Assembly: GCF_044324785.1 (NCBI RefSeq)
Contig: NZ_CP172127.1
Reading direction: 5' to 3' (one strand)
DNA: 64,000 bases
Origin: Escherichia coli
Lineage (GTDB): Bacteria > Pseudomonadota > Gammaproteobacteria > Enterobacterales > Enterobacteriaceae
Positions 1 through 64,000 of the stretch are shown one piece after another. Numbering within the stretch: position 1 is the first letter of the stretch; every line of letters starts with the position of its first letter. Made by a program: the position numbers and the translations under genes. The notes beneath the pieces were generated by a model. The model was given only the letters and a program-made list of their open reading frames with translations. It was not told where the DNA came from and searched no databases.

Positions 1-554
1 CCAGCGGGCGGACCGATGGCAATGCTGGGGTGATATTCGACACTGGCCTGGAGAACGATGGTCAGATCAGCGCCAAAATCAACGGGCGGATTTTCCCGCT
101 TAACGGCAAGCGTAACTATCTCCCGCTCTCTCCCTATGGAAGATATGAGGTGGAGTTACAGAACAGCAAAAACTCACTCGACAGTTACGATATCGTCAGC
201 GGTCGCAAAAGCCATCTGACTCTCTATCCAGGCAATGTCGCTGTCATTGAGCCAGAAGTGAAGCAGATGGTTACCGTCTCCGGTCGTATCCGTGCGGAAG
301 ACGGCACACTGCTGGCTAACGCACGGATTAACAACCATATCGGCCGAACCCGAACCGATGAAAACGGCGAGTTTGTCATGGACGTGGATAAGAAATACCC
401 CACTATCGATTTTCGCTACAGTGGCAATAAAACCTGCGAAGTGGCACTGGAACTCAACCAGGCGCGCGGTGCCGTCTGGGTCGGTGATGTGGTCTGCAGC
501 GGCCTCTCATCGTGGGCGGCGGTGACGCAGACAGGAGAAGAGAATGAGAGTTAA
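1..554 (+). CDS. ecpC: Fimbrial usher, C-terminal portion (partial; gene runs off the window start)
   Basis: Open frame from window edge to a stop at 554, overlapping the next gene start by 11 bp; sits directly upstream of a 547-aa and a 236-aa signal-peptide ORF, the gene order I recall for the E. coli common pilus cluster. Assignment is by position and neighbours only. Confidence 0.65.
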
Positions 555-2187
555 CCTACTGATAGCGATGATAATCGTTGCGCTAATCTGGCCTGCAACC
601 GCGCTCAGAGCGGCAGTGAGCAAAACAACCTGGGCGGATGCACCGGCACGCGAGTTTGTGTTTGTCGAAAACAACTCAGACGACAACTTTTTCGTCACTC
701 CTGGCGGGGCGCTGGATCCGCGCCTGACCGGTGCCAACCGCTGGACCGGTTTAAAATACAATGGTTCAGGAACCATCTATCAGCAAAGTCTCGGCTACAT
801 TGATAACGGTTACAACACCGGCCTTTATACCAACTGGAAGTTTGATATGTGGCTGGAAAATTCACCAGTTTCATCTCCTTTAACTGGCTTGCGCTGCATC
901 AACTGGTACGCAGGGTGTAATATGACCACCAGTCTTATCCTGCCGCAAACCACCGACGCCAGTGGATTTTATGGCGCGACGGTGACCAGCGGCGGCGCGA
1001 AGTGGATGCACGGCATGTTGTCAGACGCGTTTTACCAGTATCTGCAACAAATGCCCGTCGGCAGCAGCTTTACAATGACCATCAATGCCTGCCAGACCTC
1101 TGTGAACTATGACGCCAGCAGCGGCGCACGCTGTAAGGATCAGGCCTCCGGCAACTGGTATGTTCGCAACGTCACCCATACGAAAGCAGCAAATCTGCGG
1201 TTGATAAATACCCACTCGCTGGCGGAAGTATTTATCAACAGCGACGGAGTACCGACTCTGGGCGAAGGGAACGCCGACTGCCGGACGCAAACCATCGGCA
1301 GCCGTTCAGGATTAAGTTGTAAGATGGTTAACTATACCCTGCAAACAAACGGACTCAGCAACACCTCAATCCATATATTCCCGGCGATCGCCAACTCGTC
1401 GTTAGCCTCGGCCGTCGGGGCGTACGATATGCAGTTCAGTCTGAATGGCAGTTCATGGAAACCGGTGAGCAATACCGCCTATTACTACACCTTCAACGAG
1501 ATGAAGAGCGCAGACTCGATCTATGTTTTCTTCTCGAGCAACTTCTTTAAGCAGATGGTGAACCTCGGGATCAGCGATATCAACACCAAAGATCTATTCA
1601 ACTTTCGCTTTCAGAACACCACATCACCGGAGTCTGGCTGGTATGAATTTTCTACCTCCAACACGCTGATTATCAAACCCCGTGATTTCAGCATCAGTAT
1701 TATCTCCGATGAATATACTCAGACACCGTCGCGGGAGGGATATGTCGGCAGCGGCGAGTCGGCACTCGATTTCGGCTATATCGTAACCACCAGCGGTAAA
1801 ACAGCTGCCGACGAAGTGCTGATCAAGGTGACCGGACCAGCGCAGGTGATTGGCGGACGCTCCTATTGTGTCTTCAGCTCCGATGACGGTAAGGCGAAAG
1901 TACCGTTCCCGGCGACGCTTTCCTTTATTACCCGCAACGGAGCTACAAAAACCTACGATGCCGGGTGCGATGATAGCTGGCGGGATATGACCGATGCGCT
2001 GTGGCTGACCACACCGTGGACTGATATCTCTGGCGAAGTGGGGCAGATGGATAAGACCACAGTCAAATTTTCGATTCCAATGGATAACGCCATTTCGCTG
2101 CGTACGGTAGATGATAACGGCTGGTTTGGCGAAGTCAGCGCTTCAGGAGAAATTCATGTTCAGGCGACGTGGCGTAACATTAACTAA
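544..2187 (+). CDS. ecpD: E. coli common pilus tip/adhesin subunit EcpD (547 aa)
   Basis: ATG at 544 preceded by AGGAG; N-terminal signal peptide [23 protein letters not shown]; length and neighbourhood match EcpD as I remember it. Confidence 0.8.
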
Positions 2188-2866
2188 GGCCCTGCTGACA
2201 GCGGTCTGTATGCTGGCGGCACCTTTGACACAGGCGATTTCGGTCGGCAATCTGACATTTTCGCTGCCGTCCGAGACTGACTTTGTCAGCAAACGTGTAG
2301 TGAATAACAACAAAAGCGCACGGATATACCGTATTGCCATCAGTGCTATCGATAGCCCGGGCAGCAGTGAATTGCGCACCCGACCGGTGGATGGTGAACT
2401 GCTTTTCGCCCCCCGCCAGCTGGCGTTGCAGGCTGGTGAGAGCGAGTATTTTAAATTTTACTATCATGGTCCACAGGATAACCGCGAGCGCTACTACCGG
2501 GTCTCATTTCGCGAGGTCCCCACTCGCAACCAGACAAGACGCAGCCCAACCGGCGGCGAGGTCAGCACGGAGCCGGTGGTGGTGATGGATACCATTCTGG
2601 TAGTACGACCTCGTCAGGTTCAGTTTAAATGGTCCTTCGACCAGGTGACAGGAACGGTAAGTAACACCGGCAACACGTGGTTTAAGCTACTGATTAAACC
2701 AGGATGTGATTCGACCGAAGAGGAAGGCGACGCCTGGTATCTACGTCCGGGAGACGTAGTTCATCAGCCTGAGTTACGTCAGCCGGGGAATCATTATCTG
2801 GTCTATAACGACAAATTCATTAAGATTAGCGATTCCTGTCCTGCTAAGCCCCCTTCGGCGGACTAA
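2156..2866 (+). CDS. ecpE: Ecp periplasmic chaperone EcpE (236 aa)
   Basis: ATG at 2156 preceded by AGGAG (2144-2148), in frame with the longer ORF that starts at 2111; signal peptide; last gene of the ecp cluster by position. Confidence 0.75.
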
Positions 2867-3179
2867 GACTTATCCATCGGACGAGGGAAGAACTCCACCT
2901 CAGAGACTCAAATAATCGTTTAAATGATGTGGACGCGATCGTCAATGTCACCTGTAATGATGGGCTTTCTCATATGTACACCATAGTGTTCAGGAGACAC
3001 GGAAAGGTGCCAGGCAGCCTGCTAACGAGTGGTTTATTCACGAATTAGTACGTAAAATCGGTAACGGCTGGAAATCATTCAATACTTACACTATCGAAAG
3101 TTCCCCAGCCAACCGTGGTACGTTCTTACATACGATGTACCGCTGTTCTCTTTACGATTTATAGCTGTACTGGTGAATT

Positions 3180-3509
3180 ATGAGCAATCTGAATCCATGC
3201 ATGACGTGTGGTGCCTGTTGTGCATTTTTCCGCGTCTCTTTTTACTGGGCCGAAGCCGACGATGCTGGCGGTACCATTCCCGCCAGGCTCACTGAACAAA
3301 TATCCCCTTTTCACCGATGCATGAGCGGTACCAATCAGAAAAACCCCCGATGTATTGCCCTTGCAGGAACACCGGGCAAAAATGCCTGCTGCACGATATA
3401 TAAAAATCGATCGTCCACGTGCAGAGAATTCGCCATGTCTGGTGAGAACGGAGTCGTCAATGAGGCTTGCAATCGTGCAAGAGCTAAATACGGGCTGACA
3501 CCGTTATAA
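3180..3509 (+). CDS. ykgJ: YkgJ-family cysteine-cluster protein (109 aa)
   Basis: 109-aa ORF rich in Cys motifs ([10 protein letters not shown]...C); length and position beside yagU match ykgJ. Confidence 0.8.
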
Positions 3510-3757
3510 ATATGCAATAATTAATTGCACTGCCCCGCCAGCTATAATCGCGGGGCTTCGTTTTTCAGGGATCACAAAACCCGAAACTTCTTCCATCTGC
3601 CAGCAACAATGCCTCTTCCTTTATAGTGTTCTCCGGATCTACAGCATCCTGAAGTAGCGCGATGTACTCACTGGCTATCTGCATCAGAAAGTTAAAAACA
3701 ATGTTTTTAACCTATAAAAATGGCGCTGTATTTGCGCCATTTTTATCATTCAATGCA

Positions 3758-4372
3758 TTATCTGTTTGAGCCTAAAGGGATCTCAGGGTCTGGCTCATGA
3801 GTAATTCTGTTTCGTAAATCTCTGCGAATAATTTCAATGGACCAGAACCAGACTAAATGTCCAAAAATTTCAGAAACATTCTCATACCACGGGAGATCAA
3901 ACAGAGGTGGCGTCAGTCCCATGAGAGGGAATGAAATCATATGAACAAAAAGTTGGGCTAAAGCACCTGCCAGTAAGCCCTGCCAGAGTTTAATTTTTGG
4001 AAATACTTCAGCGACCACACAATAACCGACAGCAAACACTATCGAAAAGATAATGTGCGTAACACCAACCCAGTTAAAGACATGCCCGGCAAAGGTATAA
4101 ACAGCCGCATTGGGATCTGTCAGCCCCAGCCAGTCTCGAAGAAAAATATACGGAGGATTGAGAAAATTACGGGAGCAATCAATTTGCCCAGCAGCCCTGA
4201 TTAATGATTCCGGGCCACACGCTGCATTAAACATATCCACCGGGCTACGTGGCGGCAATGGAACTTCAGCCCCCCACTTCACAAATGCGGAAACAACGCC
4301 AGCAATCAGCCCAATGAATGCAGCAAGACCATAACGTCTGCGGTTCGGTGGAGTTTGTTCAAATATATTCAT
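3758..4372 (-). CDS. yagU: Inner-membrane protein YagU (DUF1440 family)
   Basis: 204-aa ORF with several hydrophobic segments; recognised as YagU by sequence recall and by position between ykgJ and paoA. Confidence 0.8.
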
Positions 4373-4777
4373 ATCTACCCTGCTTGTACCATTATGTTAT
4401 ACACCTCTTCAGGAGTATTCATAAAACAAGACAAATGTAAAGAACTGTATTGTTTTGTATAATGCAATGGTGACTAATCGCCAATTAATATAAGCATCAT
4501 CATTTCTCCATATTTTTATATTAAAAGTGACAACGATTTACAGGATGATGCTGAGCTGACAATCACAGGTTTCCTTATCGTTTTTTGCATCGCACAACTA
4601 AAGCAATAAACTAGCTCCCGTCATCGGCGAATATGAATTAATTAACCGGGCTCATAGCTGCATTCGCGTTTTAAGAATAATCCTCCTGCTCTCACCGACT
4701 ATGCTTAACGTTTAAAAAAGCATCAGCACTCTCGCAACGCACTCTTATTTTCCCCTTTAGAATACCGGAGGCCTGGT

Positions 4778-5467
4778 ATGAGCAACCAAGGCGAATACCC
4801 CGAAGATAATCGGGTTGGGAAGCACGAGCCGCACGATTTTAGTTTGACCCGGCGCGATCTGATTAAAGTGAGCGCCGCAACGGCGGCGACCGCCGTGGTT
4901 TATCCTCATTCTACACTTGCGGCAAGCGTTCCGGCAGCTACACCCGCGCCAGAGATAATGCCCCTGACACTGAAGGTGAACGGCAAAACCGAGCAGCTTG
5001 AGGTGGATACCCGAACCACGCTACTGGACGCTTTGCGTGAAAATCTGCATCTGATCGGTACCAAGAAAGGTTGCGATCACGGACAGTGCGGAGCCTGTAC
5101 CGTGCTGGTCAATGGTCGCAGGCTTAATGCCTGCCTGACGCTTGCAGTCATGCATCAGGGGGCCGAGATCACCACCATTGAAGGCCTGGGTTCACCAGAT
5201 AATCTTCACCCCATGCAGGCGGCCTTTATCAAGCATGATGGCTTCCAGTGCGGCTACTGCACCTCCGGGCAAATTTGCTCATCAGTAGCGGTGCTAAAAG
5301 AGATTCAGGACGGCATTCCCAGTCACGTCACGGTCGATTTGGTTTCCCCTCCAGAAAGAACGGCCGATGAGATCCGTGAACGTATGAGCGGCAACATCTG
5401 TCGCTGTGGTGCATACGCTAACATCCTTGCCGCCATTGAAGACGCTGCGGGGGAGATAAAATCATGA
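4778..5467 (+). CDS. paoA: Periplasmic aldehyde oxidoreductase, [2Fe-2S] subunit PaoA
   Basis: 229 aa; Tat-type signal ([17 protein letters not shown]); two ferredoxin-like cysteine clusters (C-x-HGQCGAC and QCGYCTSG...CRCGAY). Confidence 0.9.
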
Positions 5468-6420
5468 AGGCGTTTACCTATGAACGAGTGAACACCCCGG
5501 CCGAGGCGGCACTTAGCGCTCAGCGTGTACCCGGCGCAAAATTTATCGCTGGCGGGACCAATCTGCTGGACCTGATGAAGCTGGAAATTGAAACGCCAAC
5601 CCACCTTATCGATGTGAACGGGCTCGGGCTCGATAAGATTGAAGTGACCGACGCGGGTGGGCTGCGCATCGGCGCACTGGTACGGAACACCGACCTGGCG
5701 GCTCACGAGCGCGTGCGTCGTGATTATGCGGTACTCTCCCGCGCCTTGCTCGCGGGCGCGTCTGGTCAGTTACGTAATCAGGCAACCACCGCAGGTAATC
5801 TGCTCCAGCGCACGCGCTGCCCCTATTTTTACGACACCAATCAGCCCTGCAATAAGCGCCTGCCCGGGAGTGGCTGCGCGGCGCTTGAAGGCTTTAGCCG
5901 TCAGCACGCGGTGGTAGGCGTAAGCGAAGCCTGCATTGCCACCCATCCGAGCGATATGGCGGTCGCAATGCGGTTGCTGGATGCGGTGGTGGAAACCATC
6001 ACGCCGGAGGGAAAGACTCGCAGTATCACACTGGCTGATTTTTATCACCCACCGGGGAAAACGCCGCACATTGAAACCGCCCTGCTTCCCGGTGAGCTTA
6101 TCGTTGCGGTGACGTTACCTCCGCCGCTCGGCGGAAAACATATCTACCGTAAGGTGCGCGATCGCGCCTCCTACGCCTTTGCCCTGGTATCGGTCGCGGC
6201 GATTATTCAGCCTGACGGCAGCGGGCGCGTCGCGCTGGGCGGAGTAGCACATAAGCCCTGGCGCATTGAAGCTGCGGATGCTCAGCTATCCCTGGGGGCG
6301 CAGGCCGTATATGACGCGCTGTTCGCCAGCGCCCATCCCACCGCTGAAAACACCTTTAAACTCCTGTTGGCGAAGCGAACGCTTGCCTCCGTACTGGCTG
6401 AAGCGAGGGCACAGGCATGA
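5464..6420 (+). CDS. paoB: Aldehyde oxidoreductase FAD-binding subunit PaoB
   Basis: 318 aa; start overlaps the paoA stop by 4 bp (translational coupling); xanthine-dehydrogenase-family medium subunit by position and sequence recall. Confidence 0.9.
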
Positions 6421-8615
6421 AATTTGATAAACCCGCAGGGGAAAACCCGATCGATCAGCTGAAGGTTGTCGGTCGTCCCCATGACCGCATCGACGGACCG
6501 CTGAAAACTACCGGCACGGCACGCTACGCCTACGAATGGTTTGAAGAAGCTCCCAACGCCGCCTATGGCTATATCGTCGGTTCCGCCATTGCCAAAGGAC
6601 GCCTCACCGCCCTCGATACGGACGCCGCGCAAAAAGCGCCGGGCGTACTGGCTGTCATTACCGCCAGTAACGCCGGGGCACTCGGCAAAGGCGACAAAAA
6701 CACCGCCAGCCTGTTAGGCGGCCCCACTATTGAGCACTATCATCAGGCCATTGCGCTGGTAGTGGCCGAGACCTTCGAACAGGCGCGAGCGGCGGCCTCG
6801 CTGGTGCAGGCGCACTATCGCCGTAATAAAGGAGCTTACTCCCTGGCGGACGAGAAACAGGCCGTCAGTCAGCCGCCGGAAGACACGCCCGATAAAAATG
6901 TTGGTGACTTTGACGGGGCTTTCACCTCCGCTGCGGTGAAGATTGATGCTACCTACACGACCCCGGACCAGAGCCATATGGCGATGGAGCCGCATGCCTC
7001 GATGGCCGTCTGGGATGGAAATAAGCTTACCCTCTGGACCTCAAACCAGATGATTGACTGGTGCCGCACCGATCTGGCAAAAACGCTGAAAGTGCCTGTG
7101 GAGAATGTGCGTATTATCTCCCCGTATATCGGCGGAGGGTTTGGCGGCAAGCTGTTCCTGAGAAGCGATGCACTGCTGGCGGCCCTCGCCGCCCGAGCGG
7201 TGAAACGTCCGGTTAAAGTGATGCTCCCCCGTCCCACTATTCCCAATAACACCACGCACCGCCCCGCCACCCTTCAGCACTTGCGTATCGGTGCCGACCA
7301 GAGCGGGAAAATCACTGCTATCTCACATGAAAGCTGGTCCGGAAACCTGCCCGGTGGCACGCCGGAAACGGCGGTACAGCAAAGCGAATTTCTTTACGCA
7401 GGGGCGAATCGTCATACCGGCCTGCGGCTCGCCACGCTTGATTTGCCGGAAGGGAACGCCATGCGTGCGCCCGGCGAAGCCCCCGGTCTGATGGCGCTCG
7501 AAATCGCGATCGATGAACTGGCGGAAAAAGCGGGCATCGATCCCGTCGAGTTTCGCATCCTGAATGACACTCAGGTTGACCCCGCCGATCCGACGCGCCG
7601 CTTCTCTCGCCGTCAGCTTATCGAGTGCTTGCGCACCGGAGCGGATAAATTTGGCTGGAAGCAGCGCAACGCCACACCCGGACAGGTACGCGACGGGGAG
7701 TGGCTAGTCGGCCACGGTGTTGCGGCGGGCTTTCGCAATAATCTGCTGGAAAAATCGGGTGCGCGGGTTCACCTGGAGCAAAACGGCACCGTTACCGTGG
7801 AAACGGACATGACCGATATTGGCACTGGCAGCTACACCATTCTGGCCCAGACGGCAGCGGAAATGCTTGGCGTACCGCTGGAGCAGGTTGCGGTTCACCT
7901 CGGCGATTCCAGTTTCCCGGTTTCTGCGGGGTCTGGTGGACAATGGGGCGCGAATACCTCCACCTCCGGCGTTTACGCCGCCTGTGTGAAGCTTCGCGAA
8001 ATGATTGCCTCGGCAGTCGGGTTTGATCCTGAGCAGTCGCAGTTTGCCGACGGCAAGATTACCAACGGTACCCGAAGCGCCATGCTACATGAGGCCACCG
8101 CAGGCGGCAGACTGACAGCGGAAGAGAGCATTGAATTCGGAACACTGAGCAAGGAGTACCAGCAGTCGACCTTTGCCGGGCATTATGTGGAGGTCGGCGT
8201 GCATAGCGCGACGGGAGAAGTTCGGGTCCGGCGTATGCTCGCTGTGTGTGCTGCAGGACGCATCCTGAATCCGAAAACTGCACGCAGCCAGGTCATTGGC
8301 GCAATGACTATGGGCATGGGCGCGGCACTGATGGAGGAGCTGGCGGTAGATGACCGTTTGGGCTACTTCGTTAATCACGATATGGCGGGGTATGAGGTGC
8401 CGGTCCATGCGGATATCCCAAAACAGGAGGTGATTTTCCTGGATGATACCGACCCCATCTCCTCCCCGATGAAGGCCAAAGGTGTCGGTGAGCTGGGCCT
8501 GTGCGGCGTGAGCGCGGCTATCGCCAACGCGGTGTATAACGCCACCGGTATTCGGGTACGGGATTATCCCATCACTCTGGATAAGCTGCTCGATAAGCTG
8601 CCGGATGTGGTTTAA
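6417..8615 (+). CDS. paoC: Aldehyde oxidoreductase molybdenum-cofactor subunit PaoC
   Basis: 732 aa; overlaps the paoB stop by 4 bp; large-subunit xanthine dehydrogenase/aldehyde oxidase family by sequence recall and operon context. Confidence 0.9.
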
Positions 8616-8624
8616 GGAGGAACA

Positions 8625-9581
8625 ATGTCATACCCACTTTTTGACAAAGACGAGCACTGGCATAAGCCAGAGCAGGCGTTTCTCACCGATGACCACCGGG
8701 CCATTCTGCGCTTCGCCGTAGAGGCGCTAATGTCCGGTAAAGGAGCGGTGCTGGTGACGCTGGTGGAAATACGCGGCGGCGCGGCGCGCCCGCTCGGTGC
8801 GCAGATGGTGGTGCGCGAAGATGGTCGTTACTGCGGTTTTGTCTCTGGCGGCTGCGTGGAGGCCGCTGCCGCTTTTGAAGCGCTGGAGATGATGGGCTCA
8901 GGCCGCGATCGCGAAATTCGCTATGGCGAAGGTTCGCCGTGGTTTGACATCGTTCTGCCCTGCGGCGGTGGGATCACGCTGACGCTCCATAAACTACGCT
9001 CGGCACAGCCTCTGCTCGCCGTGCTGAACCGCCTGGAACAGAGAAAACCGTCGGGTCTGCGCTACGATCCGCAAGCTCAATCGCTGGTGTGCCTGCCCAC
9101 GCAAACCCGGACGGGCTGGAATCTCAATGGCTTTGAGGTGGGGTTCAGGCCATGCGTCAGGCTGATGATTTACGGACGTTCTCTTGAGGCGCAGGCAACC
9201 GCGAGTCTTGCAGCAGCCACAGGCTATGACAGCCATATCTTCGATCTTTTTCCGGCCTCAGCCAGCGCTCAGATCGATACCGATACGGCGGTCATTTTGC
9301 TGTGCCATGATCTCAACCGGGAGCTGCCAGTGTTGCAGGCCGCGCGAGAAGCAAAACCCTTTTATCTCGGCGCATTGGGCAGCTATCGAACCCACACTTT
9401 ACGTCTGCAAAAGCTCCACGAGCTGGGATGGTCCAGGGAGGAGACAGCGCAAATCCGGGCACCCGTCGGGATATTCCCCAAAGCCCGGGATGCGCATACT
9501 CTGGCACTCTCCGTGCTGGCAGAAGTCGCCTCTGTACGTCTCCATCAGGAGGAGGATTCATGCCTGCCCCCGTCGTCCTGA
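8625..9581 (+). CDS. paoD: Molybdenum cofactor insertion chaperone PaoD (XdhC-like)
   Basis: 318 aa, 9 bp downstream of paoC; length and context match PaoD. Confidence 0.85.
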   Translation: MSYPLFDKDEHWHKPEQAFLTDDHRAILRFAVEALMSGKGAVLVTLVEIRGGAARPLGAQMVVREDGRYCGFVSGGCVEAAAAFEALEMMGSGRDREIRYGEGSPWFDIVLPCGGGITLTLHKLRSAQPLLAVLNRLEQRKPSGLRYDPQAQSLVCLPTQTRTGWNLNGFEVGFRPCVRLMIYGRSLEAQATASLAAATGYDSHIFDLFPASASAQIDTDTAVILLCHDLNRELPVLQAAREAKPFYLGALGSYRTHTLRLQKLHELGWSREETAQIRAPVGIFPKARDAHTLALSVLAEVASVRLHQEEDSCLPPSS

Positions 9582-9760
9582 TCCTTGCGGCCGGGCGTGG
9601 GAAGCGCTTTCTCGCCTCCGGGGGAAATACCCATAAATTAAGAGAAAAATCTGCAGTAGCCGTTTTAGAAAATCACCTAAATCGTTTAAAAGAGCGCCCA
9701 ACCCATAGTGGGCGCTTATCGCCTTGTGTAACTTATTCAGCAACGCGCGCCCTCGCCGGA

Positions 9761-10954
9761 CTAAAGCGCACCGGCCTTCTGGCGTGCGGTAACAAAGGTC
9801 AGTACGCCAGCGCAAAGGAGCAGCACGCTACTCATAGCAAACGTGCTCTGCCAGCCAAGGCGGTCAAATACGATGCCTCCTGCTGTTGATCCAAGGGCGA
9901 TGGCGAGCTGAATCACCGCGACCATGAGCCCGCCTCCGGCTTCGGCGTTGTCAGGCAACGTACGCGCAATCCATGTCCACCATCCGGTTGGCGCGGCGGT
10001 GGCCAGCATGCCCCAGAGTCCTAACAGCAGCGAGACCGTCCAGACGTGATGCCCGGTAAGCATCAGACCGATAGCAATGACGGCCATCAGTCCGGGTATG
10101 GCCATCAGCGTGGGGTAGAATTTTCTGTTGAGAAATGCCGAAACAACCAGCGTGCCAATAAAACCGGCCACGCCGATAATCAGCAAAATCAACGACAAGC
10201 CTAAGGAATTAACCCGTGTCACCGACTCCAGAAACGGGCGCACATAGGTGAATAGCGCAAACTGCCCCATGAAAAACAGGCCACAAGCTATCATGCCGAC
10301 CACAACCATGCGGCGGCTAAATAAGCGGAATACCGCGCCAAGTGACGTGTGGCTTTTATTCGCATCCATACTGGGCAGGCTGATGCACTGCCAGATAAAG
10401 GCGACAACCGCGATGGGCACCAGGCACAAGAAAGCGCCTCGCCATCCGACCGTAGCCCCCAGATAGCTTCCCAGCGGTGCGGCCACGACCGTCGCCAGCG
10501 CATTACCGGCGTTGAAAATTGCCAGCGCACGCGTGACCTGATGCTGCGGCACCAGACGAATCGCCGTTGCCGCTGACATCGACCAGAATCCGCCAATAGC
10601 CACACCAATCATCGCACGACCGACCATATACATCAGATAACTGGAAGCCAGCGCAATAATAAGCCCCGATACGGCCATCAGAACCGTCATCCCCAGCAGC
10701 AGGAACTTACGATTCATCTTTCCAGCTAGCGTTGAAAGCGTCAGGCTGGTCAGAACCGCCAGCGCGCCGGAGATAGCAATCCCCTGCCCTGCCAGCCCCT
10801 CCGTCACGCCTAAATCGCGGGTAATCGGCGTGAGCAGGCTGACGGGCATAAATTCAGAAGCAATCAGCACAAACACGCACAGGGTCATGGCAAAAATACC
10901 GCCCCAGTATGCGTGCTGATGATGAGGTGATGGTGTTTGGCTTAGTGTCGACAT
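9761..10954 (-). CDS. MFS-family transporter (12 predicted TM segments)
   Basis: 397-aa highly hydrophobic ORF with the repeated helix pattern typical of major facilitator superfamily transporters. Confidence 0.75.
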   Translation of the reverse strand: MSTLSQTPSPHHQHAYWGGIFAMTLCVFVLIASEFMPVSLLTPITRDLGVTEGLAGQGIAISGALAVLTSLTLSTLAGKMNRKFLLLGMTVLMAVSGLIIALASSYLMYMVGRAMIGVAIGGFWSMSAATAIRLVPQHQVTRALAIFNAGNALATVVAAPLGSYLGATVGWRGAFLCLVPIAVVAFIWQCISLPSMDANKSHTSLGAVFRLFSRRMVVVGMIACGLFFMGQFALFTYVRPFLESVTRVNSLGLSLILLIIGVAGFIGTLVVSAFLNRKFYPTLMAIPGLMAVIAIGLMLTGHHVWTVSLLLGLWGMLATAAPTGWWTWIARTLPDNAEAGGGLMVAVIQLAIALGSTAGGIVFDRLGWQSTFAMSSVLLLCAGVLTFVTARQKAGAL

Positions 10955-11029
10955 AGTGAAATTTCACAAAGATCAGGATAAAAGCCACCTGCCATAGACC
11001 GGTGGCTTTGCATCAATTCAGGAGAGGTT

Positions 11030-12187
11030 TTATTTCAGTTTGGTCTGGAAAAATTGCTCGAACTTCGCGAAAGGTATTTTTCCGGCCACGTTATCGTACA
11101 GGTCCACGTGATTTGCCCCTGTTACCACCACCAACTCTTTGTCTTTACTGCCAACCGCCTTGTAAGCATCTTCAGCAAAATAGCGTGAATGTGCTTTCTC
11201 ACCGGTCACAATCAGCGTCGGAATGGTGATTTCACTGGCGTAGCTCAACAGCGGCATATTCATAAATGACAGCGGCATCGTTGCCGTCCACGCCCCGGTA
11301 GAGTTAACGGAACGTTCGTGGAAGCCGCGCGGCATGCGATAGTAGTCAAAGAACTCTTTCAGTACCGGATGAGGATTTGCCGGCAGCGTTTCTGGCAGAA
11401 TACGCTCGCCCGCACTGACCTTGCCGTTGCTGTCGACATTAATATCATGACCACCGTGAGCGAACGTTCCGCTCTGCGCATCCTTCCAGCGCTGTTCATT
11501 CAGATATTGCAGAACAGCACGACGGTCGGCGGTAGAATAACGGTCTTTGCCATCCCCCACACCATGGCCCATCGCCCGGCTCATGTCATACATCACGCTG
11601 GTAGCTACCGCTTTAACGCGGGTATCCATCGCCGCGTCGTTCAGCGCCATGCCGCCCCAGCCACAAATACCGAGCAGCCCGATACGGTTGCGATCTACCT
11701 CTTTTTGCAGCCCTAAGAAATCCACCGCCGCGCTGAAATCTTCAGTGTTGATATCCGGTGAGGCGACGTTTCGCGGATAGCCGCCACTTTCCCCGGTGTA
11801 AGAAGGATCGAACGCCAGGGTAACAAACCCTCGTTCCGCCAGCGTCTGCGCATACAAGCCGCTGGATTGCTCTTTCACCGCGCCAAATGGCCCACTGACC
11901 GCAATCGCCGCCAGCTTGCGATCGCCACGGTCTTTAGGCAGGTAAAGATCGCCCACTAAGGTGATGCCATATCGGTTCGGGAACGAGACTTTACGGTGAT
12001 CGACTTTCTGGCTCTCGGCGAACGTTTTATCCCATTTATCTGTCATGGACACAGGGGCATTAGGATTGGTTGAATCAGCATAACTCATTGTCGTGACTCC
12101 ACTTAATGATGCGAAAAGCAGCATGGTCGGCATCGCGGTTTTTAGCGTTCGGGTGAAGGCTTTCATAAAAATCCCCATAAAAAACAA
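11030..12187 (-). CDS. Secreted alpha/beta hydrolase (dienelactone-hydrolase-like)
   Basis: Nucleophile-elbow-like motif GICGWGG; signal peptide MKAFTRTLKTAMPTMLLFASLSGVTTMSYA if translation starts at the internal ATG at 12166; upstream in-frame ATGs at 12178 and 12187 are alternatives. Confidence 0.7.
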   Translation of the reverse strand: MFFMGIFMKAFTRTLKTAMPTMLLFASLSGVTTMSYADSTNPNAPVSMTDKWDKTFAESQKVDHRKVSFPNRYGITLVGDLYLPKDRGDRKLAAIAVSGPFGAVKEQSSGLYAQTLAERGFVTLAFDPSYTGESGGYPRNVASPDINTEDFSAAVDFLGLQKEVDRNRIGLLGICGWGGMALNDAAMDTRVKAVATSVMYDMSRAMGHGVGDGKDRYSTADRRAVLQYLNEQRWKDAQSGTFAHGGHDINVDSNGKVSAGERILPETLPANPHPVLKEFFDYYRMPRGFHERSVNSTGAWTATMPLSFMNMPLLSYASEITIPTLIVTGEKAHSRYFAEDAYKAVGSKDKELVVVTGANHVDLYDNVAGKIPFAKFEQFFQTKLK

Positions 12188-12352
12188 CAGAGAGATACAG
12201 GTTTCCGACGGACAACGCTGCGGTGCTTTACTTTGATGGGGTCATTATAGTGAGCAGAATTAGTGCTGATTAGGGGGCGATTAATGCTAAGATTAATACC
12301 ATATTGTTATAAATTAATGCGGAGATTGCCGGCATGAAGGAGGGATGTTTCA

Positions 12353-13237
12353 ATGGCGAAAAGGGAGAACTATAACGAGCTGTACCTGTTTATGCAGGTG
12401 GTGCGAGAAGGCAGCTTTACCGCAGCGGCTCAGCGGCTGGGTCTTGCTCAGTCAGGAGTCAGCCGTTCTGTTCGCGAGCTTGAAGAAAGGCTGGGCGTCC
12501 AGCTGCTAGTGCGCACCACGCGTAAACTGTCGCTGACACAAGCAGGCGAGCAGCTCTACCAGAAGACGGCATCTGGATTTGAAATGTTAGATCTTGGGCT
12601 TGCCACGCTGGCGCACTATCGAGAGACGCCCTCCGGCACTGTGCGTATCAATGCCAGCCAGCACGCGATTGATAAATGCCTGCTGCCAAAGCTGGCGGTA
12701 TTTAAACAGCGATATCCTGATATCCGGCTTGAACTGATAAATGAGAGCCGGTTCGTCGATATCATCGAGGAAAGATTCGATGCAGGTGTCCGCCTGGGGC
12801 CTGAAGTCGGCCAGGGTATGGTCGCGGTACGCATCACGCCCGATATGGAGATGGCAATTGTGGGGACTCCGGAACATTTTCGTCGCTATGGTTTTCCGCA
12901 AACCCCGGCGGATTTAAAGGCGCATCCCTGTATCGCCTATCAGTTTGCCGACGGCAGCGTATACCAGTGGGAACTCAATCAGGATGATAAAAAAATCACT
13001 CATCGCCCTGAAGGGCAATGGGCCTTATCCGACAGCTATATGGAAGCAGAAGCAGCCCGGCTGGGCCTCGGATTGGCCTATGTTCCTGTTGAACTGGTCG
13101 CGGATGATTTAGAACACGGTAAGCTTATCAGGGTGTTGCAGCGTTACAGCCTGCGAATGGAGGGATTGTTTCTCTATTACCCTCATCGCAACGTCTCCCC
13201 CGCCCTGCGGATGGTCATTGATACATTGAAAATCTGA
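12353..13237 (+). CDS. LysR-family transcriptional regulator
   Basis: 294 aa; N-terminal HTH with the LysR signature (FTAAAQRLGLAQSGVSRSVRELEERLGVQLLVRTTRKLSLTQAG) and a C-terminal substrate-binding domain. Confidence 0.85.
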   Translation: MAKRENYNELYLFMQVVREGSFTAAAQRLGLAQSGVSRSVRELEERLGVQLLVRTTRKLSLTQAGEQLYQKTASGFEMLDLGLATLAHYRETPSGTVRINASQHAIDKCLLPKLAVFKQRYPDIRLELINESRFVDIIEERFDAGVRLGPEVGQGMVAVRITPDMEMAIVGTPEHFRRYGFPQTPADLKAHPCIAYQFADGSVYQWELNQDDKKITHRPEGQWALSDSYMEAEAARLGLGLAYVPVELVADDLEHGKLIRVLQRYSLRMEGLFLYYPHRNVSPALRMVIDTLKI

Positions 13238-13679
13238 ACGTTAACAACGACCGACTCTTCACTGTGCAAAATTGTGTCAGGTAGTCCCTCTGCGTTCAAT
13301 TCCAGGGTCTGTACACCCTGCTTTGAGCGAGAAAGAGGGGACTATCCAGCAATGGAGATCACCCAAAAGAAAAAACCACCAGGCTCCCTCGACAACCTTC
13401 ATCCGGGCATTTAGCCTCAATCAACATTTTTATATCTGTCAGGTTACTTCATTATGAAAACTGATCATCATCGTTGTTTTTGTTGCAATAGTAGAATACG
13501 CGTATTTATTCCTCCATCTCTATTAATAACGGCAATAAACTGTTCACTTCACTGATATTTAAAATATACATCCTTTTCAAGCTGTTCAGCGGCGTAAGAA
13601 AAAGTATTAATTATGAATTCGACGATTTAACCATTTCTGGCTGATTGGTAATCATCTGTGATTAATGCTGGTCTATTGA

Positions 13680-14600
13680 TTACGCCAGCACCCTCTCTAG
13701 CTTATTCACCGCCGCCACATACTTCGCCGGATTTTTATCTTTCAGCACCGCCAGATTACGTTGCTTCCAGCGAATAGCCGGAAGATGCTGAATTTCAGGA
13801 TAGCGATACCGCGACCAGTCAGGGCTGTTTTGCTTAAAACTGAGCAAGAACTCGCGATCCAGATCCGTAAGATGTGACTTCAACGCCTGCGGCAGCAAAG
13901 TCGTTACTGACAGCAGCGATTCCAGCGACGTTTCCTGCTGAGTCATCCCCGAAAATTCCTGAGCATACAGCGTCGTGATCCGCTCTGTATCCCAGTTTGG
14001 GGCCAGCAACTCGGCAATGGGGCGGGGATGGCCTGCCAGATAACAAAGAAAACCGTCAAAGATCTCCCGCATCAGTCCCGGTTTCTCCAGCATATTCAGC
14101 ACATCAAACAGATCGCGCGGGTGCTGACGATCAAGCGCTGCGCAGATTTTACCGCCATAAAGATCCGCCAGCGAGACGACACTCATGGTGGTGAAGCCAT
14201 ACTCCATTTCCACACGTTCGCACACAGGCATTTCTGCCGGAGGCAACAACAGCCCGCGCCAGACCGGGCTAACCTCGATCTTAATCTTTGCATCAGCGGT
14301 ATTCACAATGATGCGCTTTTCATCCGCTTTATTTTCCTGCCGAATCGCGGTGATCCCCGGTCTGCCGTTCAGCGATGCAGTAATCCTCTTCAAAGCGTCG
14401 TTGATAGCCGCCAGATCAGTATCGCGATCCGCAAAGCTCTTATACGCCAGATCAATATCCACCGACAGACGGGGAAAATCCTGCACAAACAAATTGATTG
14501 CCGTGCCGCCTTTCAACGCGAAACAGGACTCCTTCGCCACATGCGGCAGAGCAGCCATCAACAGCTTAACCTGCCGGGCATAACTATCACGCAGATCCAT
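13680..14600 (-). CDS. AbiEii-family nucleotidyltransferase (type IV toxin-antitoxin / abortive-infection toxin)
   Basis: 306 aa; N-terminal nucleotidyltransferase motif LKGGTAINLF...LSVDIDLAY characteristic of AbiEii/DUF1814 proteins; overlaps the upstream gene by 14 bp. Confidence 0.75.
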   Translation of the reverse strand: MDLRDSYARQVKLLMAALPHVAKESCFALKGGTAINLFVQDFPRLSVDIDLAYKSFADRDTDLAAINDALKRITASLNGRPGITAIRQENKADEKRIIVNTADAKIKIEVSPVWRGLLLPPAEMPVCERVEMEYGFTTMSVVSLADLYGGKICAALDRQHPRDLFDVLNMLEKPGLMREIFDGFLCYLAGHPRPIAELLAPNWDTERITTLYAQEFSGMTQQETSLESLLSVTTLLPQALKSHLTDLDREFLLSFKQNSPDWSRYRYPEIQHLPAIRWKQRNLAVLKDKNPAKYVAAVNKLERVLA

Positions 14601-15390
14601 CTTCGACTCCTTCCGGTTTAAATGCGCGTGGAACAGTAATTTGATAATCCGGCTCCAGCCAGCCGCCGGGTATGATTTGCCGCTTTCCCGTACCTGTTTC
14701 TATACCGCTTTGATCAATATACTGAAAATAAGGGTGTCCATTACGCCGGGCAAGGTAAAGCATCACCCGGTTGGTTTTAACCGAATGACTGGCGCAGAGT
14801 AACGCCTGCAATTTACGCGGGCTGAGAAGATTCATCCCCTGAAACAGAGCATCGGCATGTTCGAACGATATCAACGAAGGAACGCCGCAGGCGATCTCAT
14901 ACGCGGCCAGTTCCGGGGCACTGCCTGCTAACTGCCGGTCGCCAATTTTCAGTTCCGTAGTCAATGACGTTACATCTACGGTAAGCCCCGATGTATACAG
15001 CGTGATAAATGTTGCAGATTGTTCGAAGGCAGCAAACCATCCCGGCAGCTTAACGTAAGCCGGAAGCGCGAGCCAGACCTGCGGCTTACCCGGTTCGGTA
15101 TAGTGCGCATGGCCCTGAAACGCAAGGCTGGTTAGCCCCGCCACCCGAACAGGCTTTTCCCACTGTGTTTGAAGGCAGTAAACCGCGTCTACCCAATCCG
15201 GCTCACGGCCCGTCCGGCAGTACACGCCGTGAGCGATGCGCCTGAGCCAGCCATTTTGAACATAGAGATAAGAAAGCTTACGATCTACGCCGTTGCGGGT
15301 AAGCCATGACTGGAGCAGCACCTGACCGGGTAGCGTATTTTGCATCAACCAGTTTAGATAGTTTGGCAAATGTCGCTCCTGAATAGACAT
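14587..15390 (-). CDS. AbiEi-family antitoxin/transcriptional regulator
   Basis: 267 aa, immediately upstream of and overlapping the AbiEii gene; N-terminal segment resembles the AbiEi winged-helix domain (GWLRRIAHGVYCR). Confidence 0.65.
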   Translation of the reverse strand: MSIQERHLPNYLNWLMQNTLPGQVLLQSWLTRNGVDRKLSYLYVQNGWLRRIAHGVYCRTGREPDWVDAVYCLQTQWEKPVRVAGLTSLAFQGHAHYTEPGKPQVWLALPAYVKLPGWFAAFEQSATFITLYTSGLTVDVTSLTTELKIGDRQLAGSAPELAAYEIACGVPSLISFEHADALFQGMNLLSPRKLQALLCASHSVKTNRVMLYLARRNGHPYFQYIDQSGIETGTGKRQIIPGGWLEPDYQITVPRAFKPEGVEDGSA

Positions 15391-15652
15391 TAGTAGAAAT
15401 ATTTAAACCAGTGTAGGTTCAGGGATACGCCACAGCAAGAAATAGTTTACTTATTCCTCATTTTGTCTACTTAAAATTGACATTGAGAAAAAAATACAAA
15501 CTTACCTACATTCAGGCAAAGTGCGACAAATAGACTCGGTCGGTTTAAAGAGAACGTGTAACATAGATGCAAATCGAATAGACATTGTTGCCAGCCGTTC
15601 CAAGGTTGTGGGGCGCTGCATGGCCTGAGACGTGATAAATACAGGGAACACA

Positions 15653-18600
15653 ATGAAATTCACTGAAGATACCCGAGTAAAAATCCCCGTCATCCTCCAC
15701 CTGATACGGCTGGGCTACCACTACCTGTCCCTTAAAGAACAACGCTGGGACAAAGAAACCAATATCTTCCCTGACCTCTTCACCGCTGCGATTGGCAGAA
15801 TAAATCCCGGACTTGTGCCAGACGACATCGGACGCCTGTTAAAAGACCTCACGCTGCTTCTCGACAACGATGATCTGGGCCGCGCCTTCTTCGAAAAACT
15901 CAGTGACCGTTCCGGTATCAAACTGATCGACTTTGATAACTTCAACAACAACAGTTTCCATGTCGTCACCGAACTGACCTGCGAAAACGGTGATGAAGAA
16001 TTCCGCCCGGACATCACGCTGCTGATCAACGGCATGCCGCTAATCTTTATCGAAGTGAAAAAACCCAACAATCGGGAAGGCATCGTCGCAGAACGCAACC
16101 GCATCAACGAACGCTTTAAAAACCCCAAATTCAAACGCTTCGCCAACATCACCCAGTTCATGATCTTCTCCAATAACATGGAGTATGACGACAGCGACCC
16201 GGAGCCGATTCAAGGGGCATTCTACGCCAGCAGCTCTTACAGCAACCCGGTATTCAACTACTTCCGCGAAGAAGAACTCTTCAACCTGACCAACTTACTG
16301 AAACCGCTGTCAGAAGAAACCGAAATCGCCGTCCTGAAAGACAACAACCTGGAAGTGATCCGCACCAACCCGGAATTTCAGACCAACAAAGATCACAACC
16401 GCCCGACAAACCGCCTCTGCACCGCGCTGTTGAGCCGGGATCGGCTGGCATTTATCCTGCGCTATGCGCTGGTGTATGTAGCCGAACCGGGCGGCATCCA
16501 AAAACACATCATGCGCTACCCGCAGCTCTTCGCCACCAAAGCGATTGAGCGCAAACTGAACGCTGGCGTGAAAAAAGGCATTATCTGGCACACCCAGGGC
16601 AGTGGGAAAACCGCATTGGCATACTACAACGTGCGCTTCCTGACAGATTACTTCCAGAATCAGCAGGTGATCCCGAAATTCTACTTTATTGTCGATCGTC
16701 TTGATCTGCTCCAGCAGGCGCAGCGTGAATTCACCGCCCGTGGCTTAATCGTTCACCTTATCGACTCCCGCGAAGCCTTCACCCGCGATATCAAAGCGAC
16801 GCAGGCGCTGCACAACCACCACGGCAAAGCGGAAATCACCGTCGTCAACATCCAGAAATTCCGCGATGACCCGGATGTCGTCACCACCAAAGACTACGAC
16901 ATCAACATCCAACGCGTGTACTTCCTCGATGAAGTCCACCGCAGCTACAACCCCAAAGGGAGCTTCCTGGCGAATTTAAGCCAGTCGGACACCAACGCCA
17001 TCAAAATTGGCCTGACCGGTACGCCTCTGCTGGGCACAGACTACAACTCCCGCGACCTCTTCGGCGACTACATCCACAAATACTACTACAACGCCTCCAT
17101 TGCCGACGGCTACACGCTGCGCCTGATCCGTGAAGAGATCGCCACCAACTACCGGATGATCCTGCAACAGGCGCTAAAAGACGTAGAAGTCAGAATGGGC
17201 GATGTGGATCGCAAAGACATCTACGCCCATCCCAGTTTCGTCAAACCGATGCTGAACTACATCGTCACCGACTTTGCCAAAAGCCGGGGCGCACTGAATG
17301 ATGACACCATCGGCGGCATGGTGATTTGCGACAGCTCAGAACAGGCCAAGCAGATGTTTGAGATATTCAACACTGACTACGCCGAATCGCCCACCGCTGC
17401 CGATGACGTCGCCGAAGAAATGCCGGTATTACAGGCCGCAGAGCCTGCCGCCGTTTACCAGATCCACGCCAAAGAAACGCGGAAAATCAAACGCGCCGCC
17501 CTGATCCTGCACGACGTCGGCAGCAAGCAGGAGCGCAAAGAATGGGTGGATCAATTCAAAGCGGGCGAGATTGACCTGCTGTTCGTCTACAACATGTTGC
17601 TCACGGGCTTTGACGCCAAACGGCTAAAAAAACTCTACCTCGGGCGGGTGATCAGAAAGCACAACCTGCTCCAGGCGCTGACCCGCGTCAACCGAACCTA
17701 CAACCACTTCCGCTACGGCTATGTGGTGGACTTCGCCGACATCCGCCAGGAATTTGACGCCACCAACAAAGCCTACTTCGAAGAGCTACAGGCTGAACTG
17801 GGCGATGAAATGGAGCATTACTCCCGCCTGTTCAAATCAGCGGATGAGATTCGCGAAGAAATCGAACATATCAAAGACGTTCTGTTTAGCTTCGATACCG
17901 AAAACGCGGAAATCTTCACTGACCAGATAAACCAGATCCATGACCGGGAAACCGCGCTGGTACTGAAAAACGCGCTGGCCGACGCCCGCAGCCTGTACAA
18001 CCTGATTCGCCTCCAGGGCAACACTGAGTTTCTCCAGGCGCTGGATTTCAACAAACTCAACATCCTTTACCGCGAAGCCAGCCGCCGCCTCGACTTACTC
18101 AACCTGAAGGCGGATCTGGAACAGGGTGTTGACCTCTCCGGCCTGCTGAACCGGGCGCTGGAAGAGGTGATCTTTGAATTCCACAAAGTGGGCGAAGAAG
18201 AGCTGGTACTGGCCGACGAGCTGAAAGAGACGCTGCGCCGCACCCGCGAAGCGCTGGCCGCCAACTTCGACCAGCAGGACCCGCAGTTCGTCAGCCTGAA
18301 AGACGAACTGGAGCGTCTGTTTAAGAAAAAGAAACTCAGCGAAGTCACCCAGCAAGAAATGGTTGCGAATATCGGCACACTCAATAAAATTCATGGCCGC
18401 ATCAAAGAGCTAAACCGCCAAAATAACCTGCTGCGCCAGAAATACCGTGGCGACGTGAAATACGCGCGTACCCACAAACGCCTGCGCGAGCGCGGCGGCC
18501 TGAGCGAGCCGGAGCGTAAAATCTTCGAAGCACTGCTTGGCGTTAAGCTGGATGCGGATGAAAAAGTGCTGAATAACAGCCAGATACTGAACAACGAAAG

Positions 18601-18751
18601 CTATTTTGAGCGGCAGATTGTGTCATGTGTACTCGATCACTTTGAACAACAGCAGCACATCACCCTGAGTGCGAAAGCGGCTGGCGACATCAACCGCCTG
18701 ATTGTGGCGGAATACCTGAACGAATTTAATACCGGAGCACGTACGTGGTAG
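15653..18751 (+). CDS. hsdR: Type I restriction enzyme, endonuclease/translocase subunit HsdR
   Basis: N-terminal PD-(D/E)xK nuclease motif (IFIEVKK), helicase motif I (HTQGSGKT) and motif II (FLDEVHRS); ATG at 15653 preceded by AGGGA, with an upstream in-frame GTG at 15632. Confidence 0.85.
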   Translation: MKFTEDTRVKIPVILHLIRLGYHYLSLKEQRWDKETNIFPDLFTAAIGRINPGLVPDDIGRLLKDLTLLLDNDDLGRAFFEKLSDRSGIKLIDFDNFNNNSFHVVTELTCENGDEEFRPDITLLINGMPLIFIEVKKPNNREGIVAERNRINERFKNPKFKRFANITQFMIFSNNMEYDDSDPEPIQGAFYASSSYSNPVFNYFREEELFNLTNLLKPLSEETEIAVLKDNNLEVIRTNPEFQTNKDHNRPTNRLCTALLSRDRLAFILRYALVYVAEPGGIQKHIMRYPQLFATKAIERKLNAGVKKGIIWHTQGSGKTALAYYNVRFLTDYFQNQQVIPKFYFIVDRLDLLQQAQREFTARGLIVHLIDSREAFTRDIKATQALHNHHGKAEITVVNIQKFRDDPDVVTTKDYDINIQRVYFLDEVHRSYNPKGSFLANLSQSDTNAIKIGLTGTPLLGTDYNSRDLFGDYIHKYYYNASIADGYTLRLIREEIATNYRMILQQALKDVEVRMGDVDRKDIYAHPSFVKPMLNYIVTDFAKSRGALNDDTIGGMVICDSSEQAKQMFEIFNTDYAESPTAADDVAEEMPVLQAAEPAAVYQIHAKETRKIKRAALILHDVGSKQERKEWVDQFKAGEIDLLFVYNMLLTGFDAKRLKKLYLGRVIRKHNLLQALTRVNRTYNHFRYGYVVDFADIRQEFDATNKAYFEELQAELGDEMEHYSRLFKSADEIREEIEHIKDVLFSFDTENAEIFTDQINQIHDRETALVLKNALADARSLYNLIRLQGNTEFLQALDFNKLNILYREASRRLDLLNLKADLEQGVDLSGLLNRALEEVIFEFHKVGEEELVLADELKETLRRTREALAANFDQQDPQFVSLKDELERLFKKKKLSEVTQQEMVANIGTLNKIHGRIKELNRQNNLLRQKYRGDVKYARTHKRLRERGGLSEPERKIFEALLGVKLDADEKVLNNSQILNNESYFERQIVSCVLDHFEQQQHITLSAKAAGDINRLIVAEYLNEFNTGARTW

Positions 18752-18909
18752 AACTGTAATTTAGAGATAAAACCAAAACCCTGATCGACAGCCTGAAAAG
18801 CATCTGTGCGAACTACGGCCTGGGCAACGACGGTAACGAATTCAAAATTATCACTCAGGCATTCCTGTACAAATTCCTGAACGACAAATTCGCCTTTGAA
18901 GCCAAAAAG

Positions 18910-20382
18910 GTGGATAAAAGCATCGCCAGCGCCGAAAAATGGGAAGTCGCGCTCAATCAGATGAGCGAAGAACAGCGGGATAAACTGCAACTGAAGATGA
19001 GCGCCGACACTGCGCGTCTGAAGCCGCATCACTTCATTCAGTATTTATACAACCGTCAAAATGAGGCCAATTTCGCCACCACCTTTGACGACACCCTGAT
19101 GGACATCGCCGCCACCAACAACGACGTCTTCGCGGTCAAAACTGACGGCGGCGCGAAAGTGGTGCTGTTTGAGCGCCTCAGCCAGTACATCGCCGACGAA
19201 TCAAGGCGCGACGACTTCTGCCGCGCCATTATCAACAAACTGGCCGATTTCAGCTTCGAGCGCATCTTCACGCAGAAATTCGACTTCTACGCCACTATCT
19301 TTGAATACCTGATCAAAGACTACAACAGCAACTCCGGCGGCAAATACGCGGAATACTATACGCCCCACGCCGTGGCGCGCATCATGGCGGAAATCCTGGT
19401 GCCGAAAGCACAACAGGGCGTAGTGCGCAACGTAAGCTGTTACGACCCGTCCGCCGGTTCCGGCACCTTACTGATGAACGTGGCGCACGCCATCGGGGAA
19501 GATCGTTGCAGCATCTTCGCGCAGGACATCTCGCAGAAATCCTCCAGCCTGCTGCGCCTGAACCTGATCCTCAACAATCTGGTGCATTCGATCCCCAACG
19601 TGATTCAGGGCAACACCATTCTGCACCCGTTCCACAAGGACGGCAGCGCGCTGAAACGCTTTGACTATATCGTCTCTAACCCGCCGTTTAAGATGGATTT
19701 CAGCGATTTCCGCGACGATTTGGATAGCAAGGAAAACCAGCAACGTTTCTTTGCCGGGATACCAAAAATCAAAGCCAAAGCCAGGGACAAAATGGAAATT
19801 TACCAGTTGTTCCTGCAACACATCATTTTCTCGCTGAAACCGGATGGTAAGGCGGCGGTCGTGGTGCCGACCGGGTTTATCACCGCGCAGTCGGGCATTG
19901 ATAAAGGGATTCGCGAACATCTGGTGAAAAACAAGATGCTGGCGGGTGTGGTTTCCATGCCGTCGAATATCTTCGCCACCACCGGCACTAACGTATCGAT
20001 CCTGTTTATTGACGCCAGCAACAAAGAGAAAGTGGTGCTGATCGACGCCTCGAATTTAGGTGAAAAGGTCAAAGACGGCAAAAACCAGAAAACGGTGCTG
20101 ACCGAAGAAGAAGAGCAGCGCATCTGCGAAGTGTTCAACAACAAGTGGAGCGAAGAGGATTTCTCGGTGGTGGTCAGCTATGACGAGATCGCCGGGAAAA
20201 ATTACTCGTTCAGCGCCGGGCAGTATTTCGATGTGAAAATTGAATACACCGATATGACGCCGGAACAGTTTGCCGCGAAGATGAACGGGTTTACGGAGAA
20301 TCTGGAGAGTTTGTTTAGCCAGTCGCGCGAGCTGGAGGTGGAGATTAAAAAGCAGATGGCGGGGCTGAATTTCCATGGTTAA
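18910..20382 (+). CDS. hsdM: Type I restriction-modification methyltransferase subunit HsdM (start uncertain)
   Basis: AdoMet motif DPSAGSGTLL, catalytic NPPF, and the conserved EYYTPHAVARIMAEIL segment. The annotated start is a GTG; about 150 bp of in-frame HsdM-like sequence lies upstream without a canonical start (see findings). Confidence 0.8.
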   Translation: MDKSIASAEKWEVALNQMSEEQRDKLQLKMSADTARLKPHHFIQYLYNRQNEANFATTFDDTLMDIAATNNDVFAVKTDGGAKVVLFERLSQYIADESRRDDFCRAIINKLADFSFERIFTQKFDFYATIFEYLIKDYNSNSGGKYAEYYTPHAVARIMAEILVPKAQQGVVRNVSCYDPSAGSGTLLMNVAHAIGEDRCSIFAQDISQKSSSLLRLNLILNNLVHSIPNVIQGNTILHPFHKDGSALKRFDYIVSNPPFKMDFSDFRDDLDSKENQQRFFAGIPKIKAKARDKMEIYQLFLQHIIFSLKPDGKAAVVVPTGFITAQSGIDKGIREHLVKNKMLAGVVSMPSNIFATTGTNVSILFIDASNKEKVVLIDASNLGEKVKDGKNQKTVLTEEEEQRICEVFNNKWSEEDFSVVVSYDEIAGKNYSFSAGQYFDVKIEYTDMTPEQFAAKMNGFTENLESLFSQSRELEVEIKKQMAGLNFHG

Positions 20383-21493
20383 AACTATTGGTGATGCTTG
20401 TAATATTAGTACAGGTAAACTTGATGCAAACCAGGCTGTAAAAGGTGGTGATTATCCGTTTTTTACGTGCGCAGAGTTCCCTGAACAAATCGATCATTAT
20501 GCATTTGACGGCGATGTGGTTCTTATTGCTGGCAATAATGCAAGAGGAAACTTTCACGTAAGCAGGTATCAAGGGAAATTTAATGCTTACCAGCGAACCT
20601 ATGTGCTTACAGCCAAACATGGTTATGATATTGATTATATTTACTATGCCTTAAGACTTGAATTAAAGCGATTGCGAGAAAAATCTCAAGGCTCGCAAAC
20701 AAAGTTTCTGACAATGCCGATTTTGACCAGTATATCGCTAGGAAACCTAGTCGAGACTGAACAATCGACAGTTTCAAGAGTATTAAAAATACTGGATAAA
20801 AAAATCGCTCTCAACAATCGTATCAACGCCGAGCTGGAAGCGATGGCGAAAACACTGTATGACTACTGGTTTGTACAGTTTGATTTCCCTGATGCCAACG
20901 GAAAACCGTATAAAACCTCCGGCGGGAAGATGGTGTACAACGCCACGCTGAAACGGGAAATTCCGGCGGGGTGGAATATTAAAAATCTTGGCGATATAGC
21001 GGAACTATATCAGCCTAAGACCATTTCAGGTAACGATTTTATTGATGATGGTGAATATCTTGTATATGGAGCCAACGGTATTGTAGGAAGATTCAATAAA
21101 TATAACCATGAAGAACCTGTCGTTACAATCACCTGCCGTGGAAATACGTGCGGCAATATAAACGTCACACGACCATATTCATGGATTACAGGGAATGCAA
21201 TGGTGGTTAAGCCAAAGTTTAACTATATTTCACCTTATTATATTTATAATTTATTGTCGATATCGGAAGTTGATAAAGTCATTACTGGCTCTGCTCAACC
21301 TCAAATTACGCGAGCAAACCTAGCTCCACTTAAGGTTGTTGAACCAGCAGAGGACATTACGCAAAAATACTCAAAGTCTGTTGATGCTTTTTTTAAAAAG
21401 CATATCTCAATATTAGATGAAAATGATAATTTATTAAAACTCCGCGACTGGCTCCTCCCCCTGCTTATGAACGGACAGGTCACGGTCAAATAA
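20375..21493 (+). CDS. hsdS: Type I restriction-modification specificity subunit HsdS (two target-recognition domains)
   Basis: 372 aa; overlaps the hsdM stop by 8 bp; two variable AT-rich domains separated by a central conserved spacer (LDKKIALNNRINAELEAMAKTLYDYWFVQFDFPD) and a C-terminal conserved helix (LLKLRDWLLPLLMNGQVTV). Confidence 0.8.
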   Translation: MVKTIGDACNISTGKLDANQAVKGGDYPFFTCAEFPEQIDHYAFDGDVVLIAGNNARGNFHVSRYQGKFNAYQRTYVLTAKHGYDIDYIYYALRLELKRLREKSQGSQTKFLTMPILTSISLGNLVETEQSTVSRVLKILDKKIALNNRINAELEAMAKTLYDYWFVQFDFPDANGKPYKTSGGKMVYNATLKREIPAGWNIKNLGDIAELYQPKTISGNDFIDDGEYLVYGANGIVGRFNKYNHEEPVVTITCRGNTCGNINVTRPYSWITGNAMVVKPKFNYISPYYIYNLLSISEVDKVITGSAQPQITRANLAPLKVVEPAEDITQKYSKSVDAFFKKHISILDENDNLLKLRDWLLPLLMNGQVTVK

Positions 21494-21653
21494 TCCCCGC
21501 CGTGTTTTGCGAGGCGCATTCCAGATCCACATTGCGCCGCGCTCACCGCTGTAAAACCGCTTGCCGTTCATAACCGATCGAAGTATCTTTCTCCCGCGCC
21601 TGCAAAATCAGGCGTCGGGATTAGCCTCCTGAAAACCGTTACAGGCGACACTT

Positions 21654-21673
21654 GACGCACCAGCGTCTTTTTT
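21654..21673 (+). terminator. Weak intrinsic-terminator-like hairpin downstream of hsdS
   Basis: GACGC-ACCA-GCGTC hairpin followed by TTTTTT; the 5-bp stem is marginal. Confidence 0.35.
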
Positions 21674-21835
21674 GTGTCGTGCGTTCGGCTACACCTCAAT
21701 GGCGGGCCGGGCGGGGGCGTCGCAAGACGCGCCGGTTTCCTGTAACGCCGGTAAGGCTAACCCCGTCCGGTTCCGCCACCCATGAGATTAGCCTCTCTAG
21801 TGGCGGACATAATAAACCGTTACAGGAGATGCCCT

Positions 21836-22306
21836 ATGGCTACAATCCTCACCCCTGACTGCGATTTACTCGATCTGTTATCCGTTCCCTTCAATGCCAC
21901 CACGGATTTTACTGTCCTTGCCGATTACTGCACCCGCTTCGCCGAAACCCTGATAGAAACCGACGATCCCGCGCTGCGGCTGGCGCTGAGCGGACGGCTT
22001 CACGCGGCTCTTGCGCTACTGCAACCCACACTGCATGACCCCATCCCGCCGCATCTTACCGAAAGCCTGACCGTTAATACCCTTCCCGCCACACCAGAGC
22101 ACTTTATTTCCGAACCCGATTCCTTGTGCGAATACTGCCTCGCACTGCTCCAGCTTCTGCTGGAACGCCCGGCGGAGCCAAAAATGGAGCAAACCCTGAC
22201 CGGGCTGCTGTGTGAGCTGGTCTGGAATTTCACGGAAGGACTCAAATCCCCGCGCTGGCTGCGTACCGCCGACGGCGTAAAATTTATCAGTGAGGTGGCC
22301 GCATGA
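21836..22306 (+). CDS. Hypothetical protein (157 aa from ATG 21836), unknown function
   Basis: ATG at 21836 preceded by CAGGAG; Leu/Ala-rich, no recognisable motif; its stop overlaps the start of the downstream Ner-like fragment (ATGATG). Confidence 0.5.
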
Positions 22307-22655
22307 TGCAACAGGACTGGCATTCCACCGACATTATCGCCACGCTGAAAAAGCGGGGAACGTCTCTGGCGGCGCAGAGAAAAACTCATTGCGGACGCGC
22401 TGTAAATATCGTCAGAAATCATCTGGCCTTCAAGGTACTTTGATAGCAAAGGCAAGCAGGCTGGTTCAGTCCCGTGTTTCTCTTCTTGCATTTTCAGAAA
22501 TGGGAGGCTGGGAGTCTATCGAAATGGTTCGTCGATATGCTCACCTCGCACCTAATCACCTTACCGAACACGCACGGCAAATAGACTCGATCCTGAACCC
22601 ATCGGTCCCAAATTTGTCCCAGTCAAAAAATAAGGAAGGTACTAATGATGTGTAA
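22303..22655 (+). pseudogene. Fusion remnant: frameshifted Ner/Nlp-like HTH gene fragment joined to the 3' end (~190 bp) of a tyrosine-integrase gene
   Basis: The first 24 codons ([24 protein letters not shown]) match the Ner/Nlp family N-terminus as I recall it, then the frame breaks. From about 22460 the DNA and translation ([36 protein letters not shown]) parallel the C-terminus of the intact int at 62240-62431, and the stop sits at the same offset from the tRNA-derived repeat. Confidence 0.55.
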
Positions 22656-22715
22656 CTTATTGATTTAAATGGTGCCGATAATAGGAGTCGAACCTACGAC
22701 CTTCGCATTACGAAT
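22652..22715. repeat. Prophage attachment-site repeat (attL): 64-bp direct repeat containing the 3'-terminal 46 nt of tRNA-Thr (thrW)
   Basis: Identical 64-mer to 62428-62491 (GTAACTTATTGATTTAAATGGTGCCGATAATAGGAGTCGAACCTACGACCTTCGCATTACGAAT); the sequences diverge on both sides. Confidence 0.85.
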
Positions 22716-23044
22716 CTGTAGAACCAATCATAACTATCTGTTTTAGCAAGCATTAACCGCATTCACCAAGCAATAGTTGATGGCACAAACAGAAAGTTGA
22801 TGCATGATGTTGTCATGTGTATGTCACAAATACGGCACAACGATCTTCAAACATGTAGCCACCCAGCATAGAAGAGCACAAATCCTTGCAATCCAGTGCA
22901 AAGCTTTGTGTACCTTAGTTTTGTCTCATAGGTAATTCTGCTTTAACTGCGATGCAGGAATCTGTCACCAGACGCACGTCTCGTTGTTTTATGGTTTTCC
23001 GTTCATGATTAATATGTTAGCTTGTCAAAGTTTGTGTTTAAGAT

Positions 23045-23716
23045 ATGGTGATTGATGCAATGTTAAGCGTTCAGATGACTCCACAAGCAAAAGTTAGCTT
23101 CGAGGAGCAATGTTTTTTTCATGCTTCATGTCTTGTTGTTGCCCCAATAAATGTTGGAGCATTCTCCTACTTTGGCGCTAATTGTATGCTCGGCGGCTTT
23201 ACGATGGGTAGATTTTGTTCAGTTGCTCCAGGAGTAAAAATTGGCCTTGGCGAGCATGAAACTGGGTATTTTTCTACGCATCCTTTTTTCTTTGGCTCAA
23301 AAAATGGTTTTAAAATCCCTGATGGTATAGGAATGCAACGCGACCTCTCTCAACAGAAGCATGGTATACCAAGAATTGGTCATGACGTATGGATAGGTGC
23401 AAATGCGGTTATCAGGCGAGGTATAACTATTGGTACTGGCGCTGTTATTGCTGCTGGCGCTATTGTCACCAAAAATGTCGATCCATATTCAATCGTAGGT
23501 GGCGTTTCTGCAAAACACCTAGGGTACAGATTTGAGGAATCAATCATCAAAGAGTTACTGGATAGCCAATGGTGGGAATATGATTTAAGCTCATTTATTG
23601 GGATTGATACAAGGACACCGACGACTTTTTTAGAGCAGTTTAATGCTGTAAAAGATAAAAAGAAGGCATCTTATAAGAGATTTACAATTCTTCCATCCGG
23701 TGAAATTGTTGAATAG
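23045..23716 (+). CDS. Hexapeptide-repeat xenobiotic acetyltransferase (XAT; Vat/CatB-like)
   Basis: Left-handed beta-helix repeats plus the C-terminal segment [53 protein letters not shown]...[10 protein letters not shown], which closely parallels streptogramin-A / chloramphenicol-B acetyltransferases as I recall them; AT-rich; lies between attL and the tailspike gene. Confidence 0.7.
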
Positions 23717-23735
23717 CGCATCCCTGCGCTATATT

Positions 23736-26105
23736 TTAAATAAACATAAGAATAAACATCAGAAGTTCTTCGTATCTGATACCATACTGATAGCCAGCAG
23801 GTTTAATAATAACCTGCCTTCCTGTGTAATATTCCTCGTCGTACCACTCTCCTGTTTCATTGTTTTTAACACTCCTAATCAATACCTCTGGAGCATAAAT
23901 ATCATCCCATTCATCATAACACCAGAACGCATAGTTATTAGGGTCAAGACCGTATTTTCTGAGAATATTACCTACAGTTTGTGCACCAACGCCGAAATGA
24001 ATCCGAGCGCCATCACTCTTGATCTTTACTGCATCTTTAAATTTAAACCTCCAGATATTTTCCTTTATTTCAAGCGCAGCAAGACGCTCTGATTCTGTTG
24101 TTTTCTCGTCAGCCTCAATACGCAATTTCAGCTCTTCATTCGACGTGTTGATACTGCCAGTACCAGCGTATACCTGTGACCATCGAAATGCTGATGTTCC
24201 GTTTGAGTTAACATTATCAACAGTTGGTTTTATAAGGCCAGAAAAATGAGTTTCAGGTGTATTAATATATGTATATGCACCTGCTGTACTACGAGTCCTT
24301 AACTCAAAGCTGTCTATATCAACACCAGTCCTACGAATTATAAGGAAGTTATTTCCTGCGGAACCAGTATCGGTTTGAGTGCTAACAGACAATCCGTTTC
24401 GTGTATCAATACGTATATTCTTCCCGTTCTCCAGCGAAGCAGAATTATGTAGATACAGCGAGTTGTCAGTGTAGAGATTGTGTTTACCTACATTGCTAAA
24501 TGTATAAGTATTGCTTGTGTTATCACTGTTCCTATGGAATTGCTGAAGAGTGTAGGCAGAAGATGCTCCGTATCCATCACAATGGAAATTTCTGCACAGC
24601 TGCAAATCGAATAACAATACGGTGTCAGCATTAATGCTCACATTATTAAAGCATGTTGCAAAGTTGGCACCATACTGTGAATTGGAATCGCCAATCTGTG
24701 CGCACACATCAAGCAAACCAAAAGTTACATTGGTAAAGTTATTTGCATCACCGGCGTCAAGAACAATCCCTTTCTTAGTCCCTGAATACCCTCTGGCAGT
24801 GCCGATCTCAACTCCCTGGAATGAACACACGCGAGCACGACTAAGCTTAAGACCAACCCATTCCAGACCATGATCGTAACCTTTTGCTGCGCGGTGAATA
24901 AACATACCATTCATGATGAGAAGGAATCTGTTATCAAGCCGTACTGGTTCAAGTTGGGCATTAATACCAACATTTGTGCATATACATTCACCATAAGCAT
25001 AACGATTCGTTTCAAATATACGATCATCAGCGTCGTAAATGCCTCGTAATGCCTTGGCGGCATCAATATTAAGCAATGTAAAATATGTCTTCTGCTTAAT
25101 TTCAAAAAAATTTGCAACATTATGCGTTGTGATATCACTCACACGCATTGATAAAATCCCCTCTTCTGGAGCGGTGCGAATGAATCCATCAAGGAACTGT
25201 TCATTATAACTTTTGGCTATCTGATAACATCCAACAGCATCAATGCGTTCGATTGTGAACTGCCAACTATCACCACAGTTAAAAGACCATCTCCAGCCGT
25301 ATTTCTGAGCGAATTCATCATATTCAACATTTGCAGGTTCAGAACAGAAAGATAAAAATCTAAATGTTGGTTTTGGCCTTAGATGGTTAATCCCGGAACC
25401 TCTTGGGGTATATATGGCATTATCTCCATTCCCACCTTTTGTTTTAACTGTAAGGTGACTTAAACCAAATTCAATATCATATTTAGTTGGTGCGGCGAAA
25501 ACAAAGCCGTCTTTTGGTGATGTGGTATTGTCAAACACAATAACCGTTTCACCCTGCCCATCACCGCACATATTTACTGGTGGTATATTAACGGGGCCAG
25601 TCAAACTATATGTTCCAGTTGGCACATATAGTTTTCCACCCTCTCCAATAGCATTTGCCGCTGCAATAAATGCCGCCGTATCATCGTTAACACCGTCACC
25701 TTTCGCCCCATAATGCTGTGGCGTAATTAACAGCATACGGTCAGAAAAAATCTCTGTCCTAAGTTGATCAGGATCGTATTTTAATACATTTGGAAAATAA
25801 AACTGCTGAGTGCCATATGCATCATATACAGCCATAGAATGGCCTTGCACGGTAACGAATTTGGCAATCTGTCCGTTATATACCGGATAACCAGCAGCGT
25901 TAATAATGATTGGTTGAGAAACAGGAACGTGAGAACCGTCTTCGTTCTCTACATAAACCGGAATCTGGTTTTCAGGATTTACCGGGTCAGTGTCAATTTT
26001 ACCGATATAAATTTTTCCATTAGCATTTGCTTTAAACGAGCGAGCTAAAGTGAATAACTGACTTGGTTGTGAAACAACAACATTGGCATTTATTGAATCT
26101 GTCAT
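23736..26105 (-). CDS. Phage tailspike protein (P22 gp9-like head-binding domain with a divergent receptor-binding body)
   Basis: N-terminal ~115 aa ([18 protein letters not shown]...[12 protein letters not shown]...[13 protein letters not shown]...VLKYDPDQ) match the P22 tailspike head-binding domain; the remainder is unrelated and AT-rich at the 3' end. Confidence 0.85.
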
Positions 26106-26204
26106 TTAATTTACTCCAGATACAAGGAATCGCCGCAGCATGGCTACGGTGAATTTTGGGCATAAAAAACCCAGCCGAAGCTGGGTCGTTGCGTTGGTTA
26201 TCTG

Positions 26205-27083
26205 TCAGTAGTTATGTACTGAAGGAGGTAATTCTTTATTCTTAAGTCTCATCCATGCGGAAATATTCGTTGGTCCGTCTGGCTCATTAATATCAACATC
26301 TCGTGTGTGATTGATTAAAACGTCTCTCGCCATTCCGATAACATACGAGAATTCATGACCGTAGTCGTAGCATCTGCCGGAATAGTTCGATTGAATTTGT
26401 TTCAGCGCCGGATACAGTTCGCGGAATAATGCCTGTGAGCGGTTGGCATAATCCCATAACCATACAAGGCTGTTTGCTTCTTTTGCAGAAAGCTCGTTGG
26501 TTTTCTTCTCTTGTTTGCCAATGAACTCACCTTCAAGCACTACCCTGTGGATGTACTCTACGGCCAGCGGGATTTGTTCAATTGAAAGTTCATCAATGCT
26601 GTCAATACCAAAACGCTGATGAACCATATTGTATGCATCGTCATAGCGAAGTCCTTTCTTTCCTACCAGCATGTTTACTGCATCGCGTAGCGGTGTTCTT
26701 TCCTCAACAGTGGTTTTCTTTCCTTTTACATACTCGCCATGTTTGCGAATTGAAGGCAGAACTTCTGCTGTTACCCACTTGCGGAATTTGTGCGGGACTG
26801 AACCTTTATTGACTGCATCGCGGCAGCGCAGAACCAATGTATACATACCTGATTCGCTCACAATGCTTAGATTCTGCTCACCACCAAGGGTGTAACTTAA
26901 AGTTACTCCCTTTTCATCGTCATCAAGTGCAGTAAGCGCCTTGCGTGAGTTAGTCAAATCTAAAGCATCACAAACATCTTTAGCTACAAACCACGGCTCA
27001 CCGCACTTGTTGATGACGCGGATTTCACTGTCGCCGAATTTGAAGATGGTGAAATCGTTTTGTGCCTTTGCTATACTTTTCAT
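26205..27083 (-). CDS. ant: Antirepressor Ant (Bro-N/KilAC type) of the immI region
   Basis: 292 aa; N-terminus [25 protein letters not shown] is typical of P22-like Ant; sits downstream of arc. Confidence 0.8.
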
Positions 27084-27151
27084 GTCAATATTTCCTAATC
27101 CGATTTGTTGATGCCGAAGCCCTGACTGTTACAGCAGTTGGGGCTTCAACT

Positions 27152-27313
27152 TTACGCACCAATGCGCCCTTCCTTCTTAAAGCTTTCCATTACTCGCTGA
27201 TAAATCTCAGAATTAACAGACCGACCATTTTCTTCCGCCACCTTGCGTACCAAATCCAATACTTCTTTAGGCCACCGCAAATTGAACTGTGGCATTTTGC
27301 TCATTCCTTTCAT
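27152..27313 (-). CDS. arc: Arc repressor (53 aa)
   Basis: From the internal ATG at 27313: MKGMSKMPQFNLRWPKEVLDLVRKVAEENGRSVNSEIYQRVMESFKKEGRIGA, essentially the P22 Arc sequence as I recall it. Confidence 0.9.
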   Translation of the reverse strand: MKGMSKMPQFNLRWPKEVLDLVRKVAEENGRSVNSEIYQRVMESFKKEGRIGA

Positions 27314-27403
27314 GTTCACCTCACAATATAGGTCCACGGTGGACCTATTGAGAATATAGTAGAGTGCTTCTATCATGTCAATACACTAACTTGGAGTGAT
27401 GGC
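27314..27403. promoter_or_regulatory. Divergent Pant/Pmnt control region with Arc and Mnt operators
   Basis: Perfect palindrome TAGGTCCACGGTGGACCTA (Mnt operator) and ATAGTAGAGTGCTTCTATCAT (Arc operator) between the divergent arc and mnt starts. Confidence 0.85.
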
Positions 27404-27658
27404 ATGGCTAGAGATGATCCGCACTTTAACTTCCGTATGCCTTTGGAAGTAAGAGAAAAATTGAAATTAAGAGCCGAGGCTAACGGAAGGTCAATGAACT
27501 CTGAGTTATTACAAATCGTTCAGGATGCACTATCAAAACCATCACCGATTACAGGATATCGCGACGAAGCTGAACGCTTGGCTGATCAGCAGGCTGAGCA
27601 GTTCAAGGCTATAGTGTTTGAGACACTTAAAAAGATTTATGAAAAGGATTTGAAATGA
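27404..27658 (+). CDS. mnt: Mnt repressor (maintenance of lysogeny)
   Basis: 84 aa, MARDDPHFNFRMPLEVREKLKLRAEANGRSMNSELLQIVQDALSKPSP...; ribbon-helix-helix N-terminus like P22 Mnt. Confidence 0.9.
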   Translation: MARDDPHFNFRMPLEVREKLKLRAEANGRSMNSELLQIVQDALSKPSPITGYRDEAERLADQQAEQFKAIVFETLKKIYEKDLK

Positions 27659-27709
27659 GATTTCTATCACTGTTCTTGTTAGCAGTTGTCTCTTCTTCCA
27701 GTGCTGAGC

Positions 27710-28766
27710 GGCTTTGTTGAATAAATCGAACTTTTGCTGAGTTGAAGGATCAGATCACGTATCTTCCCGACAACGCAGACCGTTCCGTGGCAAAGCAAAA
27801 GTTCAAAATCACCAACTGGCCCACCTACAATAAAGCCCTCATCAACCGTGGCTCCATAACTTTCTGGCTGGATGATGAAGCTATTCAGGCCTGGTATGAG
27901 TCAGCAACACCTTCTTCACGAGGCAGACCTCAGCGCTATTCTGACCTTGCCATCACTACTGTGCTGGTCATTAAACGCGTATTCAGGCTGACCCTGCGGG
28001 CTGCGCAGGGCTTTATTGATTCCATTTTTTCTCTGATGAACGTTCCGCTACGCTGCCCGGATTACAGCTGTGTCAGCAGGCGGGCAAAGTCGGTTAATGT
28101 CAGTTTCAAAACGCCCACCCGGGGTGAAATCGCACACCTGGTAATTGATTCCACCGGGCTGAAGGTCTTCGGTGAAGGCGAGTGGAAAGTCAAAAAGCAT
28201 GGCCAGGAACGCCGCCGTATCTGGCGTAAGCTGCATCTCGCCGTTGACAGTAAAACACATGAAATCATCTGCGCTGACCTGTCGCTGAACAACGTTACGG
28301 ACTCAGAGGCCTTCCCCGGGTTAATCCGGCAAACCCACCGGAAAATCAGGTCAGCCGCCGCCGATGGCGCTTACGATACCCGGCTATGTCACGATGAACT
28401 GCGGCGTAAGAAAATCAGCGCGCTTATCCCTCCCCGAAAAGGTGCGGGTTACTGGCCCGGTGAATATGCAGACCGTAACCGTGCAGTGGCTAATCAGCGA
28501 ATGACCGGGAGTAATGCGCGGTGGAAATGGACAACAGATTACAACCGTCGCTCGATAGCGGAAACGGCGATGTACCGGGTAAAACAGCTGTTCGGGGGTT
28601 CACTGACGCTGCGTGACTACGATGGTCAGGTTGCGGAGGCTATGGCCCTGGTACGAGCGCTGAACAAAATGACGAAAGCAGGTATGCCTGAAAGCGTGCG
28701 TATTGCCTGAAAACACAACCCGCTACGGGGGAGACTTACCCGAAATCTGATTTATTCAACAAAGCC
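27710..28766 (+). mobile_element. IS903-like insertion sequence (IS5 family), 1057 bp, flanked by a 9-bp target-site duplication
   Basis: Terminal inverted repeats GGCTTTGTTGAATAAATC (27710-27727) and GATTTATTCAACAAAGCC (28749-28766); direct 9-bp duplication GTGCTGAGC at 27701-27709 and 28767-28775; 1057 bp matches IS903. Confidence 0.9.
27787..28710 (+). CDS. IS903-type DDE transposase (307 aa from GTG 27787)
   Basis: The VAKQKFKITNWPTYNKALINRGSITFWLDDEAIQAWYE N-terminus matches IS903 transposase as I recall it; the ORF is also open from an upstream ATG at 27742. Confidence 0.85.
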   Translation: MAKQKFKITNWPTYNKALINRGSITFWLDDEAIQAWYESATPSSRGRPQRYSDLAITTVLVIKRVFRLTLRAAQGFIDSIFSLMNVPLRCPDYSCVSRRAKSVNVSFKTPTRGEIAHLVIDSTGLKVFGEGEWKVKKHGQERRRIWRKLHLAVDSKTHEIICADLSLNNVTDSEAFPGLIRQTHRKIRSAAADGAYDTRLCHDELRRKKISALIPPRKGAGYWPGEYADRNRAVANQRMTGSNARWKWTTDYNRRSIAETAMYRVKQLFGGSLTLRDYDGQVAEAMALVRALNKMTKAGMPESVRIA

Positions 28767-29071
28767 GTGCTGAGCTGCGCGAGCTTCAAACGGGTAATGA
28801 CCTTCTTTACAACATTCAACAAGGTAAAAAGGGTGATGATTTTTCATCGCTTTACATTACTGGATATTTGCGCGGAGTAACTGACTCATTGATACTAATT
28901 GGTTCTCTATGTCCTCCTGATGGCGTTGACATGTATCAATACACCGATATCGTTGAGAAATCTCTAAACAAAAACCCAGAATCAAGAAATGAGAGTGCAG
29001 TTATACTAACCGCCCTAGCAGTAGGAAAAACATTTCCGTGCAAAAAGAATCAATAACAATAAGGGCTTAAA

Positions 29072-29461
29072 ATGAAATTGATTATAGCAATGGCTTTCCT
29101 TGTCTTCTCGTTTTCTGTCTCAGCAGAGTGCTGGGTCGTTGGAGATATGCACGGAATAAGCTATTCAGAACGAAATAATTTTCAACCGGAAGAAGATGGT
29201 TTTAGTGGAACATTCATCATTAAGACAAACGGTGAAGATGCCAGTATCACATATTCTGGGACGGATGCGGGCGGCATGGCTTACAAAGCATTGTCTAAAA
29301 ACTCCATCCTAGGAATTGGCGCGAATGGAGAAACTCAACGCGTTATAGACTCATGGGTAATACATCCTACTGGAACAGTTTTAATGTCAAAAACCATTTC
29401 CGGTTATGGAAATATGGATTCAACCAAAGCTTTTGTTGGAAAAGTAAAAAGAAAATGTTAA
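29072..29461 (+). CDS. Hypothetical secreted/periplasmic protein (129 aa)
   Basis: Signal peptide MKLIIAMAFLVFSFSVSAEC; second gene of the mnt-downstream operon; no recognisable domain. Confidence 0.6.
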   Translation: MKLIIAMAFLVFSFSVSAECWVVGDMHGISYSERNNFQPEEDGFSGTFIIKTNGEDASITYSGTDAGGMAYKALSKNSILGIGANGETQRVIDSWVIHPTGTVLMSKTISGYGNMDSTKAFVGKVKRKC

Positions 29462-29482
29462 CGATAGGATTATGGCCCTACA

Positions 29483-29677
29483 TCAACAGCTTCCGCGTCC
29501 CTGAGTAATTCTGTTGCGGATTTGCTTCTTGCGGTGGTTTAAGCTGGAGAGCTTGGCTTCTGCTTCTGATATTTGCGCATCAAGATCTTTAAGCTCAAGA
29601 TCTGAAAGTCGCTGGTCAAGCAGGGTTTGGTTCAACTCAATATTGTTCAGACGTTCTTCTATGGTCATAACTTTCAT
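29483..29677 (-). CDS. Small coiled-coil protein (about 64 aa from ATG 29677)
   Basis: Heptad-rich MKVMTIEERLNNIELNQTLLDQRLSDLELKDLDAQISEAEAKLSSLNHRKKQIRNRI; start codon choice is uncertain. Confidence 0.4.
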   Translation of the reverse strand: MKVMTIEERLNNIELNQTLLDQRLSDLELKDLDAQISEAEAKLSSLNHRKKQIRNRITQGRGSC

Positions 29678-29699
29678 CCTATAACTATTTGGAATCAAA

Positions 29700-29882
29700 A
29701 TGAAAAATATATTAATTGGTTTCGTTTTTGGTGCAGCCTGCGCTGCCAGCATTAGCGTTATCGCCGCCCAGATTGTTGGTGGTAACTCATATCTAATGGG
29801 CTATGACGTCATGATAGATGGAGAGGTTGTTTGCTCAGACCCTTATGTATGGACGTCGACAAAAGAAATAGAATGTGACTAA
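29700..29882 (+). CDS. Small signal-peptide/membrane protein (60 aa)
   Basis: [28 protein letters not shown] hydrophobic N-terminus; AT-rich cargo region. Confidence 0.35.
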
Positions 29883-29977
29883 TACCAGCCTGATGGCTGG
29901 TTAATTTTTGCATTTACCTGGGCCATATTGACTACTTATAAAATGAGATCAATATTTAATCGCCCAATAACGGGTGT

Positions 29978-30172
29978 ATGTTGAGGTATATCATGGCGAA
30001 AAAACCAGGTGAAAATACAGGGAAAAACGGCGGAATATACCAGGAAGTTGGTCCACGCGGTGGTAAGAAGGACAATTTTGCCACCGTCAGGGACAACGAA
30101 AGACTTCCGCCAACAACAAAGCCAGGTCATGGCTGGGTATTGGATAAGCGAACTCCAGACAGCAAAAAGTAA
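29978..30172 (+). CDS. Small basic Gly/Lys-rich protein (64 aa; start may be ATG 29993)
   Basis: ORF only; MAKKPGENTGKNGGIYQEVGPRGGKKDN. Confidence 0.3.
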   Translation: MLRYIMAKKPGENTGKNGGIYQEVGPRGGKKDNFATVRDNERLPPTTKPGHGWVLDKRTPDSKK

Positions 30173-30185
30173 TAATCAAGCCGGG

Positions 30186-30551
30186 TCACTCCGGCTTTTT
30201 GATATGTCGCTCGCAGAACTCAACAAGCCTGCTCATTAAGTAGCAGTAAGTCTCGTTGGCTCTTCCTGGTTCAACATCAACACCTACCCTTGAGCAGATA
30301 TCGAATGCCATGTGAGCGCACTCATGGGCAATAGTAGATAGTTTGCCATTGAACACGCCTATCACATGCAAAACACCATTCTCGCTACTCATTGTATGAG
30401 ACGCTCCGTTGGCGTCCGAGTCATGCACGTCAACGCCAAGTTTTTGATGCAGGCGTTGCCATTCTGGAAAGTCTCTACAAAACACAATGGTACCGCTCTC
30501 AAAGAGCGGTACGAGCATCTTTGGTACGTTTCCAATGTTAACTTTTTTCAT
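30186..30551 (-). CDS. Small HExxH-motif protein (putative Zn-metallopeptidase-like), 121 aa
   Basis: Contains IAHECAHMAF (HExxH) plus downstream E/C residues; no further similarity recognised. Confidence 0.45.
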   Translation of the reverse strand: MKKVNIGNVPKMLVPLFESGTIVFCRDFPEWQRLHQKLGVDVHDSDANGASHTMSSENGVLHVIGVFNGKLSTIAHECAHMAFDICSRVGVDVEPGRANETYCYLMSRLVEFCERHIKKPE

Positions 30552-30582
30552 GGTATCCTGCGCAAAACTAAGGAGGTTGGTG

Positions 30583-30770
30583 TGAAGAAAAAATTTGTAA
30601 ACGTTGCAAAGTGCGCAATTTTTATATTTTTTATGACCTTTTACGGATTTAGTGCCGGAGAAGGTTTCGATCGTGATGCCAATGCATTCAGTTTCTTTTG
30701 TCTGTCTATAGTGGTCATAATTGTATGGGTGGAATTAAAGCAAACATTGTTTCATGTGCTAGGGAAATAA
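30583..30770 (+). CDS. Small two-TM membrane protein (62 aa from GTG 30583)
   Basis: Strong RBS AAGGAGG 6 bp upstream of GTG; VKKKFVNVAKCAIFIFFMTFYGFSAGEGFDRDANAFSFFCLSIVVIIVWVELKQTLFHVLGK. Confidence 0.45.
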
Positions 30771-30787
30771 CCATCCATGGCATTTAG

Positions 30788-42368: not shown

Positions 42369-43781
42369 TTACCAACCGGAGGATGAGGGAACGTATATTT
42401 CTGTTTCTTCGCGGACCAATGCCGGGCAATGCATACACATCATCAGCGCATCAGCCAGGTTAGGAGATGGAATACCGAGCTTCTGCTTCATTTCGACCTT
42501 AGTCATTAGCTCCAGCTTCCCGTTGTTATTGAATTTGCGCTGAATCTGCGTCAGTTCTGCAAACAGCTTCTCCAGCATCTTCTCGCCTATCGCTTCTTTG
42601 TCGAAACTCAGCATGTCGTCTGGGTCTGCATACTCACCGTGAACAACCGCCCGATATGTCAGATACAGCCTGTCAGCCAGCACGTAATAGAATTGCGCTC
42701 GCTTATTGCGGAATACATCGCCAATAGTGCGAACGTTGTCGCCCTGTACGACTTCATCAGCCCAAGCTCCGGACTGATACGGCGCATCTTCATCGAATGG
42801 CGATTCGCTACCCTTGAACATTGTGGCGGTGATTTTCTTGCCGGAGAACGCTTCCGTTGTCTGTCTGCGCAGCCCGGCACCAACACCATCACCATCCCAC
42901 AGGTAATGGTCAGCGCCGTCTTCAATCGCCAGCGAAGTAGCCCAGTCAGCACCCTCGTTGATGTCCATCAGCAGACCTTCGGCAATGCGCTTAACTACCG
43001 AACCGTGACGCGATGCATAACCTTTAGCATCTGGCCCTGTATCTGATGGGTCATGCGCAGAGACAACCGCGCCCTTCGCTTTCCATCCGAGTTTCTTGTG
43101 CGCATCGGTTGCAGCTTCAAGCCATTCACGTTTGATGATTGCCATATCACTTGCGCTTACCGGCTCACCCAGCCAGATGTGACGATACAGTGTCGGATTT
43201 CTGCGTTTGCACTCTTCCATCTCCAGACGGAGAACTTCAGGAAAGTGCGGGTTGTCGGTGTAGTTCACCGTCAGCAGACAAATATCATCAGGAGGATTTA
43301 CGACGAATCGCTGATAGGTATCGTCGAGGATGTTCTTCGGGTTAAAGCTCACCCATATTTCAGAGAACGGCTTACGGATGGTTGGAATCAGGATATCCCA
43401 TGATTCCTTCGTTACCGCTTCCGCTTCTTCCACCCAGCAGATATCAATGCCTTCGAGCGATTTAATCTTCGTCGGGTTGTTTTTGATGCCGTAGAACATG
43501 AATTCAGCATTCGTTCCGAGATGACGAATCATTGAACGCTGAATTTCAAACTCAGCCGAATACCCTTCACGCTCGATGGTATCTTCAAGCAACCGGATTA
43601 CCGAATCGCTGATACTGTTTTGCAGTTCACGAGCGCAGAGAATACGCACAGGCTGCCGACGCGCCGCTTCAACAAGCAGCCTCGCAATTGCCCATGACTT
43701 ACCGCTACCTCGACCGCCTTTGGCAACTTTGTAGCGATGCGCCTCAATGAACGGTTCAAAGATAGGATTAATCGAGGTCAT
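42369..43781 (-). CDS. Terminase large subunit, 470 aa
   Basis: Walker A motif KGGRGSGKS near the N-terminus; 4-bp overlap with the terminase small-subunit gene. Confidence 0.9.
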   Translation of the reverse strand: MTSINPIFEPFIEAHRYKVAKGGRGSGKSWAIARLLVEAARRQPVRILCARELQNSISDSVIRLLEDTIEREGYSAEFEIQRSMIRHLGTNAEFMFYGIKNNPTKIKSLEGIDICWVEEAEAVTKESWDILIPTIRKPFSEIWVSFNPKNILDDTYQRFVVNPPDDICLLTVNYTDNPHFPEVLRLEMEECKRRNPTLYRHIWLGEPVSASDMAIIKREWLEAATDAHKKLGWKAKGAVVSAHDPSDTGPDAKGYASRHGSVVKRIAEGLLMDINEGADWATSLAIEDGADHYLWDGDGVGAGLRRQTTEAFSGKKITATMFKGSESPFDEDAPYQSGAWADEVVQGDNVRTIGDVFRNKRAQFYYVLADRLYLTYRAVVHGEYADPDDMLSFDKEAIGEKMLEKLFAELTQIQRKFNNNGKLELMTKVEMKQKLGIPSPNLADALMMCMHCPALVREETEIYVPSSSGW

Positions 43782-44218
43782 TTTCCGAATAGAGTGCTCA
43801 TCGGTGATGTTTCAATCTGAATTGCGCCGCCGTCTTTGCCTGTTAGCTCGTGATCAACCTTGTCGCGCCATTTATCCTTCTGTCGGTTCTTAAGCCAGAA
43901 GATGGCGGCGGTTGTATCAGGCGGGTAATACTTCTCAAGCGGAGTTTCGACAATTCTGTTTTCAATAACACGAATATCGATGTCTGGAGCCACAAACCCC
44001 ATAGCGCGTTGATAAAGACGGTCACTAACTTCTGCATCAGCGACGGCCTTACCCTTTTTTATGGACTCCGAAAACTTAGGATAATCAAGCTTCCACTTGT
44101 TAATAGTTGACTCACTGACTTCAAAGAAATCAGCAAGTTCTGCATCGGTGTAGCCCAGCAAGCACAGTTTGCGTGCCTGTTCGGCATACGCCTCTTGATA
44201 CTTTGTTGGGCGCGCCAT
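43778..44218 (-). CDS. Terminase small subunit (Sf6-type), 146 aa
   Basis: N-terminal HTH and the C-terminal tail ELTGKDGGAIQIETSPMSTLFGK, as in the Sf6 small terminase as I recall it. Confidence 0.8.
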   Translation of the reverse strand: MARPTKYQEAYAEQARKLCLLGYTDAELADFFEVSESTINKWKLDYPKFSESIKKGKAVADAEVSDRLYQRAMGFVAPDIDIRVIENRIVETPLEKYYPPDTTAAIFWLKNRQKDKWRDKVDHELTGKDGGAIQIETSPMSTLFGK

Positions 44219-44220
44219 GT

Positions 44221-44463
44221 TTATGCTCCGGTAGTGAACAGGTCTAACGCTTCCTTCGATTTACGCACCGCTTCGATTGTGCGGGTCGTGATATCTGAAT
44301 TAGCGCCGCCTGACTGGAAGTGAATTTTGAATAGCTCAAGCTTCAGCTCGTCAGTGCCGATGAACTGAAATGCTTCCTCTGCGGCTGCGTTCTGGTTCAT
44401 TACCAGTTTGTAAATCTCTAACTGGAATTTCTGTTCTTCAGTCATGGGAATAATCTCTGCCAT
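44221..44463 (-). CDS. Hypothetical phage protein, 80 aa
   Basis: ORF directly upstream of the terminase small-subunit gene. Confidence 0.45.
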   Translation of the reverse strand: MAEIIPMTEEQKFQLEIYKLVMNQNAAAEEAFQFIGTDELKLELFKIHFQSGGANSDITTRTIEAVRKSKEALDLFTTGA

Positions 44464-44566
44464 TGTTGGCTCCGTTTATCCGTTAAAAGGGATATCAGTT
44501 AAGTTATCCCGTGTAGGGTATAAGCCATTATCAAAGCCACTCAGTAAGGAATGGCTTTTGTAATAA

Positions 44567-44938
44567 CTACTGTTCGCTTAGCTTCTGCTTCAGCAAGTAA
44601 CCTTCAAGCATCCAGATTTTGTTTACAGCATTCTGCCGGGCAATCTTCCGACCAATTTCTGCATCAAAATTTTCCGGACTTGCACAGGCACTCTCTCCGG
44701 TGACGGTGAAGCCGTTGCGCAGCACCAGGACGCAGAACGTCAGCAGAGAAAGTGATTCGTGCGGCTGGTAGTTTACCTCTCCGCCAGTATGTTTCGCTTT
44801 TATGGCTTTGCCAAAGGCACCATCCTCTGCTGTGAAATATGCCTCCTGAGCAATAATTCCTTCGATATGGTCTGGCGTAACGCGCGGTGCCGTTTTGCCT
44901 TTCTCAACGATTTCTTTTTCGATTTGCTGGTCGTTCAT
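44567..44938 (-). CDS. Hypothetical phage protein, 123 aa
   Basis: ORF with a plausible start; unknown function. Confidence 0.45.
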   Translation of the reverse strand: MNDQQIEKEIVEKGKTAPRVTPDHIEGIIAQEAYFTAEDGAFGKAIKAKHTGGEVNYQPHESLSLLTFCVLVLRNGFTVTGESACASPENFDAEIGRKIARQNAVNKIWMLEGYLLKQKLSEQ

Positions 44939-45117
44939 AATTATGACCCTGTAGAGTGGTTGCTTGATTAGGATGTATTTCCATCAGTCCGCCACCACAA
45001 AGAATCTTTTTTGCCATAAGGCAGGAGGTTCATCTTTCAGTGGCTGCCAGTGTTATTTTTCCCACTTACTGGCTTGGGTTGTTTCGCTGTACTGCCGTTA
45101 ATTGGTGAGTCCGGGGA

Positions 45118-45603
45118 TTATTTCAGTTCGTTACCAGGCATTTCTTTTAGCTCTTTCAAATGACAACGATTGAGACTAAACCACTCCCCGTGCGACCTAT
45201 AGTTGTAATATTTTTGGTGCAATTTGGTTTCAAGCTCTCTATCGGCCGGAATCTTTGCAATTAGACTTAGCTTCCCACCACTCATGCGAGATATCTCTGA
45301 AATTCGTTTATTAACCCTGCGACTAAACCCTATTTTTGTTAGCCCACTATCTTCAGCATGCAGAACGTACACATATGATTTTTGCGAAGCACTGGGTGCG
45401 ACTTTGTTGTAATTAATCATGTCAAACATGAAGCCTTGCTTTAGCAAAGTTTCAAAAAAGATAGAATTAACACACCCATTCCTTCTCAGCTCTGAACTTA
45501 GCTTGTCAATTTCCTCTATGATGTCGCCAGACCCCTTTCCACTTATAAGAAAATCTTGGTACATGCGACCAATTCTTGAGGTAATTTCAACAAAGTTATT
45601 CAT
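45118..45603 (-). CDS. T5orf172 (GIY-YIG-like) domain protein, 161 aa
   Basis: C-terminal half YVYVLHAEDSGLTKIGFS...RISEISRMSGGKLSLIAKIP...ELETKLHQKYYNYRSHGEWFSL fits the T5orf172 pattern; strongly AT-rich relative to its neighbours. Confidence 0.6.
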   Translation of the reverse strand: MNNFVEITSRIGRMYQDFLISGKGSGDIIEEIDKLSSELRRNGCVNSIFFETLLKQGFMFDMINYNKVAPSASQKSYVYVLHAEDSGLTKIGFSRRVNKRISEISRMSGGKLSLIAKIPADRELETKLHQKYYNYRSHGEWFSLNRCHLKELKEMPGNELK

Positions 45604-45943
45604 AGCGTTTACCTTTTAGAAAGTGAGCCTGTCTCACAGAAAAGCCGCCCGAGAGAGGTCGCCACCTATAACGGCATTTCTCAGGCTCGCTTACTGAAAG
45701 GCTCTCGTTAATATGCGCGTGAGATGCGCTGTGAGATTCAGATATAAAAAAGCCCCGCGAATGCGAGGCTAAATCCTGGTGTTTGTGATGACTGGCTCTT
45801 ATCTCAACGCAGCCCCTTACCGCGCGCCAGATGCTCAATATCAAGCATCAGCAATGAGATGTTTAATCTGGATTCACTCCAGAAGTGATCACCACCCTGT
45901 CTACAGAGCCAGATGTGAAGGATGATGAGTAAAATTATCGCTA

Positions 45944-46381
45944 TCATCGAAGGCATTGCATCCTGATGTACTCCTGCAGGTAGTTAACCTGCGCGGTTAT
46001 CTTGTCGATTCCACTTCGGAGACGGTAATAATTGAGTTCAGCATCTGCTGTAAGTCCTGGGCTTTCTCCATCGCCCATGCCGCCGGCTCCGGTCGTTGAC
46101 TTTGCACAGGTGGCGGCGACTTGCAGGCGCTTACGCCCAGCAGAAACATCAGCACGGAGACTTTCGATAGTCGCGTTAGCATCAGCAAGCTCCTTTGTGT
46201 ATCTGGCGTCAAGTTCTGCTACATCACGTTGACGCTTCTGCATGTCAGCGATGATGGATGCGGCCTTATCGCGCTGCTCTTTGTAGGCGATGGCGTTATC
46301 ACGGTAATGATTAACAGCCCATGACAGGCAGACGATGATGCAGATAACCAGAGCGGAGATAATCGCGGTTAACCGACTCAT
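45944..46381 (-). CDS. i-spanin Rz (from ATG 46381)
   Basis: [39 protein letters not shown]... is near-identical to the lambda Rz N-terminus as I recall it. Confidence 0.85.
45997..46212 (-). CDS. o-spanin Rz1 (lipoprotein embedded in the +1 frame of Rz)
   Basis: Lipobox LLGVSAC followed by a Pro-rich region; lies entirely within Rz in another frame; the true start is probably an internal Met. Confidence 0.7.
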
Positions 46382-46469
46382 GACATCAACACCCCAACGG
46401 CCAGAAACCACGGCCACGCATCGTTGCCATTAAATGCGAGCAACGCTGCCATGAAAAAGCAAATCATGC

Positions 46470-46973
46470 TCATTGCTGCCCCCACAAACAGACTTCACGC
46501 TCAATCTCACGACGAGTCATCAGCCCTTTCCATTGCTTACCTCCAGCGTATGTCCAGCGACGTAGCTGGTCACATGCACCTTTGATATCGCCCTGGTTTA
46601 TTTTGCGAAGAAGCGTCGATGTTCTGAAATTGCCTGCACCCACGTTGTAGACGAACGAGTAAAGAGCGCCGCGCGTTGTTTCCGGTATATCGACTTTGAT
46701 GTACGGGTTAATTTGTCTGGCGACAGTGGCAAGGTCTTTATTCAGGAGGGCTTTGCACTCTGCTTCGGTATACGCTTTACCGAGCATGATGTCTTTTCCG
46801 GTGTGTCCGTGACATACAGTCCATACACCAACAATATCTTTGTATGGTATGTAGCTGACACCTTCCAGGCCATCGTTACCACTTGGTCCAGTGATTAACA
46901 CAGATGCTATAGCAATAGCCCCGCCACTTATCGCCGCTATTACGCTATTTCGTAGTGCCGGTGACATTGCCAT
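46470..46973 (-). CDS. SAR endolysin (phage 21 R-type lysozyme)
   Basis: N-terminal Gly/Ala-rich signal-anchor-release domain ([19 protein letters not shown]) followed by a T4-lysozyme-like catalytic triad region ([23 protein letters not shown]). Confidence 0.85.
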
Positions 46974-47148
46974 TCAATCTGTCCTCGCGCTCTTTGCGCT
47001 TGTAGTACCAGTTGATGCCAAATGTGCCGACAGTACAAAGAATACCAATGATGACAGCCCAGTCATTCAGGGAGAGAATGCCACCCATCGCAGTCAGTCC
47101 TCCGAAACTGTAACTGAACCATTCTCTGATTTTGTCCATACGGTACAT
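46945..47148 (-). CDS. Class II holin (pinholin-like) with dual-start motif
   Basis: 67 aa with two TM helices; N-terminus M-Y-R-M gives two in-frame starts separated by a basic residue; overlaps the endolysin start. Confidence 0.7.
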
Positions 47149-47392
47149 GCTCTACCCCTTCATTGAGGGGATTTGCTCTATTTAATTAGGAATAAGGTCG
47201 ATTACTGATAGAACAAATCCAGGCTACTGTGTTTAGTAATCAGATTTGTTCGTGACCGATATGCACGGGCAAAACGGCATGAGGTTGTTAGCGCAGCCTC
47301 TTGCCACCCGCTTTCACGAAGGTCATGTGTAGAAGGCCGCAGCATAACTATCACTGATGAATTCAGGATAGCCAGTGGCTACGGCTCAGTTA

Positions 47393-47468
47393 TGGTGCTG
47401 GTTAACGGACTTGAACCGCTAGCCATTCGCTTACAAGGCGACCGCTCTACCATTGGAGCTAAACCAGC
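47393..47468 (-). tRNA. Prophage-encoded tRNA (76 nt; anticodon read as UGU, Thr)
   Basis: Hand fold of GCTGGTT...AACCAGCACCA: 7-bp acceptor stem, D-arm GCTC/GAGC, T-arm AGCGG-TTCAAGT-CCGTT, CCA encoded; the anticodon stem has one mismatch. Confidence 0.55.
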
Positions 47469-47473
47469 ATGTT

Positions 47474-47548
47474 TGGCGGGACAGCGTGGACTCGAACCAC
47501 GATAAGAAGGTTAACAGCCTTCCGTAATGACCTTTATACGACTGACCC
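47474..47548 (-). tRNA. Prophage-encoded tRNA-like gene (75 nt; anticodon read as GUU, Asn), possibly degenerate
   Basis: T-arm CGTGG-TTCGAGT-CCACG and anticodon arm GAAGG-CTGTTAA-CCTTC are clean; the acceptor and D stems each have one mismatch; CCA encoded. Confidence 0.45.
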
Positions 47549-47611
47549 GAATAAAAAAAGCCACCGTTGCAACTTAAGAGTCACTAACGGCAGCTTACCT
47601 TCTAATTATTG

Positions 47612-48130
47612 CTAAATGGATAATTGCATGTCAAGGCTTTTAACAGCAACATGCTTAACTTTCTCAACACGTTTACGCATTTTGAAAGCATTTTGCATTG
47701 GCTGGTACAAAACAAATAACGATGCTTTCAGGATGTCGTCAATTTCGTTTCTACAGGTTGCCAGTGAAGGTTTTCTCCATCCCTCGCCACCACGTCCACA
47801 CATCTTGCGTGGCTTTGCAGTCGCGTGATAGTAGGATGCAATTGCTCGCTTAGATGAACCATGAGCGTAGTAGCTGAGGAGGATGCCAAAGGCTTTCTTG
47901 TCAATGCACATGACGGAATCGACGACCTGAGAAATCAACATTCCATCATCATCATTGCACATTGGCCTTGTCATAACTCTTCCCGGCTCTACGCTCTCCA
48001 TGAACTTCGCTATTACGCTGCTCATGCGCTTTTCCAGACGACCTGAATAAACCCATGCGCCCCACAGTTCAAGCCAGCCATTCAGCCACTCATGCTGTTC
48101 TTTGGTGAGGTTTAGTTCTCTTATGCCCAC
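47612..48130 (-). CDS. Late-gene antiterminator Q (933W/phage-21 type)
   Basis: Shares the WGAW...RP-C-DDD...LL-YY pattern with 933W Q as I recall it; positioned between the nin region and the tRNA/lysis genes. Confidence 0.7.
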
Positions 48131-48792
48131 TCGCCTTCTCCCTGTACCTGAATCAATGTGAGGTTTCCGCAGAACACTGAGCCGGTATCGATATACATTT
48201 GGTTGGCAAATTTAAGTGGTTTCACTGCTGGCGTATGACCAAAGATAAACGTGTCCGCGCCTTTAATTTCTTTCACGATCCCGTCTTGTGAGTTGCTGAT
48301 TCGTTCGCGGTTCCAGATTACCTGCTGATGATCAACTGGCTTTCCAAATTCGTATTCGTCACAAGGATAATCGGCGTGGCAGATGACATATTTTTTACCT
48401 TTGCTCACCAGTTCGATGATTAACGGAAGTTCTTCTGCTTTATGGGCAAGAGCTTTAGCCAGAATTTCTTTGTCGTAATCGAGATTAAAGAACCAACTAC
48501 CGCCATTAAGCAGCCAGTGATTGACGTTTCCACGCTCTGATAAGCCATCAATCATCATTTGCTCATGGTTTCCACGTACAGCTCGGAACCAGGGGAATGT
48601 GATTAATTCCAGACATTCGACGTTCTCTGTACCGCGATCGACCAAATCGCCAACCGAGATAAGCAGGTCTTTTTTGGTGTCGAATCCTATCGTCTCCAGT
48701 TTTTTCATCAGGTTCGTGTAGCATCCGTGCAGATCGCCAACTACCCAAATATTTCGGTATTTGCTGCCATCAATTCTTTCGTAATAGCGCAT
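48121..48792 (-). CDS. Ser/Thr protein phosphatase NinI (lambda PPase-like), from ATG 48792
   Basis: [29 protein letters not shown]...GDLVDRG...GNHE metallophosphatase motifs; near-identical to lambda NinI as I recall it. Confidence 0.85.
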
Positions 48793-48976
48793 CTCTTTCA
48801 CTCCATCCGCGATGAACCATGAGAACGTCGTTGACGATGGCGTGCATTTTCCCGTCTTTATCATCAACGTATTTTCTGACCGTACCGCGACTACATTTCA
48901 GTCTGCGTGCTACTTCTGTCTGGTTTCCGTATGCTTCAACGAGCATGTCTGGAATGGTTTTTACTGAGAACGTCAT
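48770..48976 (-). CDS. NinH (68 aa)
   Basis: [37 protein letters not shown] matches lambda NinH. Confidence 0.8.
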
Positions 48977-49584
48977 GCGGCCTCACTTCTGCTATTTCGC
49001 AGGTCTTTGAGTTTCTGTTGGTACTCTGCCTTGATCGCCTTGCACTCTTCGACAGTCCAGCGATGGCGGTTATGGTTTGATTCGATTTCGTCTACTGCTT
49101 CCTGCCCGATCCGGTTAATCAGTTCGACGCGATACGGAACGAGATTTCCGCTTTTATGCTGGTTGCACACCACGCATTGCTTGTGAATATTGCGTTCATC
49201 AAATCGGAGTTGAGGTGCCGCAGCAGTTGTCCGGTAATGCCCGGCATCCCACTGAGCAGACGTGAGCGTTCCGCATGAGATACATGGTAAGTCGCGGTCT
49301 CTTTCTCTGATGAAGGCGTTTACGGCTTGTTGGGCTTGTTTAATCCAGTAACTGCGGGGCTTTAAGGCGAGTTTTCGAATCTTAAGTTTATCTTTCTGTT
49401 TCTGCTCCTCTCGTCGTCGTTTCTTCTCTGCTGCTTTTTCCGCTTTTTCGCGTTCTTTGCTTCGTCATTCGAGTGCTATCTTGGTTCCACACTCTGGAGA
49501 GCACCACCACTGATTAGCGAATGCAGGGTGAAACCATTCCCGGCATTCATCGTTTTTACATCGTCTTCGCGCTGGTTTAGCCAT
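48973..49584 (-). pseudogene. ninG (rap) with an in-frame TGA at codon 40
   Basis: [39 protein letters not shown]-[TGA][21 protein letters not shown]... continues in the same frame to 48973 (203 codons in total); the stop is at 49465-49467 on the minus strand. Confidence 0.75.
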
Positions 49585-49853
49585 TATGGTTCGCTCCAGT
49601 AATTCTCAATTGCAGCAGCCATTCTCTGCATCCACTCTGCCAGCTTTAACGCGGCTTCTCTTTCAGAACCACATTTAGGGAAATCCTTCATTTCCATGCT
49701 GGCCTTATATGTTCTGAATGCCAGGTCTCCGGTAATAACCAGCTCCTGATCAAGCACAGAGCGTTTATTCCGGTGTTGAACGTAATAGACAGATTCAGTC
49801 CGCATTTCTTCTCTGTCTTTTTTGAAGGAAATAAGCTCAGAGAAATCACTCAT
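49584..49853 (-). CDS. Hypothetical nin-region protein, 89 aa
   Basis: ORF whose ATG overlaps the stop of the upstream NinF-like gene. Confidence 0.45.
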
Positions 49854-50022
49854 CGTCTTCTTCCTCGTACATTGAGCTATTCGGATCGCTCATCAGTTCT
49901 GCGCAGCAATCGGCGCACACGTGAACTTCCAGCACATGCAGCTTCTGACCGCAGTTAGCGCACGTTAAAGCCCGCTCGACGCTTTCTTTCTGGTATTGAA
50001 GGGATTGGGATGGGCTAAGCAT
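49846..50022 (-). CDS. NinF-like small zinc-ribbon protein (58 aa)
   Basis: Hand translation [58 protein letters not shown]; below the 60-aa cutoff of the ORF track. Confidence 0.6.
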   Translation of the reverse strand: MLSPSQSLQYQKESVERALTCANCGQKLHVLEVHVCADCCAELMSDPNSSMYEEEDDE

Positions 50023-50438
50023 TATTGGATTCTCTGCATCCTGAGAAAGACAATCATGGCTGCGCGGAGAGGGTTGTCATCAAGAGTAATATGCTCACCA
50101 AAGCTATCAGCCTCCCACCATGACACTGCTTTCATGCCAGGGTTTGCTCGCTTGTATGCACATACGCTGATCATGTTTTCCATGATAATCGGCCATGCGT
50201 CTGCTGGGTTTGCGCATGGGTTAAAGGAACCGCGCTCAACTTCTACTTCAACTGCGTCTCCGTTTACAATGTCTCCCTCAAATGAGACAAACACCATATC
50301 GCCATTCTCACCTTCTTTGTAATCCGGTGATCCGTTATGAATGGCTTCGAATACCTCCACGTTAATTTCAAAATCACTTAACTGTGAATAATCCATTGTC
50401 ATTTCCTCGCACGATGTCTTAGCCACCGGATATCCCAC
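50022..50438 (-). CDS. Hypothetical nin-region protein, 138 aa
   Basis: ORF only; acidic. Confidence 0.45.
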
Positions 50439-50541
50439 AGGTGAGCCGTGTAGTTGAAGGTTTTTACGTCAGATTCTTTTGGGATTGGCTTGCGTTTATT
50501 TCTGGAGCGTTTCGTTGGAAGGTATTTGCAGTTTTCGCAGA

Positions 50542-50733
50542 TTATGTCGGTGATACTTCGTCGCTGTCTCGCCATACGTCCTCCTTTTCCTGCGGTAGTG
50601 GTAAAACTCCTGTTGGTGTTCTTTCACACCGGAGACACCATCGATTCCAGTAAGGTTGCCCGGGTCGAAAGCGATCGCCTTCCTTTCGCTCTCCACATCG
50701 ATAACAGTGCTTCATGCGATCACCATTTTGCAT
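50542..50733 (-). CDS. Small zinc-ribbon protein (about 57-63 aa)
   Basis: [32 protein letters not shown]; frame choice between two overlapping ORFs is uncertain. Confidence 0.35.
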
Positions 50734-51302
50734 GGTTTAATCGCCATGCCGGTAGCCAGTTCAAAATCGGAGTCGCACTGATTGCCCCACATATCCCACC
50801 CGGTCACTTTGTCGCGGCTAAATAACTCACAGCGCGGCACGTCGCCAAGCAACTTAGCTAACATGTCTCTTACGATCGGTGGTTTTGCACTGTGCTCCAT
50901 TCTCGGTGCGGTAAAGTGCTGGCATATGGAAGCGTCCATTCTCTCAGGCAACCGCCCTCGAACAGCAAACAAGCAATCCTCGCTATTTGCCCTGGTCATA
51001 TGCCCCATTCCGATCGCACTGTTGCCTTTGTGCTTATTGGTTTTGTGCCAGGTAAAGCCTTTCATAGTCATCAACCTGAATCCCCACGCCTCAACTACCT
51101 TTAGCGCTTCGGCTGGCTGTGTCGGCACCCACCACATCGCTAACAAGCAAGATTCTGGATCCGCTAAATCCCATACTGGCAGTCGGCAAATGTCCTGAAC
51201 ATTCATAACATCGTATTTATGTCCAGCACCGCGATTGCCATCGTTGGCTTTGTCGCGATATTGCCAAGGCGGATCTGCGTAAATAAGTCGGTATTTGTTC
51301 AT
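50712..51302 (-). CDS. Phage DNA N6-adenine methyltransferase (MT-A70-like, DPPW motif)
   Basis: [15 protein letters not shown]... catalytic DPPW near the N-terminus; 196 aa. Confidence 0.8.
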
Positions 51303-51739
51303 GCAGCTTTATCTCCCCATCTCGCTTTCCACTCCAGAGCCAGTCGCGCTTCGTCTGACCACTTAACGCCACGTTCTGTACCGAATGCCTGTATAAGCTC
51401 TAATAGCTCCGCAAATTCGCCTACACGCATCCTGCTGGTTGACTGGCCTATTACCACAAAGCCATTCCCGGCAAGGTTAGGAACAACATCCTGCTGCTTT
51501 AATGCTGCGGTAAACACACACTTCCAGCTTTCTGCATCCAGCCAGCGACCATGCCATTCAACCTGACGAGAGACGTCACCAAGGCAAGCCCAAAGCTTTC
51601 GATTCTGGTCTAAGCTGCGGTTGCGTTCCTGGATGGTCACTACGATTGGTTTGGTTGGGTCTGGAAGAATTTGCTGTATCGCGTGAATAGCGTTTTGCTG
51701 ATGAATGGGGCTTCTTAGTTCAAACGTTAGTTTCCTCAT
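51299..51739 (-). CDS. NinB recombination protein
   Basis: 146 aa matching lambda NinB as I recall it (IVVTIQERNRSLDQNRKLWACLGDVS...). Confidence 0.8.
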   Translation of the reverse strand: MRKLTFELRSPIHQQNAIHAIQQILPDPTKPIVVTIQERNRSLDQNRKLWACLGDVSRQVEWHGRWLDAESWKCVFTAALKQQDVVPNLAGNGFVVIGQSTSRMRVGEFAELLELIQAFGTERGVKWSDEARLALEWKARWGDKAA

Positions 51740-51974
51740 TGCTCACCTTCTGCACGCATGGATTAATTAACGCCAAAATAGCTTCTGGTTTCTCAATAAC
51801 ATCGAACCGCTCACCACTTGCCATTCTTACAATCGTAATCCCGGCCTCAAATATGGTTTCGATGTTGTCAGAGTTAACGTACAAGGGCTCATATGCACTT
51901 CTGGTGCTTTCTATCACGCCTGTGCTTGGTGGCTGATAGATGCTGCATTGCATGGTTAATTTTATAAATGGCAT
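51720..51974 (-). CDS. Hypothetical phage protein, 84 aa
   Basis: ORF only. Confidence 0.4.
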   Translation of the reverse strand: MPFIKLTMQCSIYQPPSTGVIESTRSAYEPLYVNSDNIETIFEAGITIVRMASGERFDVIEKPEAILALINPCVQKVSNEETNV

Positions 51975-51978
51975 ATAC

Positions 51979-52218
51979 TCACTCCTTCACTTTGACTCCA
52001 GCAGCGCGGATGGCGCTCTGCACCTCGCTTACATACAGATATGGGGTTCGCCCACTATGCATGGTAAAGCTTTCAGGAAGCTCAATCTCGATAGCTGCTC
52101 GCGATGCCTGCCATAAAGCCCACCACTCATTTAAGGAGTGACGAATATCCATGCTTGAAAATGCGAAGTACCTATCACCATTTCTTGCCTCGGTTATCAT
52201 CTCGAATGGTAATCTCAA
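51979..52218 (-). CDS. Hypothetical phage protein, 79 aa
   Basis: ORF only. Confidence 0.4.
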   Translation of the reverse strand: MRLPFEMITEARNGDRYFAFSSMDIRHSLNEWWALWQASRAAIEIELPESFTMHSGRTPYLYVSEVQSAIRAAGVKVKE

Positions 52219-52274
52219 TTTTTTGGCAACGTATTCCTAAAACTGCTTTCTTGATTCGCCCATATCAATCCCCG

Positions 52275-52475
52275 TTATGACAGGTTAATTTTCACCCAAC
52301 CCTTCCCACGCACATTTGCAACAAGCCCTTTCTTTCTCAGGTATTGCATACGGCGATCGATGGTTTCGATATACATTCCATTGCTCCGCCATTTAAGCCA
52401 GATATCAAAAACAGGTGTTGGTCTTTCACTCAGCATTGAAAGAATGTTTTGATCTAATTTTTCGTACTTGCTCAC
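52275..52475 (-). CDS. Hypothetical small DNA-binding-like protein, 66 aa
   Basis: Basic C-terminus (RRMQYLRKKGLVANVRGKGW) suggests a winged helix. Confidence 0.4.
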   Translation of the reverse strand: MSKYEKLDQNILSMLSERPTPVFDIWLKWRSNGMYIETIDRRMQYLRKKGLVANVRGKGWVKINLS

Positions 52476-52798
52476 AAATACCCTCTCTCACTTAATCGCG
52501 CCCACGCTTCGTTAAACTCTTCTCGAGTTGCGCCGGATTTTCTTTCTTCGAACATCATGCATTCGCTGATGTCTCCCCATGACTTTGGTCGCTTTTCAGC
52601 GAACAGATCATCCCATTCGAATACCCAGCGGCCTGATTTTCGGTAGTGGTAAATGGTCAGCCATGTTGTGCTGTTCGCTGGATACCCATAGAGAACTTCG
52701 ACTTTTTGATCACGGTCTTTATGCTTTTTCAGCAGGATAAAGCCAGCAACTAGCGAAGCTCCGGCAAGAATGATGATTGGAATTTGCCAGTCAGCCAC
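52472..52798 (-). CDS. Hypothetical membrane-anchored protein, 108 aa
   Basis: N-terminal TM helix IPIIILAGASLVAGFILL. Confidence 0.4.
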   Translation of the reverse strand: MADWQIPIIILAGASLVAGFILLKKHKDRDQKVEVLYGYPANSTTWLTIYHYRKSGRWVFEWDDLFAEKRPKSWGDISECMMFEERKSGATREEFNEAWARLSERGYL

Positions 52799-52870
52799 AC
52801 TTCCCTCTCCCCCAAATAAAAAGGCCTGCGATTACCAGCAGGCCTGTTATTAGGTCAGTTATGTAGATGG

Positions 52871-54247
52871 TCATACGTCAGCCCCTTGTGCATATCGTCT
52901 GCCACGCGCAGCAGGTGCATTTGATGCTGTGCAAATCTGTCTGGCTTCATCCTGGTCACATGCAACAAAGTGTCCGTTACAGAACCGCTGGTAAACCGTA
53001 CCAAGCGAGCCAAAACGGTTTTTCGTCACAATGATTTCAGCAAATGGCGCGGCGCTACTGTTCTCGTCATATACCGCTTCCCGATAGAGCATGATGATTG
53101 AGTCTGCGTCCTGCTCAATGCTTCCTGAATCACGCAAATCTGCGTTTGTCGGGCGTTTGTTTGGTCGCTTCTCAACATCGCGCGAAAGCTGACTCAGGGA
53201 GATAACAGGCGTTTTCAGGTCTTTCGCCATCGCCTTCAGGCTTCCGGAGATGTGAGCAATTGCGAGGTCGTTGCGGTCTGCTTTCGGCTTCTCAATCAGG
53301 CCAAGATAATCCGCCATGATGAGTGACAGGTTTGGATTTTCCTGTTTGTGCCGCTCTGCGATTGAGCGAATTTCTTCTACCGATAACCGCGAGGCATCGA
53401 CTACCCATACATCCAAATCTGCAAGCTGACTCATGCCGTTAGCAACACGTGCCCAGCCTTCGTCATCCATCGATGCAGGATTTCGTAGCACGCTAACCGA
53501 CATCCTCCCGGCGTTGGCAATGCTTCGCTCTGCAATCTGCAATGCGCTCATTTCCATCGAGAAAATCAACACTCCGCGCCGGACGTCAGAACCAGGAATA
53601 ACACGACTTGCAACGCCTTCGGCAATCTTCAGCGCCAGTTCGGTTTTCCCCATACCAGGACGAGCAGCGATTATCACCAGGTCTTCCGCGTTCATCCCTC
53701 CGGTGATGGCATCAAGTTCTTCGATTCCGGTCTTCAGGGTATCTGACTCTTCTCCGTTCCTCAGACGCCTGTCAAGCGTGTCAGTGTAGTCAGTGATGAT
53801 TTCACCTAACCGTACAGGTTTAACCTCGTCACGGGGCTTTCTGATGGCTGAGAGACGCTTTACAAGCTCATCCATCGCTTGACTCGATGCGTCGATGGTT
53901 CCGCTCTGAATTGGTTCACGCATTTCATCCATGATTTCCAGCACCAGACGGCGGTGATAGTTATCCGCGACCATTCCGGCATATCCCTTCAGGTTTGCGG
54001 CACTCGGGCAGTTTTTGCTGGTCATCAGGATTGACGTGAAATGCTCCTCTCCGCACGCCTCGGCAACCATCAGCGCATCGATTAGGTTTCTGTTTCTCGC
54101 CTGCTTGCGGATAACCTCGAAGGCTTTCCGGTAGAGCGGAATTGAAAACGCTTCCGGCTCCAGCGTTGCCAGAACGTCGCTGGCGGTTGGTGTTAATCCA
54201 CCAATCAGCAGGCCACCGATAACGCTCGCTTCGATATCCTGTCTCAT
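52871..54247 (-). CDS. Replicative DNA helicase (DnaB-like; P22 gene 12 analogue)
   Basis: Walker A ARPGMGKT plus DnaB-type N- and C-terminal domains; 458 aa. Confidence 0.9.
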
Positions 54248-55065
54248 GCAATCCCCCTGTCTGCAAACTTCCCTTCCCGTACTCCAGTTAACGAATCTTC
54301 CCTCAGCAGGTAATCAAAATCAGCTGTCCAGCCCGTGTCGTTGTCTCCGAAGTAAAACGGCTTGGCCTGATGCACAAACGCCCTGACATACGCTCTGAAA
54401 CCGTCCACGTTTGGCGTTTTCAGTTGCGGGATGATTTTCTTCAGGCGGCGTTTGCGTTTCTCGTTGACCGCAACAGCGTGTGGCAGTCTGTCACCGACTT
54501 CGGTGTTGTAGGCGTTCAGGAAGGATTCGTAGTCGATTCGTTCTGCCTTGCGACGTTCAGGTTTAACCTGCCCATCGCCACCCCCGTTAGGGGGTAAGGG
54601 GGTATTTGTATTTATTGTCTTTTGTATATTGTCTTTTGTGTTTAGCTGACTTGGCTTATACCCATTAGCCGACTTGGCTAATGTTTTATTAGCTGTTTTA
54701 GCTAATGTTAAGCTGTCCTGGCTAATCCACTGAGAAACAACCTTGTTCACTCCGATTTTCACGCCATCAGCAATGAGGAATTTACGCTCGATAAGCTGGC
54801 GCTTGGCAGCGCAAACATGAGTGTGATGAATACCTGTCATGGCTGCTATCTGCGTGTTTGTGAGTCGATCCATCGGCTTATTGAATCCGTATGTCTTGCG
54901 CATGATAGCGAGCATCACCTTCAACTGCCGGACGGTTAAATCAGCCATCAGCAGACTGTCGGTAATCTCGTTAGCAACGCGCATGAAACCATCTTCGGTA
55001 TCTGCCACGCGATGCTCCACGACCTCAAGTTGAGGCCTGTAATCAGCTAACTTAACGACGCCCAT
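54244..55065 (-). CDS. Replication initiation protein (lambda O / P22 gp18-like)
   Basis: 273 aa; N-terminal HTH; the gene contains an iteron-rich AT segment (see repeat feature). Confidence 0.75.
54580..54730. repeat. Putative phage origin of replication (iterons inside the O-like gene)
   Basis: CCCCCGTTAGGGGG palindrome followed by direct repeats TTGTCTTTTGT (x2), GACTTGGCT (x2) and TAGCTAATGTT (x2) in an AT-rich stretch. Confidence 0.5.
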
Positions 55066-55247
55066 GTTTCACTCCTGCTTTGGCTAGTCTGTAAACACCA
55101 ACAAGGCGCTCTGCGAACGCCCTGTTATTTGCTGCGGCTACCACTAATCCCTCAGGTGAATCAGGGTGTCGAATCTCTTCTTTTTCCTGGTATTTCTTAC
55201 GACGTTTTGTCATAATGACTCCTGTGGATTGATCCAGTCTTTCTACA

Positions 55248-55529
55248 TCAGGCCTCGAAGAATTCGCCGTTCTTCGGGGCTTTTTCTTTTGTCAGGTAAT
55301 TGGCAAGCCGCTTAGTCAGCTCAGCCATTTCATCGTCTTCGATTCCGTATTCCAGAACAGCCAGCATCATGCTTACCTGCGAGAAGAAACCATTCTTCCA
55401 TCGGCTTACCTGATATTCAGGAACCCCCATTGCTCGAGCGAATGTCTTCTGCCCCATCAGTGCCAGTTTGTTCAGCAAGGCTGACTCGATGCGAGCCGCT
55501 TTCTTGCTTTTAGTTGCAATAGTACCCAT
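55248..55529 (-). CDS. CII-like transcriptional activator
   Basis: ARIESALLNKLALMGQKTFARAMGVPEYQVSRWK...MLAVLEYGIEDDEMAEL parallels lambda CII. Confidence 0.8.
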   Translation of the reverse strand: MGTIATKSKKAARIESALLNKLALMGQKTFARAMGVPEYQVSRWKNGFFSQVSMMLAVLEYGIEDDEMAELTKRLANYLTKEKAPKNGEFFEA

Positions 55530-55605
55530 AGATAATTTCCTTAATGATTAGATAGAGTTGGCTTCGCAAAGAAACGCAAAACCATAGAGATTTGTTTCTG
55601 GTAAT

Positions 55606-55637
55606 GCCCTTTTTCAGGGCGGGGATGTGTAAGAGCG
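55606..55637 (-). promoter_or_regulatory. nutR (boxA + boxB)
   Basis: Minus-strand boxA CGCTCTTAC and boxB GCCCTGAAAAAGGGC, between cro and cII. Confidence 0.8.
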
Positions 55638-55645
55638 TTAATAAC

Positions 55646-55876
55646 TTAAGCGGCCATTAATTCAGGCCAGATGCTTTCCCAATCAACCGGATGAAGGTCT
55701 TTGCGAGTCACTTCACCATTGCTGAACTTCTCAATCAGAACACAAAGTGCTGCGCCCAATTCATGATTACGGCTAAGTGCTTTCCTCAAATAGCCGATAG
55801 AAGTTCCGCACTTGGTGGCAAATTCTCTCTGCTCTTCCAGTGAAAGGGAGTTCAGATACAAGCGGAGTTCTTCCAT
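55646..55876 (-). CDS. Cro-like repressor (HTH)
   Basis: 76 aa, divergent from cI across the operator region; HTH segment REFATKCGTSIGYLRKALS. Confidence 0.7.
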   Translation of the reverse strand: MEELRLYLNSLSLEEQREFATKCGTSIGYLRKALSRNHELGAALCVLIEKFSNGEVTRKDLHPVDWESIWPELMAA

Positions 55877-55910
55877 TTGCTATCTCCTTCCCGTTGTTGA
55901 ATAAGATGAG

Positions 55911-55965
55911 TTTACCTGTAGGTAAAAAGCAAATCAATACCCATAGGTTATTTACCGGCAGGTAA
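55911..55965. promoter_or_regulatory. Right operator region (OR) with PR/PRM
   Basis: Palindromic sites TTTACCTGTAGGTAAA (55911-55926) and TTTACCGGCAGGTAA (55951-55965), consensus TTACC-N4-GGTAA. Confidence 0.7.
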
Positions 55966-55984
55966 TCAAAGATAGAATTAAATC

Positions 55985-56671
55985 ATGGATAAATACGAAC
56001 AAAGACGACTAAGGCTGATAGAGATAAGAGACCGATTCTGTAATGGAAAGGCCTCAGAGTTGGCTCGTCGAATAGAAAGGGAACCATCATACGTTTCCAG
56101 AATGCTGTATCCGGAAGGAAAAAGCGGAAAAAAACGCATTGCTGACGATATGATGGAACTAATTGAAAAATCTTTTAATCTCCCACGCGGATGGATGGAC
56201 ATGCTTGCAGATGGTAAAGCTGGAGCTACAGACCATCTTGAGTTTGCGGGTAACGTTCGTGCGGGTTTTGTTCCGGTAATTGGTGAAGCCGTTTTGGGAG
56301 TTGATGGCTCAGTGGATATGATTGAATTCAGATCCGGTTGGTTAAGCATCTACAGCGGCGATAAAGATGCTTACGGTCTGAAGGTTAAGGGTGACAGCAT
56401 GTGGCCAAGGATTCAGTCAGGAGAATATGTTGTTATTGAACCAAATACGCCAGTACATCCAGGTGATGAAGTCTTTGTAAGGACCAAAGACGGTCACAAC
56501 ATGATAAAGATCATGAACAAAACAAGAGACGGTGATTATCAGTTTAGTAGCATAAACAGTGATCACCGCCCAATCACTCTTCCTGTTGAAGAAGTTGATA
56601 AAATGCATTTTGTTTCAGCTATTGTGAAACACACCAGGTACGTAGACCAGGACGATCTGCCAAAAGTTTGA
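55985..56671 (+). CDS. CI-type prophage repressor (HTH + LexA-like S24 peptidase domain)
   Basis: N-terminal HTH and C-terminal autocleavage domain with GDSMWP (Ser nucleophile); 228 aa. Confidence 0.85.
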   Translation: MDKYEQRRLRLIEIRDRFCNGKASELARRIEREPSYVSRMLYPEGKSGKKRIADDMMELIEKSFNLPRGWMDMLADGKAGATDHLEFAGNVRAGFVPVIGEAVLGVDGSVDMIEFRSGWLSIYSGDKDAYGLKVKGDSMWPRIQSGEYVVIEPNTPVHPGDEVFVRTKDGHNMIKIMNKTRDGDYQFSSINSDHRPITLPVEEVDKMHFVSAIVKHTRYVDQDDLPKV

Positions 56672-56685
56672 GGATAAAGCAGCAA

Positions 56686-56982
56686 GTGTTTATACCCGGC
56701 ATAGTAGTCGCTGTTGTAATCATCTGCTTCATATGGGCAAAGTTATCTCCTGTAAGCTCTAAGCATACAGCTGAACTCATGAAGAAGAAGCATCTTATAC
56801 ATGAGGCAGAATCGATAATTAAAAAGTTCAAAGGCATGTCATACGACGACATGTCATCAGAGCAGATTGCTATGTATAAATGCGCCATTGAGCGTCTTGA
56901 CTACTTAAACGGACTCAAACCCAAACACACCCCAGTAGAATCAAAATTGCCGCAATGGCCAAGCAATCCAAATAGCTTCTGA
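56686..56982 (+). CDS. Small single-pass membrane protein downstream of cI (rex-locus position), about 98 aa
   Basis: GTG at 56686 with GAGG upstream (or TTG 56668); TM helix VFIPGIVVAVVIICFIWA then a soluble domain; followed by an intrinsic terminator. Confidence 0.5.
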   Translation: MFIPGIVVAVVIICFIWAKLSPVSSKHTAELMKKKHLIHEAESIIKKFKGMSYDDMSSEQIAMYKCAIERLDYLNGLKPKHTPVESKLPQWPSNPNSF

Positions 56983-56993
56983 CATCTCCTTTC

Positions 56994-57016
56994 AGCCCGC
57001 AAAGCGGGCTTTTTTA
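56994..57016 (+). terminator. Intrinsic terminator ending the cI operon
   Basis: AGCCCGC-AAA-GCGGGCT hairpin followed by TTTTTT. Confidence 0.8.
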
Positions 57017-57035
57017 TATCAATCCAAAAAATTAA

Positions 57036-57116
57036 TTACCTGAAAATTCAAGCAGGTAAACTCTTACATCAATTTTATTTACCTGCAGGTATAGACAACT
57101 GTTTTACCTGTAGGTA
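57036..57116. promoter_or_regulatory. Left operator region (OL) with PL
   Basis: Sites TTACCTG-N10-CAGGTAA (57036-57059), TTACCTGCAGGTA (57079-57091) and TTACCTGTAGGTA (57104-57116), the same consensus as OR. Confidence 0.7.
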
Positions 57117-57160
57117 TATTTTAGGCCATCAGCAGGACGCACTGACCACCATGAAGGTGA

Positions 57161-57191
57161 TGCTCTTAAAAATTAAGCCCTGAAGAAGGGC
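57161..57191 (+). promoter_or_regulatory. nutL (boxA + boxB)
   Basis: TGCTCTTAAAAATTAAGCCCTGAAGAAGGGC; boxB hairpin GCCCTGAAGAAGGGC as in lambda nutL. Confidence 0.85.
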
Positions 57192-57348
57192 AGCATTCAA
57201 AGCAGAAGGCTTTGGTGTGTGTGATACGAAACGAAGCATTGGCCGGAAGTGCGAATCCGGATTAGCTGCCAATGTGCCATTGCGTGGTGTTTTCGTTCAG
57301 GACTACGACTCCCACACACAACCAAAGCTAACTGACAGGAGAATCCAG

Positions 57349-58246
<898 letters not shown>

Positions 58247-58369
58247 TTAAAAGACAGGCATACTAATAAACACTGCACTGTGTATTCATTCCAACGAGTG
58301 AATACACGGAGCAATGTCGCTCGTAACTAAACAGGAGCCGACTTGTTCTGATTATTGGAAATCTTCTTT

Positions 58370-58396
58370 GCCCTCCAATGTGAGGGCAGTTTTTTT
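58370..58396 (+). terminator. Intrinsic terminator (tL-like) within the early-left operon
   Basis: GCCCTC-CAATGT-GAGGGC hairpin followed by AGTTTTTTT. Confidence 0.7.
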
Positions 58397-58409
58397 GACG
58401 GAGTAAACG

Positions 58410-58658
58410 ATGATAAAAACTGATTACCCTGCAGAGCTTAAACAAAAAGTAATAACAGCAATTAAATGCTCTTTTATCTCATGTCGTACAGATGAAGAAC
58501 GATATGTCGTTGAGTGTACAATTGTCGAGTTTCTCACAGCGATGGAATTTACCGCTGCAGAATCAATAGATGTATTAAAGCAATCAGACGGAAATGATAT
58601 TGAAACGGATGATGTTATTGACCGACTAATAAAATCATTCGAAGAAGAAATAGAGTAG
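58410..58658 (+). CDS. Hypothetical acidic early protein, 82 aa
   Basis: RBS GGAG upstream of ATG; unknown function. Confidence 0.45.
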   Translation: MIKTDYPAELKQKVITAIKCSFISCRTDEERYVVECTIVEFLTAMEFTAAESIDVLKQSDGNDIETDDVIDRLIKSFEEEIE

Positions 58659-58741
58659 CCGCCTGAGCGCGGCTTTACCGCATACCAATAACGCTTCACT
58701 TGAGGCGTTTTCGTTATGCAATCAAACAGAAGGAGCATCCT

Positions 58742-58912
58742 ATGCAACAGTTCGCTATTGCAGGGGCGGCATCGGTTCGCCCTTTCAACCCGATTTTATC
58801 GGTGCAGCATTCACGAAAAAATATTTTAACCGGAGCAGACTTTAAACAACCAAGAATGAAAAGTTTGCTCGAAAAGCTTTGGGATATTTTGAAACAACAA
58901 GGCCGTCCATGA
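58742..58912 (+). CDS. CIII-like protein (56 aa from ATG 58742)
   Basis: RBS AGGAG; MQQFAIAGA... resembles the lambda CIII N-terminus (MQYAIAGW...). Confidence 0.55.
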   Translation: MQQFAIAGAASVRPFNPILSVQHSRKNILTGADFKQPRMKSLLEKLWDILKQQGRP

Positions 58913-59166
58913 GTTTTACAGATAACTGGTCAGACGAAGAATTCATTCGTCAGATGAAAGAATTAATCGGTAACGAAGGAGATATTCATGTCACTTGCAA
59001 CCACAGTGAAGGAGAGCAAGTTACAGAGACGCATGCACACGCAGAAAGCTCTCTGGTATCGCCATAATGGCGACCGCGAAGGAATGCGGGTATGCCTTAA
59101 TTTGTCCCGAGTCGAAGTATTAAATCAGCGTTATTTCCTTGGGCCTTGTCCATTCTGAGGTGAATT

Positions 59167-59874
59167 ATGGATTTGAACAAATTCGATGAGCCATTCAGCC
59201 CTGAAGATATCGAATGGCGAATACAGCAAAGCGGTAAAACACGCGATGGCAAGGTGTGGGCTATGGTGCTGGCTTATGTCACGAACCGGGCAATCATGAA
59301 ACGCCTGGACGATGTTTGCGGCAAAGCAGGATGGCGCAATGAATACCGCGATATTCCCAACAACGGCGGCGTTGAATGCGGCATATCAATAAAGATTGAT
59401 TCCGAATGGGTAACCAAATGGGATGCTGCTGAAAACACGCAGGTAGAAGCCGTCAAAGGTGGTCGTTCCGGTGCAATGAAGCGCGCTGCCGTTCAGTGGG
59501 GAATCGGTCGGTATCTGTATAACCTTGAGGAAGGTTTCGCACAAACATCTCTCGATAAAAAGCAGGGGTGGCACAGGGCAAAACTGAAGGATGGAACAGG
59601 ATTTTACTGGATCCCTCCATCGCTTCCGGGATGGGCAATCCCAGCATCAGATAACAAACCATCACCAGAAAATACCAACCAGAAATCTCCATCGGTTGAC
59701 TGCGAACAAATCCTGAAAGACTTCAGCGATTATGCATCGAAAGAAACTGATAAGAAAAAACTCATCGAGCGTTATCAGCGTGACTGGCAATTAATGGCTG
59801 GAAACGAGGAGGCGCAGGCTAAATGCGTTCAGGTAATGAACATCAGAGTTAACGAGCTAAAACAGGCGGCATAA
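59167..59874 (+). CDS. ssDNA-annealing recombinase with Erf-type C-terminal domain
   Basis: C-terminal ...DYASKETDKKKLIERYQRDWQLMAGNEEAQAKCVQVMNIRVNELKQAA parallels the P22 Erf C-terminus; the N-terminal domain differs. Confidence 0.7.
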   Translation: MDLNKFDEPFSPEDIEWRIQQSGKTRDGKVWAMVLAYVTNRAIMKRLDDVCGKAGWRNEYRDIPNNGGVECGISIKIDSEWVTKWDAAENTQVEAVKGGRSGAMKRAAVQWGIGRYLYNLEEGFAQTSLDKKQGWHRAKLKDGTGFYWIPPSLPGWAIPASDNKPSPENTNQKSPSVDCEQILKDFSDYASKETDKKKLIERYQRDWQLMAGNEEAQAKCVQVMNIRVNELKQAA

Positions 59875-60390
59875 ATGGCAAGCAGAGGCGTAAATAAGGT
59901 GATCATTATTGGTCGCCTTGGGCATGATCCAGAAATCAGATATTCACCATCAGGAACGGCATTTGCAAACCTTACAGTTGCTACGTCAGAACAATGGCGT
60001 GATAAGCAAACTGGAGAGCAAAAGGAGCAGACGGAGTGGCACCGCGTGGTAATGAGCGGAAAACTGGCAGAAATTGCCAGCGAATATCTGCGAAAAGGCT
60101 CTGAGGTTTATCTTGAAGGAAAATTGCGGACAAGAAAATGGCAGGATCAAAGCGGACAGGATCGGTTCACTACCGAAGTCATCGTGGGCGTTGGTGGAAC
60201 CATGCAAATGCTTGGTGGCAAGCAAGGAGGCAATGAACAGTCTTCACCTCAGCGAAATGACGGTCAGCAACAAAGACAGCAACCTCAGCAGCAAGGGAAT
60301 CACAGCGAACCACCTATGGATTTTGACGACGATATACCCTTTGCACCAGTAACTCTCCCCTTCCCTCGTCACGCTATTCACGCAATTTAA
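59875..60390 (+). CDS. ssb: Single-stranded DNA-binding protein (SSB)
   Basis: OB-fold N-terminus ([34 protein letters not shown]...), Gly/Gln-rich linker and acidic tail DFDDDIPF. Confidence 0.9.
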
Positions 60391-60403
60391 TCAGGAGAAA
60401 ATC

Positions 60404-60700
60404 ATGCCAGCGCCTCAGTATGGTGCGGATGACCCGCGCCGCTGTTCCAGCAATTCCGTATCGGAGGTGCTGGATAAATTCAGAAAAAACTACGATCGGA
60501 TAATGTCGCTACCGCAGGAAACGAAAGAGGAAAAGGAATTTCGCCACTGTATATGGCTTGCAGAGAAAGAAGAACGCGATCGAATTTACCAGACATCAAT
60601 CCGACCATTCCGCAAAGCCACATATACCCACTTCCCTGAATATATCGACCCGCGCCTGCGTAATTACCGCTCACGCTATGGCGCTATCAGTAATGACTGA
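60404..60700 (+). CDS. Hypothetical early protein, 98 aa
   Basis: ORF only. Confidence 0.4.
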
Positions 60701-61046
60701 GGAATTTACCATGAGAGGACTTGCATACAATCCCGGCATTCTTCCGGCAGAAATGATTATTCGCCAACGCGTAAAGCCAATGCCATCGAGAGAGGAATTA
60801 CTTAAGAGAAATAGTTTCGGTTCTGTTAATGACAACAAATATCTGAATGCGATGTGGCGCAAAGGAGGCAAGCAGTGAACAAGATTGACTATCAGGCACT
60901 GCGTGAGATAGCAAAGCACCAGAGACTTACAGAATAATCAGCGAGCTACGCAATGACTAACGCCTCACACTCGATGAGGCTTGTTCATTGCTCAATGATA
61001 TCCAGACCTACCGCAATAATACCAATCCAATAAATGGAGATTCCAG

Positions 61047-61394
61047 GTGGAAGAAGAAATCTTCACTCGTGAAGAGGCAGCGTCGTATCTGAAGGTAGAC
61101 AAAGGCACTATCACGCAGTGGATACGAAGTGGACGACTTCAGGCCGCAAAGATAAATCCAGATAAACCTAAAAGCCCATATCGCATTTGCAAGTCAGACT
61201 GCATTGCGGCGCTTAAGTCTGTGAGACACAATAGCGCGGTGAATGCGGTTGATGTGCAGGAGGTTAAAGCATGTCAATCAAACTACGCGGTGGCACGTGG
61301 CACTGTGATTTCGTCGCGCCAGATGGATCAAGAGTTAGACGCTCTCTTGAAACATCGGACAAAAGGCAAGCGCAAGAACTTCACGATCGTCTAA
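61047..61394 (+). CDS. xis: Excisionase (Xis-like HTH)
   Basis: 115 aa; N-terminal REEAASYLKVDKGTITQWIRSGRL HTH; immediately upstream of and overlapping int. Confidence 0.65.
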   Translation: MEEEIFTREEAASYLKVDKGTITQWIRSGRLQAAKINPDKPKSPYRICKSDCIAALKSVRHNSAVNAVDVQEVKACQSNYAVARGTVISSRQMDQELDALLKHRTKGKRKNFTIV

Positions 61395-62431
61395 AAGCAG
61401 AAGCGTGGAGAGTAAAAAATCTCGGGGAATCACCGAAAAAGCTATTCAAGGAAGCCTGCATACGGTGGCTGCGTGAGAAATCGGATAAGAAGTCCATTGA
61501 TGATGACAAGAGCATTATATCGTTCTGGATGTTGCACTTCAGAGAAACCATTCTCTCAGACATAACAACAGAAAAAATAATGGAGGCGGTAGACGGGATG
61601 GAAAACCGCCGCCATCGCCTGAACTGGGAAATGAGCCGGGACAGGTGTTTGCGGCTTGGCAAGCCAGTGCCGGAGTATAAACCAAAGCTGGCAAGCAAAG
61701 GAACGAAGACGCGGCATCTGGCAATACTTCGCGCTATTCTCAATATGGCTGTTGAATGGGGATGGCTTGACAGGGCGCCCAAAATATCAACACCACGCGT
61801 TAAGAATGGACGAATCAGATGGCTTACAGAGGAGGAATCGAAGCGCCTGTTTGCAGAAATTGCTCCTCATTTCTTCCCTGTGGTCATGTTTGCAATCACG
61901 ACAGGCCTTCGCCGTTCCAACGTTACAGACCTTGAGTGGTCACAGGTCGATCTGGATAAGAAAATGGCATGGATGCACCCTGATGAAACAAAAGCTGGCA
62001 ATGCGATCGGAGTTCCTCTTAACGAAACCGCATGCCAGATATTAAGAAAACAGCAGGGTCTCCATAAGAGATGGGTGTTTGTCCACACCAAACCTGCCTA
62101 CCGAAGCGACGGAACAAAAACAGCAGCGGTAAGGAAGATGAGAACCGACAGCAACAAGGCATGGAAGGGAGCGTTAAAGCGGGCAGGCATTAGCAACTTC
62201 CGCTTCCATGACCTGAGGCATACCTGGGCAAGCTGGCTGGTTCAGTCCGGTGTCTCTCTTCTTGCACTTAAAGAGATGGGAGGATGGGAAACTCTCGAAA
62301 TGGTTCAAAGATACGCCCACCTTTCAGCCGGGCATCTCACCGAGCACGCGAGCAAAATCGATGCGATTATAAGTCGCAATGGCACAAATACGGCACAAGA
62401 GGAGAACGTGGTTTACTTAAATGCGAGGTAA
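61271..62431 (+). CDS. int: Tyrosine integrase (P22-like)
   Basis: 386 aa; catalytic-domain residues (...RFHDLRHTWASWLVQSGVSLLALKEMGGWETLEMVQRYAHL) and N-terminus like P22 Int; its stop lies inside the att repeat next to thrW. Confidence 0.9.
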   Translation: MSIKLRGGTWHCDFVAPDGSRVRRSLETSDKRQAQELHDRLKAEAWRVKNLGESPKKLFKEACIRWLREKSDKKSIDDDKSIISFWMLHFRETILSDITTEKIMEAVDGMENRRHRLNWEMSRDRCLRLGKPVPEYKPKLASKGTKTRHLAILRAILNMAVEWGWLDRAPKISTPRVKNGRIRWLTEEESKRLFAEIAPHFFPVVMFAITTGLRRSNVTDLEWSQVDLDKKMAWMHPDETKAGNAIGVPLNETACQILRKQQGLHKRWVFVHTKPAYRSDGTKTAAVRKMRTDSNKAWKGALKRAGISNFRFHDLRHTWASWLVQSGVSLLALKEMGGWETLEMVQRYAHLSAGHLTEHASKIDAIISRNGTNTAQEENVVYLNAR

Positions 62432-62491
62432 CTTATTGATTTAAATGGTGCCGATAATAGGAGTCGAACCTACGACCTTCGCATTACGAAT
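62428..62491. repeat. Prophage attachment-site repeat (attR): 64 bp overlapping the thrW 3' end
   Basis: Identical to 22652-22715. Confidence 0.85.
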
Positions 62492-62521
62492 GCGCTGCTC
62501 TACCAACTGAGCTATATCGGC
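62446..62521 (-). tRNA. thrW: tRNA-Thr (anticodon CGU)
   Basis: Reverse complement reads GCCGATATAGCTCAGTTGGTAGAGCAGCGCATTCGTAATGCGAAGGTCGTAGGTTCGACTCCTATTATCGGCACCA; canonical cloverleaf; sits beside proA. Confidence 0.9.
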
Positions 62522-62635
62522 CCTGAAAGGACATGTTCACGAACGTGAATCACGGTGGACAAGGTTAAAACTAACCGGGCGATGCGTCAATGGCCTTGTG
62601 AATCAAATGGCTACTTTTGCATCACCCGGTTTTAT

Positions 62636-63889
62636 TTACGCACGAATGGTGTAATCACCGATGCCGATCCACTTGTAAGTGGTCAGCGCTTCCAGCCCCA
62701 TTGGGCCACGCGCGTGGAGTTTTTGTGTGCTTACCGCCACTTCCGCACCCAGACCAAACTGGCCGCCGTCGGTAAAACGCGTAGAGGCGTTAACGTAAAC
62801 AGCGGAAGAATCCACTTCGTTAACAAAACGCTGGGCGTTGCGCATATCGCGGGTCAGGATCGCATCGGAGTGTTGTGTGCCGTGTTCACGAATATGGGCG
62901 ATGGCATCGTCAAGATCGCTGACGATTTTGACGTTCAAATCTAAGGACAGAAACTCATCGTCATACTCTTCAGCTTTAACAGCAACCACCTTCGCGGGAC
63001 CTGCCTGCAATTGCGTCAGTGCGGTAGCATCGGCGTGTAACGTCACACCGCTTTCAGCCATCTGTTTGCTTAACACAGGCAGGAAGCTATCTGCGATGTT
63101 TTTATTCACCAGCAACGTTTCTACCGTATTACACGTGCTCGGGCGCTGAGTTTTCGCGTTGACGATTACTTTCAAGGCTTCAGCGATCTCTGCACTTTCA
63201 TCAACGTAAATATGGCATACGCCTATACCACCTGTGATCACCGGGATCGTTGACTGCTCACGGCACAGCTTATGCAGGCCAGCGCCTCCACGCGGGATCA
63301 GCATGTCGATGTGTTTATCCATACGCAGCATTTCACTTACCAGTGCGCGATCCGGATTATCAATCGCCTGCACGGCACCTGCCGGTAAACCGCAGGATTT
63401 CAGGGCGTCCTGAATCACCGCCACCGTTGCCGCGTTAGTGCGACAGGTTTCTTTGCCACCACGCAGGATCACTGCGTTACCGGTTTTCAGGCACAGCGAA
63501 GCGACATCAACCGTCACGTTCGGGCGAGCTTCATAAATCACGCCAATCACCCCCAGCGGTACGCGACGACGCTCCAGACGCAGGCCACTGTCCAGCACGC
63601 CACCATCGATTACCTGCCCCACCGGATCGGCGAGGTTACACACCTGGCGCACATCATCGGCAATGCCTTTCAGCCGTGCGGGCGTCAGTGCCAGACGGTC
63701 AAGCATCGCTTCGCTAAGGCCATTGGCACGCGCGTCAGCAACATCCTGGGCGTTAGCGTTGAGGATGATTTCGCTTTGTGCTTCCAGTTCATCGGCGATT
63801 TTTTCCAGCACACGATTTTTTTCGCGGCTGGAGAGTTGCGCTAATTTATACGAGGCTTGCTTTGCGGCAATGCCCATTTGTTCCAGCAT
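62636..63889 (-). CDS. proA: Gamma-glutamyl phosphate reductase
   Basis: 417 aa, [38 protein letters not shown]...; matches E. coli ProA as I recall it. Confidence 0.95.
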
Positions 63890-63900
63890 CGGCCAGCTCC

Positions 63901-64000
63901 TTAACGGGTAATCATGTCATCACGGTGAACGGCAACCGGGCCATATTCATATCCCAGTATTGCATCAATTTCTTGCGAGTGGTGTCCGGCAATGCGGCGT
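63901..64000 (-). CDS. proB: Glutamate 5-kinase, C-terminal end (partial; runs off the window end)
   Basis: Minus-strand translation ends ...HRDDMITR-stop, with the stop 12 bp upstream of the proA start, as in proBA. Confidence 0.8.

Follow-up and report, generated by a model that had tools for sequence, protein, structure and literature searches.

A late leader with tandem Asn and Thr tRNA genes downstream of a phage 21-family Q in a P22-like prophage of Escherichia coli

Organization of the late region

The window analysed here, a stretch of 64,000 nucleotides of Escherichia coli DNA (assembly GCF_044324785.1, contig NZ_CP172127.1), carries proA, the tRNA-Thr(CGU) gene thrW and an integrase junction at 61.3-62.5 kb. 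The packaging, head and DNA-injection genes of the prophage were of the P22/HK620/Sf6 type, with 96.8% identity to HK620 over 78% coverage and about 95% identity to Sf6. Because these HK620/Sf6-like structural genes occur together with an integrase beside thrW, the prophage is an HK620/Sf6-like podovirus of the P22-like group (Lederbergvirus) inserted at thrW. Its late region is encoded on the minus strand, on which all features described below lie, in the order Q, tRNA-Asn(GUU), tRNA-Thr(UGU), a 244-bp spacer, holin, endolysin and Rz/Rz1. The placement of two tRNA genes between Q and the lysis genes, proposed in the initial annotation, was borne out by ARAGORN, Rfam and Pfam, and the tRNA-to-holin distance given there proved exact, since 244 bp lie between the 3′ end of tRNA-Thr at 47393 and the holin ATG at 47148.

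The holin (46945..47148) is a class II protein of the HP1 family (Pfam PF16080, 75 bits; PHROG 20, holin), and its start, read from the sequence as M1-Y-R-M4, is a dual-start motif. The endolysin, a phage lysozyme (46470..46973; Pfam PF00959, 154 bits) annotated as lysozyme RrrD in E. coli genomes, would be SAR-like, judging from its Gly/Ala-rich hydrophobic N-terminus. The spanin Rz (45944..46417; Pfam PF03245, 118 bits) contains Rz1 embedded in another frame (~46182-45997), an open reading frame with the lipobox LLGVSAC.

The spacer (47149..47392) is a non-coding late leader homologous to positions 44942-45170 of lambda (J02459), directly upstream of S. The two segments are collinear and 95% identical, with the homology starting at the 3′ end of tRNA-Thr, and the spacer was nearly invariant across Sf6, BTP1 and HK75 despite their differing holin types and tRNA contents. 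Lambda shares this leader segment, including a hairpin over the holin ribosome-binding site, but differs in Q, pR′ and tR′ and has no tRNAs upstream of the segment. A degenerate third tRNA, which had been suggested as a possible occupant of 47149-47392, was not found there: ARAGORN made no call, and Rfam at E ≤ 1 returned only a chance snoRNA-like match at 15 bits. No promoter was found in the same interval. A 50-aa open reading frame in the spacer (47354-47202) was rejected as a gene, as it had no Pfam match, was interrupted by stops in about 15 of 90 homologues and showed variable sites distributed 14/13/17 over the codon positions, that is, with no bias.

At the holin end of the spacer, the hairpin CCCCUCAAUGAAGGGG (47155..47170) was predicted by folding, its 3′ arm overlapping the Shine-Dalgarno sequence of the holin gene. 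Its CCCC/GGGG stem was retained among relatives, while the loop varied between holin types. This hairpin is the counterpart of the one upstream of lambda S, which is known from published work to act in translational control, and by this analogy it may control translation of the holin in the prophage as well.

The late promoter and the terminator

The late promoter pR′ (47605..47634) consists of a -35 hexamer TTGACA (47634-47629), an 18-nt spacer and a -10 hexamer AATAAT (47610-47605), so that 11 of 12 consensus positions are matched. It overlaps the stop codon of Q (TAG, 47614-47612), and its homologues in Sf6 and HK75 are annotated as pR′. The initial annotation had directed the search for pR′ and qut to 47149-47392; both are absent from that interval and lie ahead of the tRNAs, over the 3′ end of Q. 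Since a promoter scan found no further candidate on the minus strand between pR′ and the holin, a promoter of their own for the tRNAs or the lysis genes was rejected. According to the -21/-13 register described for phage 21 (PMC6606751), transcription from pR′ would start at about 47598.

The intrinsic terminator tR′ (47553..47596) comprises a hairpin at 47596-47558 and a U-tract of seven U at 47559-47553. The hairpin has a predicted free energy of -21.5 kcal/mol (z = -4.1), and none of 200 shuffles folded as well. It is annotated as tR′ in Sf6 and HK75, and its exact 35-mer is present in at least 120 viral contigs. The -10-like element TAAGCT (47592..47597), conserved in both subtypes of the Q21 family described below, is probably a sigma-dependent pause element, as the general mechanism of Q proteins would suggest. 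The tRNA-Asn gene begins only 4 nt past the U-tract of tR′, and the tRNA-Thr gene follows another 5 nt past tRNA-Asn.

A Q protein of the Sf6/HK75/BTP1 subtype

The late-gene antiterminator Q (47612..48130) is a protein of 172 aa that matched Pfam PF06530 (Phage_antitermQ) with 90 bits and the crystallised Q of phage 21 (PDB 6JNX) with E = 2.6e-91 over residues 1-162, a second structure, 6P18, also matching with E of about 1e-91. It shares 97-99% identity with the Q proteins of Sf6, BTP1, HK75 and phage L and 85% with those of 1717 and JLK-2012, whereas only 79 of its 172 aa could be aligned to the Q of 933W, at 32% identity. The label of a 933W-type Q given in the initial annotation was therefore wrong, and the protein belongs to the phage 21 family.

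In phage 21, two TGAGCA direct repeats located between -35 and -10 form the Q-binding element (QBE), in which the C:G pairs at positions -21 and -13 are critical, and the residues of Q21 that contact bases include H95, R127 and R128 (Shi et al., PMC6606751). The candidate analogue of the QBE in the window (47610..47623) lies in the register of the phage 21 TGAGCA repeats, but its repeats read TTATCC (47623-47618) and TTAGCA (47615-47610) and thus differ from the published TGAGCA/TGAGCA pair. The Q of the window in turn carries R95 and N128 instead of H95 and R128, with R127 retained. By positional homology with the element of PMC6606751, these repeats may act as the binding element of this Q.

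The same arrangement recurred in related phages. In the window, Sf6, BTP1, HK75 and phage L, the repeats at this register read TTA(G/T)CC and TTAGC(C/A), and Q has 172 aa and carries R95 and N128. The phages 1717 and JLK-2012 combine two TGAGCA repeats with a Q of 162 aa that carries H95 and R128. The pairing of repeat type with contact residues held in 42 of 42 and 65 of 65 of the collected loci, the latter being the R95/N128 type. The variant of the window itself, TTATCC…TTAGCA with a -10 of AATAAT, occurred once in the locus set. Phage 21 shares with the window the Q family and fold template, a promoter over the 3′ end of Q, an identical tR′ 35-mer and the TAAGCT -10-like element; its Q has 162 aa, against 172 in the window. 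Because the repeats and residues 95 and 128 differ, the Q of the window is a member of the Q21 fold family of the Sf6/HK75/BTP1 subtype and not of phage 21 proper. From these sequence differences, the subtype is distinct from Q21 and probably differently specific.

The Q21 family as a whole falls into two subtypes, between which the DNA-contact residues known from the published work switch in step with the promoter repeats. This pattern suggests two specificity classes, although physical linkage could explain the pairing of residues and repeats.

Detection and structure of the two tRNA genes

The tRNA-Asn(GUU) gene (47474..47548) has 75 nt and the tRNA-Thr(UGU) gene (47393..47468) has 76 nt. 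Both were called by ARAGORN, with anticodons gtt and tgt, and both scored well above the 29-bit gathering score of Rfam RF00005, at 55.3 bits (E = 7.4e-11) and 61.2 bits (E = 1.8e-12), respectively. The provisional anticodon calls (UGU and GUU) and the encoded CCA of both genes were thereby upheld, and the earlier proviso that tRNA finders might reject the two candidates fell away. The scores of comparison tRNAs were 73.8 bits for host thrU, 72.6 for host asnT, 54.8 for argN of 933W and 53.4 for host tyrU, so that both phage tRNAs lie 12-17 bits under host thrU and asnT.

The stem mismatches that had been noticed by hand folding are real. The acceptor stem of tRNA-Asn contains U4·U69, the T-T pair that had been reported, and its D stem contains U13·U22; the discriminator base of this tRNA is G73. 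In tRNA-Thr there is a G27·A43 mismatch, C14 replaces the usual A14, and the pair at 15-48 is A15-U48. The conserved set formed by U8, A14, G18-G19, U33, T54-Psi55-C56, A58 and the 3′ CCA is complete in tRNA-Asn and deviates in tRNA-Thr at C14 only, which was invariant among 60 related loci. The Levitt pair 15-48 covaries, being A15-U48 in tRNA-Thr of the window and G15-C48 in thrU and in the copies of P1-like phage-plasmids. Recognition of tRNA-Asn depends on G34, U35, U36 and G73, and that of tRNA-Thr on G1-C72, C2-G71, G35 and U36, in addition to A73; all of these identity elements are present in the respective tRNAs of the window. The anticodon loops of both are equal to those of host asnT and thrU. 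A recent origin from host genes was rejected, given identities of only 62% to asnT and 68% to thrU.

Folding of the single sequences was not significantly better than that of shuffles (z = -1.7 and -1.4), and the minimum-energy fold of tRNA-Thr was not a cloverleaf. Single-sequence folding was here uninformative as a test for tRNAs, and the covariance model and pair counts were used instead.

Conservation, variation and loss of the tRNA genes

Related loci were gathered from about 120 viral contigs by the exact tR′ 35-mer. The tRNA-Asn was identical in 54 of 64 related loci and was the most conserved element of the leader, with a nucleotide diversity of 0.007, compared with 0.017 for tRNA-Thr and 0.047 for the adjoining spacer, that is, 3-7 times lower in the tRNAs. 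In diverged homologues, 94-96% of cloverleaf cells were paired, against 23-57% in slid registers; these pairing alignments took in copies from P1-like plasmids and host genes, and an apparently unpaired 49-65 cell in the tRNA-Asn alignment was an artefact of a MAFFT gap in the T stem. Pairs had changed on both sides at 9 places in tRNA-Thr and 13 in tRNA-Asn, the two-sided, pair-preserving changes of tRNA-Thr being located at 3-70, 5-68, 28-42, 29-41 and 49-65. Even among 60 close relatives, G5-C68 of tRNA-Thr was replaced by U-A and A49-U65 by G-C. The fixed exceptions to the cloverleaf were U4·U69 and U13·U22 in tRNA-Asn and G27·A43 in tRNA-Thr; U4·U69 itself was fixed in 60 of 64 loci and had been mended to a wobble pair (G·U or U·G) in two haplotypes. 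The tRNA-Thr of the window differs from the commonest haplotype only at the unpaired positions 26 and 47.

Degraded copies were found as well. One decayed relative (L049) has the anticodon GAU and two stem transitions, ARAGORN made no call for the second tRNA of phage L or of JLK-2012, and U33 is mutated in three tRNA-Asn haplotypes. Other leaders of the same spacing without a tRNA call (L080, L096, L099, L116 and others) were considered as decayed tRNAs and rejected, since they contain unrelated filler of ~170 nt. Among 113 loci with an identical tR′, 58 have a full tRNA-Asn and 46 a tRNA-less filler; because such fillers are found behind the same terminator, the tRNAs are dispensable for the module. 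The suspicion in the initial annotation that one of the two genes may be a pseudo-tRNA is unlikely to hold for the copies of the window, whose scores fall in the accepted range and which belong to lineages with pair-preserving changes and low diversity. On these sequence grounds, both tRNAs are genuine and probably functional.

Known counterparts

A close described counterpart is Shigella phage Sf6 (AF547987), with 97.6% identity over a stretch reaching from the 3′ end of ninI, across Q, pR′, tR′ and the two tRNAs, to the end of the 244-bp leader. Its record annotates gene 59 as Q, together with pR′, qut, tR′, tRNA-Asn and tRNA-Thr, and notes pR′, qut and tR′ each as similar to phage 21. The two phages differ in the holin, which is lambda-type S107/S105 in Sf6 and HP1-family class II in the window, the junction lying at the hairpin just before the start codon. 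Within the shared segment, the window departs from Sf6 by G26 and C47 of tRNA-Thr and at 47610 in the -10/QBE region, where it has A and Sf6 has C. The Salmonella phages BTP1, SPN9CC and vB_SosS_Oslo are 96-97% identical from Q to endolysin and have the same holin type and annotated tRNAs, differing in their Salmonella hosts and in minor substitutions.

Outside Q leaders, a tandem of tRNA-Asn and tRNA-Thr in the same order, with 2-5 nt between them, is carried by P1-like phage-plasmids of E. coli. Their tRNA-Thr is 83% identical to that of the window, with pair-preserving differences in the stems, while their tRNA-Asn is only 62% identical, fully paired and without U4·U69. A tandem Asn/Thr pair downstream of Q was described for SfI, and the same position was noted in Sf6, ST64T, PS3 and p21 (PMC3636060). 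Among 5,426 complete E. coli genomes, about 354 have the pair annotated by PGAP. The Asn/Thr late-leader module is therefore already known, being annotated in phage records and discussed for SfI, and it carries little weight as a discovery, as it appears in Sf6 and many later phage records and is called by routine pipelines. The value of the present analysis is one of correction: the prophage is no Stx phage without its toxin, Q does not belong to the 933W type and the tRNAs are probably not pseudogenes.

Codon usage and expression of the tRNAs

The ACA codon made up 34% of Thr codons in the late genes of the prophage and 15% in flanking host genes, a sample of 18 genes only, which corresponds to an odds ratio of 3.0 (p = 5e-10) and to rank 6 of 61 codons. 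The AAC codon was not enriched, accounting for 50% of Asn codons in late genes and 63% in host genes, with a total Asn use of 53 and 47 per thousand, respectively. The window thus reproduces the published result for SfI, in which an ACA bias and no Asn bias were reported (PMC3636060). Because ACA is about twofold enriched in late genes, tRNA-Thr(UGU) fits codon supplementation and most likely boosts ACA decoding in these genes. For tRNA-Asn, there is no codon-usage rationale.

These observations fit a scheme that we consider highly probable, in which the region is a standard late leader of a phage 21-family Q, in a P22-like prophage at thrW, with two functional phage tRNAs as cargo. In the absence of Q, RNA polymerase starting at pR′ would stop at tR′, about 45 nt downstream. 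By homology with Q21, Q would load at its promoter-embedded site onto polymerase paused at the -10-like element and form a nozzle on the RNA-exit channel, by which terminator hairpins would be blocked. Readthrough of tR′ would then extend transcription into tRNA-Asn, tRNA-Thr, the 244-nt lambda-type leader, the holin, the endolysin and the spanins. Because the tRNA genes begin 4 nt past tR′ and have no promoter of their own, they would be made on Q-antiterminated late transcripts, in addition to some leakage through tR′. Host tRNA-processing enzymes would cut them out of the late transcript with the CCA already encoded, and the products may be aminoacylated and may benefit phage fitness. In the transcriptomic study of BTP1 (PMC7067206), the two tRNA genes were left aside when highly expressed prophage genes were listed, and the lytic operon was taken to start directly after the tRNAs. 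These data are compatible with tRNAs on Q-modified late transcripts, and the separate treatment of the homologous tRNAs is indirect evidence of their expression.

Relation to Stx phages and alternative explanations

The initial annotation had described the locus as the architecture of a Stx phage without its toxin cassette. The order in 933W is Q, pR′, qut, terminators, pT, ileZ-argN-argO, stx2AB, two ORFs and S, and the toxin position stated there, between the tRNAs and the holin, agrees with this record. The window and 933W have in common an antiterminator, a promoter and terminator, tRNA genes and lysis genes, with cargo placed in a Q-controlled leader. In 933W, a stretch of about 370 bp and a separate putative promoter lie ahead of the tRNAs, and stx2AB and two further ORFs lie ahead of S; the window has none of these, and it also differs in the number and identities of its tRNAs. 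The Asn and Thr tRNAs are unrelated to ileZ-argN-argO, with which the initial annotation had proposed a comparison, the 55-65% identity being generic tRNA similarity. A tblastn search of the window with StxA2, StxB2, the S protein of 933W and L0105 gave nothing better than E = 1.4, and for StxA2 and StxB2 no match was better than E = 1.8. Thus, what stood of the earlier description is the use of the same cargo site in the Q leader, between tR′ and the lysis genes, which is common to many non-Stx lambdoid phages; a 933W-type Q, the ileZ-argN-argO set and stxAB or its remnants are all lacking, and the window does not represent a Stx phage deprived of its toxin.

In Q21-type Stx2c phages (1717, 2851 and others), the junction between the shared leader and the Stx cargo module was seen to fall within a truncated tRNA-Asn. 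Only 73 bp are shared with the window, made up of tR′ and about 24 nt from the start of tRNA-Asn, and these are followed by ileZ-like/Arg/Arg tRNAs and stx2c. Because it is the Stx2c phages that carry the truncated tRNA-Asn, the comparison suggests that the intact Asn-Thr leader is the ancestral state and not a derived one.

A derivation of the locus from a Stx-phage late region by loss of the toxin cassette could draw on the placement of tRNAs and stx between tR′ and S in 933W, and on the tR′ and partial tRNA-Asn of the Stx2c phages. The latter point rather to the opposite direction of change, as the truncated gene sits in the Stx phages, and further evidence speaks against such a loss: the Q is unlike that of 933W, the tRNA set is different, similarity to Stx, L0105 or the S of 933W was not detected in the window, the spacer is an uninterrupted lambda leader and the prophage is HK620/Sf6-like at thrW. 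We regard this origin as exceedingly improbable. Somewhat less remote, yet still improbable, is the view that at least one of the genes is a pseudo-tRNA, a decaying relic whose transcript is neither charged nor used. The stem mismatches and C14, the scores under those of host thrU and asnT, the absence of the pair from about 40% of otherwise identical leaders, the degraded copies in the decayed relative, phage L and JLK-2012, and the tRNA-Asn without a codon-usage rationale, both in our own counts and for SfI (PMC3636060), would all be expected of relics. Decay would not readily account for a diversity 3-7 times under that of the flanking spacer, for stem changes that are two-sided and wobble-preserving, or for a window copy whose only departures from the common Thr haplotype are at positions 26 and 47, both unpaired; moreover, the identity elements and anticodon loops match those of the host, the scores equal those of the accepted argN of 933W and host tyrU, and PGAP annotates both genes.

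Another reading is that the tRNAs serve mainly non-decoding purposes, as RNase P/RNase E processing sites at which the tR′ leader is cut off and the 5′ end of the lysis mRNA is formed, as replacements or decoys resistant to tRNA-targeting toxins of the host or of competitors, or as recombination hotspots that mark module boundaries. We consider this unlikely. It would explain why tRNA-Asn is conserved more strongly than any other part of the leader and yet has no codon rationale, why U4·U69 is fixed in nearly all loci, and why mosaic junctions fall exactly at the 3′ end of tRNA-Thr and, in the Stx2c phages, inside tRNA-Asn; the lytic operon start placed right after the tRNAs in BTP1 (PMC7067206) could likewise be a processed end. 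On the other hand, the anticodon loops are the same as those of host asnT and thrU, so that evasion of anticodon nucleases by loop changes is not indicated, leaders without tRNAs are equally common, and a conventional reason for tRNA-Thr is already at hand in the ACA enrichment.

A related and similarly doubtful proposal joins two separate parts, that tRNA-Asn is not mainly for decoding and that Q is a specificity variant of Q21 orthogonal to the Q of phage 21. As to the first part, tRNA-Asn may not be for decoding because it combines a diversity of 0.007 and the lack of a codon rationale with the fixed U4·U69 pair. It could act as a replacement or decoy resisting tRNA-targeting toxins that act outside the anticodon loop, or as an RNase P processing site that detaches the tR′ leader from the lysis mRNA. 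As to the second part, R95/N128 would pair with repeats of the TTAGCC type.

Covariation of Q Residues and Promoter Repeats

Judged from the sequences compared, the Q21 family is composed of two subtypes, between which residues of the late antiterminator published as contacting DNA switch jointly with the repeats of its promoter. The first subtype, found in phage 21 proper, the Stx2c phage 1717 and JLK-2012, combined H95/R128 with two TGAGCA repeats, and the second, found in the window, Sf6, BTP1, HK75 and phage L, combined R95/N128 with TTA(G/T)CC followed by TTAGC(C/A). All loci examined, 42 of 42 and 65 of 65, showed this association between residues and repeats; they comprise the comparison loci L001-L007 and the viral contigs gathered through the tR' sequence. 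In the window, the repeats are placed at 47610-47623, paired with residues 95 and 128 of the Q gene (47612-48130), and the configuration TTATCC…TTAGCA with a -10 element AATAAT was exclusive to the window among the compared loci.

Altered and Replaced tRNA Genes

Downstream of Q, the Q21-type Stx2c phages retained the 21-type tR', but of tRNA-Asn no more than the initial ~24 nt, one of them substituted (1717, L005 3501-3573, versus window 47525-47597), beyond which they diverged into their own tRNAs and stx2c. Since only this initial portion is kept, the junction of the Stx cargo lies inside a truncated tRNA-Asn gene.

Approximately 40% of the leaders with an identical tR', namely those of HK75 (L003 ~1590-1790) and of some 46 viral contigs (L080 and L096 among them), presented an unrelated, tRNA-less filler of ~170-300 nt where the tRNAs otherwise stand. 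The HK75 filler ended in the T-arm-like GGTTCGATTCC, and in all tRNA-less leaders the filler was closed by the motif CAGCACAACC, which is similar to the tRNA-Thr 3' end. From this resemblance, the motifs at the filler end may be a tRNA relic.

The second tRNA was altered in two phages, neither copy being called by ARAGORN. In phage L (L006 1341-1412; 42 bits), a Thr-type acceptor stem was combined with a UAA ('Leu') anticodon arm, and in JLK-2012 (L007 2629-2704; 49 bits) the gene was a hybrid Thr(UGU) that resembled thrU in its 3' half and contained the mismatch A52·C62, followed by tRNA-Gly and tciAB.

Variant copies of tRNA-Asn were also found in viral contigs. The normally invariant U33 was altered in three separate haplotypes, L016, L091 and L105 (to C, C and A, respectively), and the discriminator G73 was replaced by U in L016 and L064; these changes could reflect sequencing error, a relaxation of constraint or selection acting on the anticodon loop. 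In another contig, L049, the homologue of tRNA-Asn carried three transitions, which turned G10-C25 and G53-C61 into G·U pairs and the anticodon GUU into GAU, and it was called 'Ile' by ARAGORN. This contig has a phage-21-type S holin, and its lambda-type leader is shortened, the sequence upstream of S21 standing instead.

Tandem tRNA Pairs on Plasmids

A tandem tRNA-Asn/tRNA-Thr pair, in the same order as in the window and separated by 2 nt, was found at 752 plasmid places, including E. coli plasmids of 84-94 kb (L008 1473-1625; L012 1125-1278) that look like P1-type phage-plasmids. Their tRNA-Thr shared 83% identity with that of the window, differing by pair-preserving changes in the stems, whereas their fully paired tRNA-Asn shared only 62%. 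The Thr gene seems to be common to unrelated temperate phage types, as is perhaps the whole Asn/Thr pair.

Leader Hairpin and Neighbouring Features

A CCCC…GGGG hairpin (47146-47170, minus strand) overlaps the Shine-Dalgarno sequence of the window's holin, whose N-terminus, M-Y-R-M-D-K, is a motif of the dual-start holin/antiholin type. The stem was conserved but the loop varied between the lambda-S-type and class II holin versions, which places the leader/holin mosaic junction inside the hairpin.

In 933W, 1717 and JLK-2012 (L004 2778-3037; L005 5422-5633; L007 3609-3781), Rfam matched the sRNA STnc100, which lies downstream of stxB in the first two phages and of tciAB in the third. In 933W it also matched the anti-stx2 sRNA AsxR. 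Both sRNAs are absent from the window's leader.

A 161-aa ORF (45118-45603, minus strand), situated between Rz and the terminase small subunit, matched PHROG 4284, of unknown function (E = 8e-75), and weakly an endonuclease PHROG. It may be a moron; at its position, BTP1 carries rha.

Follow-up and report, generated by a model that had tools for sequence, protein, structure and literature searches.

An opal stop codon in ninG (rap) of a P22-like Escherichia coli prophage is very probably a recent, lineage-private mutation

The ninG (rap) gene of a P22-like prophage was interrupted by TGA at codon 40 in the window, the whole 64,000-nucleotide stretch of Escherichia coli DNA analyzed here (Table 1). 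The stop is very probably real, very recent, and private to one lineage, having arisen from CGA (Arg40) in a recently acquired and otherwise intact prophage. Initiated at the normal start, translation stops after 39 residues, and all invariant residues of the C-terminal nuclease lie downstream of the stop. The gene is an ordinary young pseudogene of a kind that is already known, a plain loss-of-function allele that is perhaps slightly leaky in its TGA-C context.

Translation bore out the initial annotation of a NinG frame that continues in phase past the TGA to its normal end, with the 204 minus-strand codons forming a single frame. Alignment of the DNA with lambda ninG (NC_001416) and the two closest E. 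coli alleles revealed C to T at gene position 118 and no indels, in agreement with the single CGA-to-TGA change that had been suspected. The alignment to homologues that had been proposed as a check placed CGA at codon 40 in lambda and in every other allele examined and TGA in the window. The arginine that the initial annotation gave for lambda was correct; it is numbered Arg41 because the annotated lambda start lies one ATG earlier (ATGATGGCT versus ATAATGGCT in the window). T118 was the sole base of the window's ninG that was unseen in any other allele, and no second lesion was found in the C-terminal 163 codons.

Table 1. Coordinates of the interrupted ninG gene, its prophage, and other features of the window
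Feature	Position	Strand	Remarks
P22-like (HK620/Sf6-type) prophage at thrW, next to proA	22652..62491		64-bp att repeats
ninG (rap) reading frame, now pseudogene	48973..49584	-	Translation: 39 codons, TGA, 163 codons, stop
Premature opal stop, TGA then C	49465..49467	-	From CGA (Arg40; lambda Arg41), C to T at window position 49467
Leftover N-terminal ORF, 39 residues	49468..49584	-	Cys cluster C9/C14/C28/C31; from the ORF list
C-terminal 163 codons, now untranslated	48973..49464	-	Invariant core C101-x2-C104, H116, C137-x2-C140-N141
ninH	48770..48976	-	ATG overlaps normal ninG stop (ATGA); own GAGG Shine-Dalgarno; intact
Lambda-type N antiterminator (Pfam N36)	57349..57672	+	
IS903	27710..28766		1,057 bp
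Hexapeptide-repeat acetyltransferase	23045..23716	+	
Tailspike	23736..26105	-	789 residues
tRNA-Thr(TGT) and tRNA-Asn(GTT)	47393..47548	-	
Strong promoter-like site	47634..47605		11/12 matches
C-terminal integrase remnant	22290..22655 and 22451..22591		
AbiEi/AbiEii pair	13680..15390	-	
hsdM	18745..20382	+	
TAA at hsdM codon 5	18757..18759	+	G to T at 18757

The repaired (Arg40) protein matched the Pfam family PF05766 (NinG) over residues 1 to 197 (E = 1.1e-91; 306.4 bits against a cutoff of 25.4) and covered profile positions 1 to 192 of 193, an end-to-end family match. The window's ninG shared 98.5% DNA identity with lambda ninG, and the repaired 203-residue protein was an exact copy of a widespread protein, for which the assembly collection has 1,879 blocks. 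Across 21 NinG homologues (61 to 96% identity), C9, C14, and C28 were invariant before the stop, with C or H at position 31, and C101, C104, H116, C137, C140, and N141 were invariant after it; the two half-frames in the window retain all family-invariant residues. Residue 40 itself was variable (R/P/A/S/K/L/D). With its frame interrupted at codon 40, the gene belongs to the family by descent, as a pseudogene. The N-terminal Cys cluster is a putative zinc-ribbon-like motif, and the C-terminal core appears by motif to be of the HNH type. In an AlphaFold model (pLDDT 86.5), residue 40 lay within a long helix (residues 30 to 73) that separates a small N-terminal beta-hairpin (residues 7 to 18) from a beta-beta-alpha unit (residues 112 to 142), and the top Foldseek matches were mostly HNH nucleases. 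One Logan protein (P0001), the representative of a 5,887-member NinG cluster, reads ALEPTKQRTRKAEK, unlike other NinG proteins; this looks like a compensated double frameshift across residues 40 to 47, the variable linker that holds the window's stop.

The initial annotation had offered a recent nonsense mutation or a sequencing error, to be decided by whether reads carried CGA. The mutation is supported, and the error is effectively excluded by a read-based assembly. The only contig in the collection that encodes the prophage tailspike protein came from the Logan read-based assembly of run SRR31073010; this contig was 100% identical to window positions 22686 to 27738, including the first 29 nt of IS903, and because of this exact match SRR31073010 is regarded as the source strain or a near-clone. 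A further contig of the same assembly (contig_106, 15.6 kb, containing the nin region and recorded in two samples) matched window positions 55792 to 46839 at 8,954 of 8,954 bases, TGA included, and no gene was called in its ninG slot. T, not C, was therefore present in the reads. An error of sequencing, assembly, or polishing, with a true C and an intact ninG, would account for a T that was private to the lineage among E. coli genomes, phage records, GTDB representatives, and JGI metagenomes and that was a lone substitution with no second lesion in its support. Such an error is nevertheless highly improbable, given the recurrence of the T in the SRR31073010 assembly, the location of the site outside homopolymers and Dam, Dcm, and EcoKI motifs, and the lack in window genes of the frameshifts typical of error-prone assemblies. 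An artefact of Dam, Dcm, or EcoKI methylation was ruled out by the same sequence context. A residual doubt is that the window assembly may itself have been made from the SRR31073010 reads, which would make the comparison one of independent assembly and not of independent sequencing; the contig was recorded in two samples, and a consensus-level substitution error at a nonrepetitive site in both is very unlikely.

The T allele was sought with a 41-mer centered on the substitution, which matches only T carriers under megablast because a 28-base exact word is needed. No matches were found in 5,426 complete E. coli genomes or in 50,697 phage records, while the control 41-mer with C matched 1,379 places in 993 genomes of the complete E. 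coli set. An exact 23-mer with T likewise had no matches in GTDB species representatives or in JGI metagenomes. Look-ups of the helicase, the MT-A70 methylase, and the repaired NinG returned widespread alleles only, and no exact one-step DNA ancestor was present among the ten repaired-NinG loci listed. The ninG alleles fetched by exact protein identity differed only synonymously, a circular result that was not used as evidence of selection. One match to the 39-residue product was rejected, as the gene was cut by a contig end and had no stop codon. A 66-residue C-terminal fragment was called as a gene at two other loci with a broken ninG, L021 (Logan SRR16329052) and L020 (an ENA metagenome). 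Codon 40 is still CGA in both; L021 has a 1-bp deletion in an A5 run at about codon 10, and L020 has a rearranged 5' end. As these lesions differ, ninG has been knocked out repeatedly in nature, with the TGA at codon 40 being unique to the window's lineage.

The nearest nonclonal allele, in Logan ERR13187251, is an intact ninG within the same nin gene order and departs from the window's gene at just two bases, position 118 and a private change of its own at position 397. Three further assemblies, all with intact ninG alleles, matched the window at 100% identity between ninG position 153 and the lysozyme gene and also from 57034 to 51375. Every base from 57034 to 46839 (10.2 kb) except the T at 49467 was present in nonclonal relatives, which argues that the mutation is very recent, and the 163 downstream codons remain open because there has been no time for further decay. 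The ninG stop is a clean, datable example of how prophage decay begins, with a single base altered and 10 kb otherwise free of private changes.

Perfect 64-bp att repeats, at 22652 to 22715 and 62428 to 62491 and 39,776 bp apart, mark the ends of the 39.8-kb prophage. Its integrity was assessed by tblastn of the ORFs of HK620, phage 611R6, and two E. coli prophages against the window. All prophage genes with close relatives were full-length except ninG, the only one tested with an internal stop; the full-length genes included those for terminase, portal, scaffold, coat, gp4, gp10, gp26, gp14, O, helicase, NinH, the phosphatase, and Q. Genes for a lambda-type N, cI, Cro, cII, integrase, a Rad52-type recombinase, SSB, Abc2, and NinB were also present, of which N, the recombinase, SSB, Abc2, and NinB were intact, along with genes for lysozyme and Rz. 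The prophage still appears capable of excision and growth. The gene order NinB, MT-A70 methylase, NinE, NinX, NinF, an 89-residue ORF, ninG, NinH, Ser/Thr phosphatase, and Q identifies the neighborhood, from its sequence, as the nin region of a lambdoid early-right operon, and the same nin order, with ninG in the position expected for the family, was found in lambda and in strain A11. The NinH protein was 100% identical to WP_000144614 of strain A11. RusA was absent from the nin region, and the ninG lesion would thus leave the prophage without a resolvase of its own.

Several other features of the element were recorded. The N antiterminator, nearly identical to lambda N, sits amid a P22-like virion and int module, so the element is highly mosaic. 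The IS903 copy, 99.6% identical to that of phage HK022, is flanked by a 9-bp target duplication (GTGCTGAGC) and lies in the immI region, 51 bp beyond mnt; the identical insertion was present in SRR31073010, and it is another recent event. At the prophage end, the acetyltransferase gene lies beside that of the tailspike, a nearly unique protein with a P22 head-binding domain and a pectate-lyase-like domain, and is probably a conversion gene for O-antigen modification, matched to the tailspike receptor. Two tRNA genes between Q and the lysis genes were also found in strains A11 and SW070919, and the promoter-like site fits the late promoter pR'. Just outside attR lies an integrase remnant, a 141-nt part of which is 77% identical to the 3' end of the resident int. 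Relatives with an empty site carry this remnant too; it is the scar of an earlier element at thrW.

From the sequence, the prophage would no longer make the Rap branched-DNA and Holliday-junction endonuclease, and its nin region appears to offer no other resolvase. Lytic growth would then depend on host RuvABC and RecG, and plaque formation should stay unaffected; in lambda, rap encodes a junction resolvase, and its deletion leaves plaque size unchanged (PMC3945230). Recombination should drop strongly for RecA-dependent exchange and mildly for exchange via the prophage's own Rad52-type recombinase, as the lambda rap deletion lowers RecA-pathway exchange 300- to 500-fold and Red-pathway exchange 3- to 6-fold (PMC3945230). 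If induced or used, this phage would be a natural rap-null, with far less RecA-pathway exchange expected with other prophages and plasmids. A 2024 review of Holliday junctions leaves Rap unmentioned. The nin genes are not essential for plaques, and blocks in this region can be polar on Q (PMC10695390). The ninH gene now lies downstream of 492 nt of untranslated RNA, which contains a modest C-over-G tract (gene positions ~199 to 330); within ninG, the coding strand has no intrinsic terminator-like site. The lambda-type N antiterminator and the GAGG ribosome site of ninH should both limit any Rho-dependent polarity affecting ninH, the phosphatase gene, and Q. Most simply, the mutation would reflect neutral decay, the gene being dispensable and, in the lysogen, silent.

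Some Rap function could in principle persist by read-through or by a restart. Trace amounts of full-length Trp40 protein may come from read-through of the TGA-C stop. A C after the stop was reportedly the weakest context in Poole et al. 1995. TGA is the leakiest stop in E. coli, being read mostly as Trp (PMC11126739). The variability of position 40 in the family and its place in a predicted long helix suggest that Trp may be tolerated there. A useful amount of full-length Rap(W40) is nonetheless unlikely, as read-through does not usually exceed a few percent and varies with strain and context, the highest read-through is attributed to the K-12 prfB allele (PMC11126739) and this host is not K-12, and the stop is conserved in no relative, so that nothing points to its maintenance. 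The open frame of 163 codons past the TGA would be compatible with programmed recoding at a selenocysteine or regulated read-through site, but this feature is explained by the recency of a mutation with no other private change nearby, and the RNA 3' of the TGA is A/G-rich, with a 91-nt region that folded at -8.3 kcal/mol (z = -0.87 against shuffles) and contained no SECIS-like hairpin. The UGA is also not conserved, all other alleles having CGA and the T being unmatched in the four collections searched. The selenocysteine reading was dropped on the fold result and the unconserved stop, and recoding of any kind is vanishingly improbable.

The initial annotation had also suggested looking for a product re-initiated downstream, which proved unlikely, and a functional C-terminal nuclease from such a restart is very improbable. 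ATT is present in frame at codons 69 and 81, ahead of the catalytic core, but neither codon has an upstream Shine-Dalgarno sequence, and the first in-frame ATG, GTG, or TTG codons are 138 and 139, within the invariant C137-V-V-C140-N141 motif. A product started there would have 66 residues and be without C101, C104, and H116. The N-terminal Cys cluster, moreover, is family-invariant, and a protein without it is unlikely to be normal. The evidence on read-through, recoding, and restart is consistent with a plain loss-of-function allele.

Host genes tested in the same way, as a gauge of assembly quality, were all intact except hsdM of a type I restriction-modification system, in which codon 5 is GAA in other alleles (E5*). 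The window was identical to two relatives from 5653 to 22715 (17,063 nt) but for this base, and from 62428 to 64000 as well. The closest host relatives showed 0 to 1 differences in 18.6 kb, with an empty thrW site in some, and the hsdM stop was the only private substitution in these 18.6 kb of flanking host DNA. A truncated 490-residue HsdM, from the next in-frame start, was annotated on no more than three contigs; SRR31073010 supplied one of these, which matched the window at 100% identity. A 41-mer with the hsdM T gave no matches in a search that had no positive control, and hsdM was resolved instead by the lineage-specific look-ups. Directly upstream of hsdRMS lies an AbiEi/AbiEii type IV toxin-antitoxin (abortive-infection) pair, and together they form a small defence island beside thrW.

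Loss of HsdM in a type I system abolishes restriction and modification alike, and the hsdM stop therefore predicts a restriction-deficient, unmethylated (modification-deficient) host, which is of practical interest in transforming or typing the strain. Because the closest relatives have an empty thrW site, hsdM loss and prophage gain fall on the same branch; this branch is very short and also carries the IS903 insertion and the ninG stop. Over the 28.8 kb with near-identical nonclonal comparators, both of the two private substitutions were nonsense, against 3.8% of possible substitutions in the ninG and hsdM genes that create stops. These observations favor knockouts that were selected or deliberately made over neutral accidents, but that reading is unlikely: the ninG stop was chosen for being a stop, which leaves hsdM as the only unbiased draw (P about 0.04), and there are two events only. 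Rap loss has no known benefit, ninG is repressed in the lysogen, and the two mutations differ in type (C to T and G to T), with no typical editing signature for both. A joint account, in which the hsdM knockout opened the cell to an unmodified P22-like phage and the ninG knockout was then favored in the lysogen, is decidedly improbable. Under it, harm might come, for example, from leaky Rap nuclease or from exchange that Rap promotes with resident lambdoid prophages, and the weak TGA-C stop would leave a mere trickle of Trp40 protein. If true, it would be a natural case in which the loss of restriction let a prophage in and selection then disarmed a recombination nuclease of that phage. The companion stop in hsdM is a coherent lead and not a finding, one that questions neutral decay as the origin of the ninG stop.

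For the very probable reading, a recent nonsense mutation in a real pseudogene, the annotation should mark ninG as a pseudogene with an internal stop and should neither split it into two small genes nor silently repair it.

The closest known system is lambda NinG/Rap, a branched-DNA and Holliday-junction endonuclease from which the repaired window protein differs at three residues. Structure-specific cleavage of Holliday junctions and D-loops by lambda Rap is described in Sharples et al. 2004, as cited in PMC4118853. The window's gene occupies the same nin slot as lambda ninG, after ninF and before ninH, the phosphatase gene, and Q, but it is broken at codon 40, lacks the first ATG of lambda, and sits beside a P22-like rather than a lambda-like virion module. 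In HK620, 611R6, DLP12, and many other prophages, the slot between ninF and ninH is occupied by RusA (with YbcO), which has the same role as Rap in junction resolution (PMC4118853) and is structurally unrelated to NinG. Among phage zinc-ribbon HNH endonucleases, GVE2 HNH and Gme HNH are described as having a [CxxC]2 zinc site with His/Asn and an N-terminal CxxxxC...CxxC ribbon (PMC3592412); by motif, they and NinG have in common the [CxxC]2 site, the His/Asn residues, and the extra N-terminal ribbon.

Follow-up and report, generated by a model that had tools for sequence, protein, structure and literature searches.

An MT-A70 family methyltransferase gene is a mosaic cassette in the nin region of a P22-like Escherichia coli prophage and probably encodes a lytic-phase, Dam-like DNA enzyme

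Among the nin genes of a P22-like prophage in Escherichia coli (contig NZ_CP172127.1 of assembly GCF_044324785.1) lies an open reading frame for a predicted adenine methyltransferase, and we asked which nucleic acid such an enzyme would modify, and whether it would act on the phage or on the chromosome of the lysogen. In the window that we analyzed (the whole stretch of 64,000 nucleotides), the gene occupies positions 50712..51302 on the minus strand and encodes 196 amino acids plus a stop codon. The Pfam family MT-A70 (PF05063) matches the protein over its full profile (positions 1-172 of 172, E = 6.7e-25, 88.4 bits against a cutoff of 23.9), and the protein matches PHROG 359, “DNA methyltransferase”, at 2e-106; judged by these scores, both matches are far beyond chance level. 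The catalytic motif IV, D10-P11-P12-W13, is read directly from the codons GAT CCG CCT TGG at 51264..51275 on the same strand. These observations bear out the preliminary description of the locus, which had placed an MT-A70-type DPPW adenine methyltransferase on exactly this reading frame. The DPPW sits near the N-terminus of the domain and corresponds to the (D/N)PP(W/Y) motif IV of a circularly permuted beta order, and the predicted activity of the product is SAM-dependent methyl transfer to the N6 of adenine.

MT-A70 is the sole Pfam family matched by this protein at E ≤ 0.01, and on that ground we rejected three other identities: the classical, alpha-class Dam (PF02086), the Dam of T1, HP1 and VT2 (PF05869), and the non-specific methyltransferases of the M.EcoGII/Hia5 type (N6_N4, PF01555). 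These enzymes are also orphan adenine methyltransferases of phages and hosts, some with a presumed GATC target, but they belong to sequence families other than MT-A70. A scan of NCBIfam with the methyltransferase, the Stx-phage homologue gp5, the phage protein PNB-2 and five small neighboring ORFs gave no family match. An identical protein is already present in NCBI (e.g., ARX27063.1), is found in 133 contigs and bears the name “MT-A70 family methyltransferase”; the gene itself is thus ordinary, already annotated and named.

We aligned 56 homologues and examined conservation at the active site. Within motif IV, D10 is invariant and W13 is present in more than 90% of sequences; in a second motif, E136-H-S-A-K-P141 (codons at 50880..50897, minus strand; family consensus EHSxKP), K140 is invariant and H137, S138 and P141 are each conserved in at least 90%. 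All eight invariant residues of the family are kept in the prophage protein (D10, W57, W85, K87, G100, E108, K140 and E159), as are the near-invariant residues, including W13 and H137-S138-x-K140-P141. The dN/dS relative to a close E. coli allele is 0.05; in comparisons with distant homologues, synonymous sites are saturated and dN is 0.16-0.34. These sequence measures show an intact gene that is subject to purifying selection.

An AlphaFold model built with 56 homologues has a mean pLDDT of 91.8 and a pTM of 0.88, with only the final ~16 residues poorly defined. The best Foldseek matches of this model are the catalytic subunits METTL3 and MTA1 (E ~1e-14, TM 0.70-0.74), and a sequence search against solved structures identified ciliate MTA1-type proteins (1e-10) and METTL3 (4e-6); among the PDB matches of both searches, none was a bacterial or phage MT-A70 protein. 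We are therefore confident in predicting, from the model, a Rossmann-like methyltransferase fold that can be superposed on METTL3 and MTA1, and this superposition would place the E136-P141 motif in a loop beside the SAM/adenine pocket. METTL3, which makes m6A in human mRNA, and MTA1, which makes 6mA in ciliate DNA, have the fold and the DPPW in common with the prophage protein at ~22% identity. However, both obligately form heterodimers, pairing with a degenerate paralogue (METTL14 and MTA9, respectively), and have accessory subunits, whereas the prophage enzyme is encoded without a paralogue and without a conserved neighbor as partner: in a comparison of eight homologous loci we found no conserved neighboring gene for a partner subunit, and the upstream genes vary. 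The protein is a minimal catalytic core of 196 amino acids, and neither Pfam nor the model revealed a recognizable, separate target-recognition domain.

The prophage is ~39.8 kb long, P22-like and integrated at thrW. It is bounded by an exact 64-bp att repeat, with attL (22652..22715) marking the left boundary and attR (62428..62491) overlapping the 3′ part of tRNA-Thr(CGT) (62446-62521) at the right end, where the tyrosine integrase gene (61271-62431) adjoins attR. Its products include a tailspike whose head-binding domain is that of P22, Ant and Abc2, an SSB and a Rad52-like protein, a CI-type S24 repressor, the O protein and a DnaB-like helicase, and the N and Q proteins. On the minus strand, the gene order is helicase, four small ORFs, NinB, the methyltransferase, NinD, NinE, NinX and NinF, followed by an 89-aa ORF, NinG, NinH, a Ser/Thr phosphatase and Q. 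Both the att repeats, integrase and tRNA at the right end, and the run of nin neighbors through to Q, all on the minus strand, agree with the earlier assignment of the gene to the nin region of a prophage.

Examination of the two gene junctions demonstrated that the methyltransferase gene overlaps both of its neighbors by four nucleotides. Directly upstream lies ninB, which encodes the orf recombination mediator (51299..51739, minus strand; Pfam NinB, 3.7e-54), and the TGA of ninB overlaps the ATG of the methyltransferase in the sequence ATGA at 51299-51302. Directly downstream lies ninD (50542..50715, minus strand), mapped from the PGAP annotation of a 98%-identical locus, and here the methyltransferase TGA and the ninD ATG overlap as ATGA at 50712-50715; the ORF listing also holds a longer alternative start for ninD at 50733. 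Translational coupling as tight as this is typical for nin regions (PMC8022706). Using blastn, we compared the region with a sister E. coli prophage that has ninC (PAPS-reductase family) in the slot between ninB and ninD. Homology extends over 50394-50717 and 51299-51739 and is interrupted exactly at the methyltransferase ORF, so that 50718..51298 is the sole non-homologous part between ninE/ninD and ninB. Because the homology breaks so precisely at the ORF, we class the methyltransferase gene as a clean mosaic cassette. The NinC of lambda, a PAPS-reductase-like protein, occupies the same ninB-X-ninD slot, bounded likewise by the stop codon of ninB and the start codon of ninD; it belongs to an unrelated protein family and is a positional analogue only.

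Small genes elsewhere in the nin region also differ between related prophages. The 89-aa ORF between ninF and ninG (49584..49853, minus strand; PHROG 1258, E = 4.7e-38) contains a stretch, 49585-49850, that is missing from two prophages otherwise 95-98% identical, and is another small mosaic cassette. The four small ORFs at 51720..52798 (minus strand), between a tR2-like terminator and ninB, encode proteins of 108 aa (PHROG 5903), 66 aa (PHROG 7185), 79 aa (PHROG 343) and 84 aa (PHROG 8458), the last of which is called “flagellar FlbD family” in PGAP; none of the four matched a family in NCBIfam, and the whole block is missing from the NinC-carrying sister prophage.

The methyltransferase had been described as an orphan with no adjacent endonuclease, and a wider survey of the prophage upheld this. 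Pfam scans of 20 further prophage ORFs, together with the nin neighbors, detected no restriction endonuclease and no second methyltransferase, and the only other nuclease-like ORFs of the prophage are a ninG (junction-resolvase) pseudogene and a T5orf172/MUG113 protein, neither of which is a restriction partner. Among the ORFs scanned, the linked endonuclease gene of a type II restriction-modification system is therefore missing.

As an accessory cassette, the gene is common among lambdoid and P22-like prophages. Its cluster at 90% identity spans E. coli, Salmonella enterica, E. albertii, E. marmotae and Enterobacter, and 228 cluster members have the same length as the ORF studied here. Of 5,426 complete E. 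coli genomes, ~38 contain an allele at least 95% identical, and ~866 contain a homologue that is 70-75% identical. The segment from NinX to NinB is matched over most of its length in 37 records, and the allele occupies the NinB-X-NinD slot at every locus that we examined. The wider family is large, with 12,496 representatives of 50%-identity clusters at E ≤ 1e-3. In Erwinia phage 59, the orthologue likewise follows a NinB-like gene, and the same nin region encodes a cytosine DNA methyltransferase; in Klebsiella and Hafnia phages, HK639, BZS1 and Stx phages, the homologue lies in the leftward early operon, in the interval from the recombination genes to int. Relatives at 40-50% identity carry fused DNA-binding domains (ParB_N, HTH_32/28/29 or HTH_20), and these fusions point to DNA as the substrate, as does the cytosine DNA methyltransferase beside the orthologue of Erwinia phage 59.

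Several of these relatives have been studied. The closest are M.EcoGV of E. coli O104:H4 and M.EcoPA8orf6770P (gp5) of Stx2 phages such as phiPA8 and ArgO145, which are 62-65% identical to the protein at 50712..51302. They too are orphan MT-A70 enzymes of ~200 aa with an N-terminal DPPW, encoded in an early operon of lambdoid prophages. However, in Stx phages the gene belongs to the leftward operon, close to int and outside the nin region, and has a partner gene, PNB-2, just upstream. Its product also has a C-terminal tail that is 12 aa longer and different (208 versus 196 aa), the two proteins being unrelated after approximately residue 180. The remaining differences between M.EcoGV or Stx gp5 and our protein concentrate in the loops 88-102 and 129-146; it is likely that these loops contact the substrate, and specificity could accordingly differ from that of M.EcoGV. 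More distant are p32 of Serratia phage vB_SspM_BZS1 (44% identity) and gp35 of Escherichia phage HK639, Dam-like MT-A70 enzymes that are also orphan early genes of temperate phages. These two (44-50% identity) have an insertion of ~24 aa after the W-x-K strand, and their genes adjoin int/xis, outside the nin region. The founding bacterial MT-A70 DNA m6A methyltransferase, M.EfaBMDam of Tn1549 in Enterococcus, is carried not by a phage but by a conjugative element, with type IV secretion genes around it, in a Gram-positive host; in our comparison it is represented by a Tn1549-like Enterococcus homologue, 39.5-41.6% identical, which stands in for M.EfaBMDam and need not be the same sequence.

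In a neighbor-joining tree, which is crude and midpoint-rooted, the prophage protein groups with proteins of Erwinia, Hafnia and Klebsiella phages, the Stx-phage group is its sister, and the BZS1/HK639 and Enterococcus groups branch further out. By these rough positions of M.EcoGV, BZS1 p32 and the Enterococcus homologue, enzymes that methylate GATC bracket the prophage protein. DNA from a Dam-negative host carrying BZS1 p32 was resistant to MboI and sensitive to DpnI, i.e., p32 is GATC specific (PMC7556043), and M.EfaBMDam of Tn1549 is cited as GATC specific in the same paper. Overproduced M.EcoGV methylates GATC in vivo, according to work cited in PMC10810198 and PMC6602927. The bracketing by three GATC-methylating MT-A70 relatives is what leads us to a Dam-like DNA m6A reading, in which both the DNA substrate and the GATC specificity are predicted from these relatives. 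Overall, we think it rather probable that the gene encodes a stand-alone, Dam-like GATC DNA m6A enzyme, carried as a swappable ninB-[X]-ninD cassette and expressed from its operon in the lytic phase. In the literature, our search for methylome data that bear on MT-A70 enzymes of phages returned nothing beyond PMC10810198, PMC7556043, PMC6602927 and PMC8022706.

The substrate of M.EcoGV and Stx gp5 is itself disputed, being either GATC DNA or 16S rRNA, so that for this clade the very class of substrate is contested. The purified Stx-phage homologue was nearly inactive on DNA, unmethylated GATC DNA included; changing its DPPW to APPA abolished its function, and Gong et al. blame overexpression for the M.EcoGV result on GATC (PMC10810198). 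By analogy with M.EcoPA8orf6770P-PNB-2, the prophage protein would be an RNA methyltransferase for 16S rRNA that modulates translation and prophage induction and does not mark DNA. In support of this, the closest functionally studied homologue (62-65% identity), together with PNB-2, is reported to prefer 16S rRNA and 30S subunits and to raise spontaneous induction (PMC10810198), and METTL3, an mRNA methyltransferase, is among the nearest solved structures. However, the rRNA preference needed PNB-2, which Stx phages encode just upstream. A tblastn search of the whole 64-kb window detected no homologue of PNB-2 or PNB-1 (best E = 4.4 and 0.68, respectively), the upstream gene here is ninB, and the STEC-type C-terminal extension proposed for PNB-2 binding is missing. 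Gong et al. themselves note that shorter, PNB-2-less variants occur outside STEC, and their assays followed SAM consumption, with no modified base mapped (PMC10810198). Moreover, the other assayed family members are DNA GATC enzymes, relatives carry the DNA-binding fusions described above, and MTA1, an equally close structural match, is a DNA enzyme. We consider an rRNA-methylating enzyme of the Stx-phage kind improbable here. Somewhat less probable still is that nin-region MT-A70 enzymes are more than simple Dam mimics, methylating rRNA without PNB-2, or acting with NinB on single-stranded or recombining phage DNA; the NinB-partnered version, if true, would be a phage precedent for partner-directed targeting as in METTL3-METTL14 and MTA1-MTA9. 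A DNA adenine methyltransferase with a non-GATC or relaxed specificity, giving broader anti-restriction protection, is unlikely but deserves serious consideration, since specificity often shifts near 60% identity, the probable substrate-contact loops are where the protein diverges from M.EcoGV, the 196-aa core has no recognizable target-recognition domain and non-specific phage adenine methyltransferases exist (M.EcoGII and p25 of phage OS31). Nevertheless, the known non-specific enzymes belong to a family other than MT-A70, and all three bacterial or phage MT-A70 members with a reported DNA specificity, at 40-65% identity, recognize GATC.

The position of the gene in its operon bears on when it is expressed, and with it on two further readings. 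A strong intrinsic terminator on the minus strand (52845..52822) directly follows the DnaB-like helicase gene and precedes the nin block; it has an 8-bp stem containing 6 GC pairs followed by a T-run, and by its position we equate it with the tR2 of lambda. A scan based on consensus matching, which for terminators covered intrinsic ones, gave no convincing match to a strong minus-strand promoter between this terminator and the methyltransferase gene. The ATGA overlaps on both sides, the tR2-like terminator, the promoter scan and the presence of N and Q together argue for lytic-only expression, in which, by analogy with lambda and P22, CI repression should keep the gene off and induction with N antitermination should turn it on; established knowledge of the nin region and Cheng et al. 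(1995), as cited in PMC8022706, support this pattern. The preliminary description had suggested that such an enzyme can mark the chromosome of a lysogen with its own methylation pattern, and this part of it now appears unlikely, given a coupled nin operon behind a tR2-like terminator and no convincing promoter of its own. Expression in the lysogen as an epigenetic regulator of host genes does have precedents: a stationary-phase-induced promoter has been reported for the Stx-phage homologue in lysogens (a personal communication in PMC10810198), and some prophage methyltransferases, e.g., M.EcoGIII, change host expression. The Stx-phage locus differs, however, from this one, where no strong promoter match precedes the gene; methylome studies find most prophage orphan methyltransferases silent in lysogens; and host Dam would make any GATC mark superfluous. 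We give such a regulator little credence. Given the operon position, comparing the methylomes of lysogen and cured strains would probably reveal nothing, and GATC specificity, if real, would make the mark invisible in a dam+ host. Least credible of all is a non-functional remnant in a decaying prophage: the same prophage does contain a nonsense mutation in ninG and an inserted IS, but the methyltransferase ORF has the full length of its cluster members, keeps every invariant residue and shows a dN/dS of 0.05 or less against close alleles.

We therefore return to the Dam-like reading, according to which the gene product is probably a lytic-phase, Dam-mimicking DNA methyltransferase and not an epigenetic imprinter of the lysogen. 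On this model, loss of CI repression together with N antitermination through the tR2-like terminator would allow transcription of the delayed-early rightward operon, the methyltransferase would be translated by coupling to ninB, and its DPPW active site would methylate the adenine of GATC, with S-adenosylmethionine as the methyl donor. The enzyme would act on phage DNA as it replicates in the lytic cycle, and the chromosome of a stably lysogenic host would be spared. The virion DNA of P22 and lambda is under-methylated by Dam (PMC8022706), and the probable benefit would be full GATC methylation of progeny genomes, beyond what host Dam can reach on fast-replicating phage DNA. Complete methylation would protect from m6A-sensitive GATC restriction, and under-methylated phage DNA would possibly also be shielded from attack by MutH. 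An anti-restriction role is thus plausible, either against GATC-cutting, m6A-sensitive enzymes or by simply completing Dam methylation; we infer both the lytic-phase timing and the benefit. The gene matters little beyond its correct annotation, save that its nearest studied homologue is central to the dispute over DNA versus rRNA as the substrate, for which a PNB-2-less, nin-region variant would be a clean test case.

GATC sites are under-represented in the prophage. Within 22652..62491, the observed/expected ratio is 0.46 (83 sites versus 181 by Markov expectation), making GATC the second most under-represented palindromic tetramer of the prophage, and in the flanking chromosome (1..22651) the ratio is 0.76. 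The 3-kb nin region holds a cluster of 16 of the 83 sites; the methyltransferase gene accounts for five, one of which lies in the DPPW codons. GATC depletion is a general property of enterobacterial phages, and we set it aside as evidence for methyltransferase function, since it cannot be attributed to this gene.

Our survey of the prophage identified a number of other features. The ninG gene (rap, Holliday-junction resolvase; 48973..49584, minus strand) is a nonsense pseudogene, which aligns over 200 of 203 aa to an intact E. coli NinG with an in-frame stop at codon 40 (~49465-49467), leaving only a 66-aa C-terminal ORF; this mutation is a sign of prophage decay. An insertion sequence of 1,059 bp (27709..28767) lies inside the prophage near ant. 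It encodes a DDE_Tnp_1 transposase of 322 aa (27742..28710) between terminal inverted repeats of 34 nt (GGCTTTGTTGAATAAATCG...), and by its terminal repeat it looks IS903-like (IS5 family). Genes for tRNA-Thr(TGT) and tRNA-Asn(GTT) (47393..47548, minus strand) are located directly downstream of the Q antiterminator gene, and between the lysis genes and terminase a 161-aa protein with T5orf172 and MUG113 (GIY-YIG-related) domains is encoded at 45118..45603 (minus strand), possibly as an accessory gene of a homing-endonuclease-like or DNA-binding kind. A 167-aa ORF (57665..58168, minus strand) that runs antisense to the leftward early operon, just past the N gene, gave no match in a Pfam scan; the corresponding position of a related prophage holds the hypothetical protein WP_001278766, and the ORF may be a moron or defence gene. 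Lastly, a hexapeptide-repeat acyltransferase gene (23045..23716, plus strand) adjoins attL and the tailspike gene, and is a candidate for O-antigen acetylation, i.e., lysogenic conversion.

Follow-up and report, generated by a model that had tools for sequence, protein, structure and literature searches.

A probable Sf6-type accessory gene cassette opening the nin region of an Escherichia coli prophage

A block of four small genes occupies the minus strand between a DnaB-type replicative helicase gene and ninB in the analyzed window, a 64,000-nt stretch of the E. coli contig NZ_CP172127.1. The most plausible interpretation is that the block represents an Sf6-type accessory cassette that opens the nin region of a P22/Sf6-like prophage at thrW and encodes lytic, binding-type proteins. 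Comparison of the sequences of related loci shows that the cassette consists of four independently shuffled families of small genes, which follow the replication genes and a tR2-type terminator. The sequence-only reading described these genes as unknown. They are in fact already known, being annotated in phages Sf6 (genes 46-49) and HK022 (gene 60), and they belong to catalogued families of uncharacterized function. All four proteins are assigned to PHROGs (5903, 7185, 343, and 8458), and two of them also to Pfam families, FlbD (PF06289) and Phage_phiTE_015 (PF26207). As a discovery the block carries little weight, being a real but ordinary finding.

Layout and expression of the cassette

The genes are referred to here by the names of their Sf6 homologues. 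The upstream flank, outside the cassette, is the helicase gene (52871..54247, minus strand), whose product matches the Pfam domains DnaB_C (261.5 bits) and DnaB N-terminal (49.6 bits). The downstream flank is ninB (51299..51739, minus strand), encoding an Orf-family recombination mediator (Pfam NinB, 182.5 bits); the matches on both sides agree with the position proposed earlier. The list of open reading frames likewise contains the four previously described minus-strand ORFs of 108, 66, 79, and 84 aa: gp46 (52472..52798, GTG start), gp47 (52275..52475, GTG start), a frame with a TTG start (52218-51979), and gp49 (51720..51974, ATG start), which is homologous to Sf6 gp49 and HK022 gp60. Their coordinates bear out the tight packing on one strand. 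The overlap of stops and starts, suggested for the block as a whole, is seen at two junctions, with gp46 and gp47 sharing GTGA and the 3' end of gp49 overlapping ninB by 20 nt, whereas the remaining junctions are short spacers. Each true start in the block has a ribosome-binding site.

A tR2-type intrinsic terminator (52812..52845, minus strand) is located between the helicase gene and gp46, as identified by a terminator scan, hairpin folding, and the Sf6 annotation. The coordinates given by the scan itself are 52845-52822. The terminator consists of an 8-bp G+C-rich stem AGGCCTGC...GCAGGCCT followed by TTTTTATTT. This stretch is identical to the one annotated in Sf6 as "terminator; homology to phage lambda tR2", and the terminator is kept in most of the 76 related loci. 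The hairpin is overlaid by a hydrophobic NinA-like mini-ORF of 27 aa (52791..52874, minus strand), whose ATG overlaps the helicase stop and whose stop overlaps the gp46 start. Its homologue is gene 45 of Sf6, annotated in the Sf6 record as "similar to phage 21 NinA". The mini-ORF is retained in approximately 60 of the 76 loci, and its coding status is uncertain.

The order of replication genes, tR2-type terminator, block, and ninB on the early rightward strand places the cassette in a lambdoid nin region. No sigma-70-like promoter was found by a scan of the minus strand between 51000 and 53500, and the block continues into ninB through overlapping codons, with no intervening terminator. Since a terminator precedes the block and the scan found no promoter, the genes are probably delayed-early lytic genes dependent on antitermination, judging by a scan for consensus terminators and by homology with the annotated tR2 of Sf6. 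Transcription from the early rightward promoter would enter the block only once the phage antiterminator lets RNA polymerase past tR2, and in a repressed prophage the block would probably be silent. The nin5 deletion of phage lambda is viable, and by analogy with the lambda nin genes the genes of the block are probably dispensable on a permissive host. A repeat scan of the region detected no repeats, and an Rfam scan produced one match far below threshold, CRISPR-DR57 (18.8 bits against a gathering score of 39, E 0.94).

Conservation and mosaicism

Three of the four genes, gp46, gp47, and gp49, are real and intact genes under purifying selection according to their substitution patterns. The gp46 dN/dS ratio ranges from 0 to 0.36 across 51 alleles, and in a comparison at 69% amino acid identity, changes affect 39 of 48 synonymous sites and 39 of 186 non-synonymous sites. 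For gp47 and its homologue from an Enterobacter prophage pS is 0.69 and pN 0.22; for gp49 and three distant homologues the ranges are 0.79-0.90 and 0.33-0.46, respectively. In the core block of the fourth, phiTE_015-type family, amino acids are kept through synonymous codon changes. Thus all four families are conserved as coding in relatives, the check that had been proposed for these ORFs. Plus-strand ORFs across the block (65, 58, 57, and 58 aa) were rejected as antisense shadows, because the substitution patterns match the minus-strand frames.

The gene content of the slot is variable, as had been supposed. Among 76 IMG/VR loci with gp46, 38 continue with gp47 and a phiTE_015-type gene, while 30 reach ninB without either of these; all four genes are found together in two loci, and an FlbD-like gene likewise in two. 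The gene gp46 follows either of two DnaB types that are approximately 31% identical to each other, and no DnaB-type gene was found in the flank of 31 loci (incomplete flank or other replication module). In other genera, relatives of gp47 and gp49 occupy the same slot, from the replication genes to NinB or DUF1367.

The interrupted phiTE_015-family gene

Not all four genes are as they had been drawn: gp46, gp47, and gp49 are intact, but a nonsense mutation has given rise to the 79-aa ORF, an artefactual frame left over from a phiTE_015-family gene homologous to Sf6 gp48 (51979..52263, minus strand; ancestral length 94 aa), whose ancestral ATG start at 52263 is preceded by a GGGGA ribosome-binding site. 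Codon 9 is TAG in the window (52239-52237) and GAG in relatives, the changed base being 52239. The 79-aa frame was considered as an expressed, N-terminally shortened protein and rejected, since no ribosome-binding site precedes the TTG at 52218.

E. coli M18 carries an intact version of this allele, with window base 52239 as the sole difference in the gene, and all 35 related gene copies recognized in the retrieved loci are intact as well. No 100% match to the amber allele was found in 5,426 E. coli genomes. In these comparisons, the change from GAG to TAG is private to the window copy and recent, and the gene is most likely non-functional. The read-through translation contains three blocks of the family, MxESRKQF, W..WQASRAAIEIELP, and AIRAAGxKVKE. 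The assignment to PF26207 is a precomputed annotation of 14 intact protein clusters that are 95-99% identical to the read-through product, not a model score of the window copy. For annotation purposes, the third ORF is better called a phiTE_015-family pseudogene than a 79-aa protein.

The gp46 and gp47 proteins

The gp46 protein matches phrog_5903, a family of uncharacterized function, over its full length (E 1.1e-75, residues 1-108 of 108). The transmembrane helix proposed earlier at the N-terminus of one of the proteins is supported here by the hydrophobic run IPIIILAGASLVAGFILL and by a helix at residues 5-27 of the AF2 model. The run is followed by KKHKDRDQK. As the segment after the helix is strongly basic, the positive-inside rule predicts a cytoplasmic C-terminal domain. 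This conserved domain of approximately 75 aa contains 20 invariant residues and the motifs YGYP, TWLTIYH, FEWDDLF, and GRP. It belongs to no Pfam family and has no detectable relative of known fold. The protein would be an adaptor anchored in the inner membrane, with its conserved domain in the cytoplasm; given the lack of a relative of known fold, "adaptor" is the default reading rather than a result.

The gp46 domain is common to temperate lambdoid phages, virulent siphoviruses, and one jumbo phage, and is conserved across very different phage lifestyles. In the virulent siphoviruses Shuimuvirus IME207 and Deseoctovirus S192, its homologue lies between the primase and helicase genes, with its stop abutting the helicase start. 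In the jumbo phage Goslar, the homologue is found among hypothetical genes.

The gp47 protein matches phrog_7185, also of uncharacterized function (E 1.2e-34, residues 1-66 on profile positions 1-79 of 79), and its homologues form 20 clusters down to 63% identity. Of the basic, winged-helix-like tail described for one of the proteins, the basic tail is evident (RRMQYLRKKGLVANVRGKGWVKINLS), while all winged-helix matches are sub-threshold. These matches cover residues 17-63 and include HTH_Crp_2 (E 0.067) and Rrf2 (0.27); in the PDB, IscR and Elf-1 are matched at 0.3, also below threshold, and the profile search found no winged-helix relative there. From these sub-threshold matches, gp47 is probably a small basic winged helix-turn-helix protein, which would act as a nucleic-acid binder.

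The gp49 protein and the FlbD/SwrD fold

The gp49 protein matches the Pfam FlbD/SwrD profile PF06289 with 27.8 bits (residues 21-76 on profile positions 2-57 of 59), above the gathering threshold of 24.7 bits. Its phage relatives score from 18.9 to 34.2 bits, so that many of them fall just below this threshold. The AF2 model has the topology of the family, with two antiparallel strands, a 3-10 turn, three strands, and a C-terminal helix, and its top fold matches are RemA, the LytTR domain of AgrA, and ComE. A 2026 preprint on SwrD crystal structures describes the same topology and a fold related to RemA, LytTR, and ComK; ComE, a LytTR-type regulator, is not named in the preprint, which names ComK instead.

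The ring-interface motif N-xxx-I is found in gp49 as N34-S-D-N-I38. Within the phage family, Ile38 is invariant, and the asparagine is present in eight of 14 representatives. The Pro-Asp-Thr motif on the SwrD surface, in the loop between strands 3 and 4, is absent; gp49 has G45-I46-T47 at this place, with Gly45 near-invariant across the phage family. Also absent is an insertion between strands 3 and 4, where RemA bears its DNA-binding arginines. With this predicted SwrD/RemA fold, gp49 would assemble into rings and bind a partner from the host or the phage. The "flagellar protein" label of gp49 reflects a fold family and not a function, and the presence of the SwrD/RemA fold in enterobacterial phages is a small lead.

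Some enterobacterial phage proteins combine this fold with a winged-helix domain or a phiTE_015-type tail. In one relative of gp49, located directly after DnaB, a winged-helix domain is fused to the FlbD-like domain. Comparison by hhalign of the gp47 family with the winged-helix half (Pfam-supported) of the fusion protein P0212 revealed no homology, and therefore this fusion provides no strict link between gp47 and gp49.

Possible roles of the cassette

The proteins of the cassette most likely would work by binding rather than by catalysis. No result of the analysis shows the host-interaction role with which the earlier reading associated genes of this slot. Comparison of the four proteins and Sf6 gp48 with the PADLOC defence models gave no match below E 0.01, an NCBIfam scan of all proteins gave no match, and sequence and profile searches of the PDB with all four families yielded nothing useful. 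The literature on phiTE_015, FlbD with prophage, Sf6 gp46-49, and nin-region anti-defence contained nothing specific and no experiment on any of these proteins, and motifs searched for in the supplements of one screen of phage accessory genes did not occur there.

Several other interpretations were considered. It is unlikely, though worth weighing, that the proteins are accessory factors of phage replication and recombination rather than host-directed, with gp46 as a membrane partner of the helicase and gp47 and gp49 as DNA binders. This would fit the location of the cassette between replication genes and a recombination mediator, the placement of the gp46-domain homologue between primase and helicase in IME207 and S192, the similarity of the predicted gp49 fold to the DNA-binding RemA and LytTR, and the winged-helix fusion next to DnaB. 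However, gp46 follows two unrelated DnaB types, with none found in the flank of 31 of 76 loci, and is separated from the helicase gene by the terminator and by a mosaic boundary in the sequence; therefore no specific replication partner of gp46 is implied. Moreover, the Goslar homologue has hypothetical genes as neighbors, gp49 lacks the RemA DNA-binding insertion, and gp47, the phiTE_015-type gene, and gp49 are missing from many otherwise similar phages. Very unlikely, in our estimate, is expression of the genes from the prophage as lysogenic-conversion "morons" benefiting the host. PHROGs does file phrog_8458 under "moron, auxiliary metabolic gene and host takeover", and the slot is variable in the manner of moron sites, but the genes lie downstream of tR2 inside the early right operon, the scan found no promoter-like site on the coding strand, the block overlaps into ninB with no terminator after it, and the gp46 domain also has homologues in virulent phages, which do not form lysogens. 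A chance origin of some or all of these open frames is extremely improbable. Every ORF is short, the 79-aa frame starts with a TTG having no ribosome-binding site, and the NinA-like ORF overlies a terminator hairpin; yet the substitution patterns already refute this explanation for three of the four, with clear purifying selection on gp46, gp47, and gp49, full-length homologues exist in several genera, the phiTE_015 core block is conserved despite synonymous changes, and the AF2 models of gp46 and gp49 are confident. It thus applies only to the 79-aa frame as drawn and possibly to the NinA-like mini-ORF.

For gp49 in particular, there is only a slight chance that it is a true flagellar protein that, in infected cells, modulates the flagellar motor of the host or some other MotAB-like stator complex. 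Its Pfam FlbD match is above threshold, RefSeq and PHROGs label it as a flagellar protein, and loss of SwrD impairs motor torque in Bacillus, with MotA predicted in silico as a partner in the preprint. On the other hand, the preprint reports that Escherichia has no SwrD and could not confirm the MotA interaction biochemically; the Pro-Asp-Thr motif, its proposed protein-interaction site, is not conserved in gp49; and the gene was never found in a flagellar (fla-che) operon but always in the phage nin slot between replication genes and NinB. Further, the family name derives from gene position in Firmicutes and spirochaetes rather than from a tested activity of the phage proteins. A broader proposal, which we regard as rather improbable, is that the phage FlbD-like proteins (gp49, HK022 gp60, and about 13 further clusters) form a viral branch of the SwrD/RemA ring fold, recruited in hosts without SwrD either for early regulation or to inhibit a host complex (possible targets being MotAB-like stators, among them Mot, Exb, Tol, and Zorya), and that, separately, the gp46 domain is a new, widely used module for host takeover or replication coupling. 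The preferred interpretation remains the Sf6-type accessory cassette.

Comparison with known systems

The closest known counterpart of the block is found in Shigella phage Sf6 (AF547987 / NC_005344), which has the same order of tR2, NinA-like ORF, gp46, gp47, gp48, gp49, and ninB. The DNA is 97.3% identical to the Sf6 stretch with genes 46-49, at a query coverage of 94% (1-1275 of 1301 nt), and the proteins gp46, gp47, and gp49 are 99%, 98%, and 90% identical, respectively. Unlike Sf6, the window has another type of DnaB helicase upstream (31% identity) and another mosaic allele of the variable C-terminal segment of gp48, and its gp48 copy carries the amber codon. In Escherichia phage HK022, the product of gene 60 is 98.8% identical to gp49 and is encoded at the same place just before a ninB-type gene, whereas genes 56-59 replace gp46-gp48. 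Compared with the Phage_phiTE_015 family (PF26207; RefSeq "phiTE_015 family protein"), the third gene has the same three blocks and 95-99% identity to the 94-aa members, but is interrupted at codon 9.

Phage lambda itself has none of the four families, though the block has the same map position as the lambda nin region (ren and ninA-ninI, between P and Q, downstream of tR2), and its transcription logic, by homology of tR2, would be the same. The shared neighbors are ninB and, in relatives of the block, ninD, E, X, F, G, and H. Finally, gp49 shares the topology, the top fold neighbors, and the N-xxx-I motif with the SwrD/FlbD proteins (PF06289) of Bacillus subtilis and Borrelia burgdorferi, while its first hairpin is longer (strands 3-14 and 23-34), Gly-Ile-Thr takes the place of Pro-Asp-Thr, and its gene lies in the nin region of a phage whose host genus has no SwrD. 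A further close known system for gp49 is RemA (PDB 7BME), a ring-forming DNA-binding regulator.

Identity of the Genes and Their Prophage Setting

The four small genes between the helicase gene and ninB are already known phage genes of unknown function; the observation, though correct, is unremarkable. The block matches Shigella phage Sf6 at 97.3% identity over 94% of the query, and the matching Sf6 stretch is annotated as the terminator tR2, gene 45 (NinA-like), genes 46, 47, 48, and 49, and gene 50 (NinB). The sequence-only reading called the genes unknown, but none is uncatalogued: besides the Sf6 annotation as genes 46-49, each has a PHROG match. The homologues gp46, gp47, and gp49 match, along their entire length, families 5903 (E 1e-75), 7185 (E 1e-34), and 8458 (E 1e-39), respectively, and the 79-aa remnant of gp48 matches phrog_343 over residues 11-79 only (E 3e-16). 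The 84-aa gp49 is also 98.8% identical to HK022 gene 60. Part of the block occurs in 2,088 of the 5,426 complete E. coli genomes, with coverage of at least 80% in one only, strain PEC408, where RefSeq names two of the genes "flagellar FlbD family protein" and "phiTE_015 family protein".

The block belongs to a P22/Sf6-like prophage adjoining tRNA-Thr(CGT) (62446-62521) and proA; its integrase gene spans 61271-62431, and a gene for a cI-type repressor spans 55985-56671. On the minus strand, the early right operon comprises, in order, cro-like and cII-like genes, the replication initiator (55065-54244), the DnaB-type helicase (54247-52871), the four ORFs, ninB (51739-51299), and a methyltransferase-like gene. 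The 196-aa ORF after ninB (50712-51302, minus), whose start overlaps the ninB stop, contains a DPPW motif and probably encodes a DNA N6-adenine methyltransferase. The same ORF (MNKYRLIY...) follows ninB in several of 76 related loci, and thus constitutes another variable cassette. The prophage also brings two tRNA genes of its own, Thr(TGT) and Asn(GTT) (47393-47548, minus), immediately downstream of its antiterminator Q-like gene. The host flank (62440-64000; tRNA-Thr, proA, and the end of proB) has a best identity of 97.5% among the 5,426 complete E. coli genomes. The host could belong to a divergent Escherichia lineage; alternatively, recombination could have occurred at this locus.

Layout and Coding Status

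All four ORFs proposed from the sequence were found on the minus strand: gp46 (108 aa, 52798-52472, GTG start), gp47 (66 aa, 52475-52275, GTG), the 79-aa ORF (52218-51979, TTG), and gp49 (84 aa, 51974-51720, ATG). Overlapping stops and starts are real for gp46/gp47 (GTGA) and gp49/ninB (20 nt), whereas the remaining junctions are short spacers. An intrinsic terminator, with a stem at 52845-52822 followed by a T run, separates the helicase stop from the first ORF. This tR2 hairpin is spanned by a putative coding mini-ORF of 27 aa (52791-52874, minus), a hydrophobic NinA-like homologue of Sf6 gene 45. Its ATG shares bases with the helicase stop (ATGA) and its stop codon with the gp46 start; most related loci retain it.

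Ribosome-binding sites precede gp46, gp47, and gp49, and substitution patterns support all three as coding. The dN/dS of gp46 is 0-0.36 over 51 DNA alleles; at 69% protein identity change has reached saturation at synonymous sites (39 of 48), compared with 39 of 186 non-synonymous sites. A comparison of gp47 with a copy from an Enterobacter prophage gives pS 0.69 and pN 0.22, and comparisons of gp49 with three homologues, each about 40% identical, give pS 0.79-0.90 and pN 0.33-0.46.

A Recent Pseudogene of the phiTE_015 Family

The 79-aa ORF, taken for a gene in the sequence-only reading, is a pseudogene remnant of the phiTE_015-family gene (Pfam PF26207; 52263-51979, minus; ancestrally 94 aa). 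In Sf6 and every other relative the gene starts at an ATG that has GGGGA as its ribosome-binding site and corresponds to position 52263. In the frame opened there, codon 9 (52237-52239) is TAG, where relatives have GAG; no ribosome-binding site precedes the TTG start of the 79-aa frame. An intact version of this allele (94 aa) is present in E. coli M18, the sole within-gene difference being base 52239. The identical allele with GAG occurs in two IMG/VR loci, and 14 protein clusters at 95-99% identity contain intact 94-aa proteins. No 100% match to the allele was found among the 5,426 complete E. coli genomes. The mutation is therefore recent and private. Barring a sequencing error or an amber-suppressing host, the gene is probably dead in the window.

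In IMG/VR loci L043 and L058 the same allele is intact, but gp46 is broken by W74stop in L043 (4001-4327) and apparently also in L058, where the ORF pattern shows a split into 73-aa and 28-aa ORFs. This reversal of the window pattern suggests that the accessory genes of the block decay independently in prophages.

The family alignment (51979-52263 in the window) has three invariant blocks, MDESRKQFEEW, W..WQASRAAIEIELP, and AIRAAGIKVKE, and between them two hypervariable segments that assort or recombine independently between alleles. In the core block amino acids are kept despite synonymous codon changes, and therefore the constraint acts on the protein. Lengths in the fetched loci are 80-110 aa, and the C-terminal KVKE codons double as the ribosome-binding site of the next gene.

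A Mosaic Slot behind the Terminator

The predicted variability of the slot was borne out by 76 IMG/VR loci retrieved via gp46, which differ in gene content after this gene. The first gene past the terminator is gp46 in all 76. Its upstream neighbour is one of two DnaB types that share about 31% identity; the flank of 31 loci yielded no DnaB-type gene, being truncated or holding a different replication module. Downstream, 38 loci have gp47 and a phiTE_015-type gene, two have a different 60-aa ORF and a phiTE_015-type gene, and 30 reach ninB with neither, some via an unrelated 78-aa ORF. A FlbD-like gene is present in only two of the 76. Distant homologues of gp47 and gp49 from Enterobacter and metagenomes occupy the same slot, from replication genes to NinB or DUF1367.

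The 58 clusters of the gp46 family (identity down to 43%) all fall within Enterobacterales. The transmembrane helix claimed at one N-terminus is present in gp46, although it is variable and absent from a few family members. The confident AF2 model (pLDDT 83.6) has helix 5-27, four strands, and helix 92-104. The C-terminal domain, with 20 invariant residues and the motifs YGYP, W-L-T-x-Y-H-x-R, F-E-x-D-D-L-F, and R-P, would face the cytoplasm, since a basic segment follows the helix. By tblastn this domain was found in 93 phage records, mostly virulent siphoviruses, and a Foldseek search of viral models returned true homologues only, from jumbo phage Goslar (L089 2953-3273, 106 aa) and Salmonella phage IME207 (L087 2462-2725, 87 aa). 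The homologues in virulent phages are about 42-52% identical over the part aligned by tblastn and 34-38% in the BFVD fold alignment. The 87-aa siphovirus copies, including that of Escherichia phage S192 (L090 2462-2725), have no room for the N-terminal helix.

The small protein gp47 is basic, and the winged-helix-like character proposed for one basic tail corresponds here to sub-threshold matches to winged-helix families only (residues 17-63). Relatives at 33-37% identity (E about 1e-3 to 4e-5) were found in 537 plasmid records, large and mostly conjugative plasmids, mainly of Klebsiella and Citrobacter. In the one examined, Klebsiella IncHI1B/IncFIB plasmid NZ_OM144974 (L091 4001-4228), the relative lies among small co-directional hypothetical ORFs, including a DUF4942 gene. 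The Sf6 record itself already mentions similarity to a pHCM1 ORF.

Proposed Role and the FlbD Family Label

Gene identity, coding status, map position, the terminator, the mosaicism, and the pseudogene are established here. As to role, we moderately favor a general picture in which the block would be expressed as delayed-early genes dependent on antitermination, and, like the lambda nin region, would be dispensable. The proteins would act by binding. Profile searches revealed no catalytic family or motif in them. An accessory role in replication or recombination is rather unlikely; in its favor, the gp46-domain gene of the two siphoviruses examined, IME207 and S192, sits between those for primase and helicase, its end abutting the start of the latter. 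That the genes are morons expressed from the prophage is improbable; a scan of the coding strand over 51000-53500 detected no sigma-70-like promoter. Least probable is that the ORFs are spurious, a reading valid for the 79-aa frame as drawn and for no other.

It is also improbable, marginally more so than the moron reading, that gp49 is a true flagellar-motor protein. It scores 27.8 bits against Pfam FlbD (threshold 24.7), and its family, which numbers only 14 clusters among 1.84 billion representative proteins searched exhaustively, mostly scores near that threshold. The FlbD-like domain also occurs in fusions: P0212 (L081 2416-2868), directly after DnaB, has an N-terminal winged-helix domain (HTH_24/MarR_2) with no detectable homology to gp47, and P0203 (L082/L083 4001-4363) has a C-terminal tail ending ...AIRAAGITVRGDR, resembling the phiTE_015 C-terminus. 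In crystal structures the FlbD-family protein SwrD, reportedly absent from Escherichia, forms hexameric rings with the topology two strands, 3-10 turn, three strands, helix; its fold neighbours are RemA, AgrA LytTR, and ComK, and its conserved motifs are Asn15-xxx-Ile19 and Pro26-Asp27-Thr28 (2026 preprint, PMC13232269). In gp49 the first motif is kept as N34-xxx-I38, whereas Pro-Asp-Thr is replaced by Gly-Ile-Thr, and the insertion at the DNA-binding place of RemA is missing. Thus the FlbD label is justified for gp49 as a statement of fold and homology, and the functional label "flagellar protein" is unsupported.

Follow-up and report, generated by a model that had tools for sequence, protein, structure and literature searches.

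A probable HK97-type lambdoid replication origin within the O-like initiator gene of an Escherichia coli prophage

The window, by which we mean the whole 64,000-nucleotide stretch of E. coli DNA that was analysed, contains a P22-like/lambdoid prophage integrated at thrW. The prophage is inserted beside tRNA-Thr(CGT) and proA, and the thrW junction is present. It includes an O-like gene predicted to encode a replication initiator, and the features of the locus are as follows.

54244 to 55065, minus strand: O-like replication initiator gene, 273 aa (identified by open reading frame, Pfam, NCBIfam and DNA identity)
52871 to 54247, minus strand: DnaB-family replicative helicase gene, 458 aa (Pfam DnaB and DnaB_C)
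55052 to 55876, minus strand: early-right operon context upstream of the O-like gene (open reading frames, Pfam), with the next three genes
55646 to 55876, minus strand: cro-like gene
55248 to 55529, minus strand: cII
55052 to 55213, minus strand: 53-aa open reading frame overlapping the start of O
55250 to 55282, plus strand: oop-like antisense terminator hairpin, 14 pairs and a T-run, opposite the 3' end of cII
about 55211 to 55240: conserved oop promoter/5' sequence adjoining the oop-like hairpin
61271 to 62431: integrase gene

Amino acids 19-113 of the O-like protein match Pfam Phage_rep_O (E 5.8e-33) and NCBIfam phage_O_Nterm. This part (approximately aa 19-113) is predicted to be an N-terminal origin-binding domain. 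It is followed by a linker (approximately aa 114-162), which is encoded by the candidate origin and has no Pfam domain match, and by a predicted C-terminal partner-binding domain (approximately aa 165-273). The helicase gene is located directly downstream and its start overlaps the stop of O by 4 nt. The helicase is presumed to be the partner recruited by the C-terminal domain of O.

The genes are in the order cI, cro, cII, orf53, O, helicase, with a gene for a LexA-like cI repressor divergent from the transcription of cro, cII and O. This early-right order is the one annotated in HK97, Nil2 and ST104. By analogy, transcription from the pR side probably passes through the candidate origin. A consensus promoter scan found no minus-strand pR-like promoter, and its sole site was on the plus strand at 55951-55978. 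PMC3349717 gives a conserved oop motif of 33 bp, which the window sequence matches. No Rfam family covered the candidate origin or oop in the window.

Anatomy of the candidate origin

The stretch of interest is 54581-54726, which corresponds to positions 340-485 of the 822 in the O-like gene and to the linker-coding middle of that gene. On the gene strand it contains four iterons, then an A-rich tract, then a C/G-rich element with a palindrome. The iteron consensus, ATTAGCC-N5-GGCTAAT, is 19 bp long, with a 7-bp half-site on either side of a 5-bp centre and the two half-sites inverted relative to each other. The start-to-start spacing of the iterons is 20/24/23 bp.

54708 to 54726, minus strand: iteron I1, ATTAGCCAGGACAGCTTAA, gene position 340, frame 0; right half-site degenerate and the weakest
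54688 to 54706, minus strand: iteron I2, ATTAGCTAAAACAGCTAAT, gene position 360, frame 2
54664 to 54682, minus strand: iteron I3, ATTAGCCAAGTCGGCTAAT, gene position 384, frame 2; perfect 7-bp inverted half-sites
54641 to 54659, minus strand: iteron I4, ATAAGCCAAGTCAGCTAAA, gene position 407, frame 1; abuts the A-rich tract
54603 to 54640, minus strand: A-rich tract, CACAAAAGACAATATACAAAAGACAATAAATACAAATA, 38 bp, 25 of 38 positions A on the gene strand, GC 21%
54581 to 54602, minus strand: C/G-rich right-hand element, CCCCCTTACCCCCTAACGGGGG, including the 14-nt palindrome
54581 to 54594: palindrome, CCCCCTAACGGGGG, 14 nt with a 5-bp stem and a 4-nt loop, forming the last 14 nt of the C/G-rich element

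An earlier note on this DNA had described a palindrome followed by short direct repeats in an AT-rich window in the middle of the replication-initiator gene. The palindrome, CCCCCGTTAGGGGG on the plus strand, is found at 54581-54594, the GC content is 0.30-0.38 across 54580-54740 and about 0.5 in the flanks, and the gene that encloses them is the one with the Phage_rep_O match. The note had also counted three different repeats, each present twice. These strings do occur in the sequence, but the division into three separate repeats is a poor one. Two of them, GACTTGGCT and GCTAATGTT, are fragments of a single family, the four-copy 19-bp dyad iterons. The third, TATTGTCTTTTGT, occurs twice with a period of 14 and comes from a 14-nt tandem duplication within the AT-rich tract at 54603-54640.

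We searched the 64 kb with the 19-mer consensus, allowing up to 3 mismatches, and obtained 3 matches that all lie within 66 nt, where 0.01 were expected. I1, the remaining copy, differs from this consensus at 4 positions and was picked up by repeat search. A looser dyad, TAGCY-N5-RGCTA with at most 1 mismatch, had 5 matches in 64 kb against 4.2 expected. Because this count is uninformative, the weight rests on the full 19-mer test and on clustering, with 4 of the 5 loose matches falling within 82 bp.

No 30-40 bp of duplex elsewhere in the replication module is as unstable as the AT-rich tract, which lies approximately 2.9 standard deviations above the window mean and is presumed to be a DNA-unwinding element. 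When folded as a single strand, the candidate origin gave z = -5.3 relative to shuffled sequences, the hairpins being formed by iterons 2 and 3 and by the C/G palindrome. A terminator-like match at 54663-54683 was rejected as a separate feature; it consists of iteron 3 and the T's that come after it on the antisense strand.

Iterons and initiator domains among homologues

The earlier note had named lack of conservation of the repeats in homologous O-like genes as evidence against its reading. We found that ATTAGCC iterons are kept in homologues with N-domains 52-64% identical to that in the window. Four ATTAGCC-type iterons at unchanged spacing occur in the Yersinia phage vB_YenM_06.16-1 (N-domain 64% identical), and five occur in the Cronobacter phage phiES15 (58% identical). 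Two scans of IMG/VR provided 118 distinct homologous segments. Three to six ATTAGCC-type iterons are present in 93 of these (N-domain 52-64% identical), and 86 of the 93 have the 20/24/23 spacing. The other 25 (N-domain 43-55% identical) are without ATTAGCC iterons, and nearly all have a different dyad iteron in the same place. In one exception, an insertion occupies the iteron position.

The other iterons among homologues are TGTCTCT-N5-AGAGACA, TGTTACC-N5-GGTAACA, TTCCCC-N5-GGGGAA, a lambda-type ATCCCTC..GGGGAT and a TTTACC..GGTAA type. They are followed by the same CACAAAAGA... tract, so the start of the tract is conserved across iteron types. Iteron number varies, with 5-6 copies in phiES15 and some IMG/VR relatives of the window type. 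When the window, the Yersinia phage, phiES15, P22 and lambda were aligned, the iterons were in register and gapless except in phiES15, where one insertion was needed for the extra iteron.

Of 86 distinct homologous flanks, 71% have a short GC-rich palindrome (perfect stem, 5 bp or more) just to the right of the AT tract, compared with 14% of shuffles, a difference that is suggestive rather than a probability since the sequences are related by descent. The palindromes themselves differ in sequence among homologues (TCCCCC/GGGGGA, GTCATC/GATGAC and CCCCC/GGGGG).

One part of the N-domain, aligned with window residues 77-88, changes with iteron type. An (I/V)HHTH(V/I)C helix occurs in 94 distinct segments, every one of which has ATTAGCC iterons, and other helices accompany other iterons. 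An AlphaFold model has a pLDDT of 79.5, with values above 90 over residues 70-100. In this model the N-domain is a winged helix, with helices at 45-58, 70-77 and 81-93 and a wing at 97-106, and the 77-88 segment is predicted to form a turn and the start of helix 3. A Foldseek search with the N-domain model gave weak matches (best E 2.9e-3), all of them winged-helix domains of DNA-binding regulators and mostly from dimeric families (CRP/FNR, MarR, IclR). A sequence search of the PDB with O found no relative.

Natural chimeras carry the parts of O in other combinations. Phage 1NRH has a P22 N-domain and P22 iterons joined to an HK97-type C-domain, and TL-2011a has a third N-domain and other repeats joined to a C-domain of that type. 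The helicase of TL-2011a is the same type as in the window and is interrupted by an intein. In phiES15, ATTAGCC iterons occur with an unrelated C-domain and a lambda-P-type partner. Judged from these sequences, iteron type appears to travel with the N-domain. The C-domain co-varies with the helicase among the phages compared.

Interpretation and alternative explanations

We conclude that 54581-54726 is very probably the theta-replication origin of a P22-like/lambdoid prophage, of the HK97 specificity type and located inside the O-like gene. By analogy with lambda, where four inverted-repeat iterons are bound by O dimers and a 40-bp AT-rich region is opened on O binding, with transcriptional activation needed (PMC5043065), this stretch would have origin activity. 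O dimers would bind the four 19-bp iterons through the N-terminal winged helix, with a recognition helix starting IHHTHV (aa 79-84), and the phased 20/24/23 bp array may be bent or wrapped into an O-some. The 38-bp A-rich tract would then melt with the help of negative supercoiling and rightward, pR-side transcription. Dimer binding, distortion of the array and opening of the AT tract are modelled on lambda (PMC5043065, PMC7466680). The C-terminal domain of O would bring the phage's own DnaB-family helicase onto the opened DNA, a route expected to replace that of lambda P, host DnaB and chaperones; this step is modelled on P22 (PMC8022706). Host primase and polymerase III would start bidirectional replication.

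One alternative is that this is a genuine HK97-type origin by descent that is silent here, the prophage being defective or never induced. At most approximately 72% of the surrounding 10 kb was matched contiguously in any E. coli genome, indicating a mosaic element. Against this, the O (273 aa) and helicase (458 aa) genes are full-length and share 98-100% identity with those of the plaque-forming phages HK97, HK446 and mEp213, the iterons and the AT tract carry the majority alleles, and cI, cro, cII, integrase and the thrW junction are all present. We regard a silent origin as unlikely.

The AT-rich/C-G block might instead be kept mainly as a recombination linker, that is, as a mosaic junction rather than for origin function. 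The block, approximately 60 nt comprising the AT tract and the C/G element, is identical bar one loop base between P22 and HK97-type genes that are otherwise roughly 50% identical, and the chimera junctions of 1NRH and TL-2011a lie exactly at it. However, the CACAAAAGA... opening and the AT-richness are retained in six or more iteron types, lambda included, and the AT-rich region of lambda has been determined experimentally to be the unwinding site (PMC5043065). Use in recombination would follow from such constraint and is compatible with origin function. Recombination as the main reason for conservation is, in our estimate, quite improbable.

The repeats could also reflect a low-complexity peptide linker with no DNA function. 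The region does encode two similar hexapeptides, LAKTAN and LAKSAN, and lacks a Pfam domain, but the four repeats lie in three frames (0, 2, 2 and 1) and encode three unrelated kinds of peptide (ISQDSL, LAKTAN and LAKSAN, KPSQLN). In comparison with the Yersinia homologue, third-codon identity is 71% (20/28) in the iteron block and 42% in the N-domain, and the iteron half-sites are 88% identical. The dyads and the 20/24/23 spacing are also kept in lambda, P22 and Yersinia phages despite unrelated peptides. This pattern points to selection on the DNA of the iteron block rather than on the peptide.

Polymorphism within the type gave a different result that could be taken to favor a peptide linker. 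Among 84 near-identical genes the expected depletion in the iterons was absent, with 16 of 86 sites variable compared to 22 of 339 in the N-domain; the AT tract was variable at 1 of 38 sites. Eight of the 16 variable iteron-block sites are in the 5-bp centres, four are Y7/R13 toggles that switch between variants other iterons already use, and most are singletons. Because the changes fall in centres and toggles, variation among such close copies is not informative as a test in this case. Reading frames and third-codon identities together exclude a purely coding repeat, and we consider a peptide linker highly improbable.

A plasmid-type iteron origin, with monomeric Rep on direct repeats, assistance from DnaA and copy control by handcuffing, would likewise have repeated initiator sites beside an AT-rich tract (PMC5043065), but we reject it and give it almost no credence because each repeat is dyad-symmetric and thus of the dimer-site type, the array is located within the initiator gene, that initiator is Phage_rep_O rather than a plasmid Rep family, and a search for DnaA boxes (TTWTNCACA) found none within 4 kb of the candidate origin.

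Beyond replication, we raise two tentative ideas, which we hold to be possible but doubtful. The HK97-type origin may act as a trigger for defence systems (OLD, Lamassu) that detect hairpins of single-stranded DNA at the origins of phages, because its four hairpin-capable iterons and GC mini-palindrome are predicted to fold stably once melted. The basis for this is a 2026 preprint in which OLD binds lambda iterons and HK97 is reported to be OLD-sensitive. In parallel, the helix/iteron pairs may yield a simple recognition code for O, because IHHTHV is strictly paired with ATTAGCC half-sites and five other helix/iteron pairs are available.

Comparison with lambda, P22 and HK97-type phages

The earlier suggestion of a lambda-style origin within O agrees with lambda feature by feature, and the position is that of the rep_origin annotated in P22. 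The features found here are location in the gene, at least four dyad iterons with 20/24/23 spacing, a strand-asymmetric AT tract of approximately 40 bp directly downstream and a palindrome to its right. The lambda ori also lies within the initiator gene, between the parts coding for the N- and C-domains, and has four dyad iterons of approximately 19 bp. The annotated iterons of lambda start at 39034, 39054, 39078 and 39101 (array 39034-39118), which is the spacing of the window. The adjacent A-rich tract of lambda, approximately 40 bp, opens with the same CACAAAAGACA motif, and the opening common to both is ACACAAAAGACA..ACAAAAGA. After the iterons, lambda reads ACACAAAAGACACTATTACAAAAGAAAAAAG... 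and the window reads ACACAAAAGACAATATACAAAAGACAATAAA... Lambda likewise has a palindrome to the right of the tract, although it is much longer than, and unrelated in sequence to, that of the window. The upstream order cro-cII-(oop)-O is shared.

The differences from lambda lie in specificity and in the partner. Lambda iterons are ATCCCTC-N5-GAGGGAT, whereas those here are ATTAGCC-N5-GGCTAAT. The lambda N-domain is 43% identical to that of the window and has LPVKRC in the helix segment in place of IHHTHV. The C-domains are unrelated, and the partner in lambda is P, the loader of host DnaB, in contrast to the phage DnaB-type helicase here. The Stx phages 933W and P27 have the same architecture with six iterons, which are lambda-type, an O of lambda specificity and a lambda-type P (PMC7466680), unlike the four iterons of another specificity in the window.

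P22 (NC_002371) has a rep_origin at 32840..32984 within gene 18, annotated as similar to phage lambda. It aligns to approximately 54581-54725 of the window with base-for-base positional correspondence. Gene 18 has four repeats of approximately 20 bp that are unlike those of lambda, and gp12 is a DnaB-type helicase (PMC8022706). P22 is reported to need neither the host helicase (dnaB) nor the loader (dnaC). P22 gp18 and the window O protein are approximately 51% identical overall; outside the nearly identical block described above, the gene has diverged, iterons included. Identity is 61% in the C-domain, 43% in the N-domain and 90% between gp12 and the window helicase. P22 has iterons of the TTTACC-N5-GGTAAA type and, in gene 18, no match to the ATTAGCC type. 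The candidate origin does not belong to the P22 origin-specificity group, which shares the same iterons and N-domain. Since the iterons differ and the N-domains are only 43% identical, the two origins are predicted to differ in specificity.

The closest relatives are the HK97-type phages. At the DNA level, the O-like gene shares 98-99% identity with O of HK97, HK446, mEp213, Nil2 and the Stx phages 1717 and 2851, and with gene 18 of the Salmonella phage ST104. With HK97 the identity is 98.4% over the whole gene, with identical iterons in the alignment, and the helicase is identical to HK97 gp55 at 456 of 458 residues. For ST104 gene 18, "HK97" has been listed as a predicted type of origin-binding specificity (PMC2629481). 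Members of this group have an O N-domain at least approximately 92% identical to HK97 gp54 (PMC2629481) and the same iterons; the O gene and iterons of the window place it in this group. Its helicase is a partner of the HK97/P22 type, with DnaB N- and C-terminal domains and a gene directly downstream of O. In the near-identical records of Nil2, HK97 and ST104, no ori is annotated in any of the three. In the literature covered by our search, we found no experiment on the window sequence or on HK97-type iterons.

The main use of this assignment is in annotation, where it locates the ori in a very common module consisting of an HK97-type O and a DnaB-type helicase. IMG/VR contains at least 389 stretches that encode relatives of O, and an O gene at least 95% identical is present in roughly 100 deposited phage records. 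The comparative set, with six iteron types that each have a recognition-helix segment of their own, an unwinding tract that is conserved and a palindrome that keeps its position, is also a tidy body of natural data on initiator-origin specificity that leaves current understanding unchanged. The HK97 O/P module (gp54/gp55, and its counterparts in HK446, mEp213, Nil2, 1717, 2851 and ST104) has the same iterons, AT tract and palindrome as the window, whose copy differs from it by a few SNPs and in nothing of substance. The window origin, as an HK97-specificity lambdoid ori, is an element of an already known kind in an already sequenced form.

Iteron type and the N-domain of O

In O, the 273-aa replication initiator of the lambdoid prophage, residues 77-88 (window 54811-54846) form a segment of the N-domain whose sequence tracks the iteron type from one homologue to the next. 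This switching segment falls where the predicted recognition helix of O begins.

Helix segments and their paired iterons in alignment A3 of O homologues
IHHTHV, paired with ATTAGCC
LSRQNV, paired with TGTCTCT
LPVKRC, paired with ATCCCTC
MAPTKC, paired with TTTACC
LPETRV, paired with TTCCCC
ISREKV, paired with TGTTACC

Insertions were observed in the replication genes of two relatives. In Escherichia phage TL-2011a (JQ011316; L007 1887-3387) an intein comprised of Hint and LAGLIDADG homing-endonuclease domains splits the DnaB-type helicase just past the Walker A region, and the split gene sits downstream of an O gene that shares its C-domain with the window O. The IMG/VR segment L152 (IMGVR_UViG_3300013104_000715) encodes an O homologue with an in-frame insertion (~1500-1800) where the iterons usually stand. 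The peptide it encodes includes ...GHIYVFAASENGPVKIGFTTRDAEERLREVNGSRYFGE... and may be a mobile nuclease-like domain. A search for iterons in the L152 homologue detected none.

RNA genes and a methyltransferase gene

An antisense unit resembling oop lies opposite the 3' end of cII:
55211-55282, plus strand, oop-like antisense unit

Its conserved oop promoter and 5' sequence, recognized from the oop motif as quoted in PMC3349717, lie ahead of a strong terminator hairpin that has 14 pairs and a T-run. Rfam at gathering thresholds gave no match across window 55211-55282. Rfam did identify other RNAs in the window, and the sar RNA adjoins a 292-aa ORF (26205-27083):
3552-3752, minus strand, IS009, close to the left end
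21596-21783, plus strand, isrK adjoining C4 antisense RNA
27085-27151, plus strand, sar RNA (P22 immI-type antisense regulator of ant)

Two phage-borne tRNA genes are located within the prophage, whose nin region contains a methyltransferase gene downstream of NinB:
47393-47548, minus strand, tRNA-Thr(TGT) and tRNA-Asn(GTT)
50712-51302, minus strand, MT-A70-family DNA methyltransferase

Phage Thr(UGU) tRNAs have been reported to counter the tRNase of the OLD defence system (2026 preprint).

Attachment junction

An integrase gene is adjacent to a tRNA gene that adjoins proA:
61271-62431, plus strand, integrase
62446-62521, minus strand, tRNA-Thr(CGT)

Compared with its best full-length matches in E. 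coli, the chromosome flanking the junction shows ~97.5% identity. This tRNA-Thr(CGT)/proA/integrase site is the prophage attachment junction, at thrW, the site used by P22-like phages.

Follow-up and report, generated by a model that had tools for sequence, protein, structure and literature searches.

Introduction

RexB, the membrane protein of the lambda rexAB pair, has about 144 residues and four transmembrane (TM) helices. The interval between cI and N is a documented defence hotspot, which holds rexAB as well as bstA (PMC8585504). A second well-described system is SieA of P22, which blocks DNA injection by P22-like phages and from which escape mutations map to gp16 and gp20. The sieA homologues that have been examined in detail all lie between genes 16 and 9; SieA proteins of 162-164 aa display three predicted TM helices and the motif FxRYPxEAxxFNK, types A-C range from about 160 to 200 aa with three or four TM helices, and the most conserved motif is predicted to be cytoplasmic (PMC10883804). 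Since sieA is present in only 22 of the 66 sequenced P22-like phages (PMC10883804), room is left for analogues. A further class, represented by the lactococcal Tuc2009 Sie, by Ltp of the S. thermophilus phage TP-J34 and by HK97 gp15, blocks DNA entry too, and some of its members are encoded beside the repressor (PMC10883804).

The subject of this analysis is a small gene located immediately downstream of cI in a lambdoid prophage of Escherichia coli. The prophage lies in a stretch of 64,000 nucleotides of contig NZ_CP172127.1 (assembly GCF_044324785.1), referred to as the window, and its immunity and early region occupies 52.8-60.4 kb. The gene appears to be an uncharacterised member of the repressor-linked prophage accessory genes and a candidate for a new exclusion family. 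As an arrangement, this is unremarkable among lambdoid phages; it is the occupancy of two genomic slots by the family, together with the predicted cytoplasmic orientation of the protein, that makes it a worthwhile lead.

Organization of the immunity region

On the minus strand, the early region comprises genes for a DnaB-like helicase (52871-54247), O (54244-55065), cII (55248-55529) and cro (55646-55876). Between cro and cI, pattern matching reveals two OR-side operator palindromes, TACCTGTAGGTA at 55913-55924 and TACCGGCAGGTA at 55953-55964. A plus-strand promoter at 55951-55978 (TTTACC-16-TAGAAT, matching the consensus at 9 of 12 positions) is PRM-like, a role given to it by its position. 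Its -10 hexamer ends 6 nt before the ATG of cI, which suggests that the mRNA of cI, and of the small gene with it, is leaderless as for lambda PRM. The repressor gene (55985-56671, plus strand) encodes 228 aa with an S24 autopeptidase C-terminal domain and belongs to the repressor family phrog_4; it is named cI in phage mEp043, to which it shows 99.5% nucleotide identity. The small gene (56686-56982, plus strand; 98 aa, PHROG 10450) begins with GTG 14 nt past the cI stop codon with no terminator in between, and its GAGGA Shine-Dalgarno sequence, as read at 56670-56674 on the same strand, overlaps that stop codon.

The pair is closed by an intrinsic terminator at 56994-57016 on the plus strand. 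The stem-loop (56994-57010) contains a 7-bp stem with six G-C pairs and a 3-nt loop and is followed by a run of six T (57011-57016). With a free energy of -12.6 kcal/mol and z = -3.0 against shuffled sequences, it deserves the qualification of strong that the first-pass annotation had given it, and the 34 nt from the stop codon of the small gene through the T-run are invariant in 28 of 28 copies. PL and N come after the terminator. Two OL operators (57080-57091 and 57105-57116, by pattern matching within 57080-57120) are interleaved with a PL-like promoter (57092-57120, plus strand, TAGACA-17-TATATT), where mEp043 carries the annotation of a putative PL, and the lambda-like antiterminator gene N (57340-57672, plus strand, phrog_271) is the first gene of the PL operon.

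All four operators are perfect or near-perfect copies of the 12-bp palindrome TACCTGYAGGTA. The operator pattern has 16 matches against 4.7 expected, and the sites with zero or one mismatch on either strand are exactly these four, at both ends of the unit formed by cI and the small gene. Because the palindromes bracket this unit, the small gene belongs to the immunity region and stands where rexAB is found in lambda. The rex-locus position claimed for it at first sight is confirmed in this way: between the OR and OL operators, downstream of cI and upstream of PL and N. From this layout, it can be inferred that the small gene is co-transcribed with cI from PRM, and also from PRE during establishment, and that its product is made in every lysogen. 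A search of 55400-58500 against Rfam returned no match above threshold.

Another ORF of the region deserves mention. Antisense to N and directly after it, positions 57665-58168 (minus strand) encode a 167-aa protein of phrog_1244 (function not annotated) with a C-terminal CxxC...CxxC zinc-ribbon-like motif, and a promoter-like site is found at 58164-58137. This ORF occupies the position of P22 sieB and is a candidate prophage-expressed accessory gene; it received no Pfam or PADLOC assignment, and direct comparison with P22 SieB revealed no similarity.

Start codon and coding status of the small gene

The small ORF had been described initially as one of about 98-104 aa at 56668, with the cI stop codon overlapping or abutting it. 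Four observations place the functional start at GTG 56686. The PHROG 10450 profile aligns only from residue 7 of the 104-aa version (residues 7-104 to profile positions 1-98 of 98); every homologue opens with M-[YFW]-I-[PS] at the position of this GTG; the codon is ATG instead of GTG in 22 of 28 near-identical copies; and the GAGGA Shine-Dalgarno sequence, 11 nt upstream, is kept with either start. The functional gene is consequently the 98-aa version, which abuts cI with a gap of 14 nt and without overlap. The alternative TTG start at 56668, the one that would give 104 aa and overlap the cI stop, is ruled out by the same profile, homologue starts, ATG copies and Shine-Dalgarno position.

The reading frame is conserved as a protein-coding sequence. 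In eight homologues, down to 27-40% identity, only the sense frame is open throughout. An antisense ORF at 56619-56888 (89 aa) was also considered and discarded, its frame being closed in the homologues. All 28 gap-free copies are intact, with no disrupted copy, and their polymorphisms amount to nine synonymous and 10 nonsynonymous changes outside the start codon, against a neutral expectation of about 35 nonsynonymous ones. Close variants differ by six synonymous versus two to four nonsynonymous changes, which corresponds to an omega of about 0.08-0.16; among close variants overall, omega is about 0.1-0.3, dS being saturated at deep divergence. The small gene is a genuine conserved protein-coding gene under purifying selection.

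Automatic annotation has largely passed over it: of the 51 complete RefSeq genomes of E. coli that carry the 98-aa gene, PGAP annotates it in two and omits it from the other 49. An example of an intact copy among these carriers is found at 3015-3311 of locus L013. For the allele of the type found in phage N7, a hypothetical protein is annotated in every genome row among the matches listed (25 of 60). The sRNA svsR, which in prophage NC-SV is reported to map to the 3' end of a cI gene (PMC12803456), was considered and set aside; strain NC101 is not among the 51 carriers, and nothing links that sRNA to this locus.

A small family confined to prophages of Enterobacterales

The protein gives a full-length match to the profile of PHROG 10450 (function not annotated) with E = 1.4e-54. 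An exhaustive HMM search of 1.84 billion representative sequences produced 15 matches at E <= 0.001, which correspond to about 13 true clusters at 50% identity; complete members are 97-114 aa long and share the same architecture. Sequence searches of Pfam, NCBIfam, PADLOC and the PDB returned no match for the small protein, and no PHROG annotated as exclusion was matched. The initial impression that it resembles neither RexB nor other known families is thus upheld as far as the annotated families of Pfam, NCBIfam, PADLOC and PHROG reach, and the homology and structure searches that had been recommended at that stage lead only to its own family (PHROG 10450 and the Foldseek matches described below). 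Literature on mEp043, on the protein accessions and on other mEp phages was searched as well, and neither functional data for the family nor any publication in which the protein is mentioned were found.

The family is tiny and confined to Enterobacterales prophages, the hosts named by the sources being E. coli, E. fergusonii, Salmonella, Morganella, Providencia and Cronobacter. In a set of 50,697 phage records, members occur only in mEp043, N7 and HZ41. Over the unit of cI, small gene and terminator, the window shares 99.5% identity with coliphage mEp043, whose annotation lists the ORF as gp49, a hypothetical protein. Phage mEp043 is a lambda/HK022-like siphovirus, and the prophage of the window is a P22-like podovirus, with a tailspike gene, ant-arc-mnt, the ejection genes gp16-gp20-gp7 and a P22-type head module. 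The presence of the same unit in both indicates that the immunity module is mosaic between virion types. Across complete E. coli genomes, this unit is present in 51 of 5426, with the small gene and its cI together in 51 of 51. Conservation of the ORF and of the whole cI-ORF-terminator unit in other prophages, raised as a check when the gene was first noted, is hence borne out, both by the PHROG 10450 homologues and by the 28 of 28 intact copies.

The prophage of the window is integrated at tRNA-Thr. The tRNA-Thr (cgt) gene in question lies at 62446-62521, beside the integrase gene (61271-62431). Two adjacent tRNA genes, for Thr (tgt) and Asn (gtt), are found at 47393-47548 (minus strand) inside the late-gene part of the prophage.

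Two genomic slots

Members whose context can be read occupy one of two slots, with no third. The first, in immC, is that of the window (also loci L004, L005 and L040-L067): in 28 of 28 IMG/VR loci, a leftward cro is followed by a rightward cI and then the small gene, and N follows wherever the downstream sequence suffices and N is recognisable. The deeper relatives in this slot (L004, L005, L066 and L067) keep the arrangement of the window. The second slot, in immI, is found in phage N7, and in loci L008, L009-L011 and L016-L039, which include Morganella prophages, usually downstream of mnt and at or near gp7-gp20-gp16. In 24 of 24 IMG/VR loci of this kind, the member is the last gene on the mnt side and converges with the ejection-protein gene 16, the two coding regions being only about 15 nt apart. 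This is the exact position of sieA in P22. The N7-type allele is present in 57 of the 5426 E. coli genomes.

What lies upstream of the immI members varies: mnt with two small genes, mnt alone, a c2-like gene, or only the tailspike gene. In L017 and L026, no repressor gene is detectable upstream as far back as the tailspike gene. In L030, the gene that directly precedes the member (3326-3916, plus strand) is c2/cI-like and shares 25% identity with P22 C2; here a repressor-like gene accompanies the family for a second time, independently of the first. Two Morganella prophages carry a gene with a Rap1a domain (PF18602) between mnt and the family member (4641-4988 in L009, 971-1318 in L010); as this domain marks immunity proteins against T6SS effectors, the Morganella mnt operon seems to collect varied protective cargo.

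One 38-kb P22-like contig (IMGVR_UViG_2563366933_000009) contains a member in each slot, L035 by gene 16 in immI and L045 after cI in immC, and these two types are only about 29-37% identical. Coexistence of two paralogs in one prophage is expected if alleles differ in specificity. A neighbour-joining tree groups the immC copies into one clade, next to immI copies of greater diversity, a topology that fits one capture of the gene into the slot downstream of cI.

The sieA slot of the window prophage itself is occupied by a different gene. At 30582-30770 (plus strand), convergent with gene 16 (30788-32698, minus strand), a gene with a strong TAAGGAGGT Shine-Dalgarno sequence and a GTG start encodes a 62-aa protein with two predicted TM helices that matches phrog_21338 (function not annotated) over its full length. 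The translated sequence upstream of this gene, LRKTKEVGV, matches the N-terminal extension LLKTKEVGV of the family member P0005, so one upstream cassette seems to drive different small membrane genes across phages. An IS5-family transposase gene (27742-28710, plus strand; NCBIfam NF033579, 357 bits) lies directly after mnt (27404-27658) and separates it from small secreted and membrane ORFs, which it may uncouple from Pmnt. Of these ORFs, the one at 29072-29461 shows a signal-peptide-like N-terminus and matches phrog_2651, and the one at 29700-29882 matches phrog_37095.

Divergence in both slots is fast. Where the cI proteins of L004, L005, L066 and L067 are 84-85% identical, the small proteins are 33-43% identical, and dN is about 0.55-0.62 for the small gene versus about 0.10 for cI; the small gene thus diverges about six times faster than its repressor. 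Likewise, immI alleles are 65-66% identical where the adjoining gp16 is 85-87% identical, so that the small gene diverges faster than the already variable gp16.

Predicted topology and fold of the protein

The hydrophobic segment of the protein begins at residue 1 (MFIPGIVVAVVIICFIWA, about residues 1-18, encoded at 56686-56739 on the plus strand) and reaches a Kyte-Doolittle mean of 2.8 over 17 residues; it is preceded by no charged residue and followed by K/R residues. It is the only hydrophobic helix, as had been anticipated in describing a single N-terminal TM helix. The residues preceding the segment carry no net positive charge in the 19 of 19 members scored, and no positive charge in 18 of them, and the 15 residues that follow it contain one to four K or R in all 19. 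According to the positive-inside rule, this distribution predicts that the N-terminus is out and the C-terminus in. The protein is accordingly inferred, from sequence features, to be anchored in the inner membrane with its conserved domain in the cytoplasm and no more than 0-3 residues exposed to the periplasm. The possibilities of a cleaved signal peptide and of a lipoprotein were discarded, since a positively charged n-region is lacking and the cysteine of the TM segment is not conserved.

Within the protein, the TM sequence is where the members vary most, and it is the C-terminal 75 residues that are chiefly conserved, with the family motifs LIxEA, SWxxM, YxCAxERL, K(K/P)NHxP and WP and with a nearly invariant Cys that has no conserved partner Cys. 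The AlphaFold2 model of the window protein (mean pLDDT 79.8) shows a long helix (5-47) that continues beyond the membrane, then a second one (58-76) and a tail in extended conformation; the domain of about 75 aa is predicted to be a helical hairpin. Foldseek searches of BFVD, the PDB and AFDB50 with this model matched proteins of the family itself, from E. coli, Salmonella Hadar and Morganella, and gave no fold match outside it. The independent AFDB models of the Salmonella and Morganella members adopt the same fold, with TM-scores of 0.76-0.89.

Proposed function and alternative explanations

The model that we tentatively favour, and that may well turn out to be wrong, is that of an inner-membrane exclusion protein expressed in lysogens, which would block DNA entry from the cytoplasmic face as a functional analogue of SieA. 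The gene would be a prophage accessory gene, or moron, transcribed together with cI in lysogens. Its product would be held in the inner membrane by the hydrophobic N-terminus, and the helical hairpin of about 75 aa would face the cytoplasm; the protein would protect the lysogen against superinfecting phages at this face of the membrane during DNA entry. It could prevent the DNA-delivery conduit from being completed or used, or could block a host component of the inner membrane on which the conduit depends. The TM segment would serve as an anchor only, and the fast-evolving cytoplasmic domain would determine target specificity. With a cytoplasmic domain and at most three periplasmic residues, contact with the periplasmic part of the conduit is not expected, so any entry block would be indirect or cytoplasmic.

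Exclusion is more plausible than it would be from the position of the window gene alone because the only other place of the family is the sieA slot. An anti-phage role is proposed on several grounds taken together: the two slots are those of exclusion and defence genes, divergence is fast, paralogs coexist in one prophage, and the gene behaves as a self-contained module that travels with varying neighbours. Other considerations weigh against exclusion. Moron slots also hold genes unrelated to phage defence, which makes the argument from position circumstantial, and fast divergence could reflect weak constraint instead of an arms race. In sequence, the protein resembles neither SieA nor RexB nor BstA, and it matches no PADLOC model. 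Moreover, the cI-ORF unit is found in the siphovirus mEp043 as well as in podoviruses, and therefore shows no link to one virion type. A bolder version of the exclusion model, in which the family would form a previously unrecognised class of single-pass, cytoplasm-facing exclusion proteins of the inner membrane that replace SieA in some of the two-thirds of P22-like phages devoid of sieA and that were captured once into the rex slot of a lambdoid immunity module, is considered doubtful.

The main rival is abortive infection with a Rex-like outcome, in which the domain would sense a phage product and the protein would oligomerise and collapse the membrane potential or kill the cell otherwise. 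The slot of the window gene is shared with the abortive infection systems rexAB and bstA (PMC8585504), the domain is predicted to lie in the cytoplasm, where a sensor is expected, and membrane anchoring is predicted as well; single-gene, membrane-anchored abortive infection proteins of prophages do exist (PMC10127798). A regulated pore, on the other hand, is not expected to have its TM segment as its least conserved part and to display no conserved motif of polar or small residues in it. In addition, no partner gene accompanies the small gene, no PADLOC model matches it, and the immI paralogs stand in for sieA, an entry blocker, and not for an abortive infection gene. For these reasons this explanation is regarded as unlikely, and roles in lysogenic conversion or in the control of lysogeny as less likely still.

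A lysogenic-conversion factor would modulate host transport, stress response, envelope or virulence to the benefit of the lysogen. Such genes are held by moron slots, as the Rap1a-like T6SS immunity gene in the mnt operon of Morganella illustrates, and the carrier strains are for the most part clinical or animal isolates. This role is rendered rather improbable by the restriction of the family to two slots that, in lambdoid and P22-like phages, are classic sites of exclusion genes; moreover, its very fast divergence and the coexistence of two paralogs are easier to reconcile with a target that varies than with a conserved one of the host.

A role in the choice between lysis and lysogeny, or in prophage induction, would account for the strict linkage to one cI lineage across deep divergence; working together with cI, the protein could, for instance, be tethered to the membrane and modulate FtsH/HflKC-type proteolysis or the stability of the repressor. 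Such a regulator would be transcribed with cI from PRE and PRM, and a small helical cytoplasmic domain at the membrane would be located where FtsH acts, a connection with FtsH that is itself conjectural. Most of the diversity of the family, however, is found beside gene 16 in immI, including L017 and L026 with no detectable upstream repressor gene, and two copies can reside in one prophage. Furthermore, the immC members form one clade derived, as it seems, from one capture, and their linkage to cI is explained by the 14-nt spacing. The probability of this role is considered low.

Finally, a non-functional origin, as a chance ORF or as a 3' untranslated or sRNA-bearing tail of the cI transcript, could be invoked given the omission of the gene by PGAP in 49 of 51 genomes and the GTG start of the window copy, but it is effectively refuted already by the homologue search, the alignment, the polymorphism pattern and the frame comparison, that is, by amino-acid conservation down to 27% identity with shared motifs and architecture, purifying selection and an ATG start in 22 of 28 copies, and no Rfam family reaches threshold at the locus.

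Implications

Should the protein exclude phages, it would add a new, very small family to the few exclusion mechanisms of Gram-negative bacteria that act at the injection stage, and its action from the cytoplasmic face, if true, would inform the last step of DNA delivery by short-tailed phages. Should it have no phage phenotype, it would be one more prophage moron. A family member is present in about 2% of the complete E. coli genomes (51 plus 57 of 5426), and the cultured carriers mEp043, N7 and HZ41 make the gene open to immediate experiment.

Comparison with known systems

In genomic position, the gene corresponds to rexAB and bstA, and its paralogs correspond to sieA; in sequence and architecture, it departs from all three. 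Like lambda rexAB, it is an immunity-region gene that comes after cI and precedes a terminator, OL/PL and N (PMC8585504), and its expression logic, as deduced from the layout, would match too. RexAB is a two-gene system that combines a polytopic membrane protein with a cytoplasmic sensor, whereas the window contains a single gene of 98 aa with one TM helix. No similarity to RexA or RexB was detected in PADLOC, and no annotated family was matched.

BstA is much larger than the protein of the window and soluble, whereas the latter is small and predicted to be membrane-anchored. The two share a slot, since bstA, an abortive infection gene of the Salmonella prophage BTP1, also follows cI in a P22-like prophage and has its own terminator (PMC8585504); presumably, both share the promoter of the repressor. 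In its mode of action BstA is distinct, as it works at sites of phage DNA replication and is restrained by a DNA-based self-immunity element, aba (PMC8585504). Neither PADLOC nor Pfam matched the window protein to the BstA family.

The likeness to P22 SieA concerns the family more than the copy of the window: the immI paralogs occupy the sieA slot (24 of 24 loci), and the window copy itself is in immC, after cI. Both are small inner-membrane proteins, by prediction in the case of the present one, whose most conserved part is predicted to be cytoplasmic. They differ in size, number of TM helices and motifs, the protein of the window having 98 aa, one TM helix and motifs of its own. BLASTP against P22 SieA (type A) produced no alignment, and the motif FxRYPxEAxxFNK is absent from the family alignment.

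In Tuc2009 Sie, Ltp and HK97 gp15, the functional domain is exposed outside the cytoplasmic membrane, whereas that of the window protein is predicted to be cytoplasmic, and there is no sequence relation between them. What they have in common is that they are small, membrane-associated and expressed from the prophage (PMC10883804), features that the window protein would share.

The gene corresponds to the repressor-linked morons as a class. It is encoded on the strand of the repressor with no intervening terminator, is closed by a terminator of its own and is variably present among related phages. Related repressors of the 933W type carry other genes at the position downstream of cI.
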